The notes beneath the pieces are model-generated. The model saw only the letters and a program-made list of their open reading frames with translations. It did not search any database and had not been told where the DNA came from. From the IMG/VR virus record IMGVR_UViG_3300038345_000076, positions 1 to 64,000 of that record: a DNA stretch of 64,000 nucleotides; one strand, 5' to 3'. The DNA is from a virus (taxonomy: Duplodnaviria > Caudoviricetes). The position numbers were made by a program, and so were the translations under genes. Below, piece after piece: positions 1-64,000 of the stretch (position 1 is the stretch's first letter; each line of letters opens with the position of its first letter).

Positions 1-633
1 CAAAAGACCTTGCGAACCCTCAAAGATGTAGCAGTCATAGCCAACTGGAGGCAGATATGTGATTACTGCAAACTTATTTAGCCATACAACGGCTTCGATA
101 AACTTCTTATCCAAATCTTCATTCATGTCAGTCTCGTAATAAGAGCGTACCATGTTTAAAGATTCTACAGGGTCTGTATTGGCTACAAGATAGGTAAGTT
201 TTCTACCTTTTTTCCCGCGCAGGAACGTATGATAGATACCTTCACCACATGAGCCATGAGAAAGAACTTTCTTATCTGCCTGATTTGCTGCAACGTCATA
301 GTGAGTAATGATACTCAAATTGGGGTGTAAGTATAGTTTCGGTGTGATACCCTGCTTCTGCAACTGCTCAAACTCGATCTTTGTCGAAATTGGGTCAATC
401 ATCACATTCTCATTGAGAAATGTCGGAACGCCAAGCAAAGTACCGCCACCAAAGGAACTGCATACATGTTCGATGCCATTGCAGATGATACGGTGTCCTG
501 CTTGTGAACCGCCAGAGTATCGGATAACCAAAGGCTTTTCTCCACGTCCAATGGACTCTTTGCAGAGCCATTGAACCGTAGAGCCTTTGCCTTCGTCGCC
601 GAAGAATGTACCAAGAACTACTTGCGTCTTCAT
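1..633 (-). CDS. purA: Adenylosuccinate synthetase-like protein (PurA family, divergent); runs off the window edge
   Basis: Not in the ORF track. Manual translation: MKTQVVLGTFFGDEGKG...RYSGGSQAGH...HGSCGEGI...IFEGSQGLL, giving the PurA GDEGKG, AGH and FEGxQG motifs. Its ATG overlaps the vWA stop (TGATG). Confidence 0.85.
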   Translation of the reverse strand, partial: MKTQVVLGTFFGDEGKGSTVQWLCKESIGRGEKPLVIRYSGGSQAGHRIICNGIEHVCSSFGGGTLLGVPTFLNENVMIDPISTKIEFEQLQKQGITPKLYLHPNLSIITHYDVAANQADKKVLSHGSCGEGIYHTFLRGKKGRKLTYLVANTDPVESLNMVRSYYETDMNEDLDKKFIEAVVWLNKFAVITYLPPVGYDCYIFEGSQGLL

Positions 634-1529
634 CACAGAGTTATCTTTTGTTCTGGTTTTACTTCACCAACGTTGTTCGCATTGTCGTTAGACTGGCTAA
701 CGGTGTTTGAACTTTCGTTATAGACATTGCAGATAATGGACGAAACGACAGGAACAAGGTTGTAGTTCTTTCGAGGAAGAACAACCAAGCGGTCATTGCC
801 AATCAGCCCGCGCCACTTATTGATAGTGGAACTGTAGATAGGCAGGTCGCCCATGTGAATGTGATAGAGTTCCCACTGCTCACTTGCCTCTTCAATGAGG
901 GTAGAAGACAGTATGCCAGACTGAGTACCATCACCGAACAAACCGACGATGTTGCTCTGAGGTATCTCTGCCAGACACGGCTCGTCACCAATGGTAATCA
1001 GCACACCTTTCTTGTGGCGTTTCTCCCATGAGTCGGTAACGGTGTGTCGGCTTGCAAAATACCATGCGAGGTTGTAACTCTCACCTGGGTTATTACCGCC
1101 ACCACCTTCGAGATAGACCTTCTGAAACCACTTCTCCATAAGTTCGTCGCTGCTCTCAAACTGTCCGCACTGGATAGGTGCATTGTCAAAGTAGCAGTCG
1201 CCGACACCAATGAAGCAGACTTGCGGATCGGGAATACCAGCGTCAATGATGGACTTCATAATCTCAGGGAACGAGCCTTTTATCAAGTCCATCGGGATAT
1301 GTCCCATGCTGCCAGTGGTGTCAAGCGCGATAATGATTGGGAACGAATTGGGGTGTTCCTCTGAGTCGCGGCTTTCACGTACTTTGCCCTTGATTATCAT
1401 TTCATCGTCGATGCTCTTTTTCGTAAACGCCTGTTCCATGGCCGCAGATTCCGTCAAAACGGAATAAGCAGCCATTCTTTCGGTGCTACGGTCATGAGCG
1501 GACATGTAAGAATAACTACCTCCACCCAT
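633..1529 (-). CDS. von Willebrand factor A (vWA) domain protein
   Basis: MIDAS-like IIIALDTTGSMG, EGGGGN-PGESY and ITIGDE motifs. Confidence 0.85.
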   Translation of the reverse strand: MGGGSYSYMSAHDRSTERMAAYSVLTESAAMEQAFTKKSIDDEMIIKGKVRESRDSEEHPNSFPIIIALDTTGSMGHIPMDLIKGSFPEIMKSIIDAGIPDPQVCFIGVGDCYFDNAPIQCGQFESSDELMEKWFQKVYLEGGGGNNPGESYNLAWYFASRHTVTDSWEKRHKKGVLITIGDEPCLAEIPQSNIVGLFGDGTQSGILSSTLIEEASEQWELYHIHMGDLPIYSSTINKWRGLIGNDRLVVLPRKNYNLVPVVSSIICNVYNESSNTVSQSNDNANNVGEVKPEQKITL

Positions 1530-1532
1530 GAC

Positions 1533-1940
1533 TTAGCCCTCCTTCTTGATGTTGGACTTCCATTCAGGCATGAGGTATGGCTTCACCTTATTCATGTCTG
1601 GGTATTTACCAAACAAGGTCTCGTAGTCGTTGACAAGAATGCCAAGGCGTACAGACTGCTCACGACGTGCAATAAGCGTATTGACACGGTTGTTCATCAG
1701 TTTGTCAGCATCGAACTGACTTGGACTGATACCCTGTCCTGCATTGGTAGGTAAGATGTCGAGGATGGCATCTTCGAGGTCACGGTCACACTGACGTACT
1801 TTCGCACAGACATCTTCAATCTGGCGGCGATACTTCAACTCAGAATCTTCGAGCATTGCATCAATGCGCGAATCCTTGATCTGCTTAAAGGTCTGTTTAA
1901 GGGTAGAACCTAAGATACCCGTTGTATTTTTTTCGTCCAT
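1533..1940 (-). CDS. Hypothetical protein
   Basis: 135-aa ORF tightly packed in the leftward operon. Confidence 0.7.
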   Translation of the reverse strand: MDEKNTTGILGSTLKQTFKQIKDSRIDAMLEDSELKYRRQIEDVCAKVRQCDRDLEDAILDILPTNAGQGISPSQFDADKLMNNRVNTLIARREQSVRLGILVNDYETLFGKYPDMNKVKPYLMPEWKSNIKKEG

Positions 1941-1988
1941 AACTGAAGTTATTAAGTAACTATTAAGTAATTATTAAGTTCTGAAGGG

Positions 1989-2408
1989 TTATTCTTCATC
2001 CTCTTCTTCGTCTTCGGATTCCAGAAGTTTCTCCAGTTCCTTGATGGACTTCTTCTCCAGTGCTTCGTCCTGCTTGCGGGCGATAATCTCCAGAAGTTTC
2101 TTGTTGTTTGCCTTCGCCTCGGCTTTCTTCTGAGCCTTTTCTTCGGCAGACTTCTTCGTGAGATAGATGTCTTTGAGGATTTCAAAGCGCAGTTCATCGT
2201 CGGTTGCCTTAGTCTTTGCGGGGGAGTCCAGGAACGAAAGTTCGCTGTCATTGACCTCGCCAGAAGACTTCTTGGCGTCTTCACGGGCTTTGATTACCAA
2301 CTGACGGATTTCCTCTTTCGGTAAATCCCAGAGTTGTTCGACTGGTAAAGAACCACGATTTGTGGAGAAACGGAGTTTCTTTTTGCTTGCTTTCTTGTAA
2401 ATTTCCAT
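1989..2408 (-). CDS. Phage coiled-coil hypothetical protein
   Basis: 139 aa, LRFxTxRGxLxVEQLWDLP N-terminus, A-rich translation initiation region. Confidence 0.7.
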   Translation of the reverse strand: MEIYKKASKKKLRFSTNRGSLPVEQLWDLPKEEIRQLVIKAREDAKKSSGEVNDSELSFLDSPAKTKATDDELRFEILKDIYLTKKSAEEKAQKKAEAKANNKKLLEIIARKQDEALEKKSIKELEKLLESEDEEEDEE

Positions 2409-2434
2409 AATTTGAAAGTTTTGAACGTTAATAA

Positions 2435-2599
2435 CTATTCATCTTCTATTACTATTAAATTTCTTCTTTTTGCTTCTTCGAGAATCGAATCATCCGATGC
2501 GTATTCAAGATTATCTTCGATAAAACTTTTCTGTTCATCCTTCCGTAAATCATTGAACGCATCTTCTACATCAACTTCTACACTTGCTTTGTATTCCAT
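2435..2599 (-). CDS. Small acidic hypothetical protein
   Basis: Manual translation MEYKASVEVDVEDAFNDL..., 54 aa, fills the operon gap. Confidence 0.5.
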   Translation of the reverse strand: MEYKASVEVDVEDAFNDLRKDEQKSFIEDNLEYASDDSILEEAKRRNLIVIEDE

Positions 2600-2612
2600 A
2601 ATTCTTAAAGTT

Positions 2613-3272
2613 TTAATTACCAGAGTTTACTTCTATCAAATGTTCGAGAGTGAGGTTTCGCACGTCTTCGCCAAACTTCTCATTCAGTGAGTCGTAGTTG
2701 TCTGCACACTTCTTGATAATGTCCTTTACTACGGGGTAACGTACCATTGCAAACAAGATTTGTGCTGCAATCATCGTAGGATCACCGCCAATGGTGAAAC
2801 AATTTCCTTCGTCACCAACAAACAGGAAACTTGCTTCTTTGCCTTGTAACTGCTCAAGGAGTTTCTGAGCCATGCGTTGAATCTTCTTGATTTCTGTCTT
2901 TTCCATATCAGACTTTTGTTCAAGTTCATCTTCCAACATGAGACCACCATTCAGGACATGTTCAATAGAACCATCACTAAGAGTTTGGAGTTGTTCAAAC
3001 GTCGGGCGTACCCAGTTGTGAACCTCAAAAGCCATAACGTTTGCAATCTGTTCTGTTACGGTCTGGTCGTGCATCATCGTTCCATGATCGCAATGACGAC
3101 ATTTGATAGTGAATGGTGTCACACCCTTATCTTTGTATCTGGTGTAAAACTGCTTACCGCATTTCTTGCAGACATACACATCAACGCCTTTGTTACGACC
3201 ATCAAAAATCTTTGCTGTTTCGATGCGAGAAACAAGTTCGTCATACTGTTGTTTAAGTTCTTCCTTATTCAT
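2613..3272 (-). CDS. Hypothetical protein with Zn-ribbon (two CxxC)
   Basis: CKKC and CRHC motifs. Confidence 0.65.
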   Translation of the reverse strand: MNKEELKQQYDELVSRIETAKIFDGRNKGVDVYVCKKCGKQFYTRYKDKGVTPFTIKCRHCDHGTMMHDQTVTEQIANVMAFEVHNWVRPTFEQLQTLSDGSIEHVLNGGLMLEDELEQKSDMEKTEIKKIQRMAQKLLEQLQGKEASFLFVGDEGNCFTIGGDPTMIAAQILFAMVRYPVVKDIIKKCADNYDSLNEKFGEDVRNLTLEHLIEVNSGN

Positions 3273-3747
3273 TTTCTTTCTTGTTTAAGTGTTCCATAAC
3301 TTTGTTTACTATCTCACCAATAACGTCAGAGTTTTCTTCCTTCGTCCATTCTATTGCGACTTGATAGGTTAGGTTGTATTCAGGGCGTAGCTCCATAGCA
3401 GAAACTTCGTGATGCGCAAGTTTGCCCTCAGTAGGCTTCAGACCATTCTCATGCAATTCACACTTTCCATCGTGGTAACAGATACAGCAACCGTCAACTT
3501 TACTGCCAGTGCTCTTCAACTGAACCATCGGAATAGGCTGTCTCGTATGTCCTAATGCCATCCCTGCAGCCCACTCAGTATAGCAAACTTTGTCTATGTA
3601 ACCTGCTTCGATCAGAGCAAGAATATCATGCGGAGTACCCAAGCATGGAGTACGTTGGCACATCTGCTTGCACTTCTCGCAGTTGCAGGATATAGGCTGT
3701 TTGCCAACCTGCTTTGCTATGCGGTTGAAAACTTCTTTCCTTGTCAT
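3265..3747 (-). CDS. Cys-rich YkgJ-like metal-cluster protein
   Basis: CNCEKCKQMC...C...CCIC...GKCELH...KPTEG. Confidence 0.55.
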   Translation of the reverse strand: MTRKEVFNRIAKQVGKQPISCNCEKCKQMCQRTPCLGTPHDILALIEAGYIDKVCYTEWAAGMALGHTRQPIPMVQLKSTGSKVDGCCICYHDGKCELHENGLKPTEGKLAHHEVSAMELRPEYNLTYQVAIEWTKEENSDVIGEIVNKVMEHLNKKENE

Positions 3748-3750
3748 ATT

Positions 3751-3936
3751 CTATCCAAGCCTTAAATCAGATGGATTTGTTGCTTTGGAATTTACGTCGC
3801 TACCGTATCTTACGAAAGCATATCTATCATTCACGCTGGTAATCACACCATATTCGTGAAGTTTAGAATCACAGCCCTCAAAAGGTATATAGGTAACATT
3901 CCTACCAACATTTTCTTTACATTCTTGTATTGTCAT
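3751..3936 (-). CDS. Small hypothetical protein
   Basis: 61-aa ORF in operon. Confidence 0.55.
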   Translation of the reverse strand: MTIQECKENVGRNVTYIPFEGCDSKLHEYGVITSVNDRYAFVRYGSDVNSKATNPSDLRLG

Positions 3937-4145
3937 AATTGTACGAAATTAAATGGTGTCTATGAGATTGGTTACTCATACGAGACTGTTTTTGCTGTGA
4001 GACAAGTACAAATTTGCTCCTGTAGCCGCCCATTGCAGTAGTTGCAGACCTACATCATACGATGCACTTCATAGTTATCTACGCCTTTTATCCTCAGTGG
4101 GCTGTTCATGCTTGCGTCTTATTCCGCCAAGACACCATTATTATT

Positions 4146-6260
4146 TTAGAATTGAACTTTGATGATACGCTTATGAGAGCCTTGCAGACGCAGCACAACC
4201 TCGTCGCGGACGGTGGCATTGAATCCAAGACCAGAGAGTTGTCCGTCTGTTGACTCAACCTTCAGTGTTGCACCAAGAACTTCCATCACCTTACGGTGCT
4301 CAAGAAGTTCGGGAATCAGAAACTCGTTGTGGAAACCACGAATAGCCTCTGGTGCCTTTGCACCGTCGAGCATGAAGAAGTAGTGCTTGTTACCTACACA
4401 GCCATCCCAATGATTCGGTGAAAGGCAGACCAAGTTCACTTTGTGGAACATATTGGTTTCAAGTCCGTAGATTTCCGCAGATGTTGCATTGCTGTCAACC
4501 AGATACTTCGACTGGTCAACATGGTCGATCATGCCATTCTTGATGTGAACGGTGGCAATGTCAACATTACGCATGATCTCATGGTCAACAACGTATGTGA
4601 ACACTTCGTCGCCGAAAGCAATTTCAGCCTTTGCGCCACTGTTATGCTTACTGTTGAAGTTCACGATGAAGAAGCGGTACTTACCATCTTTGATACGCTC
4701 TGGTTCATCCCAGAAGATGTTTTCAACACCGACATTGACAGGATCAATCATATCAACATCAAGCATACCACCGCAAACAGGAGTCTTGTAACCTTTGTAA
4801 GAACCATAATATATCTCAGTACCAGTCGGCTCTATTGCGTGAGCATCGAGGTCAACGATTGAACGTCCGTCCTCGTTCCACATGATAGAGAAACGGAAAG
4901 GTGCATTGACAAACCCACCTGCTGCTTTCACAGCTTCCTTAATCTCTGATTTACCAGCCAGATTGCCGTTGTAAGTCCAGCCAAAGTTGTTGCCCCATTT
5001 GAAGATAGGCTTGCTGTCCTTGTTGACGGGAGTTGTCAGAGTGACAAAGTTGTTTTTGTGAGAGTTCAGGAGGAACACCTCCACCGATGTGCAACCAGGC
5101 AGGATATCCTTCATAAACTTGTCAATGGTGACAACCTCTACACCATCAAACTCGCTACGCTTGTGACGTGTAGAAGTCGGCTTGATACCATCCAAAACTG
5201 ATACTGGCTTGATGTTGCCATCACCTACGTTGGCATGGAGAATGTCAGATACCTTGATGTCTTCCATCGTAGCGCAGCGACGGTTGAAAGAATCCTCGTA
5301 GCCGTTTTCAGCGAGGAAAGCCTTTGCGTTGTCAATCATTTGCTGAGTAATAGGTGCAGTGGCTTTCATGTAGTTTGCAGGATCGACACGCTTGTTCCAG
5401 TCCAGGCAGGCGGCATTAAGTTCTTTGCCCTCTGACAACTCTACGCAAAGAGTACCAATAAGCTCGTTCCTGAAACGTGCAAGATTGTACTTGTACGACT
5501 TAACCCAGCACCAGTTATCCTTCTCTGCTGCTGAAAGAGAGTTGTATTGTCTGGAGAGATTCAGGAACTCCACAACCTTATATTTATGAGTGTCGCCATT
5601 CAGCAGAGAACCTTGGTCTATCAGGTCGATAACCAGTTGCAGGGTGTCTGCTGGAATCTCGTCGAGCGCACGTTTAAACACGTTCTTGTCTTCACGCAAA
5701 CGAGCCTGAATAGCATCGACCGTATCATTTCCGAAGTGAATAAACTCACGCGGAACACTTACGCAGAAGTGGACAAAAGTACGGGTCTCGTTAGGTTTGA
5801 CAACACCGAACTTCTCTGCCTCTTCCTTCGTGTAGCGTTTCACGGTGTGGTCGAGATTGAGAGCATACATCGAATCATTCTTGCTACAGCGGGCATACAC
5901 CGCATTATAGAGATAGTCGAAAGTCTCTACAAAGACATTCTCAACAGGTGCAGCAATAAGCAGATTTCTCATGTTGGCGAAAGACTGACGGTATTCGTCA
6001 TTGACTTCACCGTCAAACATCGTCATAATAGTGTTGTCTTCTGCAATGGCTACGATGTTGCCGTAACGGTGGAAGAAGTGCTTACACTGGTTACAGTTAT
6101 GCACCGATGATTCAGGGTCACGGAAGATGGGGTCTTCACCGAAACCTCTCATGTAGGCTTCCCAGAGTTGGTCGCCTGTAACTTTACTACGGAAGAGTTT
6201 GCCAGTGGCACACATCTTCAAAAACTGCTCTTGCAGCATCTTTGATTCTAATTGTTCCAT
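4146..6260 (-). CDS. Large phage protein with YfaP/DUF2135-like C-terminal region
   Basis: 704 aa; DLDAHAIEP...GMLDVD...VENIFW motif. Confidence 0.65.
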   Translation of the reverse strand: MEQLESKMLQEQFLKMCATGKLFRSKVTGDQLWEAYMRGFGEDPIFRDPESSVHNCNQCKHFFHRYGNIVAIAEDNTIMTMFDGEVNDEYRQSFANMRNLLIAAPVENVFVETFDYLYNAVYARCSKNDSMYALNLDHTVKRYTKEEAEKFGVVKPNETRTFVHFCVSVPREFIHFGNDTVDAIQARLREDKNVFKRALDEIPADTLQLVIDLIDQGSLLNGDTHKYKVVEFLNLSRQYNSLSAAEKDNWCWVKSYKYNLARFRNELIGTLCVELSEGKELNAACLDWNKRVDPANYMKATAPITQQMIDNAKAFLAENGYEDSFNRRCATMEDIKVSDILHANVGDGNIKPVSVLDGIKPTSTRHKRSEFDGVEVVTIDKFMKDILPGCTSVEVFLLNSHKNNFVTLTTPVNKDSKPIFKWGNNFGWTYNGNLAGKSEIKEAVKAAGGFVNAPFRFSIMWNEDGRSIVDLDAHAIEPTGTEIYYGSYKGYKTPVCGGMLDVDMIDPVNVGVENIFWDEPERIKDGKYRFFIVNFNSKHNSGAKAEIAFGDEVFTYVVDHEIMRNVDIATVHIKNGMIDHVDQSKYLVDSNATSAEIYGLETNMFHKVNLVCLSPNHWDGCVGNKHYFFMLDGAKAPEAIRGFHNEFLIPELLEHRKVMEVLGATLKVESTDGQLSGLGFNATVRDEVVLRLQGSHKRIIKVQF

Positions 6261-6301
6261 GTCTCAACTTTTTTTATTTTACTCTATTGTCTGGTTAGTG
6301 T

Positions 6302-6706
6302 CTAACATTTCTTTATCGCTTTTTCAATTTCTATTCTTGTCTGTCTCGGAGAAAGATTAAAGACAAGTACAAAATCCTTTACAAAGTCTCTGCCATTACG
6401 GGTGTAGATAAACTTACTGATATTCGTCTTGTTCTTGATATGATCAACCTCAACCACAACGATTTTTGTTGCCGCCACCCTTGCATCTGGATGGGCGAAA
6501 TGTCCTCTGAGACTATTGCAGACCACATTTCTGACTTCTTCAGCCGTTGTATCTACGACCTCAGTGGTCTGAACGTCTTTACCACGGCTGCATCTAATGA
6601 TGAACGACTTTTCGTATGTAGGCTTGATTCTCATATTTAATAAAAGTGAGGGCAAAGGAATCAGCAGCCTATTGTGGAACTCTGCTACTTCTTCCAATGT
6701 CCTCAA
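6302..6706 (-). CDS. Hypothetical protein
   Basis: ORF downstream of a leftward promoter; start uncertain. Confidence 0.45.
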   Translation of the reverse strand: MRTLEEVAEFHNRLLIPLPSLLLNMRIKPTYEKSFIIRCSRGKDVQTTEVVDTTAEEVRNVVCNSLRGHFAHPDARVAATKIVVVEVDHIKNKTNISKFIYTRNGRDFVKDFVLVFNLSPRQTRIEIEKAIKKC

Positions 6707-6757
6707 TATTTCTTATTACCTGCCATTGAGCTCCACCTAAATGGCGTTTAACTGGTG

Positions 6758-6765
6758 CAAATGTA
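6758..6765 (-). promoter_or_regulatory. Bacteroidetes -7 promoter element for the leftward operon
   Basis: TACATTTG matches the TAnnTTTG consensus. Confidence 0.5.
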
Positions 6766-6819
6766 GAAAGGAATTTTGGAACCTCAATAACTTGTTAATT
6801 GTACGTATTTCTTATTTGT

Positions 6820-7070
6820 ATGGTCATATTCTGTATTTTTGTGTCATATATTGACCTATATGACCATTTTTGGCATAAATCTCAGGATGCAAGTTTAACG
6901 TTTTTATCTTTAGTTTGAAAACGGATGTTATAATGTGACAGATTTTAGGTTTTATTTTCAAGCTAAAGTTAAAAACGCAGGGTTAAAGTTAAAGTTTAAA
7001 TCGCAAATATACCTTGTTGTACGTGTCATGTGGTCATATATATTGACCTATATTGACCTATATGACCAAA
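6820..7070. repeat. Clustered TGACCTATA / GGTCATAT / GTGTCAT repeats
   Basis: gtgtcatatattgacctatatgacc (6841) and gtgtcatgtggtcatatatattgacctatattgacctatatgacc (7023). Confidence 0.6.
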
Positions 7071-7598
7071 TAATCAATATTTTTTACATTTAACACTTCT
7101 GTGTTCGCTTTTGGAGGTTTTGATTTTTATACATATCTTTGCAGCGCAATCGTCGGGGAGCGATGCGATCCAGATATGAGTATCAAGGCTTCGGCACATG
7201 ATATTAGAGACCCTGCAAAAGACTTCCCGCTTTTGCGGGGTTTCGCTTTTATAGCGTTGGTGATTTTTGTTCCATCAGTTGCCACAAATAAGCCGCAAAA
7301 TCCGACAAAAAGCACCTTTTTGAGTAACAGAACGCTAATCCTGCTCTGTCGCGCCCTGACAACAGGTCACACCGAAGCCCTCACAAGGGTCAATATAAAG
7401 CGAAAGGTTAAGACTGTAATTGGAGAACCCTATCTGTTGCTTGGGTCTGAATCCGATATAAAGGACAATGACACAAACCTCCCCTACAACCCCTGTTTCG
7501 GAGGTAAAGGGCGAACTATAAACATAATGATTATGAAAAAGAATATGAGTGGTGTCGAATGGTATAGATTTGTTTGTAACCAAAGCCGATGTTAGCGT

Positions 7599-7850
7599 AT
7601 GAAATGCCACTACGAGAATATAAAAGGTGTAGGCAAAGTGCTGATACCGGGCTGCATGGCTGTTGCAGTATCTCAGGACATCCAAGATTGCACCTGCCAT
7701 CCTACAACGATACGACAGTTTGAAACTTCCAAGTACAAAGAACACGTTGAGGAACTGAAGAAGCGGATTCGTGAACTTGAAGATGAAAACGACTTCTATG
7801 CAAAGGTTCTGGCAGACAACGAGATTAAGAATCCATATAGGAAAGGGTAG
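7599..7850 (+). CDS. Hypothetical protein
   Basis: 83 aa, followed by a hairpin. Confidence 0.6.
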   Translation: MKCHYENIKGVGKVLIPGCMAVAVSQDIQDCTCHPTTIRQFETSKYKEHVEELKKRIRELEDENDFYAKVLADNEIKNPYRKG

Positions 7851-7869
7851 GATTTGGTTCCTACCCTTT
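7841..7869. terminator. Hairpin between convergent genes
   Basis: AAAGGGTAGGA-ttggt-TCCTACCCTTT-type inverted repeat. Confidence 0.6.
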
Positions 7870-7872
7870 GTC

Positions 7873-9045
7873 TTATCTGATGTGCTTCTTTATCTCTTCG
7901 GCAATCGTATCATCGAGTAATCGCGCATACGCCTGTTCCGTCTGCCTGATGCTCGAATGACCGAGAATCCTGCTAACGACACTGATAGGTACGCCTGCAT
8001 TAAGAAGTATATAGGCACACGAGCGACGGCCATCGTGACTTGTCATTTGCTTGTCAATCCCCGCTGCATCTGCTACAAGTTTCAGTTTGACGTTGTACTT
8101 TTGGTTTGGTAGTTTCGGGAGGTGGTACTCATATTTCTCCAAAATTGCCTTTGCCTTTGGTGTAAGGACGAAAGTGAACAGTACTCCAGTCTTTGAACGG
8201 TAGCCGCTGAATACAGAATAGTTATTGGCGTTAGTACACTGAGTGAAGTCGTAAGCCATAAGGTCAACGTATGACAGCCCCGTGAACACTTGGATCAGAA
8301 ACAAATCTCTTGCCTCAGACAGACTTTTTGTGGGCATTCCAGCATTTTCAATCTTCTCAATCTCTTTTTTTGTGAGAAACTTGTCTATCCTGGTGCTGCC
8401 TTTGTCGATCTTGATACGCTTGGTAGAGTAGGGGTTATCCTTAACATACCCGTCAACCATGGCATCGTTGATAAATACTTTGAGGTTCTTGTGCATTGAT
8501 CCGATGCTTGCCTGAGAATACTTTCGTGTTACCTTCTTTCCAAAGCGGTCTTTTTCTTCCCATGTGACAGTATGCAGGTATTCGTCCCATTTTCTGATGT
8601 TTGATTCAGTAATGTCTCTGAAGTATTGCATCTTTCCCCATTCCGTAAAACGGGATAAGAACACATGATAGGCTTTCTTGGTATAGTCAGACACCTGTTT
8701 TGCCTTCATTCTCTTGTGGATATAGTCTTCAAACGTGATATCCGTGTCTTTCTGCTTAATAAGTGATGGTATTGCGTTGAGGTCAATGTTCTCTGCATCT
8801 ACCATTTCTCCGATGATTTTAAGCGCACGTTTTCTTATCTTCATAAGCATGGCATTGTCTTCCTGTGAGCTGAGTGACTTGATGCTTTCGTGTGCATCGT
8901 ACCACTCTCCAGGAAAGCACTTAACGCCAGTAGTGATGAACTTCTGCTTACGGTTGAAAGTAATGCGCAGTTCAATGACACCCTTTTTTATATTGGATGC
9001 CAGGTGCTTGCGGTCAAATACAAATTTTATCTGAGGTATAATCAT
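7873..9045 (-). CDS. int: Phage integrase (Bacteroidetes-type tyrosine recombinase with arm-binding domain)
   Basis: N-terminal IELRITFNRKQKFITTG arm domain; FTGLSYVDL, HDGRR, LGHSS and catalytic Tyr (QAYA). Confidence 0.93.
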   Translation of the reverse strand: MIIPQIKFVFDRKHLASNIKKGVIELRITFNRKQKFITTGVKCFPGEWYDAHESIKSLSSQEDNAMLMKIRKRALKIIGEMVDAENIDLNAIPSLIKQKDTDITFEDYIHKRMKAKQVSDYTKKAYHVFLSRFTEWGKMQYFRDITESNIRKWDEYLHTVTWEEKDRFGKKVTRKYSQASIGSMHKNLKVFINDAMVDGYVKDNPYSTKRIKIDKGSTRIDKFLTKKEIEKIENAGMPTKSLSEARDLFLIQVFTGLSYVDLMAYDFTQCTNANNYSVFSGYRSKTGVLFTFVLTPKAKAILEKYEYHLPKLPNQKYNVKLKLVADAAGIDKQMTSHDGRRSCAYILLNAGVPISVVSRILGHSSIRQTEQAYARLLDDTIAEEIKKHIR

Positions 9046-9067
9046 TTCTTTATCTTTTAAATTGTTA

Positions 9068-9417
9068 GTATTACATTTTTAAATCTCTACTATTCAATAA
9101 GTTACGATTTTGTATATACTTTCTATATCATATTTGGTATTACTTTTAAATTGTTTGGTATTACATTGGGTATTACATTTTGTGTCATATAGGCAAATAA
9201 CTTGGTCGTATTGGTCAATATTTCACAAATGCTCAGAGAGTTTAAATTCCCTTATTTATTTGAATATCAGTGATTTATGTTGTAACATACTGAAAGTCAG
9301 ATAACTAAAAAAGGGGCTTTGTAGCCCCTTTAGGTAGTCGATAGGGGAATTTGTTATATAGTTCATTATCAAATATTTACAATTCACAAAACGTAATTGG
9401 TATTACAATGGTATTAT
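9068..9417. other. Putative attP: tRNA 3'-end core plus arm-type repeats
   Basis: Core 9334-9351 reads AATTCCCCTATCGACTAC on the minus strand (tRNA T-arm/acceptor 3' half). It is followed by a terminator (9307-9331). (G)GTATTAY direct repeats lie at 9068, 9136, 9157, 9169, 9399 and 9410. Confidence 0.7.
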
Positions 9418-9428
9418 AGTTTGTCTCA

Positions 9429-9899
9429 TCACACGTTTTTGAATATAATATTAGTAATATTATTGAACCGCTCCTGTCCGTTGCGGATCATCTGGTCATT
9501 CTGACGAATGAGCATTTGGTACATGGCGGTCTGTTCGCTATGCAATGACATGAGTTGTTTAACGAGTTCTATCAACTCTTCTCTGGTAAGCATAGAAAGT
9601 GTTTCTTCTGAAACGTGTTTTTCTGTCATTGTGTCAGAAGTTCTATTATTCAGCATTTCTCCAGAACCCTCCCATATCCAATCAGGAGAGATAATCCCGC
9701 CAAATATCATACAGAAAGACTTGATGAACTTGTACGTGAGGTATCTTTCTTCCCCTCTTAGTGCTGAACGCACATTATTTGGGTGTCTATCCACCTTTTC
9801 GGAAATCTCCTTAACAATGTCTGTGCCGTCAATCATCTTGTTGTTGACGAGATAACTGATGGCTTTCTCCAATCTTTGTGGTCTGTTTTCTTTATCCAT
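9429..9899 (-). CDS. CI-like HTH repressor
   Basis: N-terminal HTH (EISEKVDRHPNNVRSALRG) and SPDWIWEGSGEM; divergent from the lytic operon and next to int. Confidence 0.7.
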   Translation of the reverse strand: MDKENRPQRLEKAISYLVNNKMIDGTDIVKEISEKVDRHPNNVRSALRGEERYLTYKFIKSFCMIFGGIISPDWIWEGSGEMLNNRTSDTMTEKHVSEETLSMLTREELIELVKQLMSLHSEQTAMYQMLIRQNDQMIRNGQERFNNITNIIFKNV

Positions 9900-9965
9900 A
9901 GGTGCAAAAGTGTTAAATTATTGTTAAATACTTCATTTTAGAATGATATTACTTTAAAATACTTT

Positions 9966-9973
9966 ATCTTTGC
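9966..9973 (+). promoter_or_regulatory. -7 element of the rightward (lytic) promoter
   Basis: TATCTTTG(CA). Confidence 0.6.
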
Positions 9974-10041
9974 ACCAAGTTAGTAAAAACAAAGGTGCGG
10001 ACTCCCACGGTTTGAACAACCGTAGAACACATTTGGCGATG

Positions 10042-10049
10042 CAAATATA
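10042..10049 (-). promoter_or_regulatory. -7 element of the leftward (repressor) promoter
   Basis: TATATTTG(C) on the minus strand. Confidence 0.5.
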
Positions 10050-10117
10050 CGATAAAATCGTGAGAGTGCCAAACCTTTTAAGAGATTATTTAGTATAAAC
10101 AAGTAAATTAACGTAGA

Positions 10118-10354
10118 ATGGTTGCAGACAAAATTTCGACGAATGACATTCAGGGCATCGGTAAAGGCGGGATGCTTGAGGTGACTCTTCCAGACTACAA
10201 GGCTTGTATGTCGGCTAAGAATCTTGTGACGTACACGAAGAACATGTACCCGCGAGAGGACGGCATGACTTACACCTGTAGTATCAACCGCGATACGCAC
10301 ACCATTACTATTAAGGTGGTGAAGCCGGAAGATGTGAACAGGAAACAATCGTAA
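10118..10354 (+). CDS. Small protein in the Cro position
   Basis: First gene of the rightward operon. Confidence 0.6.
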   Translation: MVADKISTNDIQGIGKGGMLEVTLPDYKACMSAKNLVTYTKNMYPREDGMTYTCSINRDTHTITIKVVKPEDVNRKQS

Positions 10355-10370
10355 AAATAGAGGGATTGCT

Positions 10371-11213
10371 ATGGAACAAAGTGTGATTGAGTTTGGCGAT
10401 AGCTGTAAGGTGAACGAGGTGCAGATTTTCAATAATCCGCAGTTCGGTGAAATTAGGGTACTTGGTACTCCTAATGCCCCCCTATTCTGTGCAATGGACT
10501 TATGTAAGGCACTTGGTTATTCAAATGGACGTGATGCTGTTGCTAAACACGTTGATGATGATGATGTCGCAAAATGCGACGCCACCGATTCTATGGGTAG
10601 AAAACAGCAACTTACATACGTAACAGAGTCAGGAATGTACTCTTTAGTTATCGGAAGCAAACTAAAAACTGCCAAACAATTTAAAAAGTGGGTTACGAGT
10701 GAAGTATTGCCCAGCATCCGCAAGACTGGCTCCTATTCTATTCAGAACCTTTCTCGCAAGGAATTGGCATTGATGGTGATTCAGGCAGAGGAAGAGAACG
10801 AGCGTCTGGCACTGGAGAACAAGCAGCAGGCAGAGGTTATTGTAGAGCAGAAGCCGAAGGTCGTGTTTGCAGAAGCTATCGTTGGCAGTCAGTCAAGTTG
10901 TCTGATAGGTGAACTGGCGAAGATTATCACTCAGAACGGTCATAAGATTGGTCAGAACCGCTTGTTTGAGTGGCTGAGGAAGAATCACTATCTTGGTACG
11001 AAAGGAGAATACTACAACATACCTAACCAGGAGTATATTGAGCGTGGTCTGTTTGAGATTAAGAAGACCTCTCACTCTGAGAATGGTGTGATGAAGACCA
11101 CTTCGACACCAAAAGTTACAGGTAAGGGGCAGCAGTATTTCGTGAACCTGTTCCTAAATGGTGACAACGACCTGTTTGAAAGAGAAATCGTATTACCTAA
11201 TAAGGAGGGCTGA
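10371..11213 (+). CDS. Phage antirepressor (Bro-N + KilAC/ANT)
   Basis: FNNPQFGEIR, FKKWVTSEVLPSIRKTGSY, KPKVVFAEA, IGQNRLFEWLR, VTGKGQQYF. Confidence 0.92.
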   Translation: MEQSVIEFGDSCKVNEVQIFNNPQFGEIRVLGTPNAPLFCAMDLCKALGYSNGRDAVAKHVDDDDVAKCDATDSMGRKQQLTYVTESGMYSLVIGSKLKTAKQFKKWVTSEVLPSIRKTGSYSIQNLSRKELALMVIQAEEENERLALENKQQAEVIVEQKPKVVFAEAIVGSQSSCLIGELAKIITQNGHKIGQNRLFEWLRKNHYLGTKGEYYNIPNQEYIERGLFEIKKTSHSENGVMKTTSTPKVTGKGQQYFVNLFLNGDNDLFEREIVLPNKEG

Positions 11214-11216
11214 ATT

Positions 11217-11555
11217 ATGATGTCGGACGTAGAACTGAGGAAACTGGCTCACTACATTGTAGTGGAAGCGCGTGAAGATGATGATCTTCTTTCCAAGATC
11301 GCCAAGATGTTGCAGAAGCAGTCTGTAAAGCAGGATCGCCGCAATGTCAATGCCAAGGTAGCCAGTGATATGCTTGGTATATCGGTTAGGCAACTACGCC
11401 GCATCAAGGAAAATTTCTCCTATGTGAAGACAGGAACGTCGAAGCAGTCAGGCATTATGTTCAACGCCAACACACTGCAACAGGAATACGACGCTTACAT
11501 AGCGTTGAAGCAGAAGACGTTTCAACTTAAACCGCTGAAGGCGGCTAATGGCTGA
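11217..11555 (+). CDS. HTH DNA-binding protein (excisionase-like)
   Basis: NAKVASDMLGISVRQLRR. Confidence 0.6.
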   Translation: MMSDVELRKLAHYIVVEAREDDDLLSKIAKMLQKQSVKQDRRNVNAKVASDMLGISVRQLRRIKENFSYVKTGTSKQSGIMFNANTLQQEYDAYIALKQKTFQLKPLKAANG

Positions 11556-11930
11556 GAATAAAACAATTAAAATCTATAAAGAGATATAGATATATAGCCA
11601 TTACCGTAAATGTCGATACGGTGGCTTACTTACGAGAATGCCCTATTGTTCGAGTAGCAATCAAGAAAACGGGGCAATTTGAGGAATGAGCGACACATAT
11701 CCTCTCATGCGGAAGAAACGCATGGTGCGGCAACTGCATAGGACGAAAAGTGAAGGCATGACCGATGAACTGAAGGTAGTCAAAGTTGTTGGCGGGAGAA
11801 AGCCGCCTATACTGAAAGGGTTAGTACGTAAGGAACGCTCCATGAAGAAAAGTTGAAGGCTAAATACGAATTTTAGCCGTGAGGTATGTCCTCTATGAAA
11901 AGAAATAGGTAACGCTATTCGCGGCAAATC

Positions 11931-12003
11931 CAGTCCATAGCTCAGTTGGTAGAGCACCACACTTTTAATGTGGGGGTCGAGGGTTCGAGCCCCTCTGGAC
12001 TGA
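11931..12003 (+). tRNA. tRNA-Lys(TTT)
   Basis: Acceptor CAGTCCA/TGGACTG, D-arm GCTCAGTTGGTAGAGC, anticodon arm CCACA-CTTTTAA-TGTGG, GGTTCGAGCC. Confidence 0.92.
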
Positions 12004-12115
12004 CACAGATTTGGTAAAACATTATTTTAATGGCTTGTGAAAGACGTAGAGACTGAAAATTAGCAAAGTAAAGCTCATAGCCACCCCCTTGTGAAAGTCG
12101 ATGGCTTTTTTTAAA

Positions 12116-12200
12116 GGAGAGTTGGCTGAGTGACCGAAAGCACTGCACCGCTAACGCAGCATACGGAAACGTATCGGGGGTTTGAATCCCTCACTCTCAG
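12116..12200 (+). tRNA. tRNA-Ser(GCT), atypical
   Basis: GGAGAGT/ACTCTCA acceptor, long variable arm ATACG-GAAA-CGTAT, loop CCGCTAA, GGGGGTTTGAATCCCTC. Confidence 0.8.
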
Positions 12201-12609
12201 CAAAATCCTTTCGTATTGCATATCAGGCAGGTCGTTTCGTATGTCGATTAAAAGTTCTGTCTTACATTAACCTCAGATCCTTGTCAATACAGCATAAGAT
12301 GGCGAGACTGCGTTTAGAACAGAATGATAGAGGGTGGTAGCGCACTCCCGCGACCTGATTTTCTTTGGAGAAATTCTTTTCTTGGCGCATAAGTATAGGA
12401 TGTGTTTAAGCCCCGTGGCAATACGGTCACGGGGCATTTGGGAAAGAAAAATCGCATACGAACATAATTGATTGAATTTAACCACAGAACCGCTTGCCTG
12501 TGAAGGTAGGCGGTTTCTATTTTTTGATTTGTTTTAGTAGATTAGTTTTAAGTTGTTTGCGCCTCCTTGCTTTCGGGTGATGGGGCTTTTTCTTTCTTTG
12601 CGGAGAAGC

Positions 12610-12801
12610 ATGAGTTGGAATGAGAAATCACAGGAGATATCCGAAAGTGTTCTGGAGAAAATGGAGAATGGAGTGCTAAACTCCTATACCCGCGACGATG
12701 TGCTGAACGGGCTGAAAGAAGCGGCTATGCAGGGCATGGCTTACGAGTGCGATATTGCAGTGATGCCGTTGCTGAATAAGATGAATAAAGACAAAGAATA
12801 A
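12610..12801 (+). CDS. Hypothetical protein
   Basis: MSWNEKSQ... ORF. Confidence 0.5.
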   Translation: MSWNEKSQEISESVLEKMENGVLNSYTRDDVLNGLKEAAMQGMAYECDIAVMPLLNKMNKDKE

Positions 12802-12816
12802 ATATATATATAAGGT

Positions 12817-13362
12817 ATGGAGAAAACATATATTGGTATTGACCCAGGGCAGGTAGGTTTTATTTCTGTCATTTTCCCAAATGGAAAGTTTGAGTTCTAT
12901 TCGATAGACGAGAATGACGATTTAGACCTCCATCGTATTTTGAAGAGTGTTAAGGAACGGTCTTGGCAGGTTACTGCCGTAATGGAAGACGTACACGCTA
13001 TCTTTGGTGCTTCAGCAGGAAGCACTTTTGCTTTCGGTGAAATCAAAGGCATACTGAAAGGCTTTCTTATTTCCGAAGAGATAACCTATACTCTTGTAGC
13101 ACCCAAAGACTGGCAGAAAGAGATATGGATTCATCAAGACGAAATCTACATAACCAAGCAGCGCACTTTCACTGACAAGGTAAGTGGAGAAAAGTCTGTA
13201 AAGTCCTACAAAGCCGTCGATCCGAAGCCGACATCAATCAATGCTGCAAGGCGAATATTCCCCAATATAGACCTACGCAAGAATGAACGATGCAGGAAGA
13301 TTGACGATAACAAGGTTGACAGTCTGCTGATGGCAGAATACGCCCGTAGAAAAAATCTTTGA
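12817..13362 (+). CDS. RuvC-like Holliday junction resolvase
   Basis: YIGIDPG, MEDVH, STFAFG, DNKVDSLLMAEY. Confidence 0.85.
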   Translation: MEKTYIGIDPGQVGFISVIFPNGKFEFYSIDENDDLDLHRILKSVKERSWQVTAVMEDVHAIFGASAGSTFAFGEIKGILKGFLISEEITYTLVAPKDWQKEIWIHQDEIYITKQRTFTDKVSGEKSVKSYKAVDPKPTSINAARRIFPNIDLRKNERCRKIDDNKVDSLLMAEYARRKNL

Positions 13363-13462
13363 AACCTTTTTTGGACTACATAAGCTAATATTTAGATGTT
13401 ACAATGTATTTTGTGACGGATGTCGGATTGGTCGGGAGATTAGTCCGACATTTTTATTTTTT

Positions 13463-13666
13463 ATGGATTCAGAGTTGTTTAAGATATTGAAATCATTGCG
13501 TGATAATCGCAGGAACAGGCATATCTTTCCAGAGTTCATCCCGTTCAGTGAAATTCCGAAACGTGACGGCTTACGCGGTTTGTTGAATGAGGCATACAAA
13601 GAAGGGTATATCAAGGTTCACAGGGGAATAAACCAGAACTTGATAGAACTTGTAAAAGAAGAATAA
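13463..13666 (+). CDS. Hypothetical protein
   Basis: 67-aa ORF. Confidence 0.5.
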   Translation: MDSELFKILKSLRDNRRNRHIFPEFIPFSEIPKRDGLRGLLNEAYKEGYIKVHRGINQNLIELVKEE

Positions 13667-13686
13667 TCACCTAATTAATATATAAG

Positions 13687-14664
13687 ATGGAGAATTTTGT
13701 AGCAGAACCGATTATCGTTGGTCTTGACAACGAAATCTATCATCGTGGCGAGGGCTATGACCAATATCTTTCCTCGACACAGATTAAGGATTACTTGGTA
13801 TCTCCGAAATACGCCAAGTACAAACACGACCATCCAGAGGAATTTGTCATTTCGGACGATGCGCTGGAGTTTGGCAGTATGTATCATGCTTACATGGAAA
13901 GCCTGTTGAAGCATGGTGATTCGTCGGAGTTCGACAAGCAGTATCGGGTGTTTGATGCTCCTGTCAACGAACGGACTGGCAAGCCATACGGACGTGACAC
14001 GGCAAAGTATATTGCCGCACTTGAAGCCGTCAAGCAGGAACACCCCGATTGGGAGTTTGTATCGGAAGAGCGAGTTGCCCTTGTCAAGGTGATGGTTGGT
14101 GAACTTCTGAATAACTGTGGCGAGACATCGAAACAGGTAAAGACCATTCTCAAACAAGGTCAGTCAGAGGTCAGTCACTTTGTCGAGTACGAGGGGTGCA
14201 AGTTCAAGTTTCGACCAGACGTGGAGACTAAGCGTAAGATTGTTGACTGGAAGACCGTTAGCCTTGAAAGTCTGCATCCAGGAGCGATTGCAAAGACTAT
14301 CACGAAGTTCGGCTACGGCATATCAGCCGCTTTCTACCAGTTCTTCGAGCATGAGCAGAGTGGTGTGTGGAAAGACTTCTATTGGGTGTTCCAACAGAAG
14401 ACACCGCCATACGATGCCGTGATGGTGAGTGCCGCACAATGGGCATACTCCTACAACAAGGAATACGATGTGGTGAGCATGGGACCGAGTGCCTTGCTCT
14501 TCAAGAAACTTCTTGATCAGTATATCGAGTGTCAGAAGACGGGCATCTATCAAGGTGCTGAGATTTTCATTGAGCCTGGCTTCAGGGGTCACAGAATTAT
14601 GGAAGTTGACGCTCCTATTTCAAGCAACGAGTTTAGGTTTTACAATTCAAGTAATAAGGAATAA
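13687..14664 (+). CDS. RecE/ExoVIII-like PD-(D/E)XK exonuclease (DUF3799-like)
   Basis: YH...LSSTQIK, FGSMYH, KFRPD...IVDWKT, YGISAAFY; lies upstream of recT. Confidence 0.85.
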   Translation: MENFVAEPIIVGLDNEIYHRGEGYDQYLSSTQIKDYLVSPKYAKYKHDHPEEFVISDDALEFGSMYHAYMESLLKHGDSSEFDKQYRVFDAPVNERTGKPYGRDTAKYIAALEAVKQEHPDWEFVSEERVALVKVMVGELLNNCGETSKQVKTILKQGQSEVSHFVEYEGCKFKFRPDVETKRKIVDWKTVSLESLHPGAIAKTITKFGYGISAAFYQFFEHEQSGVWKDFYWVFQQKTPPYDAVMVSAAQWAYSYNKEYDVVSMGPSALLFKKLLDQYIECQKTGIYQGAEIFIEPGFRGHRIMEVDAPISSNEFRFYNSSNKE

Positions 14665-14669
14665 CGATT

Positions 14670-15611
14670 ATGGCAGAACAGAAGAAAAACGAAGCCCAGC
14701 AGCAGGACGCATTTGAGAACAATGCTGGCACACAACAACCTGCTGGAGAAGCAGCAGGCACGACGGCACAACCGCAGCCAGAGCCACAGGCGCAGAACGC
14801 GCAAGCACCGCAACCGCAGAAAGACGAAGATGGTCTTGTGAAGATTTCGCAAGGTCTTCCACCTCAGTTGAAGCCTTTGCAGAACTGCTTCACAGCACCT
14901 TACAAGACTTTCCTCCAGAACGGCAAGACTATTCAGGACTTGCAGCGTGAGTGTAACTTTGCGGCGCAAGCCATGTTGAACAACCCCTATCTGATTACTT
15001 GCGCACAGCAGTACCCAGACCATTTCGTGAATGCATTGAAGAATGTGGTGCTGACTGGCATGACGCTGAATCCTACCTTGAAACTCGCGTACCTTGTGCC
15101 TTACAAGGGTAAGGTTGAACTCCAAGCCTCTTATATGGGTAAGAAGAGTTTCGGCGTGAATACAGGTCTGGTTCTTGACATGGAAGCCTACCTTGTCTAT
15201 AAGGGTGAGTCGTTTGAGATTGAGCAGGGCAGTAACGCCCATATCACTCACAAGCCAAACCCTTGGGGATCGAAGAAGAAGGAGGACATTCTCGGTGGCT
15301 ACTACCTGATTAAGTACCCGAACGGCACACAGCAGTTCGATACCATGTCTATCGACGAGATAGAGGGTATTCGCAAGCGCAGCCCGTCAGTCGGTAAGGG
15401 CAAGCAAAGCCCCTGGGACACTGACTACACGGAAATGTGCAAGAAGACGCTGATCAACCGTGCCTACAAGCAGATACCGAAGCAGGGTATGTCTGAGAAA
15501 GCGGCAAAGGCACTGGAAATTCTCAACCGTGTTGACGATATGGCTGCAAAGGATATTAACTACGGTCAGAATCCTAAGATTGACGATTTCGACGAGGCAG
15601 AAGAGGTATAA
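14670..15611 (+). CDS. recT: RecT family recombinase
   Basis: GMTLNP..KLAYLVPYK, SPWDTDYTEMCKKTLI. Confidence 0.9.
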   Translation: MAEQKKNEAQQQDAFENNAGTQQPAGEAAGTTAQPQPEPQAQNAQAPQPQKDEDGLVKISQGLPPQLKPLQNCFTAPYKTFLQNGKTIQDLQRECNFAAQAMLNNPYLITCAQQYPDHFVNALKNVVLTGMTLNPTLKLAYLVPYKGKVELQASYMGKKSFGVNTGLVLDMEAYLVYKGESFEIEQGSNAHITHKPNPWGSKKKEDILGGYYLIKYPNGTQQFDTMSIDEIEGIRKRSPSVGKGKQSPWDTDYTEMCKKTLINRAYKQIPKQGMSEKAAKALEILNRVDDMAAKDINYGQNPKIDDFDEAEEV

Positions 15612-15614
15612 GGT

Positions 15615-15995
15615 ATGGAGATACAAGGTAAACTTATAGCGGCAATGCCTACACAGTCAGGCGTGTCGCAAAGAAGTGGCAATCCTTGGATGTCACGGGA
15701 GTACGTTATTGAGATTCCTGGTCAATATCCGAAGAAGATGTGCTTCAAGATATTCGGTGAAGACCGACTGAAACAGTTCAATCTCCGTAAAGACGAGACC
15801 GTTATCGTTCAGTTCGACATTGACGCGCATGAGTACAACGGTCGTTGGTTCAACGAGATTCAGGCATACAACATTCTGAGACCGCAACAGCAAGCACCTG
15901 CTCCAGCACCACAGCAAACACCCGCGCAAAATCTATTCCCGCCCGCTCAGCAGGATAATGGTGGTGGTAGTGCAGACGATCTCCCTTTTGATTAA
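15615..15995 (+). CDS. DUF3127 single-stranded DNA-binding protein
   Basis: MEIQGKLI...QYPKK...REY/NGRWFN, acidic DDLPF tail. Confidence 0.85.
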   Translation: MEIQGKLIAAMPTQSGVSQRSGNPWMSREYVIEIPGQYPKKMCFKIFGEDRLKQFNLRKDETVIVQFDIDAHEYNGRWFNEIQAYNILRPQQQAPAPAPQQTPAQNLFPPAQQDNGGGSADDLPFD

Positions 15996-16028
15996 GGGGC
16001 TTGTGGGAGCAATATCCCGCAAGCCCCT
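15995..16028 (+). terminator. Intrinsic terminator-like hairpin
   Basis: AGGGGCTTGTGGGA...TCCCGCAAGCCCCT. Confidence 0.55.
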
Positions 16029-16099
16029 ATTTCTCTTTTGGCTTCTGCCACTGAGCCGTATGATTGACCTCATGCGGCTCAACTTATTCTGATGAACGA

Positions 16100-16303
16100 A
16101 TGAACAGACTTGAAGAAAGAAAGATATTGTCGGCATACTACGCCAACACACCGAACAAGGAATTGGCGCAGATGCTTGGTATATCGTTATCGCTGGTTGG
16201 AAAGCGTGCTTTCCTGTTGGGGCTGAAGAAAGACCCGAAGTATTTGAGTGATACCAATCGAAAGTGTGCTCAGTTTAGAAGAAACGTGAAATGTAATGGA
16301 TAG
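16100..16303 (+). CDS. Small HTH protein
   Basis: NKELAQMLGISLSLVGKRAFLLGLKK. Confidence 0.55.
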   Translation: MNRLEERKILSAYYANTPNKELAQMLGISLSLVGKRAFLLGLKKDPKYLSDTNRKCAQFRRNVKCNG

Positions 16304-16309
16304 ATAGTT

Positions 16310-17155
16310 ATGGATATAACATTAACCAGCGCATTTCTTGAGCAATTCACTCCTACTGAGCAGTTGGTGATGATTCATTTACTACTCACAGCAGACGATT
16401 ACGGAACCGTTGAGTTCAGTGACAGGAAGGTTTCTAAATCCACTGGTGTACCATACCAACAGGTTCGTACTATTCATCAAAAATTATTGCGAGAAAGAAT
16501 TATAAGTAACGCACAATCTAACGCAGCCACTAACGCAAAACAACAATTTGTATCTTTTTGTAAATGTGATAGTTATAAAGGTTTCAAACGTAGGACTAAC
16601 GCACAATCTAACGCAGATGCTAACGCAATTGAGCAGTTTGAAAATATTTGGAATCTATATGGCAAGAAAGTTGGTCGTACAAAGGACTTGGTAAAGAAAT
16701 GGTGCAGTCTGACATCAGATGAAAGACATCAGATCTTTGAGTTTGTTCCTGCCTATGTTGCATTAACAGAAGAATCGTTTAGGAAACAATTCTCCACGTT
16801 CATTAATCAGAGGACGTGGGAGAACGAAAAAATATACACTCACAATATAGCCGTACCGTTTGGCAGTTTCAATCCGAAACTGGTTGAAGACCCTAATCTT
16901 TTTCCTCAGTTCGTGGAGCGTTTTAACATGAAAGTTCGTGGAAGCGGGATAACACCCGTCGATATGACTAACGGTTTAACAGAAAAAAGGCGTGTCCTGT
17001 TCAATATTGCCTATTGTCTGCATTTCCGTCAGATTAAGGGTGTGATAGAGAAAGCGATGAAGAATCCGCTTTTGAACGGTGGTACGGGGTTTTCGGCAGA
17101 TTTCGACTATATTTTTGAACCAAATAATTTTCTCAGGATTTCAGAAGGTAGATGA
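16310..17155 (+). CDS. Putative replication initiator
   Basis: N-terminal wHTH-like region, FENIWNLYGKKVG and STFINQRTWENE; internal iterons; lies upstream of dnaB. Confidence 0.7.
   Translation: MDITLTSAFLEQFTPTEQLVMIHLLLTADDYGTVEFSDRKVSKSTGVPYQQVRTIHQKLLRERIISNAQSNAATNAKQQFVSFCKCDSYKGFKRRTNAQSNADANAIEQFENIWNLYGKKVGRTKDLVKKWCSLTSDERHQIFEFVPAYVALTEESFRKQFSTFINQRTWENEKIYTHNIAVPFGSFNPKLVEDPNLFPQFVERFNMKVRGSGITPVDMTNGLTEKRRVLFNIAYCLHFRQIKGVIEKAMKNPLLNGGTGFSADFDYIFEPNNFLRISEGR
16507..16627 (+). repeat. Iteron-like repeats, candidate replication origin
   Basis: TAACGCA at 16507, 16519, 16531, 16597, 16609 and 16621 (12-bp period). Confidence 0.65.
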
Positions 17156-17158
17156 TTT

Positions 17159-18550
17159 ATGGCAGACAGAACCCCTTTGCACGATGATCAAGCCGAGGTT
17201 TACGTTGTAGGATCTTTGCTGTGCTATGAGGAATGTTATTTTTCTGTTGCAGACAGGTTAAAACCGTATCTGTTTTCAAACGCCAAACTTGCGAGGTTGG
17301 TGGAAGTTATTATAGCCTTGTATAATGAAGGTTCTAATGCGAACATTGTCACAGTTACAGAATATCTTTATGCGCATCCAGATCCAAACAATCCAGAAGT
17401 ATGGGAAGTTGCAGAATACTCGTCTAATGCTATTTTATCTGCTTTTGAGGACAGTTTCAATGTAGTAGAATCGCTTTATATTCGCCGTCGTTATTTTTCT
17501 CTTGGGTCAAAGTTGATGGAGTTTGGTACGAATCCGACAACGACATTAGAGGAAGTACAAAGGGAGATAACTGGTGTATTGGAAGAAGGTGCCGAGAAAA
17601 AGAAACGAGTAAAATCCCTGCGTGATGCAAACAAGGAACTGAAGGAGCGTGTCGAGAAGAACTACAATGGCACATCTGACACGATGATACCTACAGGTTT
17701 TAAGGAGATAGATGAAAGGGGCGGTTTGCAGGTTGGCGACTTCGATGTTTTTGCTGCAGAATCATCAATGGGTAAGACCTCACTGCTTACCTGCATCATG
17801 GTCAATGCCGCAAGTGTCGGTATTCCCTGTATGCTGTACTCGATGGAAATGATGTCACCACAACTTGCGGCGAGAATCGTTTCCCCGAAAGCAAAAATCA
17901 GTTCAGGTATTATTCAGTACAAACGTCTTGATGACTGGCAAATGAATGAATTGTCACAGGCATTGAAACTGACAGATGGTTTGCCAATCTATTTTGACGA
18001 TGAATCTACCATATCAGCAGACAGTATCATCAGCAGTATCAGGCGTAACGTGAAACGTCTTGGTGTGAAACTTGTAGGAATAGACTATTTGCAGATCCTT
18101 GCTTCAACAGGGAACATTAAAAACCAAGAGCAGTTCCTTGGCTCAATAGCCAGGAAACTGAAAAACCTTGCCAAAGAGTTGCAGATATGTATTGTTGCTC
18201 TGTCACAACTTGCCCGTAATATCACAGAACCGAAGCCGACACTTGGACGTGTAAGGGCATCTGGGCAGATTGTAGAGGCTGCTGACGATGTTTTTATGGT
18301 ATGGAGGCCGTCTGTGTACGGGAAAGGTTATGACGATTACATTTCTGTTCCAACCGAAAACACAGCAGAACTTATAATTGGTAAAGGTAGAAATATCGGC
18401 ACATTTACCTGTATCGTTGGATTCGACATGTCAACGACCTATTTCTACAATTACGAAGGAGAAGTCAGGAAGGCTGGTGAGATACATATAGAGAGTAAAA
18501 AGAATAACAAACAAGAACAGGAACCAGAACAAGGTGAATTGCCGTTCTGA
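17159..18550 (+). CDS. dnaB: Replicative DNA helicase (DnaB family)
   Basis: AAESSMGKTS, YSMEM, IDYLQI, ALSQLAR, ASGQIVEAAD, KGRN. Confidence 0.93.
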   Translation: MADRTPLHDDQAEVYVVGSLLCYEECYFSVADRLKPYLFSNAKLARLVEVIIALYNEGSNANIVTVTEYLYAHPDPNNPEVWEVAEYSSNAILSAFEDSFNVVESLYIRRRYFSLGSKLMEFGTNPTTTLEEVQREITGVLEEGAEKKKRVKSLRDANKELKERVEKNYNGTSDTMIPTGFKEIDERGGLQVGDFDVFAAESSMGKTSLLTCIMVNAASVGIPCMLYSMEMMSPQLAARIVSPKAKISSGIIQYKRLDDWQMNELSQALKLTDGLPIYFDDESTISADSIISSIRRNVKRLGVKLVGIDYLQILASTGNIKNQEQFLGSIARKLKNLAKELQICIVALSQLARNITEPKPTLGRVRASGQIVEAADDVFMVWRPSVYGKGYDDYISVPTENTAELIIGKGRNIGTFTCIVGFDMSTTYFYNYEGEVRKAGEIHIESKKNNKQEQEPEQGELPF

Positions 18551-18554
18551 AGTC

Positions 18555-18572
18555 ACATTACAGGAATAAAGT
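18555..18572 (+). repeat. Recombination site A1
   Basis: agtcACATTA-CAGGAA-TAAAGT; inverted partner is A2. Confidence 0.8.
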
Positions 18573-18576
18573 AGCG

Positions 18577-19593
18577 ATGGAAGTCAACAGAGTATATAAT
18601 GAAGACTGCCTTACTGGATTGAAGAAACTTCCAGACAACTGCATTGACTGCTGCGTGACATCGCCACCATATTACGCCCTGCGTGACTATGGCATGGATG
18701 AGCAAATAGGACTGGAGGAAACACCACAAGCGTACATCGACAGACTGACGGACGTGTTCATGAATGTGTACCGAGTGCTGAAACCTACGGGCACCTGCTG
18801 GCTCAACATTGGCGACAGTTACAATGGCAACAAGAAAGGCAACACCGAGACCAACAAGAACAAGCGAGTAGCCGAGAGCAACCATTTCGAGAAAAAGCTA
18901 TGGGACGGCGCAAAGCAAAAGGACTTAATCGGTATTCCCTGGATGTTGGCTTTCACGCTGCGAGCAAAAGGCTGGTATCTGCGACAGGACATCATTTGGC
19001 ACAAGCCTAACGCAATGCCAGAAAGCGTTACTGACAGGCTGACAAAGAGCCATGAGTATATTTTCCTTATGAGCAAAAGCAGCAAGTATTACTTCGACCA
19101 TGAGGCAATACAAGAAGTCGCCACGGGGTATGATGGAAGAAAAGACACCATGATGCACGGCTCTCCTAAGTATAACATTATTCCTGTAATGCCGCATGGA
19201 AAGCGTCAAGATCTTACAAAGAACGAGCATCAGCGGTGGCGTTTCAAGAACCTACAAGAAGATGGTCAGCAGCCAAACACCATGCACCTTCGCCGTGCTG
19301 AAGGACTTCCTGATAAGCAATACCCTATCAGGAACAAACGAGACGTGTGGTCTGTGAATACCAAACCAGACCATAACGCCCATTTCGCTGTCTATCCTGA
19401 AGAATTGATAAGACCTTGCATCCTTGCAGGTTGTCCGAAAGACGGTATCGTTCTTGATCCGTTCATGGGTAGTGGTACGACGGCGAGAGTAGCACGGCAA
19501 TATGGCAGGAACTTTATCGGCTACGAATTGAATCCAGAATACATCAAAATTATAGAGCGTAAAATTGTCGTTGAACAGGATATGTTTATCTGA
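18577..19593 (+). CDS. Beta-class amino-MTase (SPPY; N4-cytosine-like), currently ON
   Basis: CVTSPPYY near the N-terminus, LDPFMGSGTT near the C-terminus. Confidence 0.92.
   Translation: MEVNRVYNEDCLTGLKKLPDNCIDCCVTSPPYYALRDYGMDEQIGLEETPQAYIDRLTDVFMNVYRVLKPTGTCWLNIGDSYNGNKKGNTETNKNKRVAESNHFEKKLWDGAKQKDLIGIPWMLAFTLRAKGWYLRQDIIWHKPNAMPESVTDRLTKSHEYIFLMSKSSKYYFDHEAIQEVATGYDGRKDTMMHGSPKYNIIPVMPHGKRQDLTKNEHQRWRFKNLQEDGQQPNTMHLRRAEGLPDKQYPIRNKRDVWSVNTKPDHNAHFAVYPEELIRPCILAGCPKDGIVLDPFMGSGTTARVARQYGRNFIGYELNPEYIKIIERKIVVEQDMFI
19175..19192 (-). repeat. Recombination site A2 (intragenic)
   Basis: ACATTA-TTCCTG-TAATGC; shares CATTACAGGAATAA (14 bp) inverted with A1. Confidence 0.8.
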
Positions 19594-19594
19594 C

Positions 19595-19612
19595 ACATTA
19601 TCTTTGTAATGT
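19595..19612 (-). repeat. Recombination site B1
   Basis: ACATTA-TCTTTG-TAATGT. Confidence 0.88.
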
Positions 19613-19844
19613 CGCCCCAATTCTTTTCTGCACTATCAGGATGCAGCACTTTGTGGGCGATTACGGCAGGTTGCTTGTTGATGTCTGGGTTCGCATCTTC
19701 TTCTGGATCGAACTCAGCCCAACCTACCAACTCGTAATCGAAATCTGGATAAATCTCCCGTAACCTGTTGAGAGCCAATGCCTGTGAGCCATATCCGGCA
19801 CAAATCTCAAATAGCCTAAGTTTATTATTTCTATTGTACTTCAT
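19599..19844 (-). CDS. Inverted N-terminal 82 codons of a cytosine-C5 DNA methyltransferase (motifs I-III)
   Basis: LRLFEICAGYGSQ (motif I), ELVGWAEFD (II), NWGDITKI (III); antisense to the operon. Confidence 0.9.
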
Positions 19845-19849
19845 AAGTC

Positions 19850-19867
19850 ACATTACAAAGATAAAGT
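19850..19867 (+). repeat. Recombination site B2
   Basis: agtcACATTA-CAAAGA-TAAAGT; 15-bp perfect inverted repeat (ACATTACAAAGATAA) with B1. Confidence 0.88.
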
Positions 19868-20415
19868 GGCAGGATTTACCCGACTTTGACCTTCTGAGTT
19901 ATTCCACGCCTTGCCAGAGTATCAGCCAGGCAGGGTTGCAACATGGCTTTACTGAAGGCAGCGGTACGAGGTCGAGCATCATCTGGAATGTGCGAGACTG
20001 CGTAAAGGCTAAAAGACCAAAGTTTCTGATGTTAGAGAACGTGAAGGCAATGGTCAGCAGCAAGTATGTCGGATTGTTCAATGTCTGGCAGCGAGAATTG
20101 GAGAAGTTAGGATATGCCAATTTCGGTCAAGTGCTAAATGCTAAAGATTTTGGTGTTCCTCAGAATAGAGAGCGCATTTTTCTTATTAGCATAAGGATAG
20201 ACGATACAGAGCCGAAGTATTTCTTTCCAGAGCCGAGACCTCTGGAGGTGTGCCTCGCAGATGTCCTTGAAGAAGAGGTTGACGAGAAGTATTTCCTCAG
20301 TGACGAAATGCTTGCAAGGTTCTGTGAGAAGAGTCTGGAAGAAGAGAATGAAACTGTACCAGAATCGCAGGAAGATGGCGAAACCGACTTTGAAGACTTC
20401 TTTGTTGCTCAGTGA
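19852..20415 (+). CDS. Cytosine-C5 MTase catalytic part (motifs IV-VIII); lacks its start in this orientation
   Basis: YSTPCQSIS (IV), LMLENV (VI), GVPQNRERIF (VIII). Confidence 0.9.
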   Translation: MTKIKWQDLPDFDLLSYSTPCQSISQAGLQHGFTEGSGTRSSIIWNVRDCVKAKRPKFLMLENVKAMVSSKYVGLFNVWQRELEKLGYANFGQVLNAKDFGVPQNRERIFLISIRIDDTEPKYFFPEPRPLEVCLADVLEEEVDEKYFLSDEMLARFCEKSLEEENETVPESQEDGETDFEDFFVAQ

Positions 20416-20544
20416 CGATGTGATTGTGGCAGGACGTATCAGTTCGTCTCAAGACGGGATAGTTGTTATGGGGGGGGTATTTCCCCATGCCATACAGCAG
20501 GACACGGAAACTGCCCGAAAATTGTGGTCATTATCGAGAATTAA
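20348..20544 (+). CDS. TRD mini-gene M1 (frameshifted at G8; start uncertain)
   Basis: ...DDVIVAGRISSSQDGIVVM-(G tract)-GISPCHTAGHGNCPKIVVIIEN*. Confidence 0.6.
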
Positions 20545-20677
20545 GCCGCAGAATGTTTGTCAAGGTGGAGTTGCCTGTACTCTTAATACAAGATATGAAA
20601 ATGCGGCGATCAAAGACTATATCAGTTTGAGACACTATCCCCAAACTTGCGTGATGTATGTTTTTGAAACATTGTAA
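20522..20677 (+). CDS. TRD mini-gene M2
   Basis: ...RIKPQNVCQGGVACTLNTRYE...CVMYVFETL*. Confidence 0.6.
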   Translation: MWSLSRIKPQNVCQGGVACTLNTRYENAAIKDYISLRHYPQTCVMYVFETL

Positions 20678-20833
20678 ATTACCCCCCCCAATCGTCTTAT
20701 TGGACTTCCAACCACAGCAGATGGGATAGCACCGACGATTACAGCAGTCTATGAGACTACGGGGCCTGCAAATATGATAAGTGTAGCCCATTATCCGAAA
20801 ATGGGTATCGGAGTAATCTATGAAACAGAGTAA
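20664..20833 (+). CDS. TRD mini-gene M3 (frameshifted at C8)
   Basis: TTG-KHCKL-(C tract)-NRLIGLPTTADGIAPTITAVYE...GIGVIYETE*. Confidence 0.6.
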
Positions 20834-21011
20834 ACTAACTGGTGGCAAGCGATTCCAGAAATGGATTGAGAAAGGCGACCTTCCAAATGGGGGGGGGTAT
20901 TTTATCGACATTTACAATCAGATGTATAACAAGCAGGGAATCGCAGGTACTATACATACAAGAATCAACGATGGAAACTATTGGTGGGTCACACAGGTTG
21001 TTGAGACGTAA
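20820..21011 (+). CDS. TRD mini-gene M4 (G9, in frame)
   Basis: ...KQGIAGTIHTRI...WVTQVVET*. Confidence 0.65.
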   Translation: MKQSKLTGGKRFQKWIEKGDLPNGGGYFIDIYNQMYNKQGIAGTIHTRINDGNYWWVTQVVET

Positions 21012-21165
21012 TTTTGCCCCCCCCAGAATTTTACCATTGAATCCGATGCCAGACGGCACTTGCAGGACATTGAAAGCAGTTTACTATAAAACAGGCAGAA
21101 TCAATTTCCAATATCACAATGATTGGGGAACTACTGGAGTAGCAGTTGTGTATGAGACAGATTAG
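21001..21165 (+). CDS. TRD mini-gene M5 (C8, in frame)
   Basis: ...LNPMPDGTCRTLKAVYYK...GVAVVYETD*. Confidence 0.65.
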   Translation: MRRNFAPPRILPLNPMPDGTCRTLKAVYYKTGRINFQYHNDWGTTGVAVVYETD

Positions 21166-21307
21166 GAATATCTATTACGGGTGGTCGAGAAATGCCAAAG
21201 GTGAGATTGACAACTGGTACAAATGCGATATATCAAACTCTATCACAACTTTTGTCGGTGGTGGATGGAACACTTCACCCAAAGTAGCTGTAGTCTATGA
21301 AACGTAG
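21152..21307 (+). CDS. TRD mini-gene M6
   Basis: MRQIRNIYYGWSR...DISNSITTFVGGGWNTSPKVAVVYET*. Confidence 0.65.
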   Translation: MRQIRNIYYGWSRNAKGEIDNWYKCDISNSITTFVGGGWNTSPKVAVVYET

Positions 21308-21461
21308 GGACAAGGTGATACAGTGTGGCTATTTGTTCTTTACAGATAGCAATTCACAGGCATGGAGGGTATATGACAAGTACGGGATTTCACCAACACT
21401 TGATTGCTGTAGCGGTGGAAACAGACAGCCAAAGATCTTGGTTGCTTATGAGACGGAGTGA
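21297..21461 (+). CDS. TRD mini-gene M7
   Basis: MKRRDKVIQCG...RVYDKYGISPTLDCCSGGNRQPKILVAYETE*. Confidence 0.75.
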   Translation: MKRRDKVIQCGYLFFTDSNSQAWRVYDKYGISPTLDCCSGGNRQPKILVAYETE

Positions 21462-21603
21462 TAAGATTATTATTGTTGGAAATGTGTGGAATAGTAGGCA
21501 AAACGGCAGCGTATTGGACGTAAGAGGCATTTCGCACTGCATTACCATTGGTCAGCATTCAGGTACAGAACCTAAGATTAGAGTAGTCTATGAAAACGAT
21601 TAA
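21448..21603 (+). CDS. TRD mini-gene M8
   Basis: MRRSDKIIIVGN...VLDVRGISHCITIGQHSGTEPKIRVVYEND*. Confidence 0.7.
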   Translation: MRRSDKIIIVGNVWNSRQNGSVLDVRGISHCITIGQHSGTEPKIRVVYEND

Positions 21604-21754
21604 GGCTATTGGTTGTGCAATCCGAGGCCGTTCAAAAGGAGAATGGCATAATAGTGAACACAGGCAGATGCTTGAAATGAACTCAGACCGCTTCAGCAAT
21701 GCAGTCAGTACAGTTCAAAAGGATTTTATGGTAGCTATGCTTTATGAAACATGA
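21590..21754 (+). CDS. TRD mini-gene M9
   Basis: MKTIKAIGCAIRGR...QMLEMNSDRFSNAVSTVQKDFMVAMLYET*. Confidence 0.7.
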   Translation: MKTIKAIGCAIRGRSKGEWHNSEHRQMLEMNSDRFSNAVSTVQKDFMVAMLYET

Positions 21755-21890
21755 TTATATTGTTTTAGCTCTTGGAAATTGGAGCGATTGGCAGGATGAT
21801 AGAGTATTTGACACCGAAGGTATCAGCATTACCTTAGACACTAACTGTAGTAAGAGACCATTACTAAGGATTATAAATGAAACTGATTGA
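21744..21890 (+). CDS. TRD mini-gene M10
   Basis: MKHDYIVLALGNW...DRVFDTEGISITLDTNCSKRPLLRIINETD*. Confidence 0.7.
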   Translation: MKHDYIVLALGNWSDWQDDRVFDTEGISITLDTNCSKRPLLRIINETD

Positions 21891-22071
21891 TGTGCGACGT
21901 ATATCTCGTACAAGAACGGCAGAAGAGAGATTGAGGCGGCATTTGTACGGAGAGACGGGTGCAACCTTTTCAAAGGGCAAGTACATGACTTTGGGCGGTC
22001 ATGTGATGGGTACAATAACTACATTCATCAATAAGGATAATCTTGTTGCGGAAATTTATGATACTATCTGA
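21877..22071 (+). CDS. TRD mini-gene M11
   Basis: ...RTRTAEER...VMGTITTFINKDNLVAEIYDTI*. Confidence 0.65.
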   Translation: MKLIDVRRISRTRTAEERLRRHLYGETGATFSKGKYMTLGGHVMGTITTFINKDNLVAEIYDTI

Positions 22072-22201
22072 TGCTAAGAACGGAGCAAAACGGATGCGTG
22101 ATCACAAGATGGTATTTGAATGTGGTAATGAAAGTTTTTGCAATGCGCTGACACAAAATATAGATCATAGTTTAATAGTTTTACTATATGAAACAGAATA
22201 G
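22058..22201 (+). CDS. TRD mini-gene M12
   Basis: MILSDAKNG...SFCNALTQNIDHSLIVLLYETE*. Confidence 0.6.
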   Translation: MILSDAKNGAKRMRDHKMVFECGNESFCNALTQNIDHSLIVLLYETE

Positions 22202-22730
22202 AGTTTTTCACAGACAAGTTCGTGTTGTTTACAGGGCTTGCAGAAGACTTTACGGGAAAGAACGGACGCAGGATGAATGCCTAAAGTTATTTAAGATAAT
22301 CTTTCCTGAGTATTACAAAGCCAAAAATTCTAATGAGAAATACAAACAACTATCGGATGAATCTTATAATAAGTTGAATGCTTTGCTTTCAACGTGGATT
22401 CCAGAAGATGGTGCTTTGCATGATGTGATATGCTATACTCTCAATGAAGCAGATAGATGTATGTTACGTGAAGAGTTCTTGCAATTCTGTGAGGACATCA
22501 TGCCAGTTGTGATGCGTATAAGGAAACTTACACCGAGGGAGTGCTTTCGCTTGATGGGCGTTTCAGAGCCAGACATTGACAAGATGCTGAACAGCGGGAT
22601 ATCGAACAGTGCTTGCTATCGGCTTGCAGGCAATTCAATAGTAGTCGATGTAATGGTAGCTTTGTTTGATAAATTATTAGTCAATACGGAGGAAGAAAGA
22701 AAATTTGGAACTCAATTAACCCTTTTTTGA
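22188..22730 (+). CDS. Cytosine-C5 MTase C-terminal subunit (motifs IX-X)
   Basis: RIRKLTPRECFRLMG (IX), YRLAGNSIVVDV (X). Confidence 0.88.
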   Translation: MKQNRVFHRQVRVVYRACRRLYGKERTQDECLKLFKIIFPEYYKAKNSNEKYKQLSDESYNKLNALLSTWIPEDGALHDVICYTLNEADRCMLREEFLQFCEDIMPVVMRIRKLTPRECFRLMGVSEPDIDKMLNSGISNSACYRLAGNSIVVDVMVALFDKLLVNTEEERKFGTQLTLF

Positions 22731-22731
22731 T

Positions 22732-23298
22732 ATGGAAGAAGAATGGAAAGCCGTAAAAGGTTACGAGGGTAAATATGAAGTATCTTCTACAGGACTTGTC
22801 CGCTCTATAGGGAATTATTATCCGATTCGTGGTGGTGGGCAACAGTTTAGGGATGGTAAGATATTAGCGCAGCGTATGATGTCTAATGGCTATGTTAGCG
22901 TATGCCTCAGTAGAAATCATAAAACGAAAACAAAATATGTTCATCGTTTAGTCGCAGAAGCATTTGTGGCGAATCCTTTTCAATATGGAGAGGTAAACCA
23001 TAAAGACGAGGATAAAACTAACAATAGTAAGGAGAATTTGGAATGGTGCAGTCATTTATATAATATAAACTACGGAAATTGTCGTGCGAAAATAAGTTCA
23101 TCAAGACGTAAAAGTCCACTAATAGGGGAAAAAGTATCTCAATACACATTAGACGGAAAATATATAAAGACATATAAATGTGCGCAAGATGCCGGAAGAG
23201 AAACTGGGTGTGACCCATCGGCAATAAGGAAATGCTGTAATAGAAAAAAGAAATTTAATACTGTTCATGGTTTTATTTGGAAAAATGCGGATATGTAG
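22732..23298 (+). CDS. NUMOD4-HNH-NUMOD1 homing endonuclease
   Basis: EEWKAVKGYEGKYEVS, VHRLVAEAF, VNHKDEDKTNN..NLEWC. Confidence 0.9.
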   Translation: MEEEWKAVKGYEGKYEVSSTGLVRSIGNYYPIRGGGQQFRDGKILAQRMMSNGYVSVCLSRNHKTKTKYVHRLVAEAFVANPFQYGEVNHKDEDKTNNSKENLEWCSHLYNINYGNCRAKISSSRRKSPLIGEKVSQYTLDGKYIKTYKCAQDAGRETGCDPSAIRKCCNRKKKFNTVHGFIWKNADM

Positions 23299-23356
23299 AA
23301 GAGAGATAACTATAAAATAATAAATGTGAGTTAAACTCATAAAAACTATACTAATT

Positions 23357-23713
23357 ATGAAGAATCTGTTATTTGATGATTTCCGGCAATGGCGTGTATG
23401 CCTTTGGTCTGGAGTATGTAAAGCCGCATGGGGGCTGTTGAGAATACTTACTTGTATCATCTTTGGTATTGTGAGTATAATAGCTTACTGCTTCAAGCAG
23501 ATAGGTGCTTTCTGTAAGCGGGAGTTTATCGCGTCACTTATCATCGGTGTTCTGTTTGTTTTGCTTGTGGCTGGTTGGCTGACTACTTTCATGTCAGAAC
23601 GTGCGCACCGTGTCAATGCGGAAATGCAGCGTGATCGACTGAGTTATGAACTTGATTCTGTCAAGCTGTTGTCGCCAGTAAAGAACCATTGGAGTAAAGA
23701 CGATGAAGACTAA
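23357..23713 (+). CDS. Membrane protein
   Basis: Two hydrophobic segments. Confidence 0.65.
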   Translation: MKNLLFDDFRQWRVCLWSGVCKAAWGLLRILTCIIFGIVSIIAYCFKQIGAFCKREFIASLIIGVLFVLLVAGWLTTFMSERAHRVNAEMQRDRLSYELDSVKLLSPVKNHWSKDDED

Positions 23714-23900
23714 GGACGGTCAATATTACTATGCGCCACATCGCAGGCAGTGGGGTGTCTGGCAGTATCACGATCATGGTAATGGCTATGGCAGTGGTAC
23801 TTTTGTCAAAGACCTGCCGACGAAAGAAGATGCGAGGAAAGAGGTTTACAGGCTTAATGGATGGTCGCTATAATATAGCGACATACTGAACAAAAGGAGT

Positions 23901-24215
23901 ATGAAACAGAAATATAAGAAACAGAACAGTCCGAGGCTTGCAAATGCGATTAGGCGAGCTTGTGGGTATGCCCACTGTCATAGTGGTTGGTGGTATGCAT
24001 TCCGTTCAGACGATTTGGGAAGGTTGATTTATGACTTTGCTTACAAGGCAGACAAGTATGATGTGTTGAACAGGCTTTGTCCTGGCGCACAGACAAGTAT
24101 CGTAACTTTTGCCAGAGGGGACATCAGGCATCGTAAACGGATTGACCTTGCTGAAATGTTGGCTATGATTGCTGTCGCTATTGTCGCAGTAATCTTGATG
24201 CTCAGTCCTGAATAG
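23901..24215 (+). CDS. Hypothetical protein with C-terminal TM segment
   Basis: 104-aa ORF. Confidence 0.55.
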   Translation: MKQKYKKQNSPRLANAIRRACGYAHCHSGWWYAFRSDDLGRLIYDFAYKADKYDVLNRLCPGAQTSIVTFARGDIRHRKRIDLAEMLAMIAVAIVAVILMLSPE

Positions 24216-24275
24216 GATGCGGAATCAGGTGATAGACTAATTATTGATAATCATATAAACAAAAGAGAGAAATCT

Positions 24276-24557
24276 ATGTCACATTTATCAAGACGTTACA
24301 CCGAACACTTCTATGTGGAAGGTGCAAAAGGGAAGTTGGAGAAGAAAGATGTGTTGCATCTTAATTCACCGAAGTATATCAGAATGCAGCAAGCGCAAGG
24401 AATTGTCGCACAGCCGTATGAAATGCCTAATGCGGTATTTCCCTGTCAGCATGAAGAGCGTGGCTTTGTCTCTGCGAAAGGTAAAAAGAGCAACCGCACT
24501 CATGCCCGTTACAAGCGCAGGAACAAGGCTCGTATCAGAGCGAGAAAAGCAAAGTAA
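24276..24557 (+). CDS. Basic hypothetical protein
   Basis: 93-aa ORF. Confidence 0.55.
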   Translation: MSHLSRRYTEHFYVEGAKGKLEKKDVLHLNSPKYIRMQQAQGIVAQPYEMPNAVFPCQHEERGFVSAKGKKSNRTHARYKRRNKARIRARKAK

Positions 24558-24583
24558 ACAACCAATTTAAACATTTAGGAATT

Positions 24584-25087
24584 ATGGCAAATTTAAGAAA
24601 TCGATCAGGCTTCTGGATGGAAGCAACGTTAATTTTTAACGAAACAAATGAAAAGGGTATTACAAAGGAAGTTCGTGAGCGTTATGCTGTGGAGGCTGCA
24701 TCGTTTATAGACGGTGAAAAGAAACTCCGCGACGAACACAACTATGCCAACCGCCCCATCAAGCGCGTTGACGGTATGATACGCCCGAAGTATGGTACTA
24801 TCTGTTTCAGCGACGATGCAACTGCCGAGTCGTTCTATAAGGTGAAAGTCGTGATCACTGAAGAGATTGAGGTGAAGACCCGCAAGGGGGGTGTTCGCAC
24901 CAAGACCAAGGCTGTGTCTCACTTCCATCTGGTACAGGCACCGAGTGTTGAGGCCGCACGTAAGGCAGTTGTAGATGTCGTTTACAAGGACAGCAATGCC
25001 GACTACGAGATTGCCGACGTGGTGAAGACCCGCATCCTCGACGTGCTGGAGAATGACAAGCACCTGAAAAAGAAGGACGAAGAGTAA
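24584..25087 (+). CDS. DUF4494-like protein
   Basis: ERYAVEAASF, FYKVKV, HLVQA, YEIADVVKTRILDV. Confidence 0.75.
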   Translation: MANLRNRSGFWMEATLIFNETNEKGITKEVRERYAVEAASFIDGEKKLRDEHNYANRPIKRVDGMIRPKYGTICFSDDATAESFYKVKVVITEEIEVKTRKGGVRTKTKAVSHFHLVQAPSVEAARKAVVDVVYKDSNADYEIADVVKTRILDVLENDKHLKKKDEE

Positions 25088-25165
25088 AGGACTGCAACAC
25101 GGTTGCAGCATACGTAACATTTAGCCCTGCCTCTTTTGTGGAGGTGGGGCTTTATTTTTCAGACT

Positions 25166-25660
25166 ATGAAGAAATATAAGAAATATGTTATTACGTTGTC
25201 TCAGGTGTTTCCTGTGACTCATTGCAGGTCGGGCGAAGAAACGGGGTTCAAGGATAAGTTCCTTGCTGCCATCGGTGAGGAAGTTGGTGACTGGCTTAAA
25301 CTCCATACCATCAGAGCCAACTACGATCTTTGGAAGAAACGTTTTGAAGAGATTGAGGCTGGCAGGGCTTGTCTCTGCATCCGGCAATGGAGTGGTAAGC
25401 CATATTGTTCCAAACAAGTAGAGATTGCGAGACTTACCCGTGAAGACGGCATAGGCTTGCAGGAACTACGAATCGTTAATGAAAAATATAAAGGACGGGG
25501 TATTATGCTTGGCTACGTTGATGGAGAGCAAAAAAATGACTTCTTTCATACCTTATCCCAAAACGATGGGCTTAGTTTCAATGATTGGCTTGAGTGGTTT
25601 AAAGGTTATAACTTTAACAAACCATTGGCCATAATTCAGTTTACGAATTTCCGCTATTGA
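25166..25660 (+). CDS. Conserved Bacteroidales phage protein
   Basis: KLHTIRANY..W, RQWSGKPY.SKQ, NDGLS..DWLEWF. Confidence 0.7.
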   Translation: MKKYKKYVITLSQVFPVTHCRSGEETGFKDKFLAAIGEEVGDWLKLHTIRANYDLWKKRFEEIEAGRACLCIRQWSGKPYCSKQVEIARLTREDGIGLQELRIVNEKYKGRGIMLGYVDGEQKNDFFHTLSQNDGLSFNDWLEWFKGYNFNKPLAIIQFTNFRY

Positions 25661-25799
25661 CGATGGTTTCTATTCAAAAAGACAAGAAGGGCTGTTGCTA
25701 TTTCATTTCTCATAAACGATGTGGAATAACTGAAGGTACATTCTTTACGCTGGATGAATTGGTAGAAATAAGAGATTTAATAAACGAGATTGTAAAGAA

Positions 25800-26195
25800 A
25801 TGAGTGGAGGATATTGGGACAATCAGCAGTGGCACATTAGCAACATTGCTGACGGTATTGAGCAGGAAGTCATAACGATTGGCAAGCCTATTCCGAAGAA
25901 TAGATGGAATCGCAATGAAAGGCAGGAATATGAGGAAACTCATAAACAGCCTATGAACTACGCTTATCCAGAATCGACTTTGCGCAGGATGGAGGAAGCC
26001 GTGTATGCTCTAAAACGTGCCGCCATATATGCACAGAGAGTTGACTATCTATTATGTGGTGACGATGGTGAGGAAAGTTTTGAAGAAAGACTTCAGAAGG
26101 AACTTGAGGAACTTGACTCTAAATCGAAGATGGGTGAGAATGGCGTAATGTACTACGTTATTGACAGGTCGAAAGACCCTTACGAAGACTATTAA
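25800..26195 (+). CDS. Hypothetical protein
   Basis: MSGGYWD...DYLLCGDDGEESF. Confidence 0.65.
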   Translation: MSGGYWDNQQWHISNIADGIEQEVITIGKPIPKNRWNRNERQEYEETHKQPMNYAYPESTLRRMEEAVYALKRAAIYAQRVDYLLCGDDGEESFEERLQKELEELDSKSKMGENGVMYYVIDRSKDPYEDY

Positions 26196-26206
26196 AACTT
26201 ACAATT

Positions 26207-26431
26207 ATGTTTGAAACAACTCTTTTCTATGCAGTAAACCGTAGCGGCCAAGGTTGTATCTTCATGGAAGAGCCGAGGCGTGACACCGTGTTTGAAAGAT
26301 GGGTTGGAGAGTATCATCCAAGCGTAACTCTTACCATTGACAGAATGACAGCGTTGGGATTCGTGTTGCCTAAACTTTCGTGGCCAGACGAGCCAGTTAA
26401 AATCAAACTTACGTTGAATTATGAAGCATAA
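26207..26431 (+). CDS. Hypothetical protein
   Basis: 74-aa ORF. Confidence 0.55.
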   Translation: MFETTLFYAVNRSGQGCIFMEEPRRDTVFERWVGEYHPSVTLTIDRMTALGFVLPKLSWPDEPVKIKLTLNYEA

Positions 26432-26876
26432 CTATCTTGTCTCTGTCTTTGTTGACGGACGAAATGTGGATTCGTATTTCTCAGAGAATCTTGATGACTT
26501 GGTGACGATAAAAGCCATGCACAAAGGCTGTGAGATTAGCATATTTGACCTGCGTAATAATGTCAAGATGACACAGGAGCAGGTTCTTGTTGAGATCAAG
26601 AAGAGTGGTGAGCGGTGGAAGAAGTCGATGGAGAAACCTGTTGAAACCTCGACTGGTACTGTGGTGAAAAAGAAGAAAAAGCGCGAGAAAGTGAATAAGT
26701 TCTGGGAGCGACCAGTGCGTTGTGTCGAGACGGGGCAGGTATTTTCCACCATTCGCAAATGCAGCAATTACTTCAAGATTTCATACAAGTCTATATGGAA
26801 CGCTATTAACAGTGGTAGAGCCAGACACGGGTTGCATTTTGAGAGCGTAAAAAAAGATAAGGATAAGACTGAATAA
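26421..26876 (+). CDS. Protein with C-terminal NUMOD1-like HTH
   Basis: PVRCVETGQVFSTIRKCS. Confidence 0.6.
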   Translation: MKHNYLVSVFVDGRNVDSYFSENLDDLVTIKAMHKGCEISIFDLRNNVKMTQEQVLVEIKKSGERWKKSMEKPVETSTGTVVKKKKKREKVNKFWERPVRCVETGQVFSTIRKCSNYFKISYKSIWNAINSGRARHGLHFESVKKDKDKTE

Positions 26877-26994
26877 AACAATAAAAAAATGAAAGACGAA
26901 AAGACAATGTACCCGTACTTTTCGGAGTGGATGCCGATTGGTGATGGTTGCTGTACTACAGCAGCATACGGGACGATAGAGAAAGGAGATTATT

Positions 26995-27702
26995 ATGGAT
27001 AAGCAGCATGTGATTCCTAATTCTTTGCGATGGTTTTCATTAGAGAATTATCATGGCGAAATTTGGAAGGAAGTTGTTGGCTACGAAAAATATTACGCAG
27101 TTAGTAATTATGGGCGAGTAAAATCTTTAAAACGTTTTGTTCCTGTAACCACGCTTGACGGTAAGACTTATTTACATCCATATAGAGAAAAAATAATGAA
27201 ATGTATAAAGGATAGATTAGGCTATCTTACTGTTGATCTTCGGTGTTTAGGAAAAAGAAAAACATTTAAGATACATCGTTTGGTGATGCTAAATCATGTT
27301 CCAAATCCGAATAATTACCCAACAATCAACCACATAGATGAAGATAAGACAAACAATATTGTCACTAACTTAGAATGGTGTACGGTTTCCCACAATATAA
27401 CTTGGGGTGAAGGTCATAAACGAAGGTGCAAAAGTTTTATAAACAATAATAGATCTAAAGTTGTATTTCAATATGACGAAAAACTAAATTTTATAAAAGA
27501 ATATCCTTCTGCAGCAGAAGCAGAACGACAAACAGGTATATCAGGCAGAACGATTCGTTGTGTCTGTGATTTGAGATTACTATATGCAGGTGGTTATATC
27601 TGGTTACATAATAAATCTGATTTAGAATTTTGGAAAAATAAAAAGAAAAATGCGAAAAGAAATGGAAGATACAAAAAAAACAGAGCAACTAAGTTTGTAT
27701 GA
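26995..27702 (+). CDS. NUMOD4-HNH homing endonuclease
   Basis: EIWKEVVGYEKYYAVSNYGRVKS, INHIDEDKTNN..NLEWC. Confidence 0.9.
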   Translation: MDKQHVIPNSLRWFSLENYHGEIWKEVVGYEKYYAVSNYGRVKSLKRFVPVTTLDGKTYLHPYREKIMKCIKDRLGYLTVDLRCLGKRKTFKIHRLVMLNHVPNPNNYPTINHIDEDKTNNIVTNLEWCTVSHNITWGEGHKRRCKSFINNNRSKVVFQYDEKLNFIKEYPSAAEAERQTGISGRTIRCVCDLRLLYAGGYIWLHNKSDLEFWKNKKKNAKRNGRYKKNRATKFV

Positions 27703-28117
27703 CTTACGGATTGGAGATTACATACAAGAATGGAGAGAAATACCAGGAGTTTTCTCTATGCCTATGTATGTAAGTTGTATTTTTGATGATGGTGACTTGT
27801 ATCTGAACTTTGACGGTAATGAAGCAGACCCGTGGGATGCCAACGTGAAAGATGTGTATGACATACCGATAGACTGGGGAATATTGCCGCATTTCGGGTT
27901 CTTTGAGGAAGACCACCACTTGTTTGAGTTGGAGCAAGGTGACTGGATGGTTATGGTTCATGTTTTGAAGATTTGCAATATTTTCCATGCTAACGTGATG
28001 CTGTCAAATAAGATGAACGGCAAGGCTGTTCTTCTTGGTTGTGTTTACTCTATCCGTGAACTCCAGCACAAATTCTACGACGAGACCAAAGAGCCGTTGA
28101 AGCTGACTTTTGAGTAG
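27662..28117 (+). CDS. Hypothetical protein
   Basis: DLRIGDY...PID..IL..FGF...ELQH. Confidence 0.6.
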   Translation: MEDTKKTEQLSLYDLRIGDYIQEWREIPGVFSMPMYVSCIFDDGDLYLNFDGNEADPWDANVKDVYDIPIDWGILPHFGFFEEDHHLFELEQGDWMVMVHVLKICNIFHANVMLSNKMNGKAVLLGCVYSIRELQHKFYDETKEPLKLTFE

Positions 28118-28157
28118 GCCATATTTTAATGGTTTTTAGTTATATATAAGTTGTTTG

Positions 28158-28197
28158 GCGCAGTTTGTAGGGGTGTCTCCCTGCGACTGCGCTTTTT
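28158..28197 (+). terminator. Intrinsic terminator
   Basis: GCGCAGT...ACTGCGC followed by TTTTT. Confidence 0.55.
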
Positions 28198-28209
28198 GAT
28201 TGAGAGACG

Positions 28210-28758
28210 ATGAATAAGAAACTACGTTTGATGGTTACGGCAAATTGCCCGAACCATTGTCCGCTGTGCTGCAACAAGCAGTTCAACTTTGACAATATCC
28301 TTGTTGTTGACAGATGGGACTATGACGAGATAATGATTACTGGAGGTGAGCCTCTGTTGTACCCCGAAAGAATTGAGAGACTTTGTAAGAGTATTCGAGA
28401 CGTGACGGAACAGATGGGTAAGACTCCAAAAATCTACATCTATACTGCAAGAGCGATATGGCATCATATCGAAAGAGCCATCAGATACTATGCTGACGGC
28501 ATCGTAGTTGCTCCACACAGCAAAGATGATATCGCTTTCTTCCGTGAGACTAATAACTGTCTGTTAAAGCATTATCGTTACGGGAACACTTTTGATTGCA
28601 GTTTGCGCCTTAAAGTCTTCCCCGAAGTGAAAGATGCTTTGCCAGAGAACTTGAAGTGTTGGAAAGTCTCTGAATCGGAATGGATAGAGAACTGTCCTTT
28701 GCCTGAAGGTGAGGATTTCCGTCGTGTTTCAAGATTATGGACTGAAGATAAATGGTAG
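28210..28758 (+). CDS. Short radical-SAM-like 4Fe-4S protein
   Basis: TANCPNHCPLCCN (CxxxCxxC) and ITGGEPL. Confidence 0.75.
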   Translation: MNKKLRLMVTANCPNHCPLCCNKQFNFDNILVVDRWDYDEIMITGGEPLLYPERIERLCKSIRDVTEQMGKTPKIYIYTARAIWHHIERAIRYYADGIVVAPHSKDDIAFFRETNNCLLKHYRYGNTFDCSLRLKVFPEVKDALPENLKCWKVSESEWIENCPLPEGEDFRRVSRLWTEDKW

Positions 28759-28761
28759 GCT

Positions 28762-29079
28762 ATGGGAAAGACGGTCTATATTTCATTACCGATTGCAGGG
28801 CTTGACTTGCAGGAGCAGATAGCCCATGCTGAGAACGTTGAGAAGACTTTGGAACACTTCTATGACAAAGTTCTGAATCCATTTGACAACGGTGTTCCTC
28901 TTGATGCACACCCAAGCCTGCACATGAGAGCCGATTTCAAGATGCTGTTGGAAGCAGACACGATATTCATGTGCGAGGGCTGGGAGGAAAGTTCCGGCTG
29001 TGTTGCCGAATGGACTGTGGCTAAGTGCTGTCACATGGATATTAAGTACGAGAGTGATACCGCAAAATACTTTAGGTAA
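28762..29079 (+). CDS. DUF4406 family protein
   Basis: VYISLPIAG, VLNP, GWEESSGCVAE. Confidence 0.75.
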   Translation: MGKTVYISLPIAGLDLQEQIAHAENVEKTLEHFYDKVLNPFDNGVPLDAHPSLHMRADFKMLLEADTIFMCEGWEESSGCVAEWTVAKCCHMDIKYESDTAKYFR

Positions 29080-29285
29080 TGGATGAAAGATTAAAAACTA
29101 TTGATAGTGTCATTGCTGAGAATAACAAAGTCAGCAATAAACTGAACAAAAAAGCGAGTGAGGCAAGGCAGAAGATGTCTAAGGCTGATCGCCAGAGGCG
29201 TTTTGACTTGCATAATGCCAACTACCATCTTGAAAGAGCAAAGTTCTTGATAACACAAACTCTGGCAAATGACTATGAAGTATAA
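29079..29285 (+). CDS. Hypothetical protein
   Basis: 68-aa ORF, translationally coupled. Confidence 0.55.
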   Translation: MDERLKTIDSVIAENNKVSNKLNKKASEARQKMSKADRQRRFDLHNANYHLERAKFLITQTLANDYEV

Positions 29286-29398
29286 GTGCAAGTATTGTGG
29301 TCGCATTGTACCTCAGAAGTGCGCTCACAACTGCAATACAGGATTTCGGAAACGACATCTGGAATGGGTTGAGATTGAAGATGAAGAAAAGTAATAGT

Positions 29399-29914
29399 AT
29401 GAAAGAGGTTTGGAAAGACGTTGAAGGTTACGAAGGTCTTTATCAAGTGAGTAACCTTGGACGGGTAAAAAGCCTACCCAAAATGATTGGAAGAGGTGTT
29501 CAGTATCATGTTGGCGAGCGCATAATTACGCCTCACAAAGCCCCTAATGGGTATCTGCGTTTACATCTTGACAAAAACGGTAAAAGAGCATTCTTTTCAG
29601 TTCATAGGCTTGTTGCGAAAGCCTTTGTAGCGAATCCTCACAACTATCCTCATGTAAACCATAAGAATGAGGTGAAGAATGACAATGTTGCTTCTAATCT
29701 TGAATGGTGTACCCCAAAATATAATTCCAATTACGGAACAAGAAAATCAAGAATATCTCAAAGTAAAATGGGGCATATCGTTTCAGAGGTAACAAAAGCT
29801 AAACTGAGAGAAGCAAACTTAGGCTCAAATAGTCCATCTTTTGGAAAGAAGAGAACCGATGAAACGAGAATGAAAATCAGTAAAGCATTGAAGCGTTTTT
29901 ATTCAGAAAAGTAG
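29399..29914 (+). CDS. NUMOD4-HNH-NUMOD3 homing endonuclease
   Basis: EVWKDVEGYEGLYQVSNLGRVKS, VNHKNEVKNDN, GKKRTDETRMKIS. Confidence 0.9.
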   Translation: MKEVWKDVEGYEGLYQVSNLGRVKSLPKMIGRGVQYHVGERIITPHKAPNGYLRLHLDKNGKRAFFSVHRLVAKAFVANPHNYPHVNHKNEVKNDNVASNLEWCTPKYNSNYGTRKSRISQSKMGHIVSEVTKAKLREANLGSNSPSFGKKRTDETRMKISKALKRFYSEK

Positions 29915-29916
29915 CC

Positions 29917-29934
29917 ACATTATCGCTATAATGA
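29917..29934. repeat. Orphan recombination site E1
   Basis: ccACATTA-TCGCTA-TAATGA. Confidence 0.65.
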
Positions 29935-29950
29935 AACAAACTGAATTATT

Positions 29951-30274
29951 ATGAACAAAGAAGAGTATTTGAAAGCAGAGAAAGCCATTAAGGAAGAGTT
30001 TGAAGGAAAAAGAAAGCAACTCGCAAGAGAGTTTGCCTCTTCAAACAATCCTGTAAAGATAGGTGATATTATTACAGACCACTACAAGACTATTCGTGTA
30101 GAGAAGTTGTTGTGGGGTCATAACTTTGGCACTCCATTCTCTTGTATGTTTTATCGCGGTACTCGATTGACTAAGAATGGTCAACCTGCGAAGCGTGAGG
30201 CTGAAGATAACAGAGTGGCACAAACGGATATTAGAGAGATTAACGGCAGACCTTACAAATACGAGTTGAAGTAA
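29951..30274 (+). CDS. Hypothetical protein flanked by sites E1 and D1
   Basis: 107-aa ORF. Confidence 0.65.
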   Translation: MNKEEYLKAEKAIKEEFEGKRKQLAREFASSNNPVKIGDIITDHYKTIRVEKLLWGHNFGTPFSCMFYRGTRLTKNGQPAKREAEDNRVAQTDIREINGRPYKYELK

Positions 30275-30291
30275 CATTATGGAGGTAATGT
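30274..30291. repeat. Orphan recombination site D1
   Basis: taACATTA-TGGAGG-TAATGTgact. Confidence 0.7.
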
Positions 30292-30302
30292 GACTGAATA
30301 CA

Positions 30303-30320
30303 ACATTATTCGTGTAATGT
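30303..30320 (-). repeat. Recombination site C1
   Basis: ACATTA-TTCGTG-TAATGTaact. Confidence 0.85.
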
Positions 30321-30325
30321 AACTT

Positions 30326-30994
30326 ATGAAACCAATTAGTGACGTTTATAATATAGATTGTCTGGAGTATATGAAAACACAGCCAGACAAGCGATTCGAT
30401 ATAGCCATTGTTGACCCGCCTTACGGACTGCCTGCAAAAAGTACACACGGGCAAGGTAAACTGAAGAACAGAAGCCTTAACAGGGGAAATATACACCAAT
30501 GGGATTTTAGACCACCAAAGGAATACTTTGAAGAGTTGTTCAGAGTATCGAAGAATCAGATAATTTGGGGTGGCAACTACTTTGAACTGCCTCCGTGTCG
30601 GTGTTTTGTCTGTTGGGATAAAGAACAAGTGTGGGAGAATTTCAGCCAATGCGAATTTGCTTGGACTTCATTCGACAAACCTGCAAAGATGATAAGGCTT
30701 GCTAATCGTGGTGGTGATGCAGACAAAGCAAAGTTCCATCCAACAGCAAAGAACGTGAAACTCTATGAGTATCTGCTGAAGACGTTTGCCAACAAAGGAG
30801 ATTTTATCTTTGACTCTCATTTGGGTAGTGGACCGTCAAGGATTGCAGCCTATAAGTTGGGATTCGATTTCGTTGGCTGTGAGATAGATGCAGATTATTA
30901 TCGTCTCGCTGATGAACGATTCAAGCGTGAATGTCTTGGAGAGTACACAATGAAAGACGGGAGAGTTGCAAAGCAGTTAGACCTTTTTGGATAA
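30326..30994 (+). CDS. Beta-class adenine-N6-like DNA MTase, currently ON
   Basis: IAIVDPPYG, QIIWGGNYF, FHPTAK, DSHLGSG. Confidence 0.92.
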   Translation: MKPISDVYNIDCLEYMKTQPDKRFDIAIVDPPYGLPAKSTHGQGKLKNRSLNRGNIHQWDFRPPKEYFEELFRVSKNQIIWGGNYFELPPCRCFVCWDKEQVWENFSQCEFAWTSFDKPAKMIRLANRGGDADKAKFHPTAKNVKLYEYLLKTFANKGDFIFDSHLGSGPSRIAAYKLGFDFVGCEIDADYYRLADERFKRECLGEYTMKDGRVAKQLDLFG

Positions 30995-31011
30995 CATTAC
31001 ACGAATAATGA
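30994..31011 (+). repeat. Recombination site C2
   Basis: ACATTA-CACGAA-TAATGA; 17-bp inverted match to C1. Confidence 0.85.
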
Positions 31012-31020
31012 GAGCGAACG

Positions 31021-31539
31021 ATGAACAAAAATATTGAAATTTGGAAGCCCGTATTGGTCTTGTTTAGTAGAGATAGCAAATGGAATCTGACGGATAGATA
31101 TGTTTTTCCGAAAGGTTTGTATTATGTTTCAAACATGGGACGTTTTCGTGTTAGAAATAAAATAAAAGAAACAAAACCAGACAGTGTTATGACTATCACT
31201 TACTGCCTAAACGGTCATAGGTTTAAACTACACGAAATCATCCTTCAGACATTTATGCCAGAAGGAAATATAGATGGTTTTTCGCCAGACCACATAAACA
31301 AGAAAAAGCGACTTGATAACAGATTATGCAATCTTAGATGGGCAGACCATCGCACTCAATATGCTAACCGTGAAAACAAAAAGTATAAGTTTAAAAAAGT
31401 TTTTTGCAAAGAGAAAGGAATTGTCTATGATTCCTGTCAGCAGGCAGAAAAAAGTCTTGGGCTTACTTTTAACACCGTTTCTCGTGTCGCAAGGGGTGAC
31501 AGAAAATCTATTCATGGATTCACTTTCGTTTTTGTGTAA
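31021..31539 (+). CDS. HNH/NUMOD1 homing endonuclease-like protein
   Basis: EIWKP, YYVSNMGR, PDHINK..RLDNRLCNLRW. Confidence 0.8.
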   Translation: MNKNIEIWKPVLVLFSRDSKWNLTDRYVFPKGLYYVSNMGRFRVRNKIKETKPDSVMTITYCLNGHRFKLHEIILQTFMPEGNIDGFSPDHINKKKRLDNRLCNLRWADHRTQYANRENKKYKFKKVFCKEKGIVYDSCQQAEKSLGLTFNTVSRVARGDRKSIHGFTFVFV

Positions 31540-31770
31540 AATATCATTGAAGACAAAGCAGAACTGAGAGAACCGACTTTATTCTAACCATAAAATAATA
31601 AGAGTATGATTAATAAAATTTGTGATTTGTACTGCCCAGACTTTGGTTATTGCAACAACCGTTGTTCTGGAAAAGAGTGTGAGGGCTTTATCCCTATGGA
31701 TTCCGACGAGGAGGAACATGACCCATTGGAAGAGAAGTTGGAACGAGCAACGTATTGAGTTTTTTAGATT

Positions 31771-32757
31771 ATGAATGAACAGCAAATAAGATGGAGTGAA
31801 GAGGAATTGCTTGAAATCGTGAGGGCAGTTCCTCTTTCTGTTTTGAAAGACAACTCAAAGATGGAGAGTTGGTATAAGGATAACGGCTACAACGAAGTAG
31901 AGTTGGCTGCTATCCTTACAGTTGTTGGAACTTCCGTGCCGGACTTTAGGCTGATTTCCGTAAAGCCTGATACGGAACTGACTTTCGGTGAACTCTACGA
32001 CTTCTACGAACGTGCGCAGGTGCAGTTTATCGTTATCCATCGTGTAAACTACCTTCTGCATTATCTGATGATTGAGATTTATGAACTTCTTGACAAGGAG
32101 AAATGTCTGAAATTTTTGGTAAATAAGTATAAAAAAAAGGCAGAAGAAGTATGGGATGGTTACGAAAGTCCACGTTTTAAGAGCATGACGATTGAGGCGT
32201 GGTCAACATTCCATGACCACATGAGAATCACCAAAGATATTCTACAGCCGAAACTTGATAAGGTCTATGAGGCAATACGAGACTATATGATAAGGCTTGG
32301 TTGGAGAGATATTGAAGTGAAGGCAAGGGTTGAGTTAGTCTTTCTGTTGTGCAAGGTTGACCGGCATAGTTTTCGTGCTTTCTTTAAAGAGTTCGAGGAT
32401 GCCAGTGGCGCAGACTTTTCCAAATGCTTTGAAAATTCAGACCTACAGCAGATGGTGAAGTATTTCGCTATGATGGCTGAGAGTTTGGGAATCAAGACTG
32501 AGGCAGATAAGTTTGGGCTTCCAGACATCAAAGGTTTCGATTGTGATGCCAATGTCCGTGTGAAATGGGCATGGAGTGACTTCATCAAAGACTTGCAGGA
32601 CAATGACCTTATGGACGAAAGTGCATTACGCGCTATTGAACTGAATCCGAAGATGAAGGCAGACTATGAAAGATTACTCGAAGAGGATGATCAGAAGCAG
32701 TTGGATGATGGACTTGACAAACTCAGTGAGAAATTCAAAGTAACAAAACAGAAATGA
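31771..32757 (+). CDS. Hypothetical protein
   Basis: 328-aa ORF. Confidence 0.7.
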   Translation: MNEQQIRWSEEELLEIVRAVPLSVLKDNSKMESWYKDNGYNEVELAAILTVVGTSVPDFRLISVKPDTELTFGELYDFYERAQVQFIVIHRVNYLLHYLMIEIYELLDKEKCLKFLVNKYKKKAEEVWDGYESPRFKSMTIEAWSTFHDHMRITKDILQPKLDKVYEAIRDYMIRLGWRDIEVKARVELVFLLCKVDRHSFRAFFKEFEDASGADFSKCFENSDLQQMVKYFAMMAESLGIKTEADKFGLPDIKGFDCDANVRVKWAWSDFIKDLQDNDLMDESALRAIELNPKMKADYERLLEEDDQKQLDDGLDKLSEKFKVTKQK

Positions 32758-32758
32758 T

Positions 32759-33544
32759 ATGGAAAAGTATGTGATTTTCAGAGAAGATAAAGACAAGCAC
32801 GGTGTCTATCTCTTTGTGAAGAAATTCGTGCCTAAGAAATGGTTCAGGAAAGAGAAGATTGGGTATTGCATCAGTGCTGACCAGGCAGAGACGTTTGAGC
32901 CAGATGTGATGGCGAAAGTCTGTGAGCGAATCAAACGTGACTACCCCAATGCTGAGATTATCTGCGAGGACTACAGGACTTTCACTGACAGGATGGTGAA
33001 GCACAGGTTCTGGGTTGTCGGTCGTTGGCGTGAGGACAGCACGGAAGAGTTCTATTGTGACAGTGACAGGCATGGCAAGCCAGAGTACACGACGGACTTG
33101 CAGGCGGTACGTTTCTCTTTGTCGGAGAGTGCTGCCAACGAGACGCTGAGAACTATCCGCAAATGTACGCGAGACAGGGTATATACTCGCATGGTTTTCC
33201 TCAGTCTGGAGAATGAGTTGCTTTCGCCCTGCATGATGATTACGTGTACGAGCAAGGGGAGTCAGGTGACGAAATACTTTGCGAGAGAAGAGGGCAAGCG
33301 GCTACGGCTTGTTACCACTTCAAATGCGGCTGCAAAGTTCAGTTATGACGGGGTTTTGATAATGTTTGAGCATCTGAGGACTGAAAACAAGAATTTCCTC
33401 TACGCTGTTCTTCCAGAGTTCAAGGACAATGTGAATTGTAAAAACATTGAGACTTATATGCGGGAGAAGAAAATTTCGCGGATGATAGTCATGGATGTGC
33501 AACTAAAGCATTTGAACAGACATATTAGTGTACGAAATGAGTGA
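32759..33544 (+). CDS. Hypothetical protein
   Basis: 261-aa ORF. Confidence 0.7.
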   Translation: MEKYVIFREDKDKHGVYLFVKKFVPKKWFRKEKIGYCISADQAETFEPDVMAKVCERIKRDYPNAEIICEDYRTFTDRMVKHRFWVVGRWREDSTEEFYCDSDRHGKPEYTTDLQAVRFSLSESAANETLRTIRKCTRDRVYTRMVFLSLENELLSPCMMITCTSKGSQVTKYFAREEGKRLRLVTTSNAAAKFSYDGVLIMFEHLRTENKNFLYAVLPEFKDNVNCKNIETYMREKKISRMIVMDVQLKHLNRHISVRNE

Positions 33545-33872
33545 TATATTTGATTTTACAAGACAGAGTAAAGTCCAGAAAGACGAAATGGAACTCATTG
33601 AAAAACAAAGGCATGAGTTCAAGTATGTAAAAAGCGAAAGGAAAGTTTCCGGTCACACAATGTTCTCGTACAACATAAATACAGGAGAAATCAAGGTTGC
33701 ACCAGTTGAGCATTGCAAAGACATAGACTTCTCGACACTTTTGCCTTTGTCGCGTGACAGGATTGTAATAGAGAAAGATTGCGTCTATAGGCAGGCTCTC
33801 AACAAGAAGAACTTTGTCAAAAGGCTTATTAGGGAGGGTATAATTGCAAAAAAGAATGAGTACAAAATGTAG
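33537..33872 (+). CDS. Hypothetical phage protein
   Basis: GHTMFSYN..TGEIK, YRQALNKKNF. Confidence 0.65.
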   Translation: MSDIFDFTRQSKVQKDEMELIEKQRHEFKYVKSERKVSGHTMFSYNINTGEIKVAPVEHCKDIDFSTLLPLSRDRIVIEKDCVYRQALNKKNFVKRLIREGIIAKKNEYKM

Positions 33873-34140
33873 AATATGCAAATGTAATGCGCAGTGTTGC
33901 TACAACATCCCATTCGACAGAGGCGAATTGGATAGGTTCAATGACAAGATAGTGAACAAGGTTCTGTTTCTGTTGCCGATGCACGGTGCGCAGGTGGCTT
34001 TCACGGATGAAGACCCGGGCAAGAACAAATGTCCGTTTCTCAGAGCGGACTATAAATGCAACATATACGAGAACAGACCCGATGTTTGCAGGAAATTTGG
34101 GGTTATACCCGAACTTCCGTGTAAGTGGATAAAGAGATAG
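33856..34140 (+). CDS. YkgJ-like Cys-cluster protein
   Basis: CRIC...CC...CPFL...CNIYENRPDVCRKF. Confidence 0.75.
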   Translation: MSTKCRICKCNAQCCYNIPFDRGELDRFNDKIVNKVLFLLPMHGAQVAFTDEDPGKNKCPFLRADYKCNIYENRPDVCRKFGVIPELPCKWIKR

Positions 34141-34379
34141 GGCTGCAATGATTTTGCAGCATACGAAACGAAAAGGAAAGAATGTGAAATAAAACAGGTG
34201 ATTATGGAAAACGATCTTAGAACAAAAATGCGAGAGGCTAAGAGTTGTTGCGAGAAAAAGATTCTCTCAGCAATAAATGAATTTTCCGAAACAACTGGCT
34301 TACAAGTAGTAGAAATAGATTTTAAACGGGAACATTTCGGTGGATGTCTAAGCCAGAGTGTTGAAATACAGACAAAAAT

Positions 34380-34658
34380 ATGAGATGCAAGCAAGCGATA
34401 CAAATAGGGAGTAACGTGACGGACATCATGCGGTTGCCGTGTGTGATTTCTGCACATAAAAACGCCGTTGGCAATGAGAGTTTTATCTATTACAAACTGT
34501 TTGGCGATACTATTACGTCGATGTTTGCTTGGAATGAAACTATCACTGCTTACTCTGGCGATTGGCTGTGTGAAGACTATGACGGGCGGTGGCATCTGTT
34601 GAGTGATAAGGAATATAAAGATGGGGTTGAAGATAGAGAACAATGCGCAGGTGCGTGA
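34380..34658 (+). CDS. Hypothetical protein
   Basis: 92-aa ORF. Confidence 0.55.
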   Translation: MRCKQAIQIGSNVTDIMRLPCVISAHKNAVGNESFIYYKLFGDTITSMFAWNETITAYSGDWLCEDYDGRWHLLSDKEYKDGVEDREQCAGA

Positions 34659-35517
34659 GAAGGTCAGGCAGAAGAACGTGAGAGACTACTTCCTGCAATA
34701 CTCGCAGGCGGTAAGACCGTGGCTGAAGGAACTGGCTGAGAAGTATAAGGCAAAAGGGGAGTTTCCGCTGATGCCGATACAGATATTGCCGTCGTACTAC
34801 AACAGCTTACAGGACAAGGAGATTGCTGCTTTCGCCTCGCTGCTGATACCTGAGACGGAGAATGTTCTGAAGAATATCGGTGAGTTCAGGCAGATGCTTA
34901 GCGAAAGTCCCTGGGAGTGGTTTAAGAATCGGGGATTTGTAAGATTGGGTATCGGGAAAGTGCAGGATAAGCGGACGGGAGGGGTGTTTAACTGGAAGAT
35001 TGCAAAACTGATGGATAGGCTATGGGAAGAACACTTTGCTAAGACCACAAAGGCGGCATCAAGCATCGGGCAGACTATCAGACTGATTGCCGATATTGAA
35101 CGATGTTCGTACTTCGATGTGCTGACGTATATTTGTGAGGACTGTGGGGTAGGTGACTACTTCTACAAACTGAGGCTGCTACTGATGATTGCGGCTACCT
35201 CTGACGGCTTCGGACTTGGCTTGTGGAGTGTTGAACCACCTGAGTTGAAAAGTCCGCTCACAAACGATTTGCGGACGTTTCTGAGCACGTTCTTTCCTGA
35301 CTACAGGAGGCTTGGTTCAGTGGATGAAGCCATACACTTGTTTGGGTTTGAGAGAGATTGCGATTTCTTTTATGCCTGGCATGCTTACAAAGAATTGCAG
35401 AAAAGAAATCCGAAGGTGTGTAGTAAGTTTGCTACGACTTATCTGAGGTGGTATGAGATTGGGGCAAGGAAGAAACCTTTTGAGTTCAGGGAGATACTAC
35501 CAAAGATTGAAAATTAG
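34621..35517 (+). CDS. Hypothetical protein, weak DUF2400/TIGR02757-like N-terminus
   Basis: P.Q.LP.YY...QDKEIAAFASL. Confidence 0.55.
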   Translation: MGLKIENNAQVREKVRQKNVRDYFLQYSQAVRPWLKELAEKYKAKGEFPLMPIQILPSYYNSLQDKEIAAFASLLIPETENVLKNIGEFRQMLSESPWEWFKNRGFVRLGIGKVQDKRTGGVFNWKIAKLMDRLWEEHFAKTTKAASSIGQTIRLIADIERCSYFDVLTYICEDCGVGDYFYKLRLLLMIAATSDGFGLGLWSVEPPELKSPLTNDLRTFLSTFFPDYRRLGSVDEAIHLFGFERDCDFFYAWHAYKELQKRNPKVCSKFATTYLRWYEIGARKKPFEFREILPKIEN

Positions 35518-35551
35518 AAAAGACAAAAGGCTAAGATTCGTATTAGTTGGT

Positions 35552-35590
35552 GCAGGGAGTGGCGATCGGGCTGCTCCCTGCGTTTTTTTT
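35552..35590 (+). terminator. Intrinsic terminator ending the rightward operon
   Basis: GCAGGGAGTGGC-loop-GCTGCTCCCTGC followed by T8. Confidence 0.75.
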
Positions 35591-36428
35591 AGTGGTTGAA
35601 GAAATCCCTTGCATCATCACCAATGTTGTTGATGTCAACACAGACGTAGTGCTTGCTCGTAGTCTGGGAATTTGTGTGTCCTGCGAGTTTGGCAATGATC
35701 TCAACGGGTACACCACGGACTGCAAGGGCTGTGACGTAAGAGCGACGGCTGCTGTGCATGGTAATCCATTGATATTTGGGCTTGGTCTGCATACGCCCGT
35801 TACAGAAGAGTGTTATTTCCTCCGTAAATCCGAGTTTCTTGCAGATGCGCTGGATGGTACGGTTGACTACGCTTCGGTCAACTTCTTTTGTCGGATTCAT
35901 CTTTAGGTACTTTACAAGTCGTGCGTGAAGCGGTTGCTCAACGGCTACTTTCGTTTTCTTGCTGACGTATGAAAGCGTTTCGCCATGTACGTTGTCTGTT
36001 GACATGGTTCGGCAGTCGCTTGAACGTGCGCCGGAGAAAGCACCACGCATGAAAAGAATCTTGACATTCATTTCTGTCTCGCTCTTCGGCTTGTATTCGT
36101 CGAATAGGATAAGTTCTTCTTCCGTCAGGCAGCAGTGCTGAGACGGAATGACCTTTACCTTCAGAGCCTTGGCATAACGCATGGTTGGCAGTTCAACTTC
36201 TTCGCATACGTTGTTAAGGAATGCCTTGATGATGGAGCAATAGACCTGTGCAGAGTTCTGTGCGAGACGTTGGAGCATCAATTCCCGTACTTTGTTGAGG
36301 TTGCTCAGTGTGAGGTCTTTCCACTGGACTTCCTTTACTCCGATGGCTTCACGCATGAATCGGAGAATCTGGATTCTGCCCGGATTGCTCCGTTCAAATT
36401 CCTGTTCAAATGATAAAACTTTGTTCAT
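35589..36428 (-). CDS. Tyrosine recombinase without arm-binding domain (invertase/Xer-like candidate)
   Basis: Likely start MNKVLSF (279 aa); SGARSSD (R), KKT (K), HSSRR, LAGH, KHY. Confidence 0.88.
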   Translation of the reverse strand: MNKVLSFEQEFERSNPGRIQILRFMREAIGVKEVQWKDLTLSNLNKVRELMLQRLAQNSAQVYCSIIKAFLNNVCEEVELPTMRYAKALKVKVIPSQHCCLTEEELILFDEYKPKSETEMNVKILFMRGAFSGARSSDCRTMSTDNVHGETLSYVSKKTKVAVEQPLHARLVKYLKMNPTKEVDRSVVNRTIQRICKKLGFTEEITLFCNGRMQTKPKYQWITMHSSRRSYVTALAVRGVPVEIIAKLAGHTNSQTTSKHYVCVDINNIGDDARDFFNH

Positions 36429-36586
36429 ATTGACTTTTAATTTAACTTGTTCGTAAATAGTGAGCGCACTGCCATGTTGCTGACTGTGCGCCTGTCTAAC
36501 CAAAAAATAATTAATTATGATTACTATATTATAGCAATATACGGGACAAAGGCGGTTATCTGTATCTATAGATAGTCGCCTTTGTG

Positions 36587-37786
36587 TCAAGATACCCTGT
36601 ATGGAAATATGCAGAGGTCAGAAAAACCACTAAAGAATTTTCTAACGTCGTCTGTTGCGGGCTGTTGTTCTGCCTGTATTCTCAAAATTTTCTGACGGCA
36701 GTCAGCATGAATGCTGCCGATGTCGTTGCACTGTCTTATCACCTCCTGAGTGCTGACATAAGCGCATTGAACGCGGGTTATCTCTGCACCAGAGAAGTAA
36801 AGCATATCGCCACAGCCTGTAAGTTTCTCGGCACCTATCTGGTCTATGACCACACGGCTGTCCGTTCCCGTCGTGGTGCGGAATGCAATACGTGTCGGGA
36901 AGTTTGCCTTGATGTTACCCGTAACGATGGTTGCAGACGGTCGCTGGGTGGAGATTACGAGGTGCATCCCAACGGCACGGGCTTTCTGTGCGAGTCGGCA
37001 GATGTAATATTCGATATTCCGTCCGTACTGGCGATCCATTACAAGGTCGCCGTACTCGTCGATGACAATGACGTAATACTCCATCGTCTTTTCGCTTACA
37101 TCGTTGTACTCCTTGATGTTTCTTGCGCCAACCTCGTTGAGCATGGTGTAACGCTTTTCCATGAGGCGACAAAGCGCATCGAGCATGGTCTGAGCATGAG
37201 CCGCCTCAGTTATGATTGGTGGCATACCAAGCATCTGCGTGATGTATGGTCGTGCTATCGAGGTGTATGCTGACAGTTCGACTTTCTTTGGGTCGATTAG
37301 CACTAACTTCAACTCTTCTGGTGTCTTCTTATGCAAGAGCGACATGAGCATAACGTTAAGTCCAACAGACTTTCCTTGCCCTGTAGCACCTGCAACGAGA
37401 AGATGCGGCATTTCGGCAAGGTCGGCCATGAAGATTTCATTAGTCACGGTGCGTCCGATGGCTAACGGAAGAGCCATATCAGATGTAAGATATTCCTGGG
37501 ATTCAAGAATATCTGAGAGTGGCACGATTTCACGCTGTTTGTTCGGAATCTCGATTCCTACGCAACCATCGTACATCGGTGCAATGATGCGGACGGACGG
37601 GACGCGGAGAGCGGCAGCGATTTCGTTCTTGATGCCCGTGATGCGAGAGATACGCATGCCGAGCATTGGACGGAACTTGTAGAGCGTGACGTTTGTACCA
37701 CGCAGTTCCTCGAAGTCGTAGGTCTGTATCTTGTAGGACAGCAGTACGGACTTGAGGAAGTCGGATTGTGATTGTTGTTCGTTCAT
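36587..37786 (-). CDS. ftsK: FtsK/SpoIIIE-like DNA translocase motor (no membrane domain, no evident gamma domain)
   Basis: SVRIIAP..GCVGIEIPN (alpha domain), MPHLLVAGATGQGKS, VIVIDEYGDL, RLAQKARAVGMHL, GAEKLTGCGDMLY. Confidence 0.92.
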   Translation of the reverse strand: MNEQQSQSDFLKSVLLSYKIQTYDFEELRGTNVTLYKFRPMLGMRISRITGIKNEIAAALRVPSVRIIAPMYDGCVGIEIPNKQREIVPLSDILESQEYLTSDMALPLAIGRTVTNEIFMADLAEMPHLLVAGATGQGKSVGLNVMLMSLLHKKTPEELKLVLIDPKKVELSAYTSIARPYITQMLGMPPIITEAAHAQTMLDALCRLMEKRYTMLNEVGARNIKEYNDVSEKTMEYYVIVIDEYGDLVMDRQYGRNIEYYICRLAQKARAVGMHLVISTQRPSATIVTGNIKANFPTRIAFRTTTGTDSRVVIDQIGAEKLTGCGDMLYFSGAEITRVQCAYVSTQEVIRQCNDIGSIHADCRQKILRIQAEQQPATDDVRKFFSGFSDLCIFPYRVS

Positions 37787-38081
37787 AATTAGTCTTTTTA
37801 TTGATTTATCGTACTTCCATCCTTTGCAAAGAGGATAGAAGTGAAAAGACTACTTGCACCAGTCGATGCAGGCAACACCGTACTTGTCAAGATTACGAAT
37901 CATCAGGTCGGCAACGATGAACGAGCCTTTGTAGCATGGATCATTTTCTTTGCCTTTGAGACGCTGAAGGGCTTTCTGTCCTTGTTCGTTGGAGATACGA
38001 CCTGCAACAGCCATACGGTAGTAGAAACAATCCTCTACCAAATCGTTTGGGTGGATTTGCAGGTCGGGGATGGAAGATGCT

Positions 38082-38357
38082 TCACTCTTTGTCATCGTCA
38101 TCAGGAATCTCAACGGTATCAATGGCAAAGCCCCATTCTCCCTTTTCAAACGCATAATGCGCTTGTTCGTTTTCATCGTCATTCTTCCCGATGTACTCAG
38201 TTTTGACGTATTCGTTGAGTTCAGACAAAAGCTGCCGTGCTTGCTCCTTAGACATTGGTATAAAATCTGTAGAGCCACCATCTTTGTAATCGGCAATGCT
38301 GCCTACATACTTGCTTGTATTTCCGTTTGGGAAATACTCTACTGAATAAGTCTTCAT
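38082..38357 (-). CDS. Acidic hypothetical protein
   Basis: MKTYSVEY...; -7 element TAACTTTG upstream at 38376-38383. Confidence 0.55.
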   Translation of the reverse strand: MKTYSVEYFPNGNTSKYVGSIADYKDGGSTDFIPMSKEQARQLLSELNEYVKTEYIGKNDDENEQAHYAFEKGEWGFAIDTVEIPDDDDKE

Positions 38358-38522
38358 TGTCTTACTAATTTTTTGCAAAGTTAAACATTAAATTGAATAA
38401 TATCGTTGTTTCAGTATGTGAAATTTAGTCACAGACTGAATTTTTTCGGAAATATTTACAAAACTCCATTTGTGTTTGTTGTAATGTGTCGTACTTATCA
38501 GGTACAACACATCTGGAGAGAG

Positions 38523-39770
38523 TTAGGCGGCAACCATATCCACGATAGTTGCCGTTTGCTCAACCTCAATACAATCGTGGACTTCACGATGTTCTGGGTC
38601 GATAACATAGTCGCCATCGTTACGTAGCATAGGCATCTGTAGAAGCAGGTCGAAATTGTCAGTGACAATATAGGTGGCACGGTCGTGCGACTGTATGCAA
38701 ATGCCGTTGAACGGTGTCGTGCGGAAACGTTGCAGTGACAATCCAATGCCTTCGGAGATTGGTGATGGCTTCTTCATGCGGAAACTTGCAGAATATTCCC
38801 GGTCGAAATCGTAGTCGTAATAGTCGAAATACATTCTATCGCTGCCAGCATAGACGCTGACGTTGATATTGTGAACACATATATTCTTGCTGATGGATTT
38901 CTGCCACTTGCGCAAAGCCTGAATATCGTCGGGATGAATCTCGTAACGTCGCATGGTCTTCATGTCTGGCAATACGCTTCGCCAGTTGGGATAACGACCA
39001 ATAGAGTTCGTGAACTTCACCTTTGCGTCACCGAGTTTTGCAATCATCGTGCAGAGGCTTGGATCGTCTTCGTTGTCGCTACCGTCGTACTGATAGACAT
39101 CGAACAGGATATCCGTCTTGTTCTTCTTTGCATAGTCTATGAGCCGTTTCCAGTCATTCTTAGGAATCAGCACCATGTAGTTGTGCTCAAAATCACAATC
39201 AGAAGTCCAGTTGCCAGGCTTATTGGTTATTATAGCCAATGAGTGACCTTGCGATGCGACAAAGTTAATACTCTGTGCAGACGTGTTGACCTCCATGAGC
39301 ACGTTGTTAAGAACGGGACGGAGTTCGTCGTCTGCGCAGTGGTCGATGATAGTCTTGGCAGTATTGAGATTGTCGAATCCCACGCTTACCTGACAAATCA
39401 GTTCGCCCTTTGGTTTTTCCTCGTATGTAAAATAGAGTTCATTACGATTCTTAGCCAGAGACTTGAACTGTTCGAGCAAGGCATGAGAGAAAAGAGTATC
39501 ACCACGAAACTCGCAGTGGTAGGTGTCAACGTCAATAGATTCTACGTCGAAGTCTATTCCCTTGACTTGTTCCTGCTTGGAATAGTCGTAATAGCCGTAT
39601 AGGGCGTTACTCCATTCCTTGCACTTCTTCAACTCTGCCAGTGAGATAATTGACTTTTCGGCCATAAACTCACGAAATGCTTCATTCTCTTCGACTGCAC
39701 GGTTGAAATACTTGTCTGCAATCTCTAACATAGCCTGATAGATGGCTTGGTCTTTCTGTAAATCGTTCAT
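38523..39770 (-). CDS. Protein containing a DNA polymerase III beta-clamp-like region
   Basis: ADDELRPVLNNV, FVASQGHSLA, LIPK, GRYPNWRSVLP. Confidence 0.7.
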   Translation of the reverse strand: MNDLQKDQAIYQAMLEIADKYFNRAVEENEAFREFMAEKSIISLAELKKCKEWSNALYGYYDYSKQEQVKGIDFDVESIDVDTYHCEFRGDTLFSHALLEQFKSLAKNRNELYFTYEEKPKGELICQVSVGFDNLNTAKTIIDHCADDELRPVLNNVLMEVNTSAQSINFVASQGHSLAIITNKPGNWTSDCDFEHNYMVLIPKNDWKRLIDYAKKNKTDILFDVYQYDGSDNEDDPSLCTMIAKLGDAKVKFTNSIGRYPNWRSVLPDMKTMRRYEIHPDDIQALRKWQKSISKNICVHNINVSVYAGSDRMYFDYYDYDFDREYSASFRMKKPSPISEGIGLSLQRFRTTPFNGICIQSHDRATYIVTDNFDLLLQMPMLRNDGDYVIDPEHREVHDCIEVEQTATIVDMVAA

Positions 39771-39848
39771 AATTGAATTGAATTAAATTGGTTAAACATT
39801 AGAAATCGTAACTTGTATAGGTTGTAGGTCTATACAAGTTTGTGCAAG

Positions 39849-40241
39849 TCAGAAAGAATCATGCCAAACAAGTCTATTGCTATCGTCAATGAGAATGTCA
39901 ACACAGCCTTCATCGTTGTCGAAGAAACTGGTTGCACATTCTTTTGAGCAGAAGCAATCAGTACCGTCAAAGACGTAGCCTTCAGTAATCTGCTTGCCAC
40001 AGACGGAACATTTGCGAATGACTTTATCATCGGGGATAATGTCATAGTTGAGGCTCCACATTTCAGCCACAAAGTCAACGGCTTTCTCAATCTCTATCCG
40101 TTTGAGGAAACTGATAGTATCAGCGTCTTCGACTTCGTTCAAAGTCTCAATGTAGTCATTGACTAACTGTTGTCCGTCGATGATTTCACCTTTTGGATAG
40201 CCATAAACCCCTTCGGGGTCGAATGTAATGTTGATTTTCAT
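39849..40241 (-). CDS. Hypothetical protein, C-terminal CxxC...FCSxxC
   Basis: 130-aa ORF. Confidence 0.6.
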   Translation of the reverse strand: MKINITFDPEGVYGYPKGEIIDGQQLVNDYIETLNEVEDADTISFLKRIEIEKAVDFVAEMWSLNYDIIPDDKVIRKCSVCGKQITEGYVFDGTDCFCSKECATSFFDNDEGCVDILIDDSNRLVWHDSF

Positions 40242-40253
40242 AGTGTCAATGAT

Positions 40254-40403
40254 TTAGTTTTCAACATCCATCAAATAACCTTGAGAGTGACAACAAGGAC
40301 AAACGTCCTCGTCGTAGTTCACGATAATGTTCTGACCACACCAGTTGCAACGGACTAAATCACCGTCACAGATGCTTTCGTTGTGATAATCTTTTGCGTT
40401 CAT
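40254..40403 (-). CDS. Small Zn-ribbon protein
   Basis: Manual translation ...VRCNWCGQ...DEDVCPCCHSQG. Confidence 0.5.
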   Translation of the reverse strand: MNAKDYHNESICDGDLVRCNWCGQNIIVNYDEDVCPCCHSQGYLMDVEN

Positions 40404-40469
40404 AATGTTTGAATTTTATTGGTTAGTTAGTACCCACAATGTTTGTTATTACATTATGAGTTAGAGAGA

Positions 40470-40685
40470 TTAGTCAGTGAAAGTGAGATTGTCAGACCAT
40501 TCCCAATCAAGTCCTTTTTTGTCAAACTCATCAACGCTGCTTTCTGGCTCTTCATCGGATGCCCACATGAGCGTTTCCTGTCCGCAGTTAGGACATACAT
40601 CTTCACCATAGGCAATGAGCATTTCGTTTTCACAACTGTGACAATACACATGATCGCCTTGTTCTACATAACATTTTACAGCCAT
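40470..40685 (-). CDS. Small Zn-ribbon protein (similar to its neighbour)
   Basis: CHSC...GEDVCPNCG. Confidence 0.6.
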   Translation of the reverse strand: MAVKCYVEQGDHVYCHSCENEMLIAYGEDVCPNCGQETLMWASDEEPESSVDEFDKKGLDWEWSDNLTFTD

Positions 40686-40750
40686 AAATCTTATTTTTAA
40701 TTTGTTAGTAGTCCTGCGGCAGTTGTCGGACTGCTTGCAGGTAGAAGAGT

Positions 40751-41227
40751 TTACTTGTTCTCGATGATTGCAGCAATGATATAGCGCAGTTCGTCAAGCG
40801 AGAGACGTTCAACATAATCGTGGTCTGGGTCTGAATCTTCTTGATAGCATACTCCGTCATTGTAGAAGCAGTAATACTTCAGATTCTCGTTGCCATCGGC
40901 ATCCTTCACGATGTAGAATGCCCAATAGGTAGCATAGTGGAAAGACTTCTCCAGTTTGTCGAAAATCTCGAATCCTTCGTCATGCCTGCCAATGTCGCTC
41001 AAAGTTTCGTCGTTGACCTTGAATTGGCGTGCAAAGGCGCAGCCTATTTCAGATGTGTCGAGGACATGAGTAATCTCCACACCATCTTCGTCTTCTTCAT
41101 ACATACCAAACTCATTGTAGAAATAATCACTCATTTCTTCACCATGTTCACGTACATACTCTGTGAGGGCTTTGATAAGTTGCTCCTGGCAGTTGCGGGC
41201 AACCATAATTAAATCTTTAATATCCAT
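40751..41227 (-). CDS. Hypothetical protein
   Basis: 158 aa, acidic. Confidence 0.6.
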   Translation of the reverse strand: MDIKDLIMVARNCQEQLIKALTEYVREHGEEMSDYFYNEFGMYEEDEDGVEITHVLDTSEIGCAFARQFKVNDETLSDIGRHDEGFEIFDKLEKSFHYATYWAFYIVKDADGNENLKYYCFYNDGVCYQEDSDPDHDYVERLSLDELRYIIAAIIENK

Positions 41228-41291
41228 AACTTAATTGATTTTGATTAGACATTGGTAGCAGTGCCGATTATCGTATCAGCACCGCTTAAAG

Positions 41292-41705
41292 TTACTCAAT
41301 GGTACGCTCGATGATGTGACAATCTGGGTAAAGTTTCTCACCAGAACGCTCGTCACGCTCTGCCAGAGCCTTCTCTGCTTTCTCATAGGAGCCGAAGACT
41401 CGCGCATAGACTTTCTTAACTGGTAAGTCCTGCACAATCAAATAAACTTTCTGTTCCTTTGGCTCCTGAATCACGATGCACCACCAGCCTCCATCAAGTT
41501 CTTCGTCGTTGTAGTCTGTCTCAAAGTCTGCAAGTGTCGGTTCTCTCGACTGCCAACTATATTGGTCGGCATTGTAGAACTTCACTTCGTCGTCTGGAAG
41601 TCTCTGTAACATATCCAGAACTTTTTGCGGTTGGTCACAGAGATTGTCAAACTCATGTCGGTCATAGTTGAGCGAGTTGCCAACTTTGTAAAATGCGATA
41701 GTCAT
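41292..41705 (-). CDS. Hypothetical protein
   Basis: 137 aa. Confidence 0.6.
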   Translation of the reverse strand: MTIAFYKVGNSLNYDRHEFDNLCDQPQKVLDMLQRLPDDEVKFYNADQYSWQSREPTLADFETDYNDEELDGGWWCIVIQEPKEQKVYLIVQDLPVKKVYARVFGSYEKAEKALAERDERSGEKLYPDCHIIERTIE

Positions 41706-41775
41706 AATTGAAAATGTTTATTGGTTTGAAAATAGTGACCATCTTCGTGACTGAACGAAAATGGTCTGAGAGAGT

Positions 41776-42510
41776 TTAGTGAGCAACCGAGGTGTAATCT
41801 TCCCAATTTTCACCGTTGGAATCATCAGGACAAAGAGGTGCATCTTCTTTCCATTCCGTTTTTGCAAACTCCAATGCTTCTTCATAAGAGGATGCTTCGA
41901 TGTCGAATGTGCGAGAGTATGAGCCGGACACTCGAATGACAAACTTTTGATTTGTCTTGCTTTCAACGTAGGCAATTAGTTTGTCAAGGTCATCTGAAAG
42001 CAGACTTTCGCATTGGTCACTGTAAGAGCAGTGATGATGATGGTTTTCAATGCAGAAACAATCATCCTCATCAATATACAATGATTCTACGCCAACAGAT
42101 AGCGTTTCTCCATTAATAGACAGTCTGGTGGCGAAAGTTCCGTCGAACTTTATTCGTCCACCATTCCGCTTAACGATTTCTCGTAGGTGGGAAAGTTTCT
42201 TTTCTCGTACTTCTTTCTGCAAGTGGTCGAGAATGTCAAGGAATGATTCAGGGTCATAGGCAAAAATAGTTTCCCCTTCAATTTTCTCTGTTTCCTGAGC
42301 AACGTTATTGACATGGAAGATAACCATTCCATCATTGTCAGTCTCAACGGCTGTGCATTCTTCTGTTGTGGCTGTATCACCTTCAACATAATGAACAAAG
42401 AATGTTTTGGTAAAATCGTGTTTGCAACCATAACCAAGAATGTTCCTGATTTCATTCAGAATATCGTTCTTGACATTCATGATTCTCTCTGCATAATCTT
42501 TTCTTTCCAT
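41776..42510 (-). CDS. Hypothetical protein, DpnD/PcfM-like C-terminus
   Basis: Likely start MERKDY; SRTFDIEASSYEEALE. Confidence 0.6.
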   Translation of the reverse strand: MERKDYAERIMNVKNDILNEIRNILGYGCKHDFTKTFFVHYVEGDTATTEECTAVETDNDGMVIFHVNNVAQETEKIEGETIFAYDPESFLDILDHLQKEVREKKLSHLREIVKRNGGRIKFDGTFATRLSINGETLSVGVESLYIDEDDCFCIENHHHHCSYSDQCESLLSDDLDKLIAYVESKTNQKFVIRVSGSYSRTFDIEASSYEEALEFAKTEWKEDAPLCPDDSNGENWEDYTSVAH

Positions 42511-42574
42511 AATAAACTGAATTTTAAAAGTTAGACAATAGTGAATCGCCCAAGTATTAAGTTGGGCGAAACTC

Positions 42575-43006
42575 TTAGTCAATGAACATACCAAAATCAA
42601 TCTTCTTTGCCTTTTGTCCGTTAAGAACTGGCTTGGTGGAAAAGACATAGGTATGCACATTGTCTGTAATGCAGTGACTTCCAAAGATGTGATAGCCCGC
42701 TTTCTGAATAGCCTTAAACACGGCTTTCATTTCACATGTTCTGACCTTCATACTGAAAGGGTATCTCCTCTTGTCAATCTTCTGTGTTACTATACCAGTC
42801 ATTTTAGTCATTGCAGAAGATTCATAGAATATATGTACTTCTGCACTTTTGTCTGAATAGTCCCAGATTCTCAGGGTGTAGAAACCTTTTTCCAGACCAT
42901 TTTTCATCCAATAGATGATGTGGTTGCAGATGTCATGAACAACTTTTGCTCTCACTTCTTTTGGCTGAACGTAATCGTTAGCCGGAATATTTACCTGTAC
43001 TTTCAT
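42575..43006 (-). CDS. Hypothetical protein
   Basis: 143 aa. Confidence 0.6.
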   Translation of the reverse strand: MKVQVNIPANDYVQPKEVRAKVVHDICNHIIYWMKNGLEKGFYTLRIWDYSDKSAEVHIFYESSAMTKMTGIVTQKIDKRRYPFSMKVRTCEMKAVFKAIQKAGYHIFGSHCITDNVHTYVFSTKPVLNGQKAKKIDFGMFID

Positions 43007-43077
43007 GTGAATTGAATTTTATAAATTAGACAATAGGCAGTAAACACGATGCTTGGTCGTGCTTACCGATAGCGAGT

Positions 43078-43332
43078 TTAGCCATAGACGGCATCCCAAT
43101 CTACCTCAGAAACTTCTTTCTCGGCTGTAATACCCATATCGAGGTTGATGTGTGGGTCGGTGTCCTGGTCTTCAACATACTGCATACAGAAATCAATGAA
43201 GCAACAAGTTCTGGCTTCATTCTCATGGTCATTCTTTGGGAACTTAATACCGCGAGCAACGATCTCTTTCTCAAACATTTCGCCAAGCACGGCAATCTCA
43301 CCGTAAGATGGCTGATACTGATATGTACTCAT
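43078..43332 (-). CDS. Hypothetical protein
   Basis: 84 aa. Confidence 0.55.
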   Translation of the reverse strand: MSTYQYQPSYGEIAVLGEMFEKEIVARGIKFPKNDHENEARTCCFIDFCMQYVEDQDTDPHINLDMGITAEKEVSEVDWDAVYG

Positions 43333-43400
43333 AATTTTAAAATTTAGAATTTATCGTACTCTCTGCATTTGTCAGGACACAGAGAGAGGTAGATAATAGA

Positions 43401-43652
43401 TTAAATTCTTGACTCCATTGCTTTTTGAAGGATAGTTTTGTTTTCGCTTGAAAGTGAATCAATATCCAAATCACCTTCAAACTCAAAACATCCGACGTGA
43501 ATGAAGATTTTATCCTCTTTGTCGGAATACCAAATGCTTTCAACATCTACTTCGTTGTCGAAAATGCGGAGTCTTACTTTTAGGTCTATTGCATAGAAAT
43601 TCTGTTCATTTCTGTGCATAAAGTCCATTGCTGTTTCTTGAATTGTACTCAT
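43401..43652 (-). CDS. Hypothetical protein
   Basis: Likely start MSTIQET. Confidence 0.55.
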   Translation of the reverse strand: MSTIQETAMDFMHRNEQNFYAIDLKVRLRIFDNEVDVESIWYSDKEDKIFIHVGCFEFEGDLDIDSLSSENKTILQKAMESRI

Positions 43653-43717
43653 ATTATATTCTTTTAATGTTAATCGTACTCCAATCTGTTTTTGAGCAGA
43701 TATGGAGTGAGAGAGTT

Positions 43718-44248
43718 TTAGAATGGCATCTTGTCGCAGGCTTTCTGCAACTTTTCCAGATAGGCTTCGTAGTCTTCGTAGTGCTCTTTTATGTTGTCGA
43801 ATGGTACTCCATTGCCAGGCTGTCCGTTTTGCCACCACGAAAGAACTGTCTCGTTGATGTCGAAATTGTCAATGTACTCTTGCAAATTCTTTTTCCGTAC
43901 CTTGTCAAGCGAGATAATCATGTCTTCGCCTGCATCGGTATAGCACTCAAGTTCTCCGTCGCCATTCGATGTGATGTCGAAGTCTTCAAGATAGAGTTCG
44001 TTGATGTAGTCTCTCCACGGTTCTCCATCAATAGTGAGTTTACATAAATCTCCATCCCATTCTACATCACAGAAATGACTTCCGTTTAAGTCATAGACAG
44101 AAACAGTGAATCCGATTGTTCCATAGGAACAGAACAATGGCTGTGTCTCGATTTCACGACCGTACCACGAATTTCTTCTTCTGTAATTCTCGTCGTTGAA
44201 TCTGTCTTCGAGAATCGCCTTGCATAGTCTGATTAAATACTTTTCCAT
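43718..44248 (-). CDS. Hypothetical protein
   Basis: 176 aa. Confidence 0.6.
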   Translation of the reverse strand: MEKYLIRLCKAILEDRFNDENYRRRNSWYGREIETQPLFCSYGTIGFTVSVYDLNGSHFCDVEWDGDLCKLTIDGEPWRDYINELYLEDFDITSNGDGELECYTDAGEDMIISLDKVRKKNLQEYIDNFDINETVLSWWQNGQPGNGVPFDNIKEHYEDYEAYLEKLQKACDKMPF

Positions 44249-44288
44249 AATCTATTGAATTTTGTGGTTAGTGCGACTATTGCAGATA

Positions 44289-44492
44289 TTACCCTGCAAA
44301 TAGTCTTTTGATGTTCGGACGTGAACGCAAACCATCTTTGATAACTCTTGCGTTTGCTCCATGGCCGTAGTTCCCATACTTACCATACCTCCAGAACCAT
44401 CGGAAGTGTGGCTTGTCTGCATACTTCTCAACGAAATACTTTTCTCCGTTGATCTCGTAGTCTTTGGAGTTCTTTACGATAGTCATAATCAT
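44289..44492 (-). CDS. Hypothetical protein
   Basis: 67 aa. Confidence 0.5.
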   Translation of the reverse strand: MIMTIVKNSKDYEINGEKYFVEKYADKPHFRWFWRYGKYGNYGHGANARVIKDGLRSRPNIKRLFAG

Positions 44493-44548
44493 TGAATTTT
44501 AGGGGTTAGTGTGCCATGCTCAACTGTTAATTCAAACATGACTGAGAG

Positions 44549-44770
44549 TTAGTAAGTTATCCATTCCGCTTTGTACTTCTTTCCGTTTATAGAAAAGATA
44601 ACTTTGGTATAAGCACTTCTCACATAGATGTTGTACTCTCTGACAGTTCTGTCAAGCCAGTCAACCCATCCTCTAAAATGCTCAGTCATTTCTCTACGGT
44701 TGTTTCCGAAAAGTTTCTTTTCGTACAAACATTCCTTGTAGTTCGTTTGGAATTTGTAAAGTGGTAGCAT
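44549..44770 (-). CDS. Hypothetical protein
   Basis: 73 aa. Confidence 0.5.
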   Translation of the reverse strand: MLPLYKFQTNYKECLYEKKLFGNNRREMTEHFRGWVDWLDRTVREYNIYVRSAYTKVIFSINGKKYKAEWITY

Positions 44771-44824
44771 AATCTTTGAATTTTTGGTGAATAGTAAAGA
44801 CTTGGGTTGTTAAGCCAAAATCTT

Positions 44825-45298
44825 TCAAAAGTCTGTCATGTGCAATTCGTAAGGCATTATGTCACGTTTCACTCTTGCGCCATGGCCGAAGATTAAACTT
44901 TCAGACAAAGTGTTTCCGATTTCAATACCTCAGAATAGACGAATGTTTCTCAGTTGGTCTTTGTCTGCACACAATTCACGTACTTTCAAGCGAACCGCAT
45001 ACACGCAAACTTTGTCGTAAGGATATGCGATTTCACCGAACAGACGTGCAGAAGAAGGAAACACGCTAAGATAGACGTAACCGATTTTGCTCTGATAACT
45101 GTTTCTGCGCTTTCTGCTTGTTCTTAGCAGTCCTTCGCTTGCAATGTCGTGCCGTGAAGACGTGCCGTGATAAAGTATGATATATTCTTCTCTATATTGG
45201 CGCAGGATTTGAGCAAACTGCTTTATTTCTTTTGCCGTGGGAGTGTCGTTATATACATACTTTTTTGTTTGCTCATAGTTTCGCAAATCAATCTCCAT
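44825..45298 (-). pseudogene. ADP-ribosyltransferase-fold gene with internal TGA at 44930-44932
   Basis: LYHGTS...EGL...GYVYLS...ARLF; the frame continues 34 codons beyond the TGA to a stop next to the following intergenic hairpin. Confidence 0.55.
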
Positions 45299-45359
45299 AG
45301 ATAATTTGAATTTATTTGGTTTATTGCAGAACGCGGAGAGGTAAACCTCCGCACTCCGA

Positions 45360-45902
45360 TTAGTAATTGAAACTCTTGTCTTTCGGAACTTCCGAATAGT
45401 GTAACTCTTCGCTCCAGATACGATACTCGAAAGTATCATAGTCGATGCGCACAAAGATGGTTTGACTTCTCTTCGGATTCTTGCTCACGTCCCCCATAAC
45501 GCTATCGCCAAAGACTTTAAGGAACACTTTCTTGTGGTCTTCTCTTGCTCTCCAAATTTGCAATGCAACATGGTTTCGCATGAGTTTGATTGCATCTTCC
45601 AACCTTGCAAAGTGGTGGTGGCCAGTGCTCCAGCCGTGGTCGTTCACTTCACATCTGATAAAGTAAACTCTTTGCGGTCTTGCGTCGATGGCATCTTCCA
45701 GACCTTCAAGATACTCAATCATCTGTGCGGAAGTTCTGTGCGTGTTTACTTGACTAAAAGGATAAGGAGGAAATTCCGTTCCGTTGCTTGACGTGTAAAG
45801 ATACCAAGTTCCGTTCTTTCTTCCGAGCCGCAAATCAGTCTTCGCTTTCTCGTTGATGCGCTTCACCTGATTGTTGATGATTTCTTTGTTTGTTATAGCC
45901 AT
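45360..45902 (-). CDS. Hypothetical protein
   Basis: 180 aa. Confidence 0.6.
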   Translation of the reverse strand: MAITNKEIINNQVKRINEKAKTDLRLGRKNGTWYLYTSSNGTEFPPYPFSQVNTHRTSAQMIEYLEGLEDAIDARPQRVYFIRCEVNDHGWSTGHHHFARLEDAIKLMRNHVALQIWRAREDHKKVFLKVFGDSVMGDVSKNPKRSQTIFVRIDYDTFEYRIWSEELHYSEVPKDKSFNY

Positions 45903-45963
45903 AATTGTAAGAATTAAAAGTTGTGCTCCAGACAGAAACTTTGCTTTCGGTCTGGAAAGAGAG

Positions 45964-46191
45964 CTATCTACGGAATCGTATAAGCAACTTTGCTTCTTCG
46001 TAAACTTCTGGAGTTACGTTGTAGATGTATTGTCCGCAGCGAACAAGTTGCGCACTTTTCCCGTAAAACTGCTTTTTCATACCTGCAACGCTTCCACTTG
46101 CATGAAAATTAGGGAAGTTGCCTAACCCTAACTTACTTGCAAACTCCTTCCGTACCCTCAATAACGGGTAAGTTTTGCCTGAATCTGTCAT
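45964..46191 (-). CDS. Hypothetical phage protein
   Basis: FPNFHASGSVAGMKK.FYG. Confidence 0.6.
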   Translation of the reverse strand: MTDSGKTYPLLRVRKEFASKLGLGNFPNFHASGSVAGMKKQFYGKSAQLVRCGQYIYNVTPEVYEEAKLLIRFRR

Positions 46192-46245
46192 AACTGAAAA
46201 GTATTGGTTAATGTACTTCGCAGGGGTGTTGCGCCCTGCAAAGTT

Positions 46246-46689
46246 TTAGGCCGTGAACTTCTTCTCGTACTCAAGAATCTCTTCCCAAGAAATCCATTCG
46301 GGCTTCAGGTCGTCAGGAATCTTGTTCCAATGCTCTTTCATACTCTCAATCATTTCTTTTGCAGTCTGCCAGTGCGCATTGTTGTAATGACTTGCAGATT
46401 CGTAATACTTGCAATCCATCTGCATACGTGAAAGCATCATGTAATCAAACTTAAACGCTCTCTCACGCTCTTCACGTTCAGAACGTGGATTTGCGATTAC
46501 GATTTTACACTCAATCATTTTGTCTGGCTCGCCCTCGGAATCTGTTGCGGGGGAAAGACGATAAACGACTGAAATTTCGTTGTTCTTTGGCTCATCATGG
46601 CAATCCACATAATAATATCCTTTGGAATCTTGATAAAGATTTCCGTCCATTCTGTGTTCGCCAACTCTTGTAAGTTCTAAAGTCTTCAT
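46246..46689 (-). CDS. LPD11-like domain protein
   Basis: YMMLSRMQMDCKYY...MKEHWN...KPEWISWEEI. Confidence 0.7.
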   Translation of the reverse strand: MKTLELTRVGEHRMDGNLYQDSKGYYYVDCHDEPKNNEISVVYRLSPATDSEGEPDKMIECKIVIANPRSEREERERAFKFDYMMLSRMQMDCKYYESASHYNNAHWQTAKEMIESMKEHWNKIPDDLKPEWISWEEILEYEKKFTA

Positions 46690-46750
46690 AATCGTAAATA
46701 TTTTAATGAGTTTTATCGTACTTTTGGGCGGTTGTAGGTCGCCCGAAAGT

Positions 46751-47242
46751 TTAGAGATTTAGCATCTTGTCAAGCCAAGTCGATTCGTCGATGATGTCGG
46801 CCATAGCATAGTAGTATTTGCCACTGGCTTTGTCGTAGAGATATTGACCGTAGAAAGTCATTGTCGTACACTCTCCGATAAAGAACATTGAATAACGCTC
46901 GTTACGAATCCACCTCTTAGGCGGCAAAACATTCAGAGCATAGTCGTATTCTTCCTGAGTTATCTCCTTTGGCTCTTTGCTCAACCACTTATCACGCTGG
47001 AGTTTGCAATACTCTTCCCATGTAACGGCACGGAAGCCGGATTGGAGAATCTTTGTAACTTTTTCAAGTTGAAACTGCCAGTGGTCTGACATGTTAGGAT
47101 AGTTTACGAGGTGGCTTTCATACAAAGCCTTGTCTTTCTCATAAAACTCCTTTGCACGTTCGATGTTGGTACTAACTTCAGATTCCTTGCAAGTGGTGAA
47201 GCAATCAAAATACGCATTGTTGATAATCAATAAATCTTCCAT
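46751..47242 (-). CDS. DUF1419-like protein
   Basis: EITQEEYDYALNVLPP..W...FFIGE. Confidence 0.6.
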   Translation of the reverse strand: MEDLLIINNAYFDCFTTCKESEVSTNIERAKEFYEKDKALYESHLVNYPNMSDHWQFQLEKVTKILQSGFRAVTWEEYCKLQRDKWLSKEPKEITQEEYDYALNVLPPKRWIRNERYSMFFIGECTTMTFYGQYLYDKASGKYYYAMADIIDESTWLDKMLNL

Positions 47243-47301
47243 AATAGTTTGAATTTTAGTGATACATTGCAGTCGTGGGAGTTTTGAGGCTCCCATGACT
47301 T

Positions 47302-47778
47302 TTAGAGTTCGATCTTGATGTCATTCCACTCTTCCGGCAAAGTTCTAATCTGCTGCAGAATGTAGTCAACAATCTTGCGGTCGTAGATGTAGAAATGCCA
47401 AGCGTAAGAACACTCTCTCAGATTCCCGATAAAGACCCAGCAATTCGTTTCTTCAGCCCAATAAAGATTTACGCCGATATGACGGTCAGGCGTGTAGCCG
47501 TTCTTTCTAATGAAGTCGAATCGCTCTGCAATAGTGCAACCAGGCTGATAAGATGAAGGAATGTTGCAGTCAACGTACTTGTAGCCAGTCTTTCGGAAAT
47601 ACATCAATCTAACCGCCATTTCGTGACGCGAAAGTACTTCGTATTTCTTTGCGCATTTGTCGATGCGATGGAAATACGATTTCACTCCATTAACAACCAC
47701 AAAGTAATCTGTGTAGTTTCTGTCTTCACAATTCCAACGTGAAAACTGCTTGTAATCGTTCTTGATAATCTGTACCAT
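47302..47778 (-). CDS. Hypothetical protein
   Basis: 158 aa. Confidence 0.6.
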   Translation of the reverse strand: MVQIIKNDYKQFSRWNCEDRNYTDYFVVVNGVKSYFHRIDKCAKKYEVLSRHEMAVRLMYFRKTGYKYVDCNIPSSYQPGCTIAERFDFIRKNGYTPDRHIGVNLYWAEETNCWVFIGNLRECSYAWHFYIYDRKIVDYILQQIRTLPEEWNDIKIEL

Positions 47779-47841
47779 GATAATTGAATTTTTGTTAATT
47801 ATAGTTTTGTCAGTCAGAGAGTTTTCAGGCTCTCTGAGAGT

Positions 47842-48078
47842 TTAGGCAACCTTGCGAAATACTTCTTTCAAACCTTGTTTGGTGTACTTCAAGACCTTAA
47901 CAACATTCAGCCCTAAATCTTTCCAAGTCGGAAACTCTTCGAGTGCTGCTGCAACCGCTTCTTTGTTGTTCTTGAAAATTGCAGGACTGCTAACAGATGG
48001 CGCATCGTCTTCCGTGCAATACTCTACACGATAGTTTGGATAATGCTTGCCGTCATAGTCAAAATTGAATTTGTTCAT
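47842..48078 (-). CDS. Hypothetical protein
   Basis: Likely start MNKFNF. Confidence 0.55.
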   Translation of the reverse strand: MNKFNFDYDGKHYPNYRVEYCTEDDAPSVSSPAIFKNNKEAVAAALEEFPTWKDLGLNVVKVLKYTKQGLKEVFRKVA

Positions 48079-48383
48079 AATCTTTTGAATTTTGGTAAAA
48101 ATAGTAGGTGCTTCCATCAATCAAAATGGCCGCACCCGAACACACTAAAATTAGCAAACTATGAATGTTGTGCCGTTCCAAACCATTTGCGACTGAAATC
48201 GTCGGAATCTTTGCAGTTGAAAACTATTCCGATACACTTACGATTCTGTTTCGCAAACTCTTCACGTTTCTTTAGAAACTCTTGCTCGGTTATTGGCTCG
48301 TATGGAGCCATCACATAGTAGTTAACCATAATCTTTTGATTTAATTTCGTACTTTGGGGAGTTGCAACGCTCCCCGAAAGTGT

Positions 48384-49043
48384 TCAGGCACACATTCTTT
48401 CGATGTTCTCACGTTTCTTGGAAACTTTGAAGCGGTACACCCAACGATGGTCGGAAAACTCATTGTAGTATTCTATTCCGCGCTCATCCATCAAACTCTT
48501 TACGTCGGCAATATTCTCTTCTGCATGGAAGTTGTAGAAGACCCAAACACCGATACCGTAAGTGGTGGGATAGACCAAGAACCGATTGTTATAGCCGCGT
48601 TCCTTGCAAAGTCTTTGCATAGCCATCGCAAACTTTCCGTATGTTCCGGCATAGACCTTGCGATCCTTCTCAACAAGTTTCTGGACGTACTCGACCGTGA
48701 TGACTTTCGACTTGACGTTTTCTTTCTTGACAAGCATCTGACCGCCATCGTGCTCAACGTATAAAGTATCGTACTCGTAAGGTGATGCGTGACGTTCCCA
48801 CGTCTGGTCTGCAAACTTTCGGCACTTTTCTTCAAACTCTTCCATCGACTCATAAAGTACGTTTGTTCTGCCTTCTTCAGTGGCTTTACTTCCTCGCACA
48901 TTGTCTTTGTTGTAGTTGTAGGAAAAGTCGTACATTTCCTGCCAGACTCTTTTCTTGAACTCTTCGTAAGTTTCCTCTGGAAACCAACGTACATTGATAC
49001 CCTGAACCTTCAGTGCATCAATAGTTTCTTTACTGATTCTCAT
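48384..49043 (-). CDS. Hypothetical protein
   Basis: 219 aa. Confidence 0.65.
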   Translation of the reverse strand: MRISKETIDALKVQGINVRWFPEETYEEFKKRVWQEMYDFSYNYNKDNVRGSKATEEGRTNVLYESMEEFEEKCRKFADQTWERHASPYEYDTLYVEHDGGQMLVKKENVKSKVITVEYVQKLVEKDRKVYAGTYGKFAMAMQRLCKERGYNNRFLVYPTTYGIGVWVFYNFHAEENIADVKSLMDERGIEYYNEFSDHRWVYRFKVSKKRENIERMCA

Positions 49044-49102
49044 AATTGCTGAATTTTAAATGATTAGTCGTACTTTCGTGGAGTGTCACCTCCACAAAAG
49101 TC

Positions 49103-49780
49103 TTAGGCTGCATCCTCGTAGATGCCGTTGAACTCTGTGCCATCCTCATAATAGAGTTTGTCAGGCCAGTTTGCGGAAATCATATCTCCAATAGATTCGT
49201 CTGACATTCTGTAATCATCTTCATCTGACCAAAGTCTCAGATAGTGATGGAAACAATCATCAAATAAATCGTGTAGAGATATGTTCCAATCGGGACTTTT
49301 GTACCATTCAAAGATTTTGTCTAAGATGTCGCAATCGTAGCACATTCCAGTAAACGGACAATCCTGCTCAACCCACCAGATATGAGAATAACGCTTGACG
49401 TGTTCCAGTCCGACAGGATGCTCTGAATCTTTTGCGTGAGGAACAAGTTTGCCGTAATACTTGCGGCTGCGAATGTCGTAGTAATACTTGTTGAGGAATC
49501 TCCAGAGATACTTTCCGCAAAGTTCCTCAGAGTTTGCGTCAAGTTCTGAATCCTCAAAGTGCCAGGTGATGAAACGATACTGATGGTCATAGTCAATTTC
49601 ATAGCGTATGCCAAAGACTTCGCAAAACTTATCCAGAGTGGCGCGTCTTTCATCTGCGTCTGTTTCTTGACAAATGTACCAATAGCCGTAAGTTTCTTCA
49701 CGGTCACGTTCACAAACTTCGTGTTTCGCATCTTTCGACAACTCGTCAAAATGATACAACTTTACAGTTACTTCTTTCAT
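49103..49780 (-). CDS. Conserved phage early protein
   Basis: MKEVTVKLYHFDELS.DAK, CPFTGMCYDCDIL, YYEDG. Confidence 0.7.
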   Translation of the reverse strand: MKEVTVKLYHFDELSKDAKHEVCERDREETYGYWYICQETDADERRATLDKFCEVFGIRYEIDYDHQYRFITWHFEDSELDANSEELCGKYLWRFLNKYYYDIRSRKYYGKLVPHAKDSEHPVGLEHVKRYSHIWWVEQDCPFTGMCYDCDILDKIFEWYKSPDWNISLHDLFDDCFHHYLRLWSDEDDYRMSDESIGDMISANWPDKLYYEDGTEFNGIYEDAA

Positions 49781-50512
49781 AGTCTCATAATTTTAATGTG
49801 AATAATATCGTACTCTCCACGATTGCAACATCATGGAAAGTATTTTGATCAGCACTTGTAAAGTGAGGGCTTGACGAATCTTATTCCGTCTTTCCAAAGT
49901 TCTGTACCTTTGCACTTTGCGCAAATCTCAGCAAACTTGCCGACAAATGGAAATCCCATCGGCTTGACAATTCTTCTTCTCATAATTGATATACTTTTTA
50001 TTGGTTAGTCGTACTTCCGACCATTGCAACAAGATCGAAAGCAAAAGTTTCAGAAACATAATCCAAGATTTTTCTGACAGATGAAAAACTTCTCAGCAGT
50101 AGCAAGCATCTTTTTTGTACCATAACCTTTCAGGTACAAAGTGTAAATCCGCTCAATCTGTGCGGAAATATCGCAAAAAGACTTTTTCATAAAAACTCCT
50201 TTCCTTAAAGATTTTATCGTACTGCCAACAAACGCAACTTTGTCGGCAGTAGGTTTTAGATCTCAAAGTTTTCATAAACAAACTTTGCAGCGGCATTGAA
50301 ATCGTTGCCGAAATTCTTAATCTCTCCGTTTGGTAATTCTACGTAATACATAATTGAAACTTTTTTTGGTAAAACATTATCGTACTTTCAACAGTTCTAA
50401 CACTATTGAAAGTAATAGCCCTCACGGGTTTCATAAAACACAATAACTAAAAACCTAAAACTAATATCGTACTGCCAAGAACTTTCACGTACTCAGCAGC
50501 CTGGTCGTACTC

Positions 50513-50722
50513 TCAAATCTCGTACTTTGTCACCTGAATGTTTATCTTCCAGAACTCCAGCCAGAACTTTCTGATTCTCGTACTGAACTTTGGAGAGTTC
50601 CAGACTAACACGGCATAAGCAATCGCAAAAGTTACATAAAGCAGACTATTGCAGCATAATGCCATGACGATGGGCGCAAGTATCAAAGTACCTGCAACGT
50701 AGATAAAAATTTTCTTTGCCAT
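50513..50722 (-). CDS. Small membrane protein
   Basis: Two hydrophobic segments. Confidence 0.55.
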   Translation of the reverse strand: MAKKIFIYVAGTLILAPIVMALCCNSLLYVTFAIAYAVLVWNSPKFSTRIRKFWLEFWKINIQVTKYEI

Positions 50723-50762
50723 AACTTGATTGAATTTTAGAAATAGAATACCAAACTATTAG

Positions 50763-51230
50763 TCAGATAGTTTGGTATGCGAAAGACTTTGCAGCTTTGA
50801 AGTCAAAACCGAAACTCAACAAAGTTTCCTTTGATATGCGCAAGTCCTTCATCTTCTCTTTCAGGCGCATAAACCAGTTGTCGCGTCTTTCGAGAAAAGA
50901 AAGTTTCTGTGATTCATCTTTGAATCCGTGAGAGAGTTCATCTTTCAGATCCTCAAAGTCGAAACGCGCAAACTTGCAAACTCTTTCGACCATTGGAATA
51001 GAAAGCAAAGTATCAAGCGCAACTTTGTTGCCATATTCAGTCAACTTGTTACGCGCATCATTGGCAAAGATCGGCTGAGAAACTTTTCTCGTACTCTGAC
51101 TTTGCCAGTAGTTTTGTTCCTTCATCTTCAGGAAATTCCAAAACTCTGTGTAGGGAATCTTCTGATCGATGGCTTCACGCTCCCAATCTTCTAAGATTGA
51201 GGAGGAAATAAAAGTCTTTTCTTGTTTCAT
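50763..51230 (-). CDS. Hypothetical protein
   Basis: Likely start MKQEKTF. Confidence 0.5.
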   Translation of the reverse strand: MKQEKTFISSSILEDWEREAIDQKIPYTEFWNFLKMKEQNYWQSQSTRKVSQPIFANDARNKLTEYGNKVALDTLLSIPMVERVCKFARFDFEDLKDELSHGFKDESQKLSFLERRDNWFMRLKEKMKDLRISKETLLSFGFDFKAAKSFAYQTI

Positions 51231-51795
51231 CTTTTTCTGTAAAATTGTAGGCAGCACAAAGTCTTTCATTTGCACTGCCTGGATTATGGCCTGATAGTGA
51301 CAAACTTTTGAGCCTGCAATGCCATACCTACTATATTGCCAAAGTAAACTTTGACCAGGGCTCGTCACCACTGCGTTTGGAGATTGCAGAAAGTTTTTCA
51401 CCACCAGACCGAACTAATGATAAAATTCAATTATGGACTTTTTCTAATATCGGCACATATAGTTTGCGGCTTCCATTTCACACGCAAAAACAACTTTATA
51501 AGACTGAATAATGCACTCAAACCTTTTGTTCCCAAACTTTGAAATGCAATACTTTCAGCCCGAAAGTTATTCCGATCTAAATAAGTCTGTCAAGTAAGAA
51601 CCGCCACAAAGAAACTTTGCAGCATGGGAAATGATTCTCACAAGACAAAGAACAAATAAAAGATGCAACCAGATAGAAAGTATTTCATTTCGTTTCCGGC
51701 TGCAAAAATTAGTGGCTCTCAAGTTACTCAAAAACTTTTGTACGTCAAATAATCGTATTAGCCAAACTTTTGCGACACCAAAAATAAAAGCATGA

Positions 51796-51832
51796 AAAAA
51801 GGGCTACAGACTTTTTGCGGTCTGTAGCCCTT
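51796..51832 (-). terminator. Intrinsic terminator
   Basis: AAGGGCTACAGAC-loop-GTCTGTAGCCC followed by T6 on the minus strand. Confidence 0.75.
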
Positions 51833-51845
51833 CTAACTTTGAGAG

Positions 51846-52631
51846 TTAAGAGAAAACTCTTTCCAAAATTGCGCTTATTTGCTCTTTCGAAAAATTGTTT
51901 TCCTTTGCTTTAGCAATCGACGTTTCAACATTGACCAAGATACGGCGGTAATCTGCAATTTGATTGCTCAACTTCTTTTGTGCTTCCTGCTTACTTGAAT
52001 AGTAACGAATTGCCAATAAAATATTGGCTGTTGTTATATCTCTATATTCAACAAACAGATTGACAGTGAAAGATACACCGTTTTCTTCAGCCCTCAAGGT
52101 GCAATCTGTATAACGGTTGTTGCCGTCTTTGTCTTGACATTGGTTGCCTCTGAAAATTGCAACCTTGCCGCCTTCGATATAGTTTGACTCTTTCAACTCT
52201 AAAACCTTGCAAGCGGTTAAGACCTTATTATATAAAGTCTTGTTTTCCTGCAACTTCTCCAGAACTTCAGCAAATGTAAGATTATTGGCAGCGTCGATCT
52301 CGTCGGTGTGTGCTTCAAGATACTTCTTCTTTGCGTCTGCAATCGTAACCGCTTTAGTCTCTTCTGTCATAATTCCAGATTCAACTAAAGGAGTTAACGC
52401 CTTCTGTAGTTCAGAGTCGTCAAACTTAATAGGACAAAAATAGTCTGCAATCTCAATAGAAAAAAGTTGATTTTTGTCGATTTTCTCAATAGCCTCCTCC
52501 GCTTTTGCAGATTCAACTAAATTAAAATTGCCACTAACTTTGCCCTTTGTCTGTGTGGCGTCCTTTACTTCAACTTCTGGAAGGTTGTTACTATTATTCA
52601 CAACGTTTTCCTTCTTTGTCTTTTTACTCAT
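51846..52631 (-). CDS. Hypothetical protein (first gene of the leftward arm)
   Basis: 261 aa; -7 element TATCTTTG at 52716-52723. Confidence 0.7.
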   Translation of the reverse strand: MSKKTKKENVVNNSNNLPEVEVKDATQTKGKVSGNFNLVESAKAEEAIEKIDKNQLFSIEIADYFCPIKFDDSELQKALTPLVESGIMTEETKAVTIADAKKKYLEAHTDEIDAANNLTFAEVLEKLQENKTLYNKVLTACKVLELKESNYIEGGKVAIFRGNQCQDKDGNNRYTDCTLRAEENGVSFTVNLFVEYRDITTANILLAIRYYSSKQEAQKKLSNQIADYRRILVNVETSIAKAKENNFSKEQISAILERVFS

Positions 52632-53218
52632 AATTGCTAATATTTAAGGGTGTTACAAAATGTCAATTTTTACCGCTTTTTTTGCGGTGGTTACTCTCTC
52701 GTAACCTTTCACCTGCAAAGATACATTATAATACTTAATAATACAAAAAATAATACTTTAAATTACGTTTATAATGTGACTTTTTCCGAAATATTTACAA
52801 AATTAAAATTGAAGGTATTATTTTGCAATCTCTACTTTGCAAAATAAAGCTTTTTTGTCGGATCTGACTTCATGAAATGATATATATTATATAAAAAAAT
52901 CTATTGTTTAGGCTGTTCTTCTCAATACCTATATATATATTAAGTATGATTATTATTTGCGCTTAATTTGCGCTTTATGGTTGTTATAATATAATAAAGT
53001 GGTATTATTTACCTTTGCATCTATTTGCAACCAGATACGACATAATACGACGTAATACATGATATTATATATATAGAGAGAGAAAAAAAAAGAAATGTAT
53101 TTATATTGTTTGTTTGTTTGTTTGTGATTTATTTTATTTTGTGATGCAATTTTGTTAAGAAAAAAAGACTTTAGTACGATATTTATAAGTATTTGATTTT
53201 CAAGCGGTTAGAGATGTT

Positions 53219-53236
53219 ACATTATAGTTATAATGT
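53219..53236. repeat. Orphan recombination site F1
   Basis: gttACATTA-TAGTTA-TAATGTgact; degenerate copy AAATTA-CGTTTA-TAATGTgact at 52760. Confidence 0.65.
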
Positions 53237-53560
53237 GACTTTTTTTGTGTTGTTTTTTGTCGTTTTTTTAGACGGGTACCCCCCTTTTAACAACTTTGGG
53301 GAGCCCTACTGACCTCTCGCCGAGATTTTTTATTTTTATTTTTTAAAATTTTCGTTTTGATTTTCAAATTTTTGTGAATTTAGTGTAGGTTATTGGAAAT
53401 CCTACACGGAAAAATGCAGAAATCGTTCATTGTCTGAAAGCCTTATAAATAAAGGGTTTATTTTTGCACAATGTAGGTTGTGAACGATAAATAGCACTCC
53501 TATATAGGTTTTTTGTAATTTAATAAAAGGGTGATAATAATATATATATAATCGTACATT

Positions 53561-55039
53561 ATGGCGAAAAAGGGTGAAAAATCGTGCATTAAGGACGTTT
53601 TACAGGCTGAGATTGGCAGATATTCGGGTCAATTACAGTCATGTATTGACAAGGGATCGTTGCTGAGAGCCTATCAGACCCGTCGCAGGAGCGAACGCCT
53701 TTATGCCTATCACTCGATACTCCGTGATGCCTGTTGCAGTTGTTTCCGAGGTACATCTATGAGTAATGACGGCAAGAAGTGTGTTGTCTGGGGATTTAAT
53801 GGTAAGTATTGGACTCCGTTATCCCCTGTTGTCTTCCGTGACAGCGTAGGTCAGGCATTGATAGCCGCTGCTGGAGCAGGTGATTTCGTTGTCAAGGGTG
53901 ACTGGATAGAGAAGCAGAATACGTTATTGCAGAGTGCATACGCAGGTGTATGCGTATCACCCTTGGAGAAGAACCCTGCTGTTGTCGGTTTCAGGAATGG
54001 TGTATGGGATTTCACTGATATTGAGAATCCCGTCTATCACTCGTTTACGGACATGATGCCTGTTACCGATTTATTGGGTTATGATTATGATCCTACGGCA
54101 TCATGTAAGATGTGGCAGTCGTTCCTAAGTATGATGCTAAACCAGAAAGACATCTTGAAGTTGCAGAAGTACCTTGGTCTTGGCTGTGTCAATCGTCGTT
54201 TGATGTCAAATGTCGTTGAGGACACCTTGTGGCTCATTGGCAGTGGTGCGAATGGTAAGACCACCATTGAGGATGTAGTCAGAGCCGTTTATGGCTATGA
54301 TAATGTCAGCGAGGCTTCGATGGGTGAACTGTTAGACAGGAATCAGATCAGCCGTATGCTGACGATGAGCAATATCGACGGCAAGATATTCAATATCTGT
54401 AGTGAGGTTGACATGAGTGATATCAGCAGGGGCAGTGATGCCTTCAAGCGTCTGTGCAGCGGTGAGCCTCAGAATGCGAGAGGTATTGGTGAGAATGTCC
54501 GCAGGATATATGACATACCGTTTCTGATATTCTCGATGAACCAGCGTCCCGTGAATAAGCGAATGGATGCCGCCTTCAGACGCAGGATAGTTGAGATTGT
54601 CTTCAATCAGTCTATAAGAGAGGAAGACATGGATGCTGGTTTGGGGGATAAGTTGAAGAAAGAATTGCCGGGTATCAGGAACTGGATGATAGAGGGTTAC
54701 AAGATGCTTGTCAGAGACGGATTCCGCTTTGACCATTGTAATTCCGAGGACTATATGGAGTACAATGACCAGTTCTTTGACATCTTCGCCCGTCACGACG
54801 GATTACGTGCGAGTGCGTGGGCGGGTCGTGGTGAGAAGGCTCAGTTGGTAAGTTTTGCCACTCTCTACGACAAATACGTTGATTTCTGCAAGCGCAAAGG
54901 CTATGGTCAGGAAACTCCGTCTGAGAAATCTTTGTCCCAGGATTTGAAGCGTCTGAACTTCCGCAAGGTGCGCAAGGCTGCAGGTGTATTCTACGAGGTA
55001 TATTGTGAGAACGAACTTGAATATGCAGTGAAGTTATGA
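53561..55039 (+). CDS. D5/P4-family SF3 helicase (primase-associated)
   Basis: VGFRNGVWD, YDPTASC.MW..FL, GSGANGKTT, FKRLCSGE, AFRRRI. Confidence 0.88.
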   Translation: MAKKGEKSCIKDVLQAEIGRYSGQLQSCIDKGSLLRAYQTRRRSERLYAYHSILRDACCSCFRGTSMSNDGKKCVVWGFNGKYWTPLSPVVFRDSVGQALIAAAGAGDFVVKGDWIEKQNTLLQSAYAGVCVSPLEKNPAVVGFRNGVWDFTDIENPVYHSFTDMMPVTDLLGYDYDPTASCKMWQSFLSMMLNQKDILKLQKYLGLGCVNRRLMSNVVEDTLWLIGSGANGKTTIEDVVRAVYGYDNVSEASMGELLDRNQISRMLTMSNIDGKIFNICSEVDMSDISRGSDAFKRLCSGEPQNARGIGENVRRIYDIPFLIFSMNQRPVNKRMDAAFRRRIVEIVFNQSIREEDMDAGLGDKLKKELPGIRNWMIEGYKMLVRDGFRFDHCNSEDYMEYNDQFFDIFARHDGLRASAWAGRGEKAQLVSFATLYDKYVDFCKRKGYGQETPSEKSLSQDLKRLNFRKVRKAAGVFYEVYCENELEYAVKL

Positions 55040-55422
55040 AAAAATTGAAGTTTAACATACCTATATACGACTTTGATATTACTCTTGTTCAGATTGAAGA
55101 GAAGAGTGACAAGGATAAGGTTCTTTCCGTGCTGAAAGAAATTAAGTGCACACAAGAACACATGGATAGTGTCTCTGATTATATTGATAGAGGCTGTTAT
55201 GGTGGTGGTGACACTTTCTACAACTTTGACATAAGAGCAATGGTTATTGTCTTTTACACATTTAGGAGTGAGGAAAGCAGATGGGAGGTGTATTCTCACG
55301 AAAAGAGGCATATTGAAGACAGGGTGCTTCAGCACTCTCACGTTGACGATATTGAATCGGCAGGACTTCTTGCAGGGTATCTTGGAAGGAAGTTTTATCA
55401 TTTTATGCAATTAGTAAAGTAG
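55036..55422 (+). CDS. Small HExxH protein
   Basis: SHEKRH...ESAGLL. Confidence 0.6.
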   Translation: MKKLKFNIPIYDFDITLVQIEEKSDKDKVLSVLKEIKCTQEHMDSVSDYIDRGCYGGGDTFYNFDIRAMVIVFYTFRSEESRWEVYSHEKRHIEDRVLQHSHVDDIESAGLLAGYLGRKFYHFMQLVK

Positions 55423-55430
55423 AGATAGTT

Positions 55431-55784
55431 ATGGTAATAGATAGTGATAAGTATTTCATACACTCTAACGCATGGTGGTGGGGCGTTGACTGTCGGATTA
55501 TCCGTAGGGATGGTGCAGGTGTTGTCAATATCAATTTTGATAATTCAATGCCAGAGACCTGCTACATCGAGGGATTGAGTGTTGTTGAGAATGAGAGGGG
55601 GAACGGCATTGGTCGAAGTCTTCTTGAACTCTGTGAGGTGGTTGCAAGGCAGGAGGGTAAGACTTTTCTTTCTCTTTCTGTCGAAAAGGATCATCCGTGG
55701 TTAGTGGAATGGTACAAAAGAATGGGTTTCTGCATCTACAGTATCGAAGACCATACTTTTCTTATGATTAAATGCTTGAAGTAA
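55431..55784 (+). CDS. GNAT acetyltransferase
   Basis: LSV.ENERGNGIGRSLL, WYKRMGF. Confidence 0.85.
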   Translation: MVIDSDKYFIHSNAWWWGVDCRIIRRDGAGVVNINFDNSMPETCYIEGLSVVENERGNGIGRSLLELCEVVARQEGKTFLSLSVEKDHPWLVEWYKRMGFCIYSIEDHTFLMIKCLK

Positions 55785-55799
55785 CAAATTTTTTGAATT

Positions 55800-56324
55800 A
55801 TGAAAGAATACAAGATTTTGTTTGCCGATTTGGATGGCACGTTGATCACTACGGCGAGCGGCAAGACGTTTTCCGAGGATTGTACGGATTTCCGCGTTCG
55901 GAAAGAGGTTCTTGACAAGATTAAGACGATGAAAGGTCTGGAATACCTGTCAATCGTCACGAATCAAGGAGGCGTTCCTCAGTTTATATCTCAGCATGAC
56001 GTTGAGGTGAAGATTAGGAGTATTGCGGAGTTTATTCGCTTATATTTTTCTCAAAAACCTTTCAATCCAGAAGATAATGAGGGTCTAAAAATCATTTGTG
56101 AATATTGCGCTTCGATGGAGAAAGACCACCCATGCCGTAAACCAAACACTGGTATGCTCGAAAACTTTTTGAAATATTCTGGTTGTAAGAAAGCTGACAA
56201 GTCTGTTATGCTGATGATTGGTGATGCCAGTGGAAAGCCAGGGCAATTCTCTGACAGTGACAAGAAGTGTGCCGAGAACTTTGGCATTGATTATCTGGAC
56301 GTAGAAGATTTCTTAAATGCTTGA
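55800..56324 (+). CDS. HAD-IIIA phosphatase (polynucleotide 3'-phosphatase-like)
   Basis: DLDGTLI, IVTNQGG, RKPNTGML, MIGDASG...SD. Confidence 0.88.
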   Translation: MKEYKILFADLDGTLITTASGKTFSEDCTDFRVRKEVLDKIKTMKGLEYLSIVTNQGGVPQFISQHDVEVKIRSIAEFIRLYFSQKPFNPEDNEGLKIICEYCASMEKDHPCRKPNTGMLENFLKYSGCKKADKSVMLMIGDASGKPGQFSDSDKKCAENFGIDYLDVEDFLNA

Positions 56325-56327
56325 ATT

Positions 56328-56570
56328 ATGGAAAAAGCAAGGGATAAGTTCAGGATTGGTCAGTTGGTTCAGATAATAGTCCACAACTCGCATTATCATG
56401 AATTTGGAAGGATTGTGGCATTCGACGAACACAACGAGTACAATGTCAAAGTTCAGTTTGATGATAATTTCGCGCAGGGCTATATGGTAAGCGAATTGAG
56501 ACCTGTTCCGAGACTTGGGGAAAAACTTCCATTAAATAAGAAACTTAGATCAATATTTCGTAAGTTATGA
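56328..56570 (+). CDS. Small SH3/KOW-like protein
   Basis: FRIGQLV. Confidence 0.5.
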   Translation: MEKARDKFRIGQLVQIIVHNSHYHEFGRIVAFDEHNEYNVKVQFDDNFAQGYMVSELRPVPRLGEKLPLNKKLRSIFRKL

Positions 56571-56824
56571 GGATATTAAAGAAAATAAAGAGATTGTGGT
56601 ATCGGTGGCGCAATAGCGATCCCGTCCACAAATGTCCTGTTTACAAAAACGAGGGCTGTGTGTTTGTCGATGGCATTTTTTGTCCGTTCCCAGATTGTGA
56701 CATAGTTCACAAGTACCTTGGTCATAAGTTTGTCGGATGCGCATATTGCCAATACAATCAAGAATGCTGTAGCAGGAATTACGGGCTTGGTTGTTATGAC
56801 GGTAAACCTGATAATTCTTGCTAA
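56567..56824 (+). CDS. Cys-rich hypothetical protein
   Basis: 85 aa, 10 Cys. Confidence 0.5.
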   Translation: MRILKKIKRLWYRWRNSDPVHKCPVYKNEGCVFVDGIFCPFPDCDIVHKYLGHKFVGCAYCQYNQECCSRNYGLGCYDGKPDNSC

Positions 56825-56902
56825 TTCTTTCAAGAGTTGCAAGAAATGGAAAGAACTGAAAAGAACTGAAAAGAAACTTTATTCACAAAAACTTTAAGAT
56901 AT

Positions 56903-57193
56903 ATGAAGTACAAAAAGAAACCAGTCATTATTGACGCAATTCAAGTGAGTGCAAGGAACTTTGACCGTATCTGTGATTTTATGGGATGCACGCCAGAGCA
57001 GTATCTTAACCCTATGTCAGACATTGACGAGTTTGGTGACAGCCGTGACTCTTATCTTGGTGTCTATGTTGAAACATTGGAAGGCAAGATGCTTGCCAAC
57101 ATCGGCGACATGATCATCAAGGGTGTCAACGGCGAGTTCTACCCTTGCAAGCCTGACATTTTCGCAAAAACTTACGAGAAAGTAGAAGAGTAA
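56903..57193 (+). CDS. Conserved phage protein (KKPV..EFYPCKPDIF family)
   Basis: KYKKKPVIIDAIQ, TLEG.M.A..GD.IIKGVNGEFYPCKPDIF. Confidence 0.8.
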   Translation: MKYKKKPVIIDAIQVSARNFDRICDFMGCTPEQYLNPMSDIDEFGDSRDSYLGVYVETLEGKMLANIGDMIIKGVNGEFYPCKPDIFAKTYEKVEE

Positions 57194-57221
57194 TTTGTTT
57201 CACTTTTAAAAATTTAGATTT

Positions 57222-57716
57222 ATGGATTTCGGAAAAGCAATTATCGCTCTGAAACAGGGCAAAGCCATTCAGAGAAGTGGCTGGAATGGTAAGGGATTGT
57301 TTGTCGTTAAGCAGATTCCTGCCAGTATTAACGCCGACATCATCCCGAAGATGCAGTCGCTACCTCAGTCCGCGAAAGACATTCTTATGTCACGCGAGAA
57401 TCCGCACATCGACTACACTAATCAGATGCTTATTGTGAATCCCGACGGTCGTGCCGACTCATGGGTTCCGTCTTCGTCAGACGTTTTCGCAGAAGACTGG
57501 CGTATCATCGGCGAGGAAGAGACTTTCCTTACCCGTCTGAAGGAAGAGGCAGCGGAACTTTATTACAGACATGAGAAACTTGGCGAGTTCCTTGGCTCTG
57601 ATAAAGTTGATGTTGTGTCTGACAAACAGAAAGAGTTACTGAAGCGTCAGTACGATGCCATGACGGAGTACGGAAAGATACTCGACGAGCGTATTGTAGA
57701 TATTGAGAACAGTTAA
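57222..57716 (+). CDS. DUF2829/Tad2-like domain fused to a helical C-terminal domain
   Basis: MDFGKAI.ALK.GK...R.GWNGKG, WVPSSSDVFAEDW; C-terminal RL..E..EL..R..KL...Q...M..Y..IL..RI. Confidence 0.75.
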   Translation: MDFGKAIIALKQGKAIQRSGWNGKGLFVVKQIPASINADIIPKMQSLPQSAKDILMSRENPHIDYTNQMLIVNPDGRADSWVPSSSDVFAEDWRIIGEEETFLTRLKEEAAELYYRHEKLGEFLGSDKVDVVSDKQKELLKRQYDAMTEYGKILDERIVDIENS

Positions 57717-57748
57717 TACTATTGTTTCACTTTTAATTTGTTTTTATT

Positions 57749-58270
57749 ATGGGAATTATTATTGTTGGACAGAAAAAGCAGAAGACCGTTAATATGGGCG
57801 GTGTAACTATTGTGCCTGACAGCGGTGTAAATGCAGCTAACAAAGGCGGCATGACTGCCGAAGAGAAGAAGGCTCTGGTTGAGAAAATTATGGAAATGCC
57901 GAAAGACCAGATTGTTCCTGAGTTGCGCAAGCACGGCTTCACTGACATTGCCGACATTACCGAGGCTCAGATGAAGGAAGCTGAGAAAGATGCGCAGGAA
58001 GATGCCCGTGAGAAGCGTCTTGCCGAGATTATGGCTCTGCCTGTTGACGAGCGTCTGCCACTGTTGCTTGCCGAGGGTTACGAGGATGAAGCCAAGAAAC
58101 TCTCTGAGGAACTTGCAGCCGAGCAGGGTGGAGAGTCTTCTGGAAATGCAGAAGACACTACGGCTGAAGACGGCGAGGGCGAGAAAACTGAGACCGATGA
58201 TGGTGACGGCGATGGTGAAATTGAGCCTGAGAAGAGAAAGGTCGGTCGCCCTAAGAAGAGTGAAGAGTAA
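57749..58270 (+). CDS. Acidic hypothetical protein with C-terminal GRPKK
   Basis: 173 aa. Confidence 0.65.
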   Translation: MGIIIVGQKKQKTVNMGGVTIVPDSGVNAANKGGMTAEEKKALVEKIMEMPKDQIVPELRKHGFTDIADITEAQMKEAEKDAQEDAREKRLAEIMALPVDERLPLLLAEGYEDEAKKLSEELAAEQGGESSGNAEDTTAEDGEGEKTETDDGDGDGEIEPEKRKVGRPKKSEE

Positions 58271-58287
58271 TTCAAGAGTTTTGTGCT

Positions 58288-59025
58288 ATGAGTAAGATTG
58301 ATAGACTTAATAAACAATTCACTGCATTTGTAAACCAACTGACTCCTGACCAAGTTCGGGAGCAGTTGGTTCTCGCATATCTCCAGATGGAGAAATGTCA
58401 GACGGTGTTGAGGGGCTACGACGTTGAGCCTGTTGAAATGATGGATAATGGCGAAAGTTCCGACTTGGAACTTTTCTACCGTTGCAAGAAAGCCGCCGAG
58501 GAACTGGCTTATCTGAACCAGATGGTTCACGATGGTAAGAAAGTCGGTGCTATTGAGTTGAAAGTGAAAGTTGACACCGATCCTGCCATACTTAGCCTAA
58601 AAGAACTTCGTGAAGAGTTCTGCAAGATGGCAGATTCAATGAAGCCAAAAGCCTTGCAAGTTGGGTCAGTGGTCTATTTCCTCAATAAAGGGCGCATCCA
58701 CAAGTCCACGATAAAGGACGTATGTGGATTACATGCAGTAACTTTTGAGCCTTGCTTCCATGTCAATGGTTATGACAATGTTTTTCTTGCCAGTTCCATC
58801 TATGATTCCGCTGTTCGTTTGGCTTCTACTATTGGCAAACTTGTAAATAACCATATTTCTGTTTCCTCAGACCATGAATCGGCATATTTTATAGACCAGA
58901 CAAGTCGTGTATTCAAAGCCGCCAAATGGTATCTGGAAGAGCAGAAGATAGAACATTTTAAAAGTTTGAATGCTATGAGGGAGTATCTGCTAAAGAATAT
59001 TGTTGATGACACTAAAATAGAGTAA
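58288..59025 (+). CDS. Hypothetical protein
   Basis: 245 aa. Confidence 0.65.
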   Translation: MSKIDRLNKQFTAFVNQLTPDQVREQLVLAYLQMEKCQTVLRGYDVEPVEMMDNGESSDLELFYRCKKAAEELAYLNQMVHDGKKVGAIELKVKVDTDPAILSLKELREEFCKMADSMKPKALQVGSVVYFLNKGRIHKSTIKDVCGLHAVTFEPCFHVNGYDNVFLASSIYDSAVRLASTIGKLVNNHISVSSDHESAYFIDQTSRVFKAAKWYLEEQKIEHFKSLNAMREYLLKNIVDDTKIE

Positions 59026-59027
59026 TC

Positions 59028-59645
59028 ATGGAAGAGAAAAAAACGGAAAATTTGAGCACGATACCTTACGGTAAGCCTGCGAGAATCGGTAATTTCAAGA
59101 TTTGGAAGAGCAAGTTTGAACTTGTGAGCGACCCGACCGAAGATCATCGTAAAAAGGTTGCTGAAGAAAGCAAAGGGAAAAAGAAAGCGGTTCGGCAGAA
59201 AGTGACTATTGACTGCATCAACGTTTCAATTCTTGATGGCTCCTGGATGGTACGTATTCCACAGACTTTTGAGCAGTTTGCCATGCTCAGTCTTGCTTAT
59301 GCGTGGTCTCTGAGTGATGACAAGGATGAACAGGTAAAAGGAAGTGACTATCTGCGTACAGCCATATCGAATATGTACTACGTTTCCTGCATCTGCAACG
59401 GATTCTTCCATCATGGCGTTGAAATGGTTACGTCTGCATACGTTGATCCCGAATTGCTCAAAGAGAATGAGCGTCACGAGGCTTTCCTGAAAGATGCCAA
59501 ACTGACTATTGAGCGATTCCTGGACTGGCGCAAGGGATATGACGAAATGGTAGCAGCAGGAGAGCCGAGTGACCGTGAACTTCATCAAGACGAGATTGCA
59601 GAGCAGGCAATGGAGATTCTTGCCGATGGAGATAAGAAAGAATAA
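59028..59645 (+). CDS. Hypothetical protein
   Basis: 205 aa. Confidence 0.65.
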   Translation: MEEKKTENLSTIPYGKPARIGNFKIWKSKFELVSDPTEDHRKKVAEESKGKKKAVRQKVTIDCINVSILDGSWMVRIPQTFEQFAMLSLAYAWSLSDDKDEQVKGSDYLRTAISNMYYVSCICNGFFHHGVEMVTSAYVDPELLKENERHEAFLKDAKLTIERFLDWRKGYDEMVAAGEPSDRELHQDEIAEQAMEILADGDKKE

Positions 59646-59677
59646 AACCTACCGATTTCGATAGGTTTAAGTGCAAT

Positions 59678-59704
59678 AAAGTGGTCGAATTTGACCACTT
59701 TTTT
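59678..59704. terminator. Bidirectional terminator between convergent arms
   Basis: AAAGTGGTC-gaattt-GACCACTTTTT. Confidence 0.65.
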
Positions 59705-60293
59705 ATTCTTCTGCATCAAGTGCAGCTTGAATTATCTTCTTTGAAAGTTTGATTACCCTGCCCATTTCAACGGGACGGATAATATTTCCTTTTTCATCCT
59801 TGCATTTCTTTGCTTCCTCATTATAGGCATAGAGTAGGGGACACTGGCTGCATTTTGAAGGGAAATAGAAATTAATTGCATCTGTATCGTCTTCCGTACC
59901 TTGCTCATTCTCTTTCTTGATGTCATTGTACTTTGCATAGAGGTCTGCACGTTCTTTGGAGCCTACTGGCTGCTGTTTTGCAGAACAAAGTATCTCTTTC
60001 AATACTTCCTCAGTTCCAATCAATTCCACTTCATCAATAGAGACAGGCGTTGCAGAGCCGTCTTTTACTCTCTGCTTGCGTTTGTCGAGAAGTTTCTTGA
60101 ACTTCGCGCTTTCTACAATGTTCTTGCGTATGCTGTCATTCTGTTGTGAAGCCAGTGCTTCGTTTTCAGGGAAAGCAATGGCGTAGGCATCCTGTTCGGA
60201 ATACCCAACCGCTATAAGATCAGCCATGACTAAATACTGGACGGTGACGTTCAGTTTCTTTGCTTCTGTCTGTTTTTGCTTTGATAGTTCCAT
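59703..60293 (-). CDS. Hypothetical protein, possibly terminase small subunit-like
   Basis: In the head operon; QDAYAIAF helix motif (weak). Confidence 0.45.
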   Translation of the reverse strand: MELSKQKQTEAKKLNVTVQYLVMADLIAVGYSEQDAYAIAFPENEALASQQNDSIRKNIVESAKFKKLLDKRKQRVKDGSATPVSIDEVELIGTEEVLKEILCSAKQQPVGSKERADLYAKYNDIKKENEQGTEDDTDAINFYFPSKCSQCPLLYAYNEEAKKCKDEKGNIIRPVEMGRVIKLSKKIIQAALDAEE

Positions 60294-60294
60294 C

Positions 60295-61173
60295 TTATTC
60301 TAAGTTTTCAATTTGTTCTTTCGTAAAAATAGGAATGGCATAACAACAGCATGAAGGATGAACGGGCAAAACTCCATAAGCCTCTTGAATCGGGTGGAAT
60401 CCGCAGTTGTCGTCGCATGGGGAACAGGGATAGCTGCTGCCACGTAAGACGTATAAGCCTGCCGCACCTTGCTCTTTGTAGTCCATGACCTGTGAGCGCA
60501 TCCATACCATTTGCAAGGTTGTCTTTGCCATGTTTGTCACATTGGTACTGCCGTTATTCGATAGTCCGACATTACCTTTTACGACACCACGACTGCGTAT
60601 ATATGTCGCATTGAATGATTCTGCCTGTTTGAAAGCCTGTTGTACCTCTGGTATGGTATATATGGTATGCAGATGTGTCTTAGCCTTAGTGATGGCTTGT
60701 GCGAGAGGTATGTTTGCGTATTTCAATGCTGCCACAGCCGCCTCTATGTCTTTCATGAACTTGTAGAGGTAGGTGTCGAGGGTCTGCTGCAAGTTACGGT
60801 TGTTTCGGCCAAGCAAAAGCATCCAAGCCAGCAGGGTTTTAGCACTGTCTTTGTCGGTTGTGACACGGGTTGAATATTCCTCTATCAGACTGAGAATTTC
60901 TTCTTCCGCTTCATCCATTGCCTCCGAGATTTCATTCATCATCTGTTCGTTAAATCCGTTACTGAGATAAAGCAGTTTCGGGTCAACGTCGTAACGATAG
61001 CAAATAGTGATGATACGCTCCATTGCATCCGCAAGAACTTCATCAATACGTGATTGCAGTAATTGTGCGTATTCCTCTCGCATGAGGACAAAACGCTTTG
61101 CAGCGTTTATATCCTCCTGCGTAGGAATAGCGTATTTGCTTGTATCGAGTGAAATCTTAATACTTTCAGCCAT
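60295..61173 (-). CDS. Minor head/morphogenesis protein (SPP1 gp7/Mu F-like)
   Basis: Follows the portal; C-terminal CSPC...PVHPSCCC. Confidence 0.7.
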   Translation of the reverse strand: MAESIKISLDTSKYAIPTQEDINAAKRFVLMREEYAQLLQSRIDEVLADAMERIITICYRYDVDPKLLYLSNGFNEQMMNEISEAMDEAEEEILSLIEEYSTRVTTDKDSAKTLLAWMLLLGRNNRNLQQTLDTYLYKFMKDIEAAVAALKYANIPLAQAITKAKTHLHTIYTIPEVQQAFKQAESFNATYIRSRGVVKGNVGLSNNGSTNVTNMAKTTLQMVWMRSQVMDYKEQGAAGLYVLRGSSYPCSPCDDNCGFHPIQEAYGVLPVHPSCCCYAIPIFTKEQIENLE

Positions 61174-61193
61174 AACTTATCATCTTAACAGAT

Positions 61194-62957
61194 TTAATGG
61201 GTATCGTTCCAGTTTCCCCAGTTGTTGCGACCTTCCCAGTTACCATTGCTATCATATTTGCGCCCACTCCGATTCGGTCTGCCAGAGCCACGTCCTGTTG
61301 CTACGGAGTATTTCCTTTTTGTGGTTGATCTACCTTTTTTTTCTTCCTTGGTATCAATCTGATTCTGAGCCTTTATAACTTCTATCTGCTGTTCTGTCTG
61401 TATGCCAGCGAGTTCTTCCTGCATTTCAACGTTTGCATCATTCTGTATCTCAAGTTTCTGCTCTTCAAGTAACAACTGCTGCATCTGCTCGTCATGTTTC
61501 TCCTGTAGAATCCTTTCCCACTCTTGCGGAGTCGAATAAGGTAATTTTTCTGAGGCGGTCTGTTTAGACAGGAAACCACCGAGTACCGCAGTGTTAAGAT
61601 TCTGAGTAAGTTCACTGACATTTAAGTGAATGTAAGGCTCGATGTAGTGCCGGATATTGGTATTGAGGAAAGCCAGTCGCATTTCACACTCGATACCGTA
61701 GCCCCAAGAGAAGATGTCAATCATCTTATCTACGCATCCGTCATACTCCTGTGAGTCGGTCATTGCTTTTTCGTAGGCATCGGAGTACATGATTTTCAGA
61801 GAAACGCCTGGTGTGTCGCCTGACTTCAGTTCTGGTGTCTTGACTGCAAACGACTGCTTGTAGATATTGTCTTCGAGTTTGTCAAGTTCTGCCTTGTAAG
61901 CGTTTGACGCATCCTGCCTGTTGAGGAAACCTATCTCTCCGTCAGACGGCAGAATCATAATCTTAGAGGCATACGACATGTCCTGTGTGGTTATTTCCTC
62001 ACTGCCTTCGCCCTTCACATACATGATAGGCAACCCGAAATCGTGGTTGCTGTGAGCAAGGTTTGAGAAAGCAATCTCATAGTTTTCAATCGTCTCTTCC
62101 GAGTAAGTCCAGCAGGGGCCGTTATCGTCACGCATATAGGCGACAGGTATGGAGTCGAATCCGTGCGCCTCCATCCATTCCAGACGGTAGCCATCCGTAT
62201 TGAAAAGTTTGAAGATAAGATTTTTTGCTTTCTCAAAGATGTTTGTAGGATCACCGTCGGCAACAAAGCGGTAGTAGTAGGTATCATCCCACACGTCGAT
62301 GTATCGTTTTGTCACAGAGCCGTTTTCCGCATAGTTGCAATAGGTTCGTGCAAAAGTGCTGAGTTTACCCGTTTTTAAGTCGTAGTGCGGGAATAGCTTG
62401 TCACCGTTGAGGAACGACAGGACTTTCCATCCGAACTTTCCTTTGTCGAGGAAGCCGACGAAAGCACCGTCACCCGTTGCTTTGACAGACTTTGCCAGTT
62501 GATACCAGGCAACCTCCATATTCTTGTTCGCCCATCCGTTCTTGAACTCGTTGAAGACCTTGTTCGTCTCGTCGTCAACTTTCTTGTCAGAGAGTTCAAA
62601 CTGTATGTCGTTTCCGCAAAGATGTGTCAGATGCTTAACGAGGATAATCTGCTGATAGGAGAAAGCATAACGAGGAATCTCCTGAATGTACCACTTTCCG
62701 TCCTCTTCATTTTCCTGCCAGATGTCAGGAAACAACTCTTTGTCGTTGATAAGGTGTCCGGCAGGGTCGAGTTCACGCAGGAAATCCTCTTGCGTGACAA
62801 TCTTTCGGTACAGCCTGTCATGTGTGACTGGCATTTCCGAAACTTCATTCCATACATACCCGTGGTCGTAGTGACCATCAGGAAGGATTCGAGTAAAAGG
62901 CTTCTTTGTAAGAAGGTCTCTTAACGTTGTGTTGGTCTTTTCTAAAACTGCATCCAT
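61194..62957 (-). CDS. Portal protein (SPP1-like)
   Basis: 587 aa after terL; HGFDSIPVAY, TPGVSLKIMY, LSKQTASE. Confidence 0.8.
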   Translation of the reverse strand: MDAVLEKTNTTLRDLLTKKPFTRILPDGHYDHGYVWNEVSEMPVTHDRLYRKIVTQEDFLRELDPAGHLINDKELFPDIWQENEEDGKWYIQEIPRYAFSYQQIILVKHLTHLCGNDIQFELSDKKVDDETNKVFNEFKNGWANKNMEVAWYQLAKSVKATGDGAFVGFLDKGKFGWKVLSFLNGDKLFPHYDLKTGKLSTFARTYCNYAENGSVTKRYIDVWDDTYYYRFVADGDPTNIFEKAKNLIFKLFNTDGYRLEWMEAHGFDSIPVAYMRDDNGPCWTYSEETIENYEIAFSNLAHSNHDFGLPIMYVKGEGSEEITTQDMSYASKIMILPSDGEIGFLNRQDASNAYKAELDKLEDNIYKQSFAVKTPELKSGDTPGVSLKIMYSDAYEKAMTDSQEYDGCVDKMIDIFSWGYGIECEMRLAFLNTNIRHYIEPYIHLNVSELTQNLNTAVLGGFLSKQTASEKLPYSTPQEWERILQEKHDEQMQQLLLEEQKLEIQNDANVEMQEELAGIQTEQQIEVIKAQNQIDTKEEKKGRSTTKRKYSVATGRGSGRPNRSGRKYDSNGNWEGRNNWGNWNDTH

Positions 62958-62974
62958 ATCGTTCTGTTTTTGTG

Positions 62975-64000
62975 TTAATCCCTATGCCTTGGTGTAAGTT
63001 TCCTTACAGTTCTGATACGGCTTCTTCCGTTATTTCCTTTTTTAAGCCATTTTGGTATTACGGCTTGCGTATGTTTAATATCGAAAATCTCCCTCATAAA
63101 CAAAGCCTCGAAGAAGTCAGGTGAGTGTCCGACAACCGCTTTGTTCTTCATCTGTTCCTTATGAATGAGACACCAGCCCTTGTCTTCCTTAGACATATCC
63201 TGCTTGACGCATTTTCTTTCGAGTTGCAGAATGTCGTAGAGCGTTTTCGTTTCTTTGCCAATCTTGTATTTGCGTTTGAGAAGACTTGGCTCAATGCTCC
63301 AATCTCCTTGCTGTGTCCGTTCTGCAAACTTATATGCGCATTGAGATTTCTTATTGTCGTAAAGTCCTTTGTCTTTTTCTGCAACGGCTTCCTGGTTATT
63401 GAATGGTACGGCTCTTGGGAAAGCCCCCTTCAAAACTTGCCCCATGCCGTTCAAGTCATAGGCGAAGTTCTGTTCCAAAACTCCCCATTCCTGAAGTTTC
63501 GCCCTTAATAGTCCGACGGTTGTATATGGGTCACGTCGGCAGACATAGACATCGGCAACATGGTTTCCAATCCAGAGCCATGTCACGCAGTTGTCGCCAC
63601 CTGTTCCGGCAACGTCGCAGGTTGCACGGCGAACACCGTCGCCAATCATCTGTGCGTTCTGGAAGATTTTGTCAAGATGATAGGCTTGAATTATATCATC
63701 TCCCATCTTTATGATGTCCCAGTTTCCGTCAAACTCTCTGGCTCTTACTTCTGGCGGCTGGTTAAGAAGATTGGCTATATATCCTGGGTCTTTCTTTATC
63801 AGTTCCTTGTTCTCGTTCAAAGCTGCTTTCTTGAACGTGACAGACTTGACAAAGAAAGAAGTTTTTGTGTAACCATACTGTTCCCATTCGGGATCCCATG
63901 CGTCATCAATCAGTTCACGGCATTGCTCATAAACTTCTTCTGGCGTATCTCCCCAAATGATATTGTCAACAGAATCGTCCGGCATATAGCAATAGCGAAC
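62975..64000 (-). CDS. terL: Terminase large subunit, C-terminal part (truncated by the window)
   Basis: DPGYIANL...DGNWD, ATCDVAGTGGD (RNase H-like nuclease), HSPDFFEAL. Confidence 0.8.
   Translation of the reverse strand, partial: VRYCYMPDDSVDNIIWGDTPEEVYEQCRELIDDAWDPEWEQYGYTKTSFFVKSVTFKKAALNENKELIKKDPGYIANLLNQPPEVRAREFDGNWDIIKMGDDIIQAYHLDKIFQNAQMIGDGVRRATCDVAGTGGDNCVTWLWIGNHVADVYVCRRDPYTTVGLLRAKLQEWGVLEQNFAYDLNGMGQVLKGAFPRAVPFNNQEAVAEKDKGLYDNKKSQCAYKFAERTQQGDWSIEPSLLKRKYKIGKETKTLYDILQLERKCVKQDMSKEDKGWCLIHKEQMKNKAVVGHSPDFFEALFMREIFDIKHTQAVIPKWLKKGNNGRSRIRTVRKLTPRHRD

Follow-up and report, generated by a model that had tools for sequence, protein, structure and literature searches.

Methylase loci and associated site family

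The window analysed here comprises the first 64,000 nt of a phage genome of 105,850 bp (~106 kb), whose host group is the rumen/gut Bacteroidales. Judged by matches to PF01555 or PF00145, the genome carries three methylase loci only; no match to PF02086 was found in it. The loci are composed as follows.

18577..19593, plus strand: methylase 1, N6_N4 family with SPPY motif, 338 aa, PF01555 (E=1e-55); intact here (ON)
19607..19855, minus strand: putative invertible segment B, with the C5 methylase start codon (19844) and motifs I-III; OFF here
19862..20415, plus strand: C5 methylase motifs IV-VIII, PF00145 (E=5e-40); the frame ends in ...FFVAQ and a stop at 20413
20420..22730, plus strand: chain of ~11 short ORFs resembling target-recognition domains, then an ORF (22188-22730) with C5 motifs IX-X
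30326..30994, plus strand: methylase 3, N6_N4 family with DPPY motif, 222 aa, PF01555; co-directional with the operon here

The C5 frame stops at 20413 even when ON, and the target-recognition part and motifs IX-X are found in the separate downstream ORFs. The same layout of a short-ORF chain and a motif IX-X ORF was present in three relatives (L004, L007 and L010).

The pattern RCATTA-N6-TAAWG gave 14 strand matches in the 64,000-nt window, representing 9 distinct sites, and no match in the remaining 42 kb of the genome. The preliminary description of this DNA had counted nine such sites, eight of them at methylase genes; this was borne out, with 8 of the 9 strict matches located at the methylase loci. 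Dinucleotide shuffles gave an expectation of 0.14 matches (maximum 2). A consensus built from 10 sites defined the full site as a 28-bp near-palindrome of 11-6-11 structure, AAGTCACATTA-N6-TAATGTGACTT, and scoring with this consensus revealed a tenth, weaker site at 52755. When 588 kb of unrelated phage loci were used as control, consensus scoring returned 3 weak matches and the strict pattern 1, so that the motif is not equally frequent in shuffled or unrelated sequence. The arms are common to all sites and recur, as the same 11-bp arms, in the sites of relatives; the spacers are pair-specific and asymmetric. With two inverted arms around a 6-bp spacer, the 28-bp sites have the architecture of core-type tyrosine-recombinase sites (lox/FRT/dif class), in which the spacer measures 6-8 bp. 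The sites of this genome are listed below.

Site A1, 18550..18577: AAGTCACATTA-CAGGAA-TAAAGTAGCGA, spacer at 18561; between the dnaB stop and the methylase 1 start
Site A2, 19170..19197: spacer TTCCTG at 19181; inside methylase 1, encodes NIIPVM; inverted partner of A1
Site B1, 19590..19617: spacer TCTTTG at 19601
Site B2, 19845..19872: AAGTCACATTA-CAAAGA-TAAAGTGGCAG, spacer at 19856; right half encodes part of DITKIKWQ
Site D, 29912..29939: spacer TCGCTA; without partner in this genome, pairs across a radical-SAM-like gene in relatives
Site E, 30269..30296: spacer TGGAGG; without partner in this genome
Site C1, 30298..30325: spacer TTCGTG at 30309; ends 1 nt before the methylase 3 ATG
Site C2, 30989..31016: spacer CACGAA at 31000; overlaps the methylase 3 stop codon
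Site G, 52755..52782: spacer CGTTTA; weaker, without partner
Site F, 53214..53241: spacer TAGTTA; best palindrome, singleton in an AT-rich divergent control region

The spacer coordinates and inverted pairing previously given for A, B and C proved exact. An F-like site was also observed in two Bacteroidales genome bins, 15-17 kb from the gene of the recombinase Rec1 (see below).

Predicted effects of inversion

Pair A cuts methylase 1: with segment A (18567-19180) flipped, the first ~200 codons of the gene would be reversed relative to the part for the AdoMet-binding end. When segment B was inverted in silico, 79 minus-strand codons carrying motifs I-III were joined in frame to motifs IV-VIII. 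Pair C brackets the whole methylase 3 gene, which a flip would reverse relative to the operon. Orientation thus decides gene integrity or expression, with A and B splitting ORFs and C reversing a gene.

Segment orientation in related phages

The preliminary description had made its proposal depend on the occurrence of alternative orientations with breakpoints inside the spacers, and these were seen in relatives for A, B and C. Segment B has the window's orientation in one related virus contig (L004/L005) and is reversed in L006-L010 and L017. For A, the intact state occurs in L016 and L017 and the flipped state in L028 and L038; both methylase 1 halves remain open in L028. Segment C runs with its operon in L012 and L106 and against it in L011, L013 and L100, the last of which also carries module X in flipped orientation. 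In genomes of opposite state at A, B or C, the inner and outer arms are swapped around an unchanged spacer, forming reciprocal hybrid sites of the kind expected from strand exchange within the spacer, and arm-by-arm comparison of L011 with L012 placed the break at the C pair and not at the E pair.

Orientation did not follow phylogeny. The nearest relatives of the window (B off) are L010 (92.5% identity) and L006 (87-96%), both of which are on, and L004 (B off) is ~80% identical to the window, L010 and L006. Similarly, L016 and L038 share 95% identity but differ at A, which is on in L016 and off in L038. Segments A and B have each undergone at least two independent flips. Within the flipped C5 segment, 30 synonymous and 3 non-synonymous differences separate two OFF genomes (pN/pS 0.03, window versus L004); these substitution counts indicate strong purifying selection on the flipped C5 piece.

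Orientation differences could also arise as rare historical accidents at short inverted repeats, or as assembly errors, with the palindromes acting as operators or terminators. The inverted repeats are indeed short (14-17 bp) and each assembly displays one orientation; the only further assembly of this strain, Logan SRR1725612, agrees with the window in orientation, in a contig that is unbroken through A and B. Being shorter than assembly k-mers, such repeats cannot alone cause mis-joins. The independent flips of A and B, the breakpoints placed exactly at the spacers, the conserved arms with covarying spacers and the low pN/pS of the flipped piece make this explanation extremely improbable.

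Spacer matching and independence of the segments

Spacers differ between genomes, and partners match at 6/6 positions in 28 of 30 pairs, with 13 alleles in total (A, 2; B, 1; C, 3; E, 1; X, 3; D, 3). The allele change in A2 replaces CCT by CCA, which is synonymous, and the non-coding A1 carries the matching change. This covariation indirectly supports the earlier claim that partners require identical spacers. Mismatches were found in the C pair of L100, where TCAGTG stands opposite CACGAA, and in L038, where the A1 spacer has 7 nt; these two pairs look disabled, and some copies may be locked.

The segments had also been proposed to flip independently, and the combinations of states point the same way: A is on and B off in the window, with both on in L017, and C is flipped and X is not in L011, with both flipped in L100. 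The switches therefore look independent. Strict independence is not certain, because spacers A and C differ by one base only.

Further modules in related phages

Relatives carry extra switches at a fourth methylase gene, a PAPS-reductase-like gene and a radical-SAM-like gene. Their E pair (TGAAGG/CCTTCA) lies outside the C pair and extends into the fourth methylase gene, which it cuts; the PAPS-reductase-like and radical-SAM-like genes have site pairs of their own. The window is without methylase 4 and the PAPS-reductase-like and radical-SAM-like genes, and HNH/NUMOD endonuclease genes stand in their place. In L004, L008 and L009, which lack methylase 1, B1 follows directly on the dnaB stop.

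Such variation in gene content, including both the absence of methylase 1 from these relatives and of the listed genes from the window, would suit sites that form the borders of mobile modules (pdif- or integron-cassette-like) and move modification genes between phages, with inversions as occasional unselected by-products. C, X and D bracket entire genes, and D, E, F and G lack a partner in this genome, as borders of this type might. However, A, B and E' are located within coding sequence and split genes, unlike cassette borders, and the always-inverted partners with matched spacers favour inversion over excision. The methylase 1 junctions (A1 CAGGAA, B1 TCTTTG) are unlike those of a simple site-specific insertion, and the recent repeated flips and the selection on flipped pieces also speak against unselected by-products. 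We consider mobile-module borders an unlikely explanation of the sites, although the mobile-module and switch readings are not mutually exclusive. Taken together, A, B and C are very probably programmed site-specific inversion switches.

Candidate recombinases

Two adjacent genes were considered in connection with the sites:

35589..36428, minus strand: Rec1, 279-aa two-domain tyrosine recombinase, PF00589, no arm-binding domain
36587..37786, minus strand: FtsK/SpoIIIE-family ATPase gene, directly upstream of Rec1

Rec1 has the R-K-H-R-H/W-Y residues and two-domain fold of tyrosine recombinases: R135-K158-H225-R228-H251-Y261 are invariant in 30 homologues, and the nearest folds to its predicted model (pLDDT 91.5) are XerA, the lambda Int core (75-356), XerH and Cre. 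The FtsK/SpoIIIE-Rec1 gene pair is kept in relatives. At dif, XerC/XerD recombination is under FtsK control, but no gamma domain was detected in the window's FtsK/SpoIIIE-like protein. Of the contigs with sites, five extend far enough to be informative (window, L097, L100, L114 and L115), and in all five Rec1 adjoins the module cluster. Three genome bins that have related methylases but lack the sites gave no Rec1 match at E<=1e-10. Around the Rec1 homologues of a 69%-identical lineage, no site of this type occurs within 10 kb. The contigs with Rec1 all belong to related phages, and the co-occurrence of Rec1 and the sites could be mere synteny. Rec1 is the best candidate invertase, and we infer, with confidence slightly above even, that it is the enzyme; it may have been recruited from a function in resolution at site F.

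Two further tyrosine recombinases of Bacteroidales type are encoded in the genome, Rec2 (7873-9045) and Rec3 (90.3-91.5 kb of the genome), both with PF00589, Arm-DNA-bind_5 and SAM_5 domains. One of them might act on the sites instead of Rec1, and the L004 contig, which has the B switch, keeps a Rec2 homologue. Rec2, however, is of integrase-type build, Rec3 is immediately adjacent to another site family, with ten copies of CTGGGCG at 86.9-89.9 kb (five per strand), and no arm-type accessory repeats were found at the sites; the involvement of either enzyme is judged doubtful.

The sites had been called dif-like, which holds for their architecture but not for their sequence: the inner core of dif is ATAA-N6-TTAT, whereas that of the present sites is ATTA-N6-TAAT. 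The shared 11-6-11 architecture would allow host XerC/D to flip the segments with no phage enzyme, as in Acinetobacter pdif modules, in which recombination between pXerC/D sites that share the same 6-bp centre inverts DNA reversibly (PMC9947245). Besides the differing core, the near-palindromic arms suggest a homodimer and not XerC plus XerD, and a Xer/Cre-like recombinase is encoded 4.6 kb away. The perfect core ACATTA-N6-TAATGT occurred 9 times in five incomplete Bacteroidales genome bins (8 on phage-bearing contigs); in the three of these bins that are without the phage, neither this core nor a host dif of this kind was found, which argues against a resemblance to host dif. Flipping by host XerC/D is thus quite improbable.

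Proposed mechanism and significance

In the proposed mechanism, a tyrosine recombinase would bind two inverted 11-bp arms and exchange strands across the asymmetric 6-bp spacer, acting only between sites with identical spacers. Since each pair has a private spacer, each segment would flip on its own, and since the partners are inverted, the product would be an inversion and not a deletion. A flip of A or B would split a methylase gene, and a flip of C would turn one against its operon. Flipping is presumably frequent and reversible within a population, and the pay-off would be a phage population with mixed DNA-modification patterns, which might hedge between restriction types, as suggested earlier. 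One enzyme may serve all pairs.

A broader model is offered tentatively, at somewhat below even confidence: a phage Cre/Xer-like enzyme, with the spacer as address code, would operate at least six independent, partly nested switches across the family (up to four methylases, the PAPS-reductase-like and the radical-SAM-like genes), giving virions of one lineage many combinations of modifications. The sites would double as junctions for module gain and loss, and the site family may derive from a conserved resolution site, F.

The usual view of phage methylases is that of a fixed protection against restriction. If individual switching is confirmed, the epigenetic coat would be hedged across a phage population, and lysogens would vary in their own methylation.

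Comparison with known systems

A literature search found no published account of inversion switches on phage methylase genes. On Acinetobacter plasmids, oppositely oriented pdif sites bracket genes or modules, and pairs with an identical 6-bp centre undergo reversible inversions (PMC9947245, PMC13141974). These pdif (pXerC/D) sites are the closest known system, likewise having 28-bp 11-6-11 sites, inverted bracketing and identical 6-bp centres. They are, however, plasmid-borne near-copies of host dif served by host XerC/D, with active pairs that mostly share the centre GGTGTA and with resistance-gene cargo, whereas the present sites have a different core, near-palindromic arms and a private centre for each pair, and some of them lie inside genes; they carry phage genes for DNA modification and are probably served by a phage-encoded recombinase. 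The findings would take pdif-type module biology beyond Acinetobacter plasmids and into Bacteroidales phages.

In bacterial methylase invertons (hsdS; PglX, Type IIG domain swaps), recombinase-mediated inversions at short inverted repeats alter methylation (PMC7672463, PMC4948785, PMC9881135). Those are chromosomal defence systems in which specificity modules are swapped through repeats in homologous coding sequence; here, in contrast, orphan phage methylases would be switched one by one through a dedicated site family.

Gin of Mu and Cin of P1 are serine invertases, and Rci of R64 uses one spacer with variable arms; their targets are tail-fibre or pilus genes. The Mu Gin, P1 Cin and R64 Rci shufflon systems resemble the present one in that an element-encoded recombinase flips segments and diversifies the population, but the targets here are methylase genes. 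A tail shufflon with a different site was observed elsewhere in this genome.

The heterospecific spacers of Cre/loxP and FLP/FRT (lox511, lox2272; Brainbow-type) form man-made sets with 13-8-13 sites. The likeness lies in one simple tyrosine recombinase, inverted arms and an asymmetric spacer whose identity picks the partner, so that nested, independent switches are possible. The present set differs in being apparently natural, of 11-6-11 structure and kept by selection, as the spacer covariation shows. If this reading is correct, the phage sites would be a natural counterpart of engineered heterospecific-lox logic and would provide a ready-made set of mutually exclusive 28-bp sites, perhaps with a new compact recombinase.

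Genome and probable host

The window's parent is a single IMG/VR virus contig of 105,850 bp (G000), rated 100% complete by CheckV, in which no terminal repeat was found; the window makes up its initial 64 kb. No close relative was present among the GenBank phages searched. Close relatives came from metagenomes of bovine rumen, goat rumen and deer gut, and some of them had been placed in Bacteroidales or Bacteroidaceae genome bins, which makes a Bacteroidales bacterium of the rumen or gut the most likely host. Related or homologue-bearing public contigs and loci are designated L004 to L116.

Site family and anatomy of the switches

The motif RCATTA-N6-TAAWG gave 14 matches over the two strands of the window, corresponding to nine sites (0.14 expected from shuffles), and none in the genome outside it. 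Alignment of the sites yielded a 28-bp near-palindrome, AAGTCACATTA-N6-TAATGTGACTT, with a tenth, weaker copy at 52755. Unrelated phage DNA (588 kb), scored in the same way, contained three weak matches, and the site family is well above chance.

The preliminary description had proposed that each methylase gene has its own inversion switch, built from one dif-like site family with pair-specific spacers. Its positions for the three pairs were exact, and each pair is indeed inverted and shares an asymmetric 6-bp spacer. Sites D, E, F and G are orphans: no partner was found for any of them in the genome. The pairs are arranged as follows:

A1 (18561): after the dnaB stop codon and ahead of an intact N6_N4 methylase gene with an SPPY motif
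A2 (19181): within the same N6_N4 gene, encoding NIIPVM
B1/B2 (19601/19856): flanking 249 bp, the minus strand of which carries the C5 methylase start codon and motifs I-III
Onward from B2, plus strand: C5 methylase motifs IV-VIII
C1/C2 (30309/31000): enclosing a complete N6_N4 methylase gene (222 aa, DPPY motif)

In-silico inversion of segment B produced a single open C5 methylase frame. Every methylase gene lies at a switch of its own: no PF01555, PF00145 or PF02086 locus was found in the genome beyond these three.

The C5 region downstream of segment B

The frame with C5 motifs I-VIII stops at 20413, and motifs IX-X lie in a separate ORF (22188-22730). In between (region 20420-22730), some 11 short ORFs, each 40-65 aa long, look like C5 target-recognition domains (G-I-S/A-P-T-L ... 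VVYET*). Most have their ATG within the TATGAAAC ending of the preceding ORF, in the +1 frame; the exceptions are M2-M3, in the same frame across a stop, and the M5 boundary, which has no ATG. This layout, including the stops, is preserved in L004, L007 and L010, with synonymous changes. Stop-codon reassignment was rejected as an explanation for the stops, as all three stop codons are in use.

Runs of G8, C8, G9 and C8 (20470-20477, 20682-20689, 20889-20897 and 21017-21024) occur within the short ORFs or at their starts, and the first leaves its own ORF out of frame in the window. The relative L004 has runs of other lengths (C10 and AG8), and the runs are consistent with slippage-type switching.

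Both orientations among relatives

Alternative junctions were sought in public contigs of relatives, the pattern for B being limited to the fixed half of B2. The window's orientation of B was found in one virus contig and the opposite one in five metagenome contigs, in which an ATG directly follows the left site and the sequence of the right site is GGGCGACATTA-CAAAGA-TAAAGTGGCAG, the exact prediction of a crossover within the spacer. The palindromes were also considered as operators or terminators; this reading was rejected because it leaves the exchanged arms unexplained.

For A, the gene is intact in L016 and L017 and flipped in L028 and L038, where the first ~205 codons run on one strand and the last ~135 on the other, meeting at the sites; both parts of the split gene remain open in L028. 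Relative to the window, L017 carries ~540 extra bases in methylase 1, within invertible segment A (L017:1762-2449). For C, the window's arrangement recurs in L012 and L106, and the gene is reversed with respect to both flanks in L011, L013 and L100; arm-by-arm comparison of L011 and L012 placed the breakpoint at the C pair. Both states, with the spacer breakpoints sought in the preliminary description, were found for A, B and C; the observation is confirmed and its interpretation as inversion switches supported.

Spacer covariation

Spacers vary among genomes yet agree within a pair, at six of six bases in 28 of 30 pairs.

Spacer alleles of the site pairs (X, a further pair known from relatives only)
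A: CAGGAA, CTGGAA
B: CAAAGA
C: CACGAA, CACAAA, CACTGA
D: TCGCTA, TTGCTA, TTGATA
E: CCTTCA
X: GGAAAA, GGAAGA, GAATGA

In L028, the A2 spacer change falls in a Pro codon and is synonymous, with the matching base in non-coding A1. The two exceptions, the C pair of L100 and the A1 site of L038 (7-nt spacer), may be locked. Downstream (3') of methylase 3 in L106 (6664-6745), two CACTGA-spacer sites point in the same direction, separated by 54 bp, and the upstream TCAGTG site could pair with either of them.

Repeated inversion and selection

At B, the window is in the off state, and the contigs nearest to it in the fixed part, L010 (92.5% identity) and L006 (87-96%), are in the on state, while L004 (off) is ~80% identical to the window, L010 and L006 alike. 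At A, 95% identity links L016 (on) with L038 (off), and L028 (off) belongs to a different lineage. Set against identity, these orientations show repeated, recent flips, at least two each at A and B. Comparison of the flipped C5 segment in the two off genomes gave 30 synonymous and three non-synonymous changes (pN/pS 0.03), conservation that would not be expected of a permanently disconnected piece.

Further switches in relatives

A D pair flanks a radical-SAM-like gene in L011-L013, L100, L106 and L107, and pair X, reversed in L100, flanks a PAPS-reductase-family gene. An outer E pair surrounds the C pair, its right site falling within codons ~6-14 of a fourth N6_N4 methylase. The window lacks these three genes and has HNH/NUMOD endonuclease genes instead; its unpaired D and E sites are remnants. 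Given the D and X pairs, the switch rule is therefore wider than methylases and covers DNA-modification genes in general.

The modification-gene region is interspersed with four homing-endonuclease-like HNH/NUMOD genes, two of them at the places that the radical-SAM-like gene and methylase 4 occupy in relatives:

22732-23298
26995-27702
29297-29914
31021-31539

Candidate recombinases and site F

The genome encodes no serine recombinase or invertase and three tyrosine recombinases:

Rec1: 35589-36428, minus strand, 279 aa, without an arm-binding domain
Rec2: 7873-9045, integrase-like, with an arm-binding domain
Rec3: genome 90.3-91.5 kb, beyond the window, 409-aa Bacteroidales type

Rec3 adjoins ten CTGGGCG heptamers (five plus, five minus) within 2.9 kb (G000 86951-89850), which fits a separate shufflon, different from the switch system.

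The catalytic residues of Rec1 are complete and invariant in 30 homologues, and its confident structural model is nearest to the folds of XerA, the lambda Int core, XerH and Cre. Querying IMG/VR with Rec1 alone gave no match; homologues came from a protein search and the relatives' genomes. Each of the five site-bearing contigs that extend far enough has a homologue next to the module cluster, and none was found in three genome bins with related methylases but without sites. As counter-evidence, a Rec1 lineage 69% identical has no sites within 10 kb. No variant site family was found around the homologues of L102-L104. An FtsK/SpoIIIE-like gene lies upstream of Rec1 in all relatives seen. No Xer-FtsK coupling is claimed, because Pfam detected no FtsK gamma domain in the window's protein; on inspection, its C-terminus is unlike that of the L097 homologue.

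Mimicry of a host dif site was not supported: in five genome bins, perfect-core sites occurred almost exclusively on phage contigs. In two relatives, the same search revealed an F-like singleton with spacer TATTTA at a distance of 15-17 kb from Rec1, a position that agrees with that of F in the window. L116 carries a weak F-like candidate, ACCTTA-TATATA-TAATGT, 18 kb from Rec1, which is not significant alone. F may be the system's original site, for example for genome-multimer resolution. Sites G and F, each followed by GACTTTTT, lie in a 930-bp AT-rich gap between divergent gene blocks (52630-53560) that may be a control or origin region.

Comparison with known systems

That bacterial methylases can vary through inversion is well established (PMC7672463, PMC9881135). 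The literature search found no report of individual inversion switches on phage methylase genes; a survey from 2026 has just 16 putative viral invertons, with no mention of a methylase. In architecture and in their 'identical centre' rule, the phage switches are like the pXerC/D (pdif) modules of Acinetobacter plasmids, for which reversible inversions were demonstrated by PCR (PMC9947245), and the private spacer of each pair resembles engineered heterospecific lox sites.

Follow-up and report, generated by a model that had tools for sequence, protein, structure and literature searches.

A phage cytosine-C5 DNA methyltransferase gene with an invertible 5' segment found in both orientations: a probable site-specific inversion switch

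Introduction

Intragenic and partial intergenic invertons are known from gut Bacteroidales (Chanin et al., bioRxiv 10.1101/2023.03.11.532203; Nature 2024, as cited in PMC12068327). We analyzed a window of 64 kb, the first part of an IMG/VR virus record of 105,850 b (rated complete by CheckV), and describe here a locus in it, called B, that resembles these invertons. In both cases the short inverted repeats are situated inside a coding sequence or at its margin, flipping cuts the product short or recodes it, each orientation occurs naturally (in gut communities for the Bacteroidales invertons), and the gene for the invertase is frequently not a neighbor. Unlike those invertons, B is carried by a phage, controls a DNA methyltransferase (MTase), has its inner site within a conserved motif of the catalytic domain, and is one of several switches that have common arms and private spacers. 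The words 'methyltransferase' and 'methylase' are absent from the main text of 10.1101/2023.03.11.532203.

Phase variation of methylation by DNA inversion is known for the hsdS genes of Type I restriction-modification (R-M) systems, the 'epigenetic invertons' (PMC7672463, PMC4948785, PMC12068327). The likeness to the switch proposed for B is that inversions by tyrosine recombinases alter the methylation pattern of a population. However, the hsdS systems shuffle alternative HsdS specificity half-genes of a cellular R-M system, whereas B acts on just one segment, the N-terminal catalytic part of a C5 enzyme, which is turned ON or OFF, and neither an alternative cassette nor a restriction partner was seen at B. 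A further parallel is offered by the pdif modules of Acinetobacter plasmids, genes bounded by Xer-type sites and found in varied contexts, which use the host XerC/D and sites like the chromosomal dif (PMC6449649). The phage likewise has genes with sites on both flanks, in different contexts, but two of its pairs, A and B, extend into genes instead of delimiting modules, and its site motif was not enriched in the 201 genomes of one phylum that were scanned.

Heterospecific variants of the Cre/lox and FLP/FRT systems have palindromic arms and an asymmetric spacer that must be identical in the two partners, such that sites with different spacers form switches that do not cross. Compared with these, the phage sites are natural, make up at least three pairs in one genome, and have shorter arms (6 to 11 bp). 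With respect to the enzyme, the multispecific C5 MTases of Bacillus phages (SPR, phi3T) carry several target-recognition domains (TRDs) between motifs VIII and IX, and M.AquI, a two-subunit C5 MTase, illustrates that such an enzyme can work as two polypeptides. A 484-aa chain encoded by one relative of the window (L009) resembles the SPR and phi3T enzymes in having several TRDs in one chain. In contrast to all of these, the enzyme in the window is apparently divided between two subunits, N-terminal and C-terminal, and many TRD mini-ORFs, and the N-terminal subunit is under an inversion switch. No inversion switch in a phage C5 MTase is described in a 2026 review of prokaryotic MTases (PMC13076061), in a survey of phage structural variants (PMC11323893), or in what our full-text literature searches returned.

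Results and discussion

A C5 methyltransferase gene with its 5' end on the opposite strand

Between 14.6 and 23.3 kb the plus strand of the window carries a replication and modification operon. An N-terminal ORF and its neighbor look RecT-like and SSB-like, as judged from their translations only, and the helicase is DnaB according to the Pfam matches of relatives. The helicase gene is followed by an N6/N4 MTase gene (18577-19593, PF01555) and the C5 MTase locus, after which comes a gene for an HNH endonuclease. One close homolog, P0031, is named as coming from a Prevotella MAG, and from this single name we infer that the host of the phage is probably Prevotella; we take the habitat to be gut or rumen. 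Megablast against deposited phages gave no match. An exact scan of species genomes for the site pattern returned chance matches only, none of them with an MTase, and neither a prophage copy nor a host was found in that way. Scanning for promoters and terminators around B gave no more than background.

The features of B and of related loci are collected in Table 1. B is bounded by inverted arms of 23 nt (19590-19612 and 19850-19872) that are 91% complementary, and these contain two 18-bp sites in inverted orientation, B1 and B2, of the pattern ACATTA-N6-TAATGT with the spacer CAAAGA. A first-pass annotation of the window, made from the letters alone, had placed codons 1-82 of a C5 MTase on the minus strand and motifs IV-VIII on the plus strand. 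This arrangement was borne out: from 19844 down to 19599, 82 residues run from a start codon through FEICAGYGSQ to NWGDITKI, and the plus strand from 19849, which reads HITKIKWQDLPDFDLLSYSTPCQ... (the same stretch is also given as ITKIKWQDLPDFDLLSYSTPCQ), takes up the match to PF00145.

Table 1. Positions of sites, gene segments and recombinase genes in the window
Feature	Position	Strand	Remarks
Site A1	18555-18572		Spacer CAGGAA; upstream of N6/N4 MTase gene 18577-19593
Site A2	19175-19192		Spacer TTCCTG (reverse complement of CAGGAA); inside the N6/N4 MTase gene
Site B1, outer recombination site	19595-19612		ACATTA-TCTTTG-TAATGT
Site B2, inner recombination site	19850-19867		ACATTA-CAAAGA-TAAAGT; D-I-T-K-I-K when read in the gene
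Invertible interior, 237 bp	19613-19849		OFF orientation in the window; alignment reversed exactly between the sites in all ON relatives
C5 MTase codons 1-82, motifs I-III	19599-19844	-	FEICAGYGSQ ... GDITKI; intact ORF, 96-98% protein identity to ON relatives
Fixed part of the N-terminal subunit gene	19849-20415	+	Motifs IV PCQ, VI ENV, VIII QNRER; PF00145 positions 50-215, E 8e-40; stop after ...FFVAQ
Array of TRD-sized mini-ORFs	20415-22201	+	Cycling frames; between the two MTase subunit genes
C-terminal subunit gene	22188-22730	+	Motif IX RKLTPRECFRLMG, motif X GNSIVV; PF00145 positions 257-322; separate 180-181-aa gene in relatives
Site C1	30303-30320		Spacer TTCGTG; 5 nt before DPPY MTase gene 30326-30994
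Site C2	30994-31011		Spacer CACGAA; at the DPPY MTase stop codon
Integrase with arm-binding domain, less likely invertase	7873-9045	-	PF00589
Xer-like tyrosine recombinase, candidate invertase	35589-36590	-	PF00589; true start probably ~55 codons in; beside FtsK-like gene 36587-37786

When 19613-19849 was inverted in silico, an ORF of 265 aa was obtained, as the annotation had predicted. It aligned with a protein that occurs naturally in the ON form (P0042) over residues 1-265 with 96.2% identity and no gaps, and end to end with the homologs from L087 (88.6%), L003 (82%) and the site-less L004 (71%). The N-terminal 82 residues alone gave no Pfam match even at E 10, and the continuity of the domain was therefore demonstrated through natural ON ORFs, whose single match to PF00145 covers positions 2-214 without a break (E 8e-46). 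Motifs I-VIII, with FxxxAGxG, PCQ, ENV and QNRER all present, are contiguous and in order in one polypeptide only after the flip. A flipped product that failed to align continuously with C5 MTases would have refuted the annotation, and this was not the outcome. By these matches the gene is that of the N-terminal subunit of a C5 cytosine DNA methyltransferase (PF00145) with motifs I-VIII; its ability to form m5C is inferred.

Read in the gene, B2 encodes G-D-I-T-K-I, a stretch that we take to be motif III of C5 MTases. The annotation had assigned DITKI to the repeat, which is right, but had put the repeat at 15 bp; the site is 18 bp long and the arms extend to as many as 23 nt. Relatives without sites (including L004 and L006-L011) likewise encode GD(I/M)(T/S)KI, and B2 is therefore laid over a conserved coding motif, the double use of the sequence that had been proposed. 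After the in silico flip the ORF begins 5 nt past B1, in the context TAATGTGACTT-ATG-AAG. The near identity of this context to that of the MTase gene behind site C1 (TAATGTAACTT-ATG-AAA at 30315-30331), also pointed out beforehand, is real. In the ON form B1 occupies the 24-nt gap between the stop codon of the upstream MTase gene (19591-19593) and the ATG. Because B1 then lies upstream of the ATG, B is a partial intergenic inverton in the terms of Chanin et al.; of the intragenic inversion that had been claimed, the inversion stands and the strictly intragenic position does not.

Both orientations occur in relatives

Relatives were gathered along three routes: viral contigs were searched by protein, viral as well as metagenome contigs were searched for the B2 pattern, and the OFF fragment and its ON counterparts were compared with a protein collection. 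About 20 OFF loci (the window, L002, L135-L141, L151-L152 and L158-L167) and about 24 ON loci (L003, L005, L085, L087, L091, L093, L098, L101, L103 and L142-L157) were verified in independent assemblies from IMG/VR, ENA and Logan, covering many samples, with breakpoints exactly at the sites. Positions 19594-19870 of the window are reversed relative to every ON relative, and both flanks are direct. Since OFF loci were found by searching with the OFF fragment, ratios of ON to OFF are meaningless.

The two forms can be very close to each other. The ON protein P0146 is 100% identical to the OFF fragment P0159 over its first 80 aa and to the OFF core P0152 over its last 179 aa, and a single cluster at 90% identity contains forms of both 270-271 and 184-185 aa. 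In the ON/OFF pairs that come nearest to each other, the fixed part is 98-99% identical, or identity holds at the protein level only. The P0146 and P0159 loci have flanks with 88-96% identity, which does not show that the two come from the same strain, and no sample overlap was found among the ON and OFF loci that were fetched. P0159 is indexed in 48 blocks of the protein collection. In all OFF copies the 82-codon N-terminal ORF is intact, with 96-100% protein identity to ON alleles.

A maximum likelihood tree of the fixed part (20 distinct rows) gave about 6 changes between ON and OFF (5-7 in bootstrap replicates) versus 6.5 for shuffled labels, and its well-supported branches force at least 3 changes. 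The ON and OFF states are thus interspersed on the gene tree. The definition of an inverton, a segment that is bounded by inverted repeats and found in both orientations with breakpoints at the repeats, is met across assemblies, without read-level data from within one sample. Reversibility within a lineage and the rate of switching are inferred.

The B sites belong to a family with pair-specific spacers

Among ten aligned loci B1 is identical in nine and has 2 mismatches in the other (L087), and the 45 nt upstream of it are unrelated, different genes preceding it. Because B1 is kept despite these unrelated flanks, this non-coding site is, as judged from the alignment, under selection. More distant relatives (L004 and L006-L011) are without both sites and are fixed in the ON form.

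The pattern ACATTAY-N4-RTAA gave 14 strand-hits in the 105,850-b genome compared with 0.6 in shuffled sequences, and 10 sites have at most one mismatch to ACATTA-N6-TAATGT where fewer than 1 would be expected. Six of the 10 form three inverted pairs, each with a private spacer: A (CAGGAA), B (CAAAGA) and C (CACGAA). The sites of pair A enclose roughly the first 200 codons of the N6/N4 MTase gene, and the A segment is inverted in L151, L152, L162 and L165. Pair C brackets the entire DPPY MTase gene as a cassette that is inverted relative to its flanks in L126 and L128. Both pairs accordingly occur in either orientation among relatives, and three combinations of A and B states were observed. The relatives L126-L128 have in addition a pair E, which brackets a gene with a PAPS-reductase domain (PF01507), and in L126 and L127 a nested outer pair D encloses pair C.

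When the spacer of one site changes, that of its partner changes with it. Pair A has CAGGTA/TACCTG in L103, pair C has CACAAA/TTTGTG in L127, and pair E has TCTTCC/GGAAGA in L127 versus TTTTCC/GGAAAA in L126 and L128. Conserved palindromic arms around asymmetric, pair-specific and co-varying spacers are a hallmark of the core sites of tyrosine recombinases (Cre/lox, FLP/FRT, Xer/dif). No arrangement that would require recombination between pairs was seen. A shufflon of the Rci type, in which many equivalent sites recombine in any inverted combination, does not describe the family, each pair having its private spacer.

The segments between the sites can be better conserved than their surroundings. 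Between L153 and L158-L167 the invertible B segment (268 nt) is 97-99% identical in all ten loci, and the invertible A segment (663 nt) is 97.6-97.7% identical to that of L153 where it is inverted (L162 and L165), whereas the fixed flanks are 88-94% identical in most loci. Exchange of segments at the sites or stronger purifying selection could account for this difference.

Several further arrangements of sites were noted. Nested and adjacent pairs lie at L126:2436-4117, L127:470-2178 and L128:2479-4128, and a second DPPY-type MTase abuts the cluster. In the genome of the window, the sites at 29917, 30274, 52760 and 53219 have no partner by spacer; the former two flank a small ORF (29951-30274), and the latter two, each followed by GTGACTTTTT, lie in an AT-rich gap of 930 bp on the upstream side of a D5-like primase-helicase gene (53561-55039). 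The N6/N4 MTase of some relatives has an insertion of ~180 aa without Pfam match, which brings it to 517 aa (L003:1524-3077 and L147:1423-2976). The longer A segment of L003 was considered as an alternative N-terminal cassette; this was rejected, the locus being a single 517-aa ORF with the ~180-aa insertion.

Candidate recombinases

The genome encodes three recombinases of the PF00589 family and no serine recombinase (PF00239). None adjoins B, the nearest genes being 10.5 and 15.7 kb away, and the third PF00589 gene is near 90 kb. The Xer-like gene overlaps a gene for an FtsK/SpoIIIE-like motor that has alpha and motor domains and no match to the gamma domain (35589-37786 for the two together). 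This gene pair is kept in related phages with and without switch sites. A homolog with 50% identity to the Xer-like recombinase shares a 10-kb contig with six sites; overall, homologs at 44-50% identity occur in phages with and without sites (44-47% in the site-less ones), and the family is very broad. Homologs of the integrase are found in all relatives, including those without sites, and in the site-bearing L005 and L085 they are only 30% identical, which makes the integrase an unlikely invertase.

Co-occurrence of recombinases and sites does not discriminate among the PF00589 candidates. Since homologs of both nearby recombinases occur in site-less relatives, no enzyme is singled out; the Xer-like gene is ranked first with low confidence, and the class as well as the identity of the recombinase is inferred. 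The possibility that the site is a host chromosomal dif, of Xer-dif or pdif type, found no support at the phylum level: of 201 genomes sampled from one phylum, that of a record titled 'uncultured Bacteroidetes bacterium', 29 contain the exact motif, compared with ~55 for a reversed control, and the motif is thus not enriched. The phage recombinases score far below the equivalog cut-offs for XerC and XerD.

An inversion switch and its alternatives

We put the probability at roughly 0.85 that B1 and B2 form a conservative site-specific inversion switch of the tyrosine-recombinase type that turns the phage C5 MTase subunit ON and OFF. Each site consists of short inverted arms (ACATTA/TAATGT, with one arm extending to AAGTCACATTA) around the asymmetric 6-bp spacer CAAAGA. 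Recombination between B1 and B2 would flip the 237-bp interior, carrying with it the start codon and codons 1-77 of the C5 MTase subunit. In the ON form the gene comes directly behind the upstream gene on the same strand and provides motifs I-VIII in 265 aa; in the OFF form, that of the window, the SAM-binding half faces away and no catalytic subunit can form. The phage can in this manner probably switch C5 DNA modification on and off, with the enzyme activity itself inferred. The same family of sites, through its private spacers, is proposed to switch two N6/N4 MTase genes independently, the match of spacers within a pair and the mismatch between pairs keeping the switches separate. A likely benefit, also inferred, would be bet-hedging of phage or lysogen methylation against variable host restriction and methylation-dependent restriction.

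If reads had been misjoined across a short inverted repeat, the OFF form would be an assembly artefact and the true genome always ON. The window does come from a metagenome-derived virus record with no read mapping behind it, but the repeat is only 18-23 bp, and the OFF arrangement recurs in ~20 loci from different pipelines and samples; P0159, an OFF fragment, is indexed in 48 collection blocks. Because the loci stem from IMG/VR, ENA and Logan assemblies of many samples, an artefact, which the first-pass annotation had named as the other outcome that would refute it, can be practically set aside at the level of assemblies. It is also conceivable that rare, one-off inversions killed the gene in some lineages and that no switching goes on today. 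Such a fossil rearrangement would be consistent with the lack of an adjacent invertase gene and with the fact that assemblies alone do not show a within-sample mixture. We nevertheless hold it to be quite improbable: OFF and ON are interspersed on the tree, every OFF copy retains an intact 82-codon ORF with near-identity to ON alleles, both sites (the non-coding B1 included) are kept across divergent relatives behind unrelated upstream sequence, and the spacers of the sister switches co-vary.

That no recombinase could be assigned leaves room for general homologous recombination or replication slippage at the short inverted repeat, without a dedicated enzyme. Against this stand the length of the repeat, 18 bp being short for exchange of the RecA type, the shared palindromic arms with pair-specific, co-varying asymmetric spacers that are the signature of recombinase core sites, and the presence of ten such sites in one genome where fewer than one is expected; the explanation is accordingly very hard to sustain. 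An account that keeps the recombinase but changes its purpose is that the sites serve mainly for cassette exchange or module mobility between co-infecting phages, in the manner of pdif modules or recombinase-mediated cassette exchange, and that inversion is a by-product rather than a regulated switch. The high identity of the A and B segments relative to their flanks (L153 versus L158-L167), the occurrence of the B1-segment-B2 module behind unrelated upstream genes in different phages, and the whole-gene modules bounded by inverted sites in L126-L128 are all in line with it. The B segment, however, amounts to no more than a fragment of a gene and has no use in the absence of the fixed part, no other cassette has been seen there, and exchange and switching are not mutually exclusive. 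We regard exchange as the main role of the sites as unlikely.

A wider version of the inversion-switch reading, about which we are evenly divided, is a combinatorial switchboard. One recombinase and one family of sites with orthogonal spacers would flip each DNA-modification gene independently, giving 2^n states per lineage; the genes would encode the N-terminal subunit of the C5 MTase and two N6/N4 MTases, joined in relatives by the PAPS-reductase-domain protein. B would then be the master of ~10 free-standing TRD proteins of a split multispecific C5 enzyme, and segments would be exchangeable between phages.

Gut hosts are known to vary restriction specificity by DNA inversion, and B would be the mirror image on the side of the phage, which would change its own methylation, be it protective or exposing, by inverting a portion of an MTase gene. 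Coding-sequence invertons would thereby be extended to phages and to a Type II-like C5 enzyme. B2 is a recombination site overlaid on a conserved motif of the catalytic domain, and together with its sister switches B would provide a natural example of site-specific recombination with orthogonal spacers. The element is common, being present in dozens of assemblies from many samples, and annotation pipelines as well as methylome-based host assignment will for that reason meet MTases that look 'broken' but would merely be switched off.

An apparently split enzyme with an array of putative target-recognition ORFs

The ON product, of 265 aa in the window, has its stop behind motif VIII, at ...FFVAQ, and the same holds for all close relatives. 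A TRD and motifs IX-X in the same polypeptide, as in a canonical single-chain enzyme, were thus not found, and the enzyme appears to be split. Just 3' of the stop of the N-terminal subunit gene lies a 123-nt stretch (20414-20536) that is missing in L003, L085, L093, L098, L101 and L147 and that contains a G8 tract (20470-20477).

Between the two subunit genes there are ~10-12 TRD-sized ORFs, each ending in ...(V/I)YE(T/N)x-stop and each next one in the +1 frame. Such arrays were found in the window, at L087:9313-10559 and at L101:584-2212. The mini-ORFs may yield free proteins, or programmed +1 frameshifting may link them. The counterpart in L009 (1783-3237) has homologous TRDs fused in frame in one MTase chain of 484 aa, and from this comparison of sequences the split array is probably the derived form. 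If the split-enzyme reading is right, B would act as the master ON/OFF control for all m5C specificities of the locus.

A three-chain structure model was built from P0042, which stood in for the N-terminal subunit, together with the C-terminal subunit of the window and the mini-protein encoded at 21297-21461. In the model the TRD mini-protein sat between the two subunits, flanked by motif VIII of the N-terminal one and motif IX of the C-terminal one, with a score of 0.83, the best control scoring 0.00. Of 80 solved complexes 58 reach that mark, as do 2 of 110 mismatched pairs, counts that are only a rough guide for a model with our own alignments and three chains. The runs agreed in at least 78% of contacts, with a pLDDT of at least 69 for the partner. 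Resemblance to solved single-chain C5 MTases may be the reason for the pass. With this qualification, a separate motif IX-X subunit and small target-recognition proteins appear to be the working partners of the N-terminal subunit, an assembly that is inferred from the model without assay data. Some C5 N-terminal subunits (among P0061, P0062, P0069, P0137, P0139 and P0143) are 616-637 aa long and have intein or LAGLIDADG Pfam domains.

Follow-up and report, generated by a model that had tools for sequence, protein, structure and literature searches.

In the 106-kb genome of a cattle-gut phage, the gene for a cytosine DNA methylase is split into a catalytic half and a closing half, with twelve tiny overlapping genes between them. 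Within the 64-kb stretch of this genome that was analysed (hereafter, the window), the twelve mini-ORFs, of 42-64 codons each, occupy positions 20375-22201 of the plus strand and are flanked by the part encoding the N-subunit and by the ORF for motifs IX-X (Table 1). Every module consists of a TL-like core, a hydrophobic strand with a tail of the type Y/x-E-T, and a stop codon; TAA, TAG and TGA are all in use. The original prediction, made from the nucleotide sequence alone, had placed an array of mini-ORFs between the catalytic and the motif IX-X ORFs and had ascribed a TL-like core and a hydrophobic-strand tail to each of them. Both claims held, with twelve modules confirmed and the cores as it had listed them. 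Two points had to be corrected: the catalytic ORF upstream is incomplete as sequenced, with motif I on the minus strand, and of the first three modules M1 is cut by a G8 tract, M2 has no start of its own and M3 is cut by a C8 tract.

Table 1. Coordinates of the split methylase genes, the invertible segment and the twelve modules (M1-M12), counted from the first nucleotide of the window
Feature	Position	Strand	Core	Tail	Remarks
Invertible segment with 5' end of N-subunit gene	19590..19872				flanked by inverted repeats of 23 nt (19590-19612, 19850-19872; core ACATTACAAAGATAA)
N-subunit codons 1 to ~77, motif I (LFEICAGYGSQ ... GDITKI)	19613..19844	-			from translation; same N-terminus in frame in L001 3967-4776
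N-subunit motifs IV-VIII (PCQ, ENV, QNRERIF) and post-VIII helix region	19865..20415	+			PF00145, E 5e-40, profile positions 48-215
M1	20375..20544	+	SPCHT	VVIIEN	frameshifted at G8 tract 20470-20477; in frame with G9; start common to M2
M2	20545..20677	+	ACTLNT	YVFETL	without own start; with a G8 tract, translation would begin at ATG 20375 (or 20348)
M3	20658..20833	+	APTITA	VIYETE	ATG 20658; body 20678-20833 out of frame through C8 tract 20682-20689
M4	20820..21011	+	AGTIHT	QVVET	63 aa; in frame through G9 tract 20889-20897
M5	21001..21165	+	CRTLKA	VVYETD	TTG start; in frame through C8 tract 21017-21024
M6	21152..21307	+	SNSITT	VVYET	51 aa; ~40% identity only to the module at the same position in relatives
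M7	21297..21461	+	SPTLDC	VAYETE	54 aa; matches TRDs of single-chain MTases
M8	21448..21603	+	SHCITI	VVYEND	51 aa; module type chosen for profile search and complex model
M9	21590..21754	+	SNAVST	MLYET	54 aa; orthologues in L006, L016, L018; pN 0.11 vs pS 0.61
M10	21744..21890	+	SITLDT	IINETD	48 aa; matches tandem TRDs of single-chain enzymes
M11	21877..22071	+	MGTITT	IYDTI	64 aa; found in every array examined; pN 0.14-0.16 vs pS 0.46-0.77
M12	22058..22201	+	CNALTQ	LLYETE	47 aa; orthologues in L010 and L016
C-subunit	22188..22730	+			180 aa; PF00145, E 3e-7, profile positions 257-322; alignment of C-subunits; AF2 model; interface residues

The core is a C5 methyltransferase (MTase), as motifs I, IV, VI, VIII, IX and X are all present; its m5C-forming activity is inferred from these. 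LFEICAGYG is located on the inverted segment, STPCQ, MLENV and QNRERIF on the plus strand, and motifs IX and X of the C-subunit read RIRKLTPRE and AGNSIVVD. The 23-nt inverted repeat occurs in two copies only in the window, and the segment between them is in the OFF orientation as sequenced; in contigs from two other runs with near-identical strains (X2 and X4), 19598-19864 and the sequence from 19865 onward lie on opposite strands. Inversion of the motif I segment disrupts the N-subunit gene and leaves the enzyme OFF in the present sequence, so that this copy yields no enzyme unless the segment is flipped. An intact N-subunit of 269-274 aa was found in the relatives L001, L005 and L007. Sequence comparison showed that the N-subunit ends (...DFEDFFVAQ-stop) at the exact point where the series of target-recognition domains (TRDs) begins in the single-chain enzyme rho11s.

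The C-subunit is composed of a conserved helical N-terminal region (aa 1-45), a variable region (46-98), the strand MPVVMRI, motif IX (RKLTPRE) and motif X (GNSIVV). Alignment, AF2 modelling and comparison with rho11s indicated that its N-terminal 105 aa are helical and that the conserved part starts at the strand before motif IX. It should be added that the AF2 model of the C-subunit alone was of low confidence (pLDDT 64). A search of the phage genome revealed no second C5 MTase elsewhere, and hence no separate full-length acceptor gene.

Only four G/C runs of 7 nt or more are present in the 64-kb window, and all of them lie in the array, at 20470-21024 (G8 at 20470, C8 at 20682, G9 at 20889 and C8 at 21017). 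Comparison of the window with the near-identical strains of runs X2, X4 and X8, which drew on contigs and not on raw reads, revealed the tracts at 20470 and at 20889 each in the states G8, G9 and G10; among relatives, tract lengths are 7-9, with matching in-frame and out-of-frame states. In M1 the tract is G9 in X4 and G10 in X2, and in X8 the entire 123-nt cassette is missing, with 20413 joined to 20537. The frame set by the ATG of M3 is broken by C8, and the body of M3 therefore falls in the frame of M2; a C9 tract, as found in L005, would bring it back in frame. M4 has G10 in X4 and G8 in X8, and is out of frame at its G tract in L005, L008 and L009. In X2 and X4, M10 is swapped for a diverged cassette of equal length.

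We also considered the G/C tracts as sites of shufflon inversion and rejected this possibility: imperfect inverted repeats exist, but the flipped sequences do not encode anything sensible, and none of the contigs in the four runs joins opposite strands at the tracts, the sole such joint being 19598/19865. A change in tract length is the better explanation, with reversible switching being inferred.

Reading frames along the locus are 0 (N-part), 1, (0), 1, 1, 2, 0, 1, 2, 0, 1, 2, 0, 1 and then 2 (C-part). From M4 onward, all nine junctions step by exactly +1, with an ATG (TTG for M5) positioned 8-14 nt before the preceding stop, the start of the next module being embedded in the +1 frame in TAT-GAA, the Tyr-Glu codons of the preceding tail. 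The start shared by M1 and M2 is located 40 nt inside the N-subunit gene. Seven of the 11 matches to TATGARAC on both strands of the 64 kb fall on the plus strand at 20750-22194, where ~0.06 would be expected. Across the arrays, ATG serves as the start in 76 of 84 junctions, and the overlap is 14 nt in 63 of 84. The Tyr codon of the tail is almost invariably TAT (TAT:TAC of 57:1) despite a background ratio of 213:209, which shows the embedded ATG to be under selection; the tail His codon is CAT (4:0) and the tail Asn codon AAT (2:0). A distant lineage (L012-L015) has different tails, TAATG/ATGA overlaps and other, mixed offsets.

The claim that the frame moves by +1 at all junctions was thus confirmed in part, for the nine from M4 onward and not around M1-M3. 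Twelve identical offsets had also been taken to argue against decay; the offsets are identical because the start is the ATG inside TAT-GAA, and the absence of decay is upheld on the evidence of conservation, pN/pS and start codons. Stop-codon reassignment was rejected, since TAA, TAG and TGA each terminate modules, and so was programmed frameshifting, without a conserved slippery site at the junctions.

Separate mini-ORFs are kept in at least 10 related rumen/gut phage contigs, with 8 to ~17 modules whose sets and order vary. The same layout was present in L001, L004-L010 and L016-L019; L017 is a Prevotella sp. MAG sequence from NCBI, in which five mini-genes are annotated. In the window and in all relatives each module ends in a stop, and identical stops and frames recur in contigs whose independent samples and studies number at least a dozen, with synonymous divergence near saturation. 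For orthologous modules pN was about 0.05-0.2 vs pS of about 0.5-0.85, with the off-frames showing the reverse. Orthologues of M2 (L001, L005, L007-L009, L016-L018) gave pN 0.09-0.21 vs pS 0.28-0.87, and those of M3 pN 0.07-0.12 vs pS 0.35-0.63. The mini-ORFs are maintained as separate genes under purifying selection, with selected start codons.

No continuous or fused form was detected among the best 120 N-subunit clusters (62-100% identity, 185-312 aa) in a search of proteins of up to 480 aa. More than 120 such clusters measure 240-312 aa, with no full-length enzyme among them. Blastn of the locus against GenBank phages returned only a 53-nt match in the neighbouring HNH gene, and in tblastn with the C-subunit no cultured phage covered 80% or more of it. 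Relatives with one continuous ORF had been named in the original prediction as what would refute it, and none were encountered among close relatives; the comparison of module number, order and selection that it had proposed yielded varying sets and purifying selection on the modules. Gene callers miss most mini-ORFs and the family is therefore hidden in existing metagenomes, with more than 120 N-subunit clusters and ~80 mini-protein clusters already public.

Homology to the TRDs of known enzymes was shown for M7, M8 and M10, which match tandem TRDs including those of rho11s, H2, P0180, P0188 and P0202. M7 shares 59% identity over 32 aa with the TRD adjoining motif IX in the single-chain MTase P0001 and also matches the repeated TRDs of P0202, P0180, P0187, P0188 and of rho11s/H2; M10 matches the tandem TRDs of P0202, P0187, P0188 and rho11s. 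The M8 profile matched 93 proteins, mostly of 33-120 aa, the long ones being single-chain PF00145 enzymes with 4-5 tandem copies. Furthermore, the TRDs of rho11s and H2 terminate in EPKIAVEY, with the next TRD following directly. M3, M4 and M6 exhibited weak homology to known TRDs; the motifs of M2, M9, M11 and M12 are TRD-like, but none of these four significantly matched any full-length enzyme. Pfam searches with ten modules (E up to 10) detected no relevant family, a PDB sequence search with M8 gave a chance match alone (E 1.2), and a word-based search of longer proteins with M9, a weak type of evidence, gave none; ESM Atlas look-alikes for M11 and M9 had scores of 0.82 at most or were absent. 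The claimed resemblance of the modules to C5 MTase TRDs thus held by homology for three of them and weakly for a further three, and the remaining mini-genes are assigned as free-standing TRDs by motif and position.

A complex of the N-subunit, the C-subunit and one M8-type module, the sole module type modelled, was predicted with the module placed between both subunits. The ipSAE was 0.87 in three runs, and the best of three controls scored 0.00; of the complexes with solved structures, 58 of 80 attain the mark used, as do 2 of 110 mismatched pairs. The runs shared at least 73% of contacts, and partner pLDDT was 78 or higher. Predicted contacts connect TRD residues 44-47 with C-subunit residues 107-111, and TRD residues 24-29 with N-subunit residues 188-190 and 221-223; C-subunit residues 12, 15, 25, 28 and 32 are also in the modelled interface. 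The module tail pairs with the C-subunit strand preceding motif IX, so the expected docking through the shared C-terminal strand held in the model, with assembly in trans remaining an inference. It should also be added that the model used its own shallow alignments and three chains, unlike the calibration of the tool, and that structures of single-chain enzymes with the fold from which the pieces derive have been solved, so that its success may partly reflect memory of those.

Architecture, conservation, purifying selection, start-codon selection, TRD homology, and polymorphism of tracts and orientation are shown. The reading we consider likely (probability of roughly 0.68) is a three-part phage C5 MTase with TRD peptides docking in trans, for which translation of the mini-genes, trans assembly, one specificity per module and an anti-restriction role are inferred. 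Of the sampled sequence words, only 5-13% were present in RNA runs. In this view, the N-subunit (motifs I-VIII) and the C-subunit (helical adaptor, pre-IX strand, motifs IX-X) would form a core without its own TRD, and the twelve mini-genes would each encode a free-standing TRD of ~45-65 aa. These would be translated serially by coupling, from starts 8-14 nt upstream of the previous stops within the Tyr-Glu codons. A single TRD peptide at a time would dock between the subunits, its C-terminal strand (PKIxVVYE) predicted to pair antiparallel with the C-subunit strand VVMRI and the loop just before its TL-like core to lie against motif VIII of the N-subunit, whereby the small domain of the canonical enzyme would be rebuilt. 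The peptide pool would provide many methylation specificities from one core, presumably protecting phage DNA from the restriction of varied hosts. Expression may be layered, with G/C tracts switching single modules, cassettes being gained, lost and reordered at stereotyped junctions, and DNA inversion toggling the N-subunit gene, off in the present sequence.

As the relatives keep the split layout, one core probably borrows many interchangeable, separately switchable specificities. The overall reading of the original prediction is supported, each computationally checkable step having held, and the twelve specificities it allowed for represent an upper bound, a distinct specificity per module being inferred. 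A bolder reading, towards which we lean only slightly, is that of a ~100-kb rumen/gut phage family, probably of Prevotella, with a modular C5 holoenzyme, in which 8 to ~17 exchangeable mini-subunits of ~50 aa would each confer one specificity, be individually phase-variable and be shuffled at the 14-nt start/stop overlap, around an inversion-gated core.

Among the rival explanations, the one that survives best, albeit unlikely, is that the array serves chiefly to store spare cassettes, with one or few functional modules and the rest acting as recombination donors. In its favour, module sets and order vary, whole cassettes are absent or swapped in near-identical strains, and some modules are out of frame or startless. 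Against it, purifying selection acts on the proper frame of all orthologous modules that were tested, starts are retained at nearly all junctions, and the genome has no separate full-length gene to accept a cassette. This rival is compatible with trans-acting TRDs, the main difference being the number of active modules.

Recoding, by which a +1 shift at each Y-E-T-x-stop junction would produce one long chain as in SPR/rho11s, is very improbable. It could draw on the uniform +1 offset in the main lineage, on the conserved TATGARAC junction and on the existence of single-chain relatives with tandem TRDs. However, the pre-stop codon is variable with no slippery pattern kept, three stop codons are used, and selection preserves the ATG itself across Tyr, His and Asn codons; moreover, start-stop overlaps of the classical TAATG/ATGA type, in mixed offsets, are used in the distant lineage, M1/M2 start 40 nt within the N-subunit gene, and hardly any full-length product would remain after twelve shifts in series. 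We regard as equally remote the possibility that the peptides are produced yet do not serve as subunits of the methylase, being instead small DNA- or enzyme-binding proteins that block restriction by the host or regulate the methylase: their small size, high number and variability recall many anti-defence genes, and their link to the core lacks biochemical proof, but they have TRD homology, always stand at the TRD position between two TRD-less subunits, and are predicted by the model to take the canonical TRD position. Decay of a multispecific methylase gene, or an error of assembly or sequencing, suggested by error-prone homopolymers, two out-of-frame modules and the disrupted N-part, is practically ruled out by the same stops and frames in at least a dozen independent samples at near-saturated synonymous divergence, by pN well below pS and by the selection on start codons.

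The favoured reading, a core served by trans-docking TRDs, has its closest counterparts in the multispecific C5 MTases of Bacillus phages, SPR, phi3T, rho11s and H2 (Wilke et al. 1988 EMBO J, PMC457134, via PMC8936443), which are likewise phage-encoded with several TRDs in series between motifs VIII and IX. Rho11s and H2 were the best GenBank phage matches to the C-subunit, M7 and M10 match their TRDs, and their TRD end EPKIAVEY equals the mini-protein tail. In these Bacillus phage enzymes, however, all TRDs, 2-4 in number, are in one chain of 440-500 aa, whereas in the cattle-gut phage each TRD is its own overlapping gene with start and stop, the core is split in two and 8 to ~17 modules are present. 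Two-subunit C5 MTases, M.AquI and M.EcoHK31I, are known, and fragment complementation shows that pieces can reassemble (PMC3404938). M.AquI resembles the phage enzyme in having more than one polypeptide, with adjacent genes for motifs I-VIII and IX-X and a break in the variable region between VIII and IX; its two subunits, however, carry halves of a single variable region, whereas the phage TRDs are separate ORFs. In M.EcoHK31I motif IX alone is separate, and both enzymes lack free-standing TRD peptides as well as any array of alternatives.

Similarities to HsdS of Type I systems, phase-variable or shuffling hsdS loci included (PMC7394358, PMC3510504), comprise recognition on a separate subunit, translational coupling to the methylase gene and switching of alternative specificity genes by repeats or recombination. 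There is no kinship in sequence or fold, though, and HsdS serves N6-adenine methylases, with two TRDs per 400-aa protein and inversion between hsdS copies. The tracts resemble those of phasevarion methyltransferases (PMC11868660, PMC3936762), where coding-sequence G/C homopolymers differ in length between close strains and set the frame; those systems are bacterial and the repeat toggles the whole enzyme, whereas the phage tracts are within single specificity modules, so that the set of specificities, and not the presence of the enzyme, would vary. To our knowledge, C5 methyltransferase specificity does not occur outside the catalytic chain beyond at most two halves, and our literature search found no description of free-standing C5 TRD genes.

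If confirmed, the arrangement would make this methylase the first of the C5 class whose specificity resides in free-standing subunits, a parallel to HsdS of Type I systems, and 50-aa TRDs plugging into a common core would represent a new way to build a C5 methyltransferase. Because the modules are so small and each stands by itself, the m5C recognition code could be deciphered module by module, and the system would supply a scaffold from nature on which to build programmable cytosine methylation. It would show a phage carrying a wide, switchable anti-restriction set at a cost of ~150 bp per specificity, and, should the bolder reading hold, the methylation patterns of the phage population would form a repertoire that is combinatorial, heritable and reversible.

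The analysed sequence comprises the first 64 kb of a 105,850-bp IMG/VR virus record, and near-identical DNA was present in bovine gut metagenomes of several studies. Replication genes surround its C5 methylase locus (see table), and no second C5 methylase gene was detected in the genome. Methylase genes of the window are adjoined at two places by HNH/NUMOD homing-endonuclease-like genes; in the related locus L016, such a gene (3890-4504) separates the N6 methylase from the C5 N-subunit.

Features of the C5 methylase locus and of other window regions discussed in the text
Feature	Position	Strand	Remark
Second integrase	7873-9045		With arm-binding domain
DnaB-type helicase	17159-18550		Upstream of C5 methylase locus
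N6/N4 methylase	18577-19593		Just before C5 methylase locus
Invertible segment, 5' end of C5 N-subunit gene	19590-19872		Flanked by 23-nt inverted repeats
Motif I segment of N-subunit gene	19844-19613	minus	Between 23-nt inverted repeats
N-subunit, motifs IV-VIII	19865-20415	plus
Modules M1-M12	20375-22201	plus	Twelve mini-ORFs
C-subunit, motifs IX-X	22188-22730	plus
HNH/NUMOD endonuclease gene	22732-23298		Downstream of C5 methylase locus; starts 2 nt after C-subunit stop
HNH/NUMOD homing-endonuclease-like gene	29297-29914		Adjoins a methylase gene
Tyrosine recombinase (PF00589) directly beside FtsK/SpoIIIE-type ATPase (PF01580, FtsK_alpha)	35589-37786	minus	Candidate inversion driver, possible only

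The twelve mini-ORF modules between the two methylase subunits were delimited by ORF listing and stop-to-stop translation, which confirmed the TL-like cores and the tails of a hydrophobic strand plus (Y/F/I/V/N)(E/D)(T/N) listed in the original prediction. Its claim of a +1 frame at every junction held in part: this step was found at all nine junctions between M4 and the C-subunit, where the following ORF starts (with ATG, or with TTG in M5) 8-14 nt ahead of the preceding stop. On its plus strand, the 1.45-kb array contains TATGARAC seven times, whereas about 0.06 occurrences would be expected.

Related loci (L001, L004-L010 and L016-L019) were obtained by C-subunit and N-subunit searches of viral, metagenome and genome collections, with C-subunits 56 to 94% identical to that of the window. 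All of those spanning the region share the layout of the window: the N-subunit has about 270 aa and is followed by consecutive mini-ORFs with Y-E-T-x-stop ends and then by a C-subunit of about 180 aa. The arrays contain from about 8 to about 17 modules in a partly kept order (ACTLNT, APTITA, AGTIHT, CRTLKA ... MGTITT); between arrays, modules are inserted, lost or replaced, and in at least one case reordered. Orthologous modules showed pN of 0.05-0.2 versus pS of 0.5-0.85, with the opposite in overlapping off-frames; the module frames have therefore long been read as protein, with the stops in place. Close relatives with one continuous ORF, which would have refuted the original prediction, were not encountered: the best 120 N-subunit-related clusters (62-100% identity) were 185-312 aa and included no full-length form, although candidates of up to 480 aa were allowed. 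It should be added that the conserved Trp70 codon is replaced by an in-frame TGA in the L016 C-subunit (7499-8053), the remainder of the gene being intact; either a nonsense variant or a difference of sequencing origin might explain this.

Junction starts are ATG in 76 of 84 cases, and the identical 14-nt overlap was observed at 63 of these 84 junctions. Across 71 junctions from 11 loci, Tyr before Glu was encoded by TAT in 57 cases and by TAC in one, His there by CAT only (4:0) and Asn by AAT only (2:0), whereas the TAT:TAC background in long ORFs of the window is 213:209. This skew indicates that selection maintains the +1-frame ATG and not the amino acid. A distant lineage (L012-L015, IMGVR 3300045988 contigs; about 40% identity in motifs IX-X) is split too, with mini-ORF tails of the LI(I/V)K(E/K)x type, e.g. 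LIIKKL and LIVKEI (example array, L012 2339-4161), classical TAATG and ATGA overlaps, mixed frame offsets and the last target-recognition domain (TRD) fused to the C-subunit. We conclude that the conserved feature is the presence of separate, coupled mini-genes, and that the uniform +1 step merely follows from the use of the ATG inside TAT-GAA.

The predicted TRD identity was supported by homology for M7, M8 and M10, which match repeated TRDs of long PF00145 enzymes and of the well-known multispecific methylases from Bacillus phages rho11s and H2; for M2, M9, M11 and M12, none of which significantly matches a full-length enzyme, it rests on motif pattern, position and conservation alone. M7 shares 59% identity over 32 residues with the TRD ahead of motif IX in a single-chain PF00145 protein, which has a further upstream TRD ending in ILVFEE. 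A profile of nine M8-type modules recovered 93 proteins at E up to 0.001 among 1.84 billion representatives; about 80 of them have 33-120 aa, the long ones (419-659 aa) belong to the PF00145 enzymes and contain 4-5 tandem matched stretches, and one of 205 aa is a C-subunit fused to two TRDs. Among phages in GenBank, rho11s and H2 also match the C-subunit best. In both phages, a TRD ends in EPKIAVEY and the next follows directly; the end of the N-subunit coincides exactly with the point at which the TRD series of rho11s starts, and in the C-subunit conservation sets in again at the strand ahead of motif IX.

A three-chain model was calculated in which an M8-type module (9 alignment rows) was the scored partner of the N-subunit (40 rows) and the C-subunit (10 rows). 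It scored 0.87 in three runs, the best of 3 controls reaching 0.00, with agreement between runs of at least 73% of contacts and partner pLDDT of at least 78. In calibration, 58 of 80 solved complexes passed the mark, compared with 2 of 110 mismatched pairs; these counts are only rough here, as the model has three chains and its own alignments, unlike the calibration set. Moreover, the pass may partly be memory of the fold, since the pieces are fragments of a fold solved in single-chain form. The model supports, without showing, binding of the M8-type module to both subunits. Module residues 44-47 (IKVV) are placed antiparallel to C-subunit 107-111 (VVMRI), residues 24-29, directly before the TL-like core, on N-subunit 188-190 (motif VIII, QNR) and 221-223, and C-subunit residues 12, 15, 25, 28 and 32 contact the module within a strongly conserved N-terminal region, helical in the single-chain model. 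For this module type, the model matches the earlier guess of docking through the common C-terminal strand: the module would dock with that strand onto the C-subunit strand before motif IX, and with the loop before the TL-like core on motif VIII. The modelled contacts would account for conserved tails and C-subunit N-terminus alongside variable module cores and C-subunit middle. C-subunit aa 1-45 (22188-22330) are almost invariant across relatives and contain VRVVYRA, resembling module tails (VVYET).

The predicted catalytic ORF proved incomplete as sequenced, with motif I on the minus strand; as this end is inverted, the N-subunit gene is OFF in the window. Contigs of other runs (two other studies) have 19598-19864 on the opposite strand relative to 19865 onward, i.e. 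ON, with 2 differences in 267 nt; the ON orientation is likewise present in L001, L005 and L007. The 64 kb contain only four G/C runs of at least 7, all at 20470-21024, in M1, M3, M4 and M5. The tract at 20470 is G8 in the window, and G9 and G10 in X4 and X2, near-identical DNA from other sequencing runs; with G8, M1 is cut and the frame opened by the start common to M1 and M2 continues into M2, which lacks a separate start, while G9 would put M1 in frame. The M3 ATG frame is cut at a C8 tract, and C9 would restore it. The tract at 20889 is G9 in the window, G10 in X4 and G8 in X8, a further such sequence. Among relatives, tracts vary from 7 to 9, and the reading frame of one and the same module is kept in some and lost in others; in the distant lineage, a G7 tract (L012 3203) breaks one module in L012 and not in L013. 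Furthermore, the M1 cassette (123 nt) is cleanly missing from X8, and M10 is replaced in X2 and X4 by a diverged cassette of equal length. In L018 and L019 the neighbouring N6/N4 methylase gene (3411-4478) is split into 3411-4055 on the minus and 4074-4478 on the plus strand, apparently an inverted state that could point to a second intragenic inversion switch.

Serial +1 frameshifting joining the modules into one chain is improbable given the lack of a conserved slippery site at the junctions, the use of all three stops (TAA, TAG and TGA), selection on the junction ATG and the ATGA-type overlaps of the distant lineage. The array is also hardly a pure cassette store, considering selection on every module and a genome without an acceptor gene; simultaneous activity of all modules is not required. 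There is little to favour peptides with a role unrelated to the methylase, against which stand TRD homology, position and the three-chain model. Decay or artefact is all but ruled out by layout, pN versus pS and kept ATGs across relatives.

Functionally, the locus would resemble a multispecific phage C5 methylase, although it does not meet the single-polypeptide feature of that family. Known two-subunit C5 enzymes are M.AquI and M.EcoHK31I (PMC3404938); M.AquI is split likewise, yet unlike in M.AquI the variable region is not part of the subunits here. No description of free-standing C5 TRD genes was found in the literature searched. Type I HsdS, which is not homologous, follows the same logic in that specificity resides in a separate subunit that can be switched. 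We consider it likely (probability about 0.68) that TRD modules assembled in trans supply specificity to the split core, with translation, trans assembly and the specificities themselves being inferred.

Follow-up and report, generated by a model that had tools for sequence, protein, structure and literature searches.

Four long runs of G or C lie in the 5' parts of small, TRD-like mini-genes of a rumen phage, and we consider it likely that they are hypermutable contingency tracts at which slippage of the DNA gates single, trans-acting modules of a cytosine methyltransferase. The phage, with a genome of approximately 106 kb, carries what is by its motifs a cytosine DNA methylase split into a core and twelve small mini-genes for putative recognition modules, and the lineage probably varies which DNA sequences it methylates. 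The window referred to throughout is the whole stretch of 64,000 nucleotides that was analyzed, and the conclusions drawn here come from reading this DNA and that of its relatives. The proposal that such tracts toggle individual modules was made in an original prediction from the letters of the window. It is upheld by tract lengths that vary between close relatives and form the sole indels in near-identical alignments, and by out-of-frame modules that remain intact and under purifying selection.

A split C5 methyltransferase and its module array

The features of the locus are collected in Table 1. All methyltransferase motifs from I to X are present, with PF00145 matching both the core and the C-terminal ORF and motif I located on an inverted N-terminal segment. 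Twelve mini-ORFs of 47-64 aa (M1-M12) separate the core from the C-terminal ORF, and they end in (V)VYET or a close variant followed by a stop. The next module usually starts at an ATG within the tATGa of the preceding YE(T)/YD(T) end, which moves the frame on by +1 at each step. With each module closed by a stop and followed by an overlapping ATG in the +1 frame, the array modules do not form one polypeptide with the core. A +1 ribosomal frameshift at the module junctions was also considered and was rejected: no constant codon precedes the stops, and 11 of 12 junctions have a conserved ATG. That the DNA is from a phage is indicated by the neighboring genes, among them a DnaB-type helicase, an amino-methyltransferase and an HNH-type ORF. 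The C-terminal ORF starts with MKQNRVFHRQVRVVYRAC..., in which VRVVY is similar to the terminal (V)VYE of the modules (window 22188-22240). This N-terminal stretch is highly conserved in relatives and is possibly a docking or strand-pairing element.

Table 1. Features of the methyltransferase locus and its G/C runs (positions in the window)
Feature	Position	Strand	Description
N-terminal segment, C5 methyltransferase	19521..19847	-	motif I FEICAGYGS ... GDITKI; by translation
Catalytic core	19768..20415	+	PCQ, ENV and QNRER motifs; PF00145 E 4e-40; TGA 20413-20415
Leader + M1/M2 ORF as read at G8	20375..20677	+	MAKPTLKTSLLLSDDVIVAGRISSSQDGIVVMGG, out-of-frame M1, M2 ending VFETL
T1	20470-20477	+	G8; predicted three-state selector: G9 gives M1, G8 gives M2, G7/G10 give an 84-aa nonsense product
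M3	20658..20833	+	ATG 20658 inside end of M2; body 20678-20833; OFF at C8
T2	20682-20689	+	C8; codons 9-11 of M3
M4	20820..21011	+	63 aa; ON at G9
T3	20889-20897	+	G9; codons 24-26 of M4
M5	20971..21165	+	64 aa, own ATG; overlaps 3' part of M4; ON at C8
T4	21017-21024	+	C8; codons 17-18 of M5
M6-M12	21152..22201	+	47-64 aa each, without long runs
C-terminal ORF	22188..22730	+	motif IX (RKLTPRE), motif X (GNSIVVDV); PF00145 E 3e-7

In the window the N-terminal segment is flipped, between 23-nt inverted repeats (19590-19612 and 19850-19872, 91% complementary), and the opposite, upright orientation is found in sequencing runs X2 and X4 and in most relatives. With its first 82 codons inverted, the catalytic gene, and with it the master switch, reads as OFF in this genome. 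Because the catalytic gene is inverted in this molecule, the tract states described below would be without a phenotype here. The relatives were drawn from core-protein searches and comprise 80 viral contigs and 80 metagenome contigs. In one of them (L009:3701-4477, as in L133) the core ORF holds an intein-like insert that ends in ...NGAIAHN directly before the catalytic CQ of PCQ, and in L112 and L120 about 1.05-1.12 kb lie between the N-terminal segment and the core.

The modules show a pattern like that of recognition domains, for example VIQCGYLFF..SQAWRVYDKYGISPTLDCCSGGNRQPKILVAYETE. Their identity as such is putative and draws on their position between motifs VIII and IX, on a pattern of the G-[IV]-[SA]-P-T-[LI] type and on fused relatives such as L013. 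The latter (L013:1573-3139) encodes a methyltransferase of the classical type, with several domains fused, but its frame is interrupted by runs of G9, G8 and G7; the last of these (2573-2579) divides the upstream modules from the part with motifs IX-X. In another relative (L015:3302-4723) the catalytic ORF is circularly permuted, with motifs IX-X ahead of I-VIII, and is flanked on both sides by module mini-ORFs with YE + stop ends, several of which carry G7-G8 runs. Pfam scans of the modules gave no match, and a profile of M7/M8-type modules had 0 matches among PDB sequences at E values up to 10. An AlphaFold2 model of an isolated module, built on an 8-sequence alignment, reached a pLDDT of 51.5, too poor for a fold search. 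The ESM Atlas gave unnamed clusters of about 50 aa, and in the nearest named cluster 26% of members carry PF00145, a weak lead only.

Four G/C runs within the first five modules

The four runs (T1-T4) lie within 555 bp, in the first five mini-genes of the array, and are the sole G/C runs of at least 7 both in the window and in the entire 105,850-bp genome. A first-order Markov model predicts 0.35 G/C runs of at least 8 in the whole genome, in which four runs of 8-9 are observed. The original prediction had placed all four exactly, in position as well as in length, and the clustering of long G/C runs that it described holds against the genome as a whole. On the coding strand the C runs encode Pro-Pro-Pro and the G runs Gly-Gly-Gly. 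AT stands directly before both G runs, which creates an ATG at the run itself (20468-20470 and 20887-20889), and ATGGGGGGGGTATTT is found at both sites; this feature is kept in L084 and is absent from L003-type relatives. By translation, the genotype of the window is M1 off, M2 on (G8), M3 off (C8), M4 on (G9), and M5 on (C8).

The first run lies behind a leader that begins at ATG 20375 and overlaps the end of the core ORF; this ATG, and not 20468, is most likely the true start of the M1/M2 leader. At G8 the leader reads without a stop across the out-of-frame M1 into M2, giving a product of 100 aa (69 aa for the same frame from ATG 20468). At G9 it gives a 56-aa M1 (...GGGISPCHTAGHGNCPKIVVIIEN) with its stop at 20542-20544, and at G7 or G10 it runs into nonsense. 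Translation therefore agrees with the earlier expectations that M1 requires G9 (or G6) and is OFF at G8, and that G8 opens a stop-free path through M1 into the frame of M2.

It had been further proposed that T1 is an either/or switch between M1 and M2, and this reading of the sequences is supported. M2 has no ATG of its own between T1 and its body, and the layout in which a length n yields M1 and n-1 yields M2 recurs in two relatives, with both states found in nature. In L006, whose core is 70% identical to that of the window, G10 gives M1 and G9 gives M2, and the contig carries G9, the M2 state; in L009, with a core 58% identical, G9 gives M1 and is the length carried. The X3 contig, from a 96% identical strain, has G9 at T1, which is the M1 state in the frames of the window. 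Genomes that lack M1 fuse M2 to the same leader: in L003, L005, L081 and L084 M1 is absent through an in-frame deletion and M2 is joined directly to it (...TLKTSLSLSRIKPQNV...), and in sequencing runs X2 and X4 M1 is missing as a 123-bp in-frame skip from 20413 to 20537. Other joints omit whole modules (20671 to 21040 and 20827 to 21038).

The dual-coded M1/M2 stretch would also suit a constitutive two-product design, in which the runs are read at the level of the RNA or the ribosome and slippage or frameshifting gives a fixed mixture of products in place of heritable switches. We find this explanation improbable, however, since the length of the run in the DNA differs between near-identical sequences and is alone sufficient to change the frame. 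Known transcriptional slippage is, moreover, efficient mainly on A/T runs.

Natural variation in tract length

The relatives closest to the window (58-96% core identity) share this type of module array, in most cases with G/C runs of 7-10 in it. In nine annotated relatives, 27 runs of at least 7 were counted in 10.4 kb of arrays vs. 1 in 50.4 kb of flanks, an enrichment of more than 100-fold, and the single flank run lies in an upstream module of L015. Across the 160 loci, run counts fall geometrically from 1242 to 217 to 29 at lengths 4, 5, and 6, and then number 24, 45, 29, and 8 at lengths 7-10. This second mode at 8-9 after a geometric fall is the signature of selection for long runs. On the coding strand, the runs of at least 7 in the 160 loci comprise 82 of G and 24 of C. 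A TA, often as TAA or TAG, comes after 44 of the 106 distinct runs and puts an immediate stop in one alternative frame.

A comparison of tract length across related genomes, which the original prediction had proposed as a check, shows the tracts to be polymorphic and their flanks conserved, in alignments of 92-99.6% identity. Orthologous runs in close relatives have lengths of C7, C8, C9 and C10 and of G8, G9 and G10. Between L001 and L093, which are 99.6% identical over 669 bp, the sole gap is in a G run, and between L003 and L005, which are 92% identical, the only frame-changing indels of the array are in two runs (the alignment has one further gap, of 3 nt, at its extreme end). The X3 contig, which comes from a different study and is 96% identical over 1519 bp, has only 2 indels, namely one additional G at T1 and one additional G at T3 (G10). 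Sequencing run X2 has one C fewer at T2 (C7). The segment shared by L001 and L093 (L001:4556-5223 vs. L093:3612-4280) belongs to the array, whereas the adjacent core is only 83% identical, a contrast that points to mosaic exchange of arrays between cores.

It should be noted that all of these comparisons of run length are between assembled contigs. This leaves room for an explanation without switching, in which the differences are fixed between lineages, reflect the decay of redundant modules or are homopolymer errors in metagenome assemblies. Independent Logan contigs of the probable source run X1 have the same run lengths as the window, with one length per run, as such an explanation would have it. 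An ordinary frameshift is also on record: in L084:2215-2225, a change from T3 to T4 (vs. L005) shifts the frame of a module outside any long G/C run. This is ordinary mutation or assembly error, and not every frame break is a switch. However, neither the enrichment of runs in arrays nor the second mode of their lengths sits well with errors or decay, differences of 2 nt exist (C8 vs. C10), two assemblers agree on the source run, and L093 and L094, from different assemblies, agree with each other. Together with the constraint on silent modules described below, these observations make an absence of switching unlikely. Many contigs of relatives end within the module array (L001, L002, L005, and L006); that of L006 ends within a G8 run (L006:5104-5111) and that of L103 begins at one (L103:3-10). 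Such contig ends at runs could reflect length heterogeneity within the sample or poor assembly at G runs.

The constraint on silent modules is seen at M3. At C8 the ATG at 20658 opens a 23-aa peptide that ends at 20729, and C9 would give a 58-aa M3, in line with the prediction that M3 is OFF here and needs C9. Among the orthologues of its run, C7 is found in L086 and L004, C8 in the window, L081, L088 and L003, C9 in L084, and C10 in L005, L001, L093, L096 and L008. Thus 5 of 12 are in frame and 7 of 12 are OFF, and each OFF copy is one base from an intact module of 55-60 aa. The 46-codon body is open in all seven OFF copies, and in pairs of OFF copies pN is 0.19 and pS 0.72, which is near saturation, giving a pN/pS of 0.26 that denotes purifying selection. 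This counts against fixed differences or decay: OFF modules are conserved, unlike a module that is left untranslated, and OFF states must therefore be transient on an evolutionary time scale.

The two remaining runs behave as gates of single modules. M4, read from ATG 20820, is in frame at G9 and M5 is in frame at C8, both as predicted. Orthologues of the M4 run are divided between three ON copies with G9 (the window, L003, and L093) and four OFF copies with G8 (L084, L005, L001, and L096). The M5 run is C8 and ON in the window, C8 and OFF in L004, and C9 and OFF in L008; L003, L005, L081 and L084 have no run at this position. It had also been suggested that the loss of one G from M4 would cause read-through into M5, as a second either/or switch. 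In the window the read-through at G8 is real and gives 114 aa, but as a design the switch is not supported, since the G8 frame of M4 stops straight after the run, at 28 aa, in L084, L003, L005, L001, L093 and L096, and M5 has a conserved ATG of its own. Similarly, the remark that M2 and M5 both lack an ATG at their junction is correct for both, but M5 has an in-frame ATG at 20971 that is conserved in L003, L005 and L084. TTG codons also lie at 20998 and 21001.

A further possibility is that a small shufflon is at work, which flips module segments at inverted-repeat recombination sites formed by the alternating G and C runs with their similar flanks. Inversion switches are used elsewhere in this phage, and two pairs of inverted repeats include the runs, I3 (20469-20489 / 20670-20690, 81%) and I4 (20675-20692 / 20887-20904, 89%). 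However, the minus strand of these segments codes for nothing like a module, the sole opposite-strand joints in four sequencing runs are 19597/19864 and 19613/19850, and L099, L102 and L115 have 5-7 G runs and no C run. The coding of proline triplets by the C runs and of glycine triplets by the G runs speaks against it as well. A shufflon between G and C runs was rejected on these grounds, and we hold it to be very improbable.

Proposed mechanism

Under the slippage reading, slipped-strand mispairing during replication of the phage DNA would add or remove one G or C, at a rate that we likewise infer, and the change in length would shift the body of a module into or out of frame with its start codon. 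T2, T3 and T4 would be simple ON/OFF gates of M3, M4 and M5, respectively. T1, located in a dual-coded stretch behind a shared leader, would select M1 (n), M2 (n-1) or neither. Each mini-protein would confer one specificity, in trans, on the core and C-terminal chains. The benefit may be one of bet-hedging against two kinds of restriction enzyme, one that methylation blocks and one that attacks methylated DNA.

The arrangement is consistent with the runs forming a layer beneath the inversion switch of the catalytic gene, as had been proposed. The full scheme would be a combinatorial switchboard, in which heritable and reversible slippage at four runs, acting through mini-proteins in trans, would let a single phage lineage sample up to 24 methylation repertoires under a recombinase-driven ON/OFF inversion of the catalytic gene. 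For this combination of parts we see the case for and against as evenly balanced.

Comparison with known systems

Repeat-driven switching of bacterial methyltransferases is well established and includes Type III mod genes, Type I hsdM/hsdS and Mycoplasma Type II/III enzymes with poly(G) (PMC12707154, PMC7383803, PMC9465063). As in these phasevarions, a homopolymer lies in a methyltransferase-related ORF, a single base shifts the frame and length is polymorphic between close strains. Here, however, the putative enzyme is a phage C5 cytosine methyltransferase and not a Type I/III N6-adenine one, effects on gene regulation are not implied and the runs would gate single modules (4 runs, 5 modules), not the whole enzyme. 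The locus shares with SSR contingency loci an over-represented run within an ORF, length polymorphism with conserved flanks and an intact OFF ORF one step from ON.

The closest analogue of T1 is the Type I system NgoAV of Neisseria gonorrhoeae, in which, as reported in PMC9577141 with reference to Adamczyk-Poplawska 2011, specificity is switched through a polyG in hsdS1 that brings about the fusion of this gene with hsdS2. In both, the length of a run selects alternative specificity products, beyond a simple ON or OFF, at the sequence level in the present case. NgoAV differs in being a Type I HsdS system that acts on N6-adenine, in its location on a bacterial chromosome and in alternating between fusion and truncation, whereas T1 serves two dual-coded modules behind one leader.

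Multispecific C5 methyltransferases have been described from the Bacillus phages SPR, phi3T, rho11, H2 and phiBssHII (references 45 and 56-59 of PMC8936443; reference 31 of PMC12707154). These are likewise phage C5 enzymes with one catalytic core and tandem recognition domains between motifs VIII and IX, where the domains of the present locus are putative. In contrast, all of their domains are in one polypeptide, and homopolymer switches have not been described for them. The modules found here are separate ORFs, five of them governed by runs, and L013 is an intermediate between the two, being fused but broken by G7-G9 runs.

Phages with switching tracts have also been described. Hypermutable polyG tracts generate phenotypic diversity within populations of Campylobacter phages and, according to the title of the report, allow them to evade bacterial resistance (Sorensen et al. 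2021, Cell Rep 35:109214; cited in PMC12823448, ref. 58). Like the runs described here these tracts are phage-encoded, but they are not known to be in specificity modules for DNA modification. The Campylobacter-phage tracts are reported from structural genes, including receptor-binding ones, where they affect host range.

An enzyme in several chains has precedents among C5 methyltransferases. M.AquI and M.EcoHK31I are naturally split, and fragment complementation has been obtained for M.SssI, M.HhaI and M.BspRI (PMC3404938). As in our model, separate chains that are split in the variable region work; unlike it, these enzymes consist of two fixed chains, with no exchangeable module array and no switches. 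An assembly of core, module and C-terminal chain is plausible because known C5 enzymes work as split chains, and the layout of L015, where module mini-ORFs stand to either side of the permuted catalytic ORF, adds to this plausibility. Our literature search found no paper on a phage C5 enzyme with recognition modules that are encoded separately and gated by runs.

Implications for phage biology

Phage methyltransferases are known to provide escape from restriction, and repeat slippage is a known means by which bacteria switch theirs; both appear to be combined here in a new form. If this is true, the phage varies the sequences that it methylates module by module, as a hedge between enzymes whose restriction is prevented by methylation and enzymes whose target is methylated DNA. 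This would also account for the breaking of metagenome assemblies at these loci. With modules of a small size (47-64 aa) and with ON and OFF alleles available in nature, the locus offers a directly testable model of plug-in recognition domains of C5 methyltransferases. It may likewise serve as a model of phase variation in the viruses of gut and rumen Bacteroidota.
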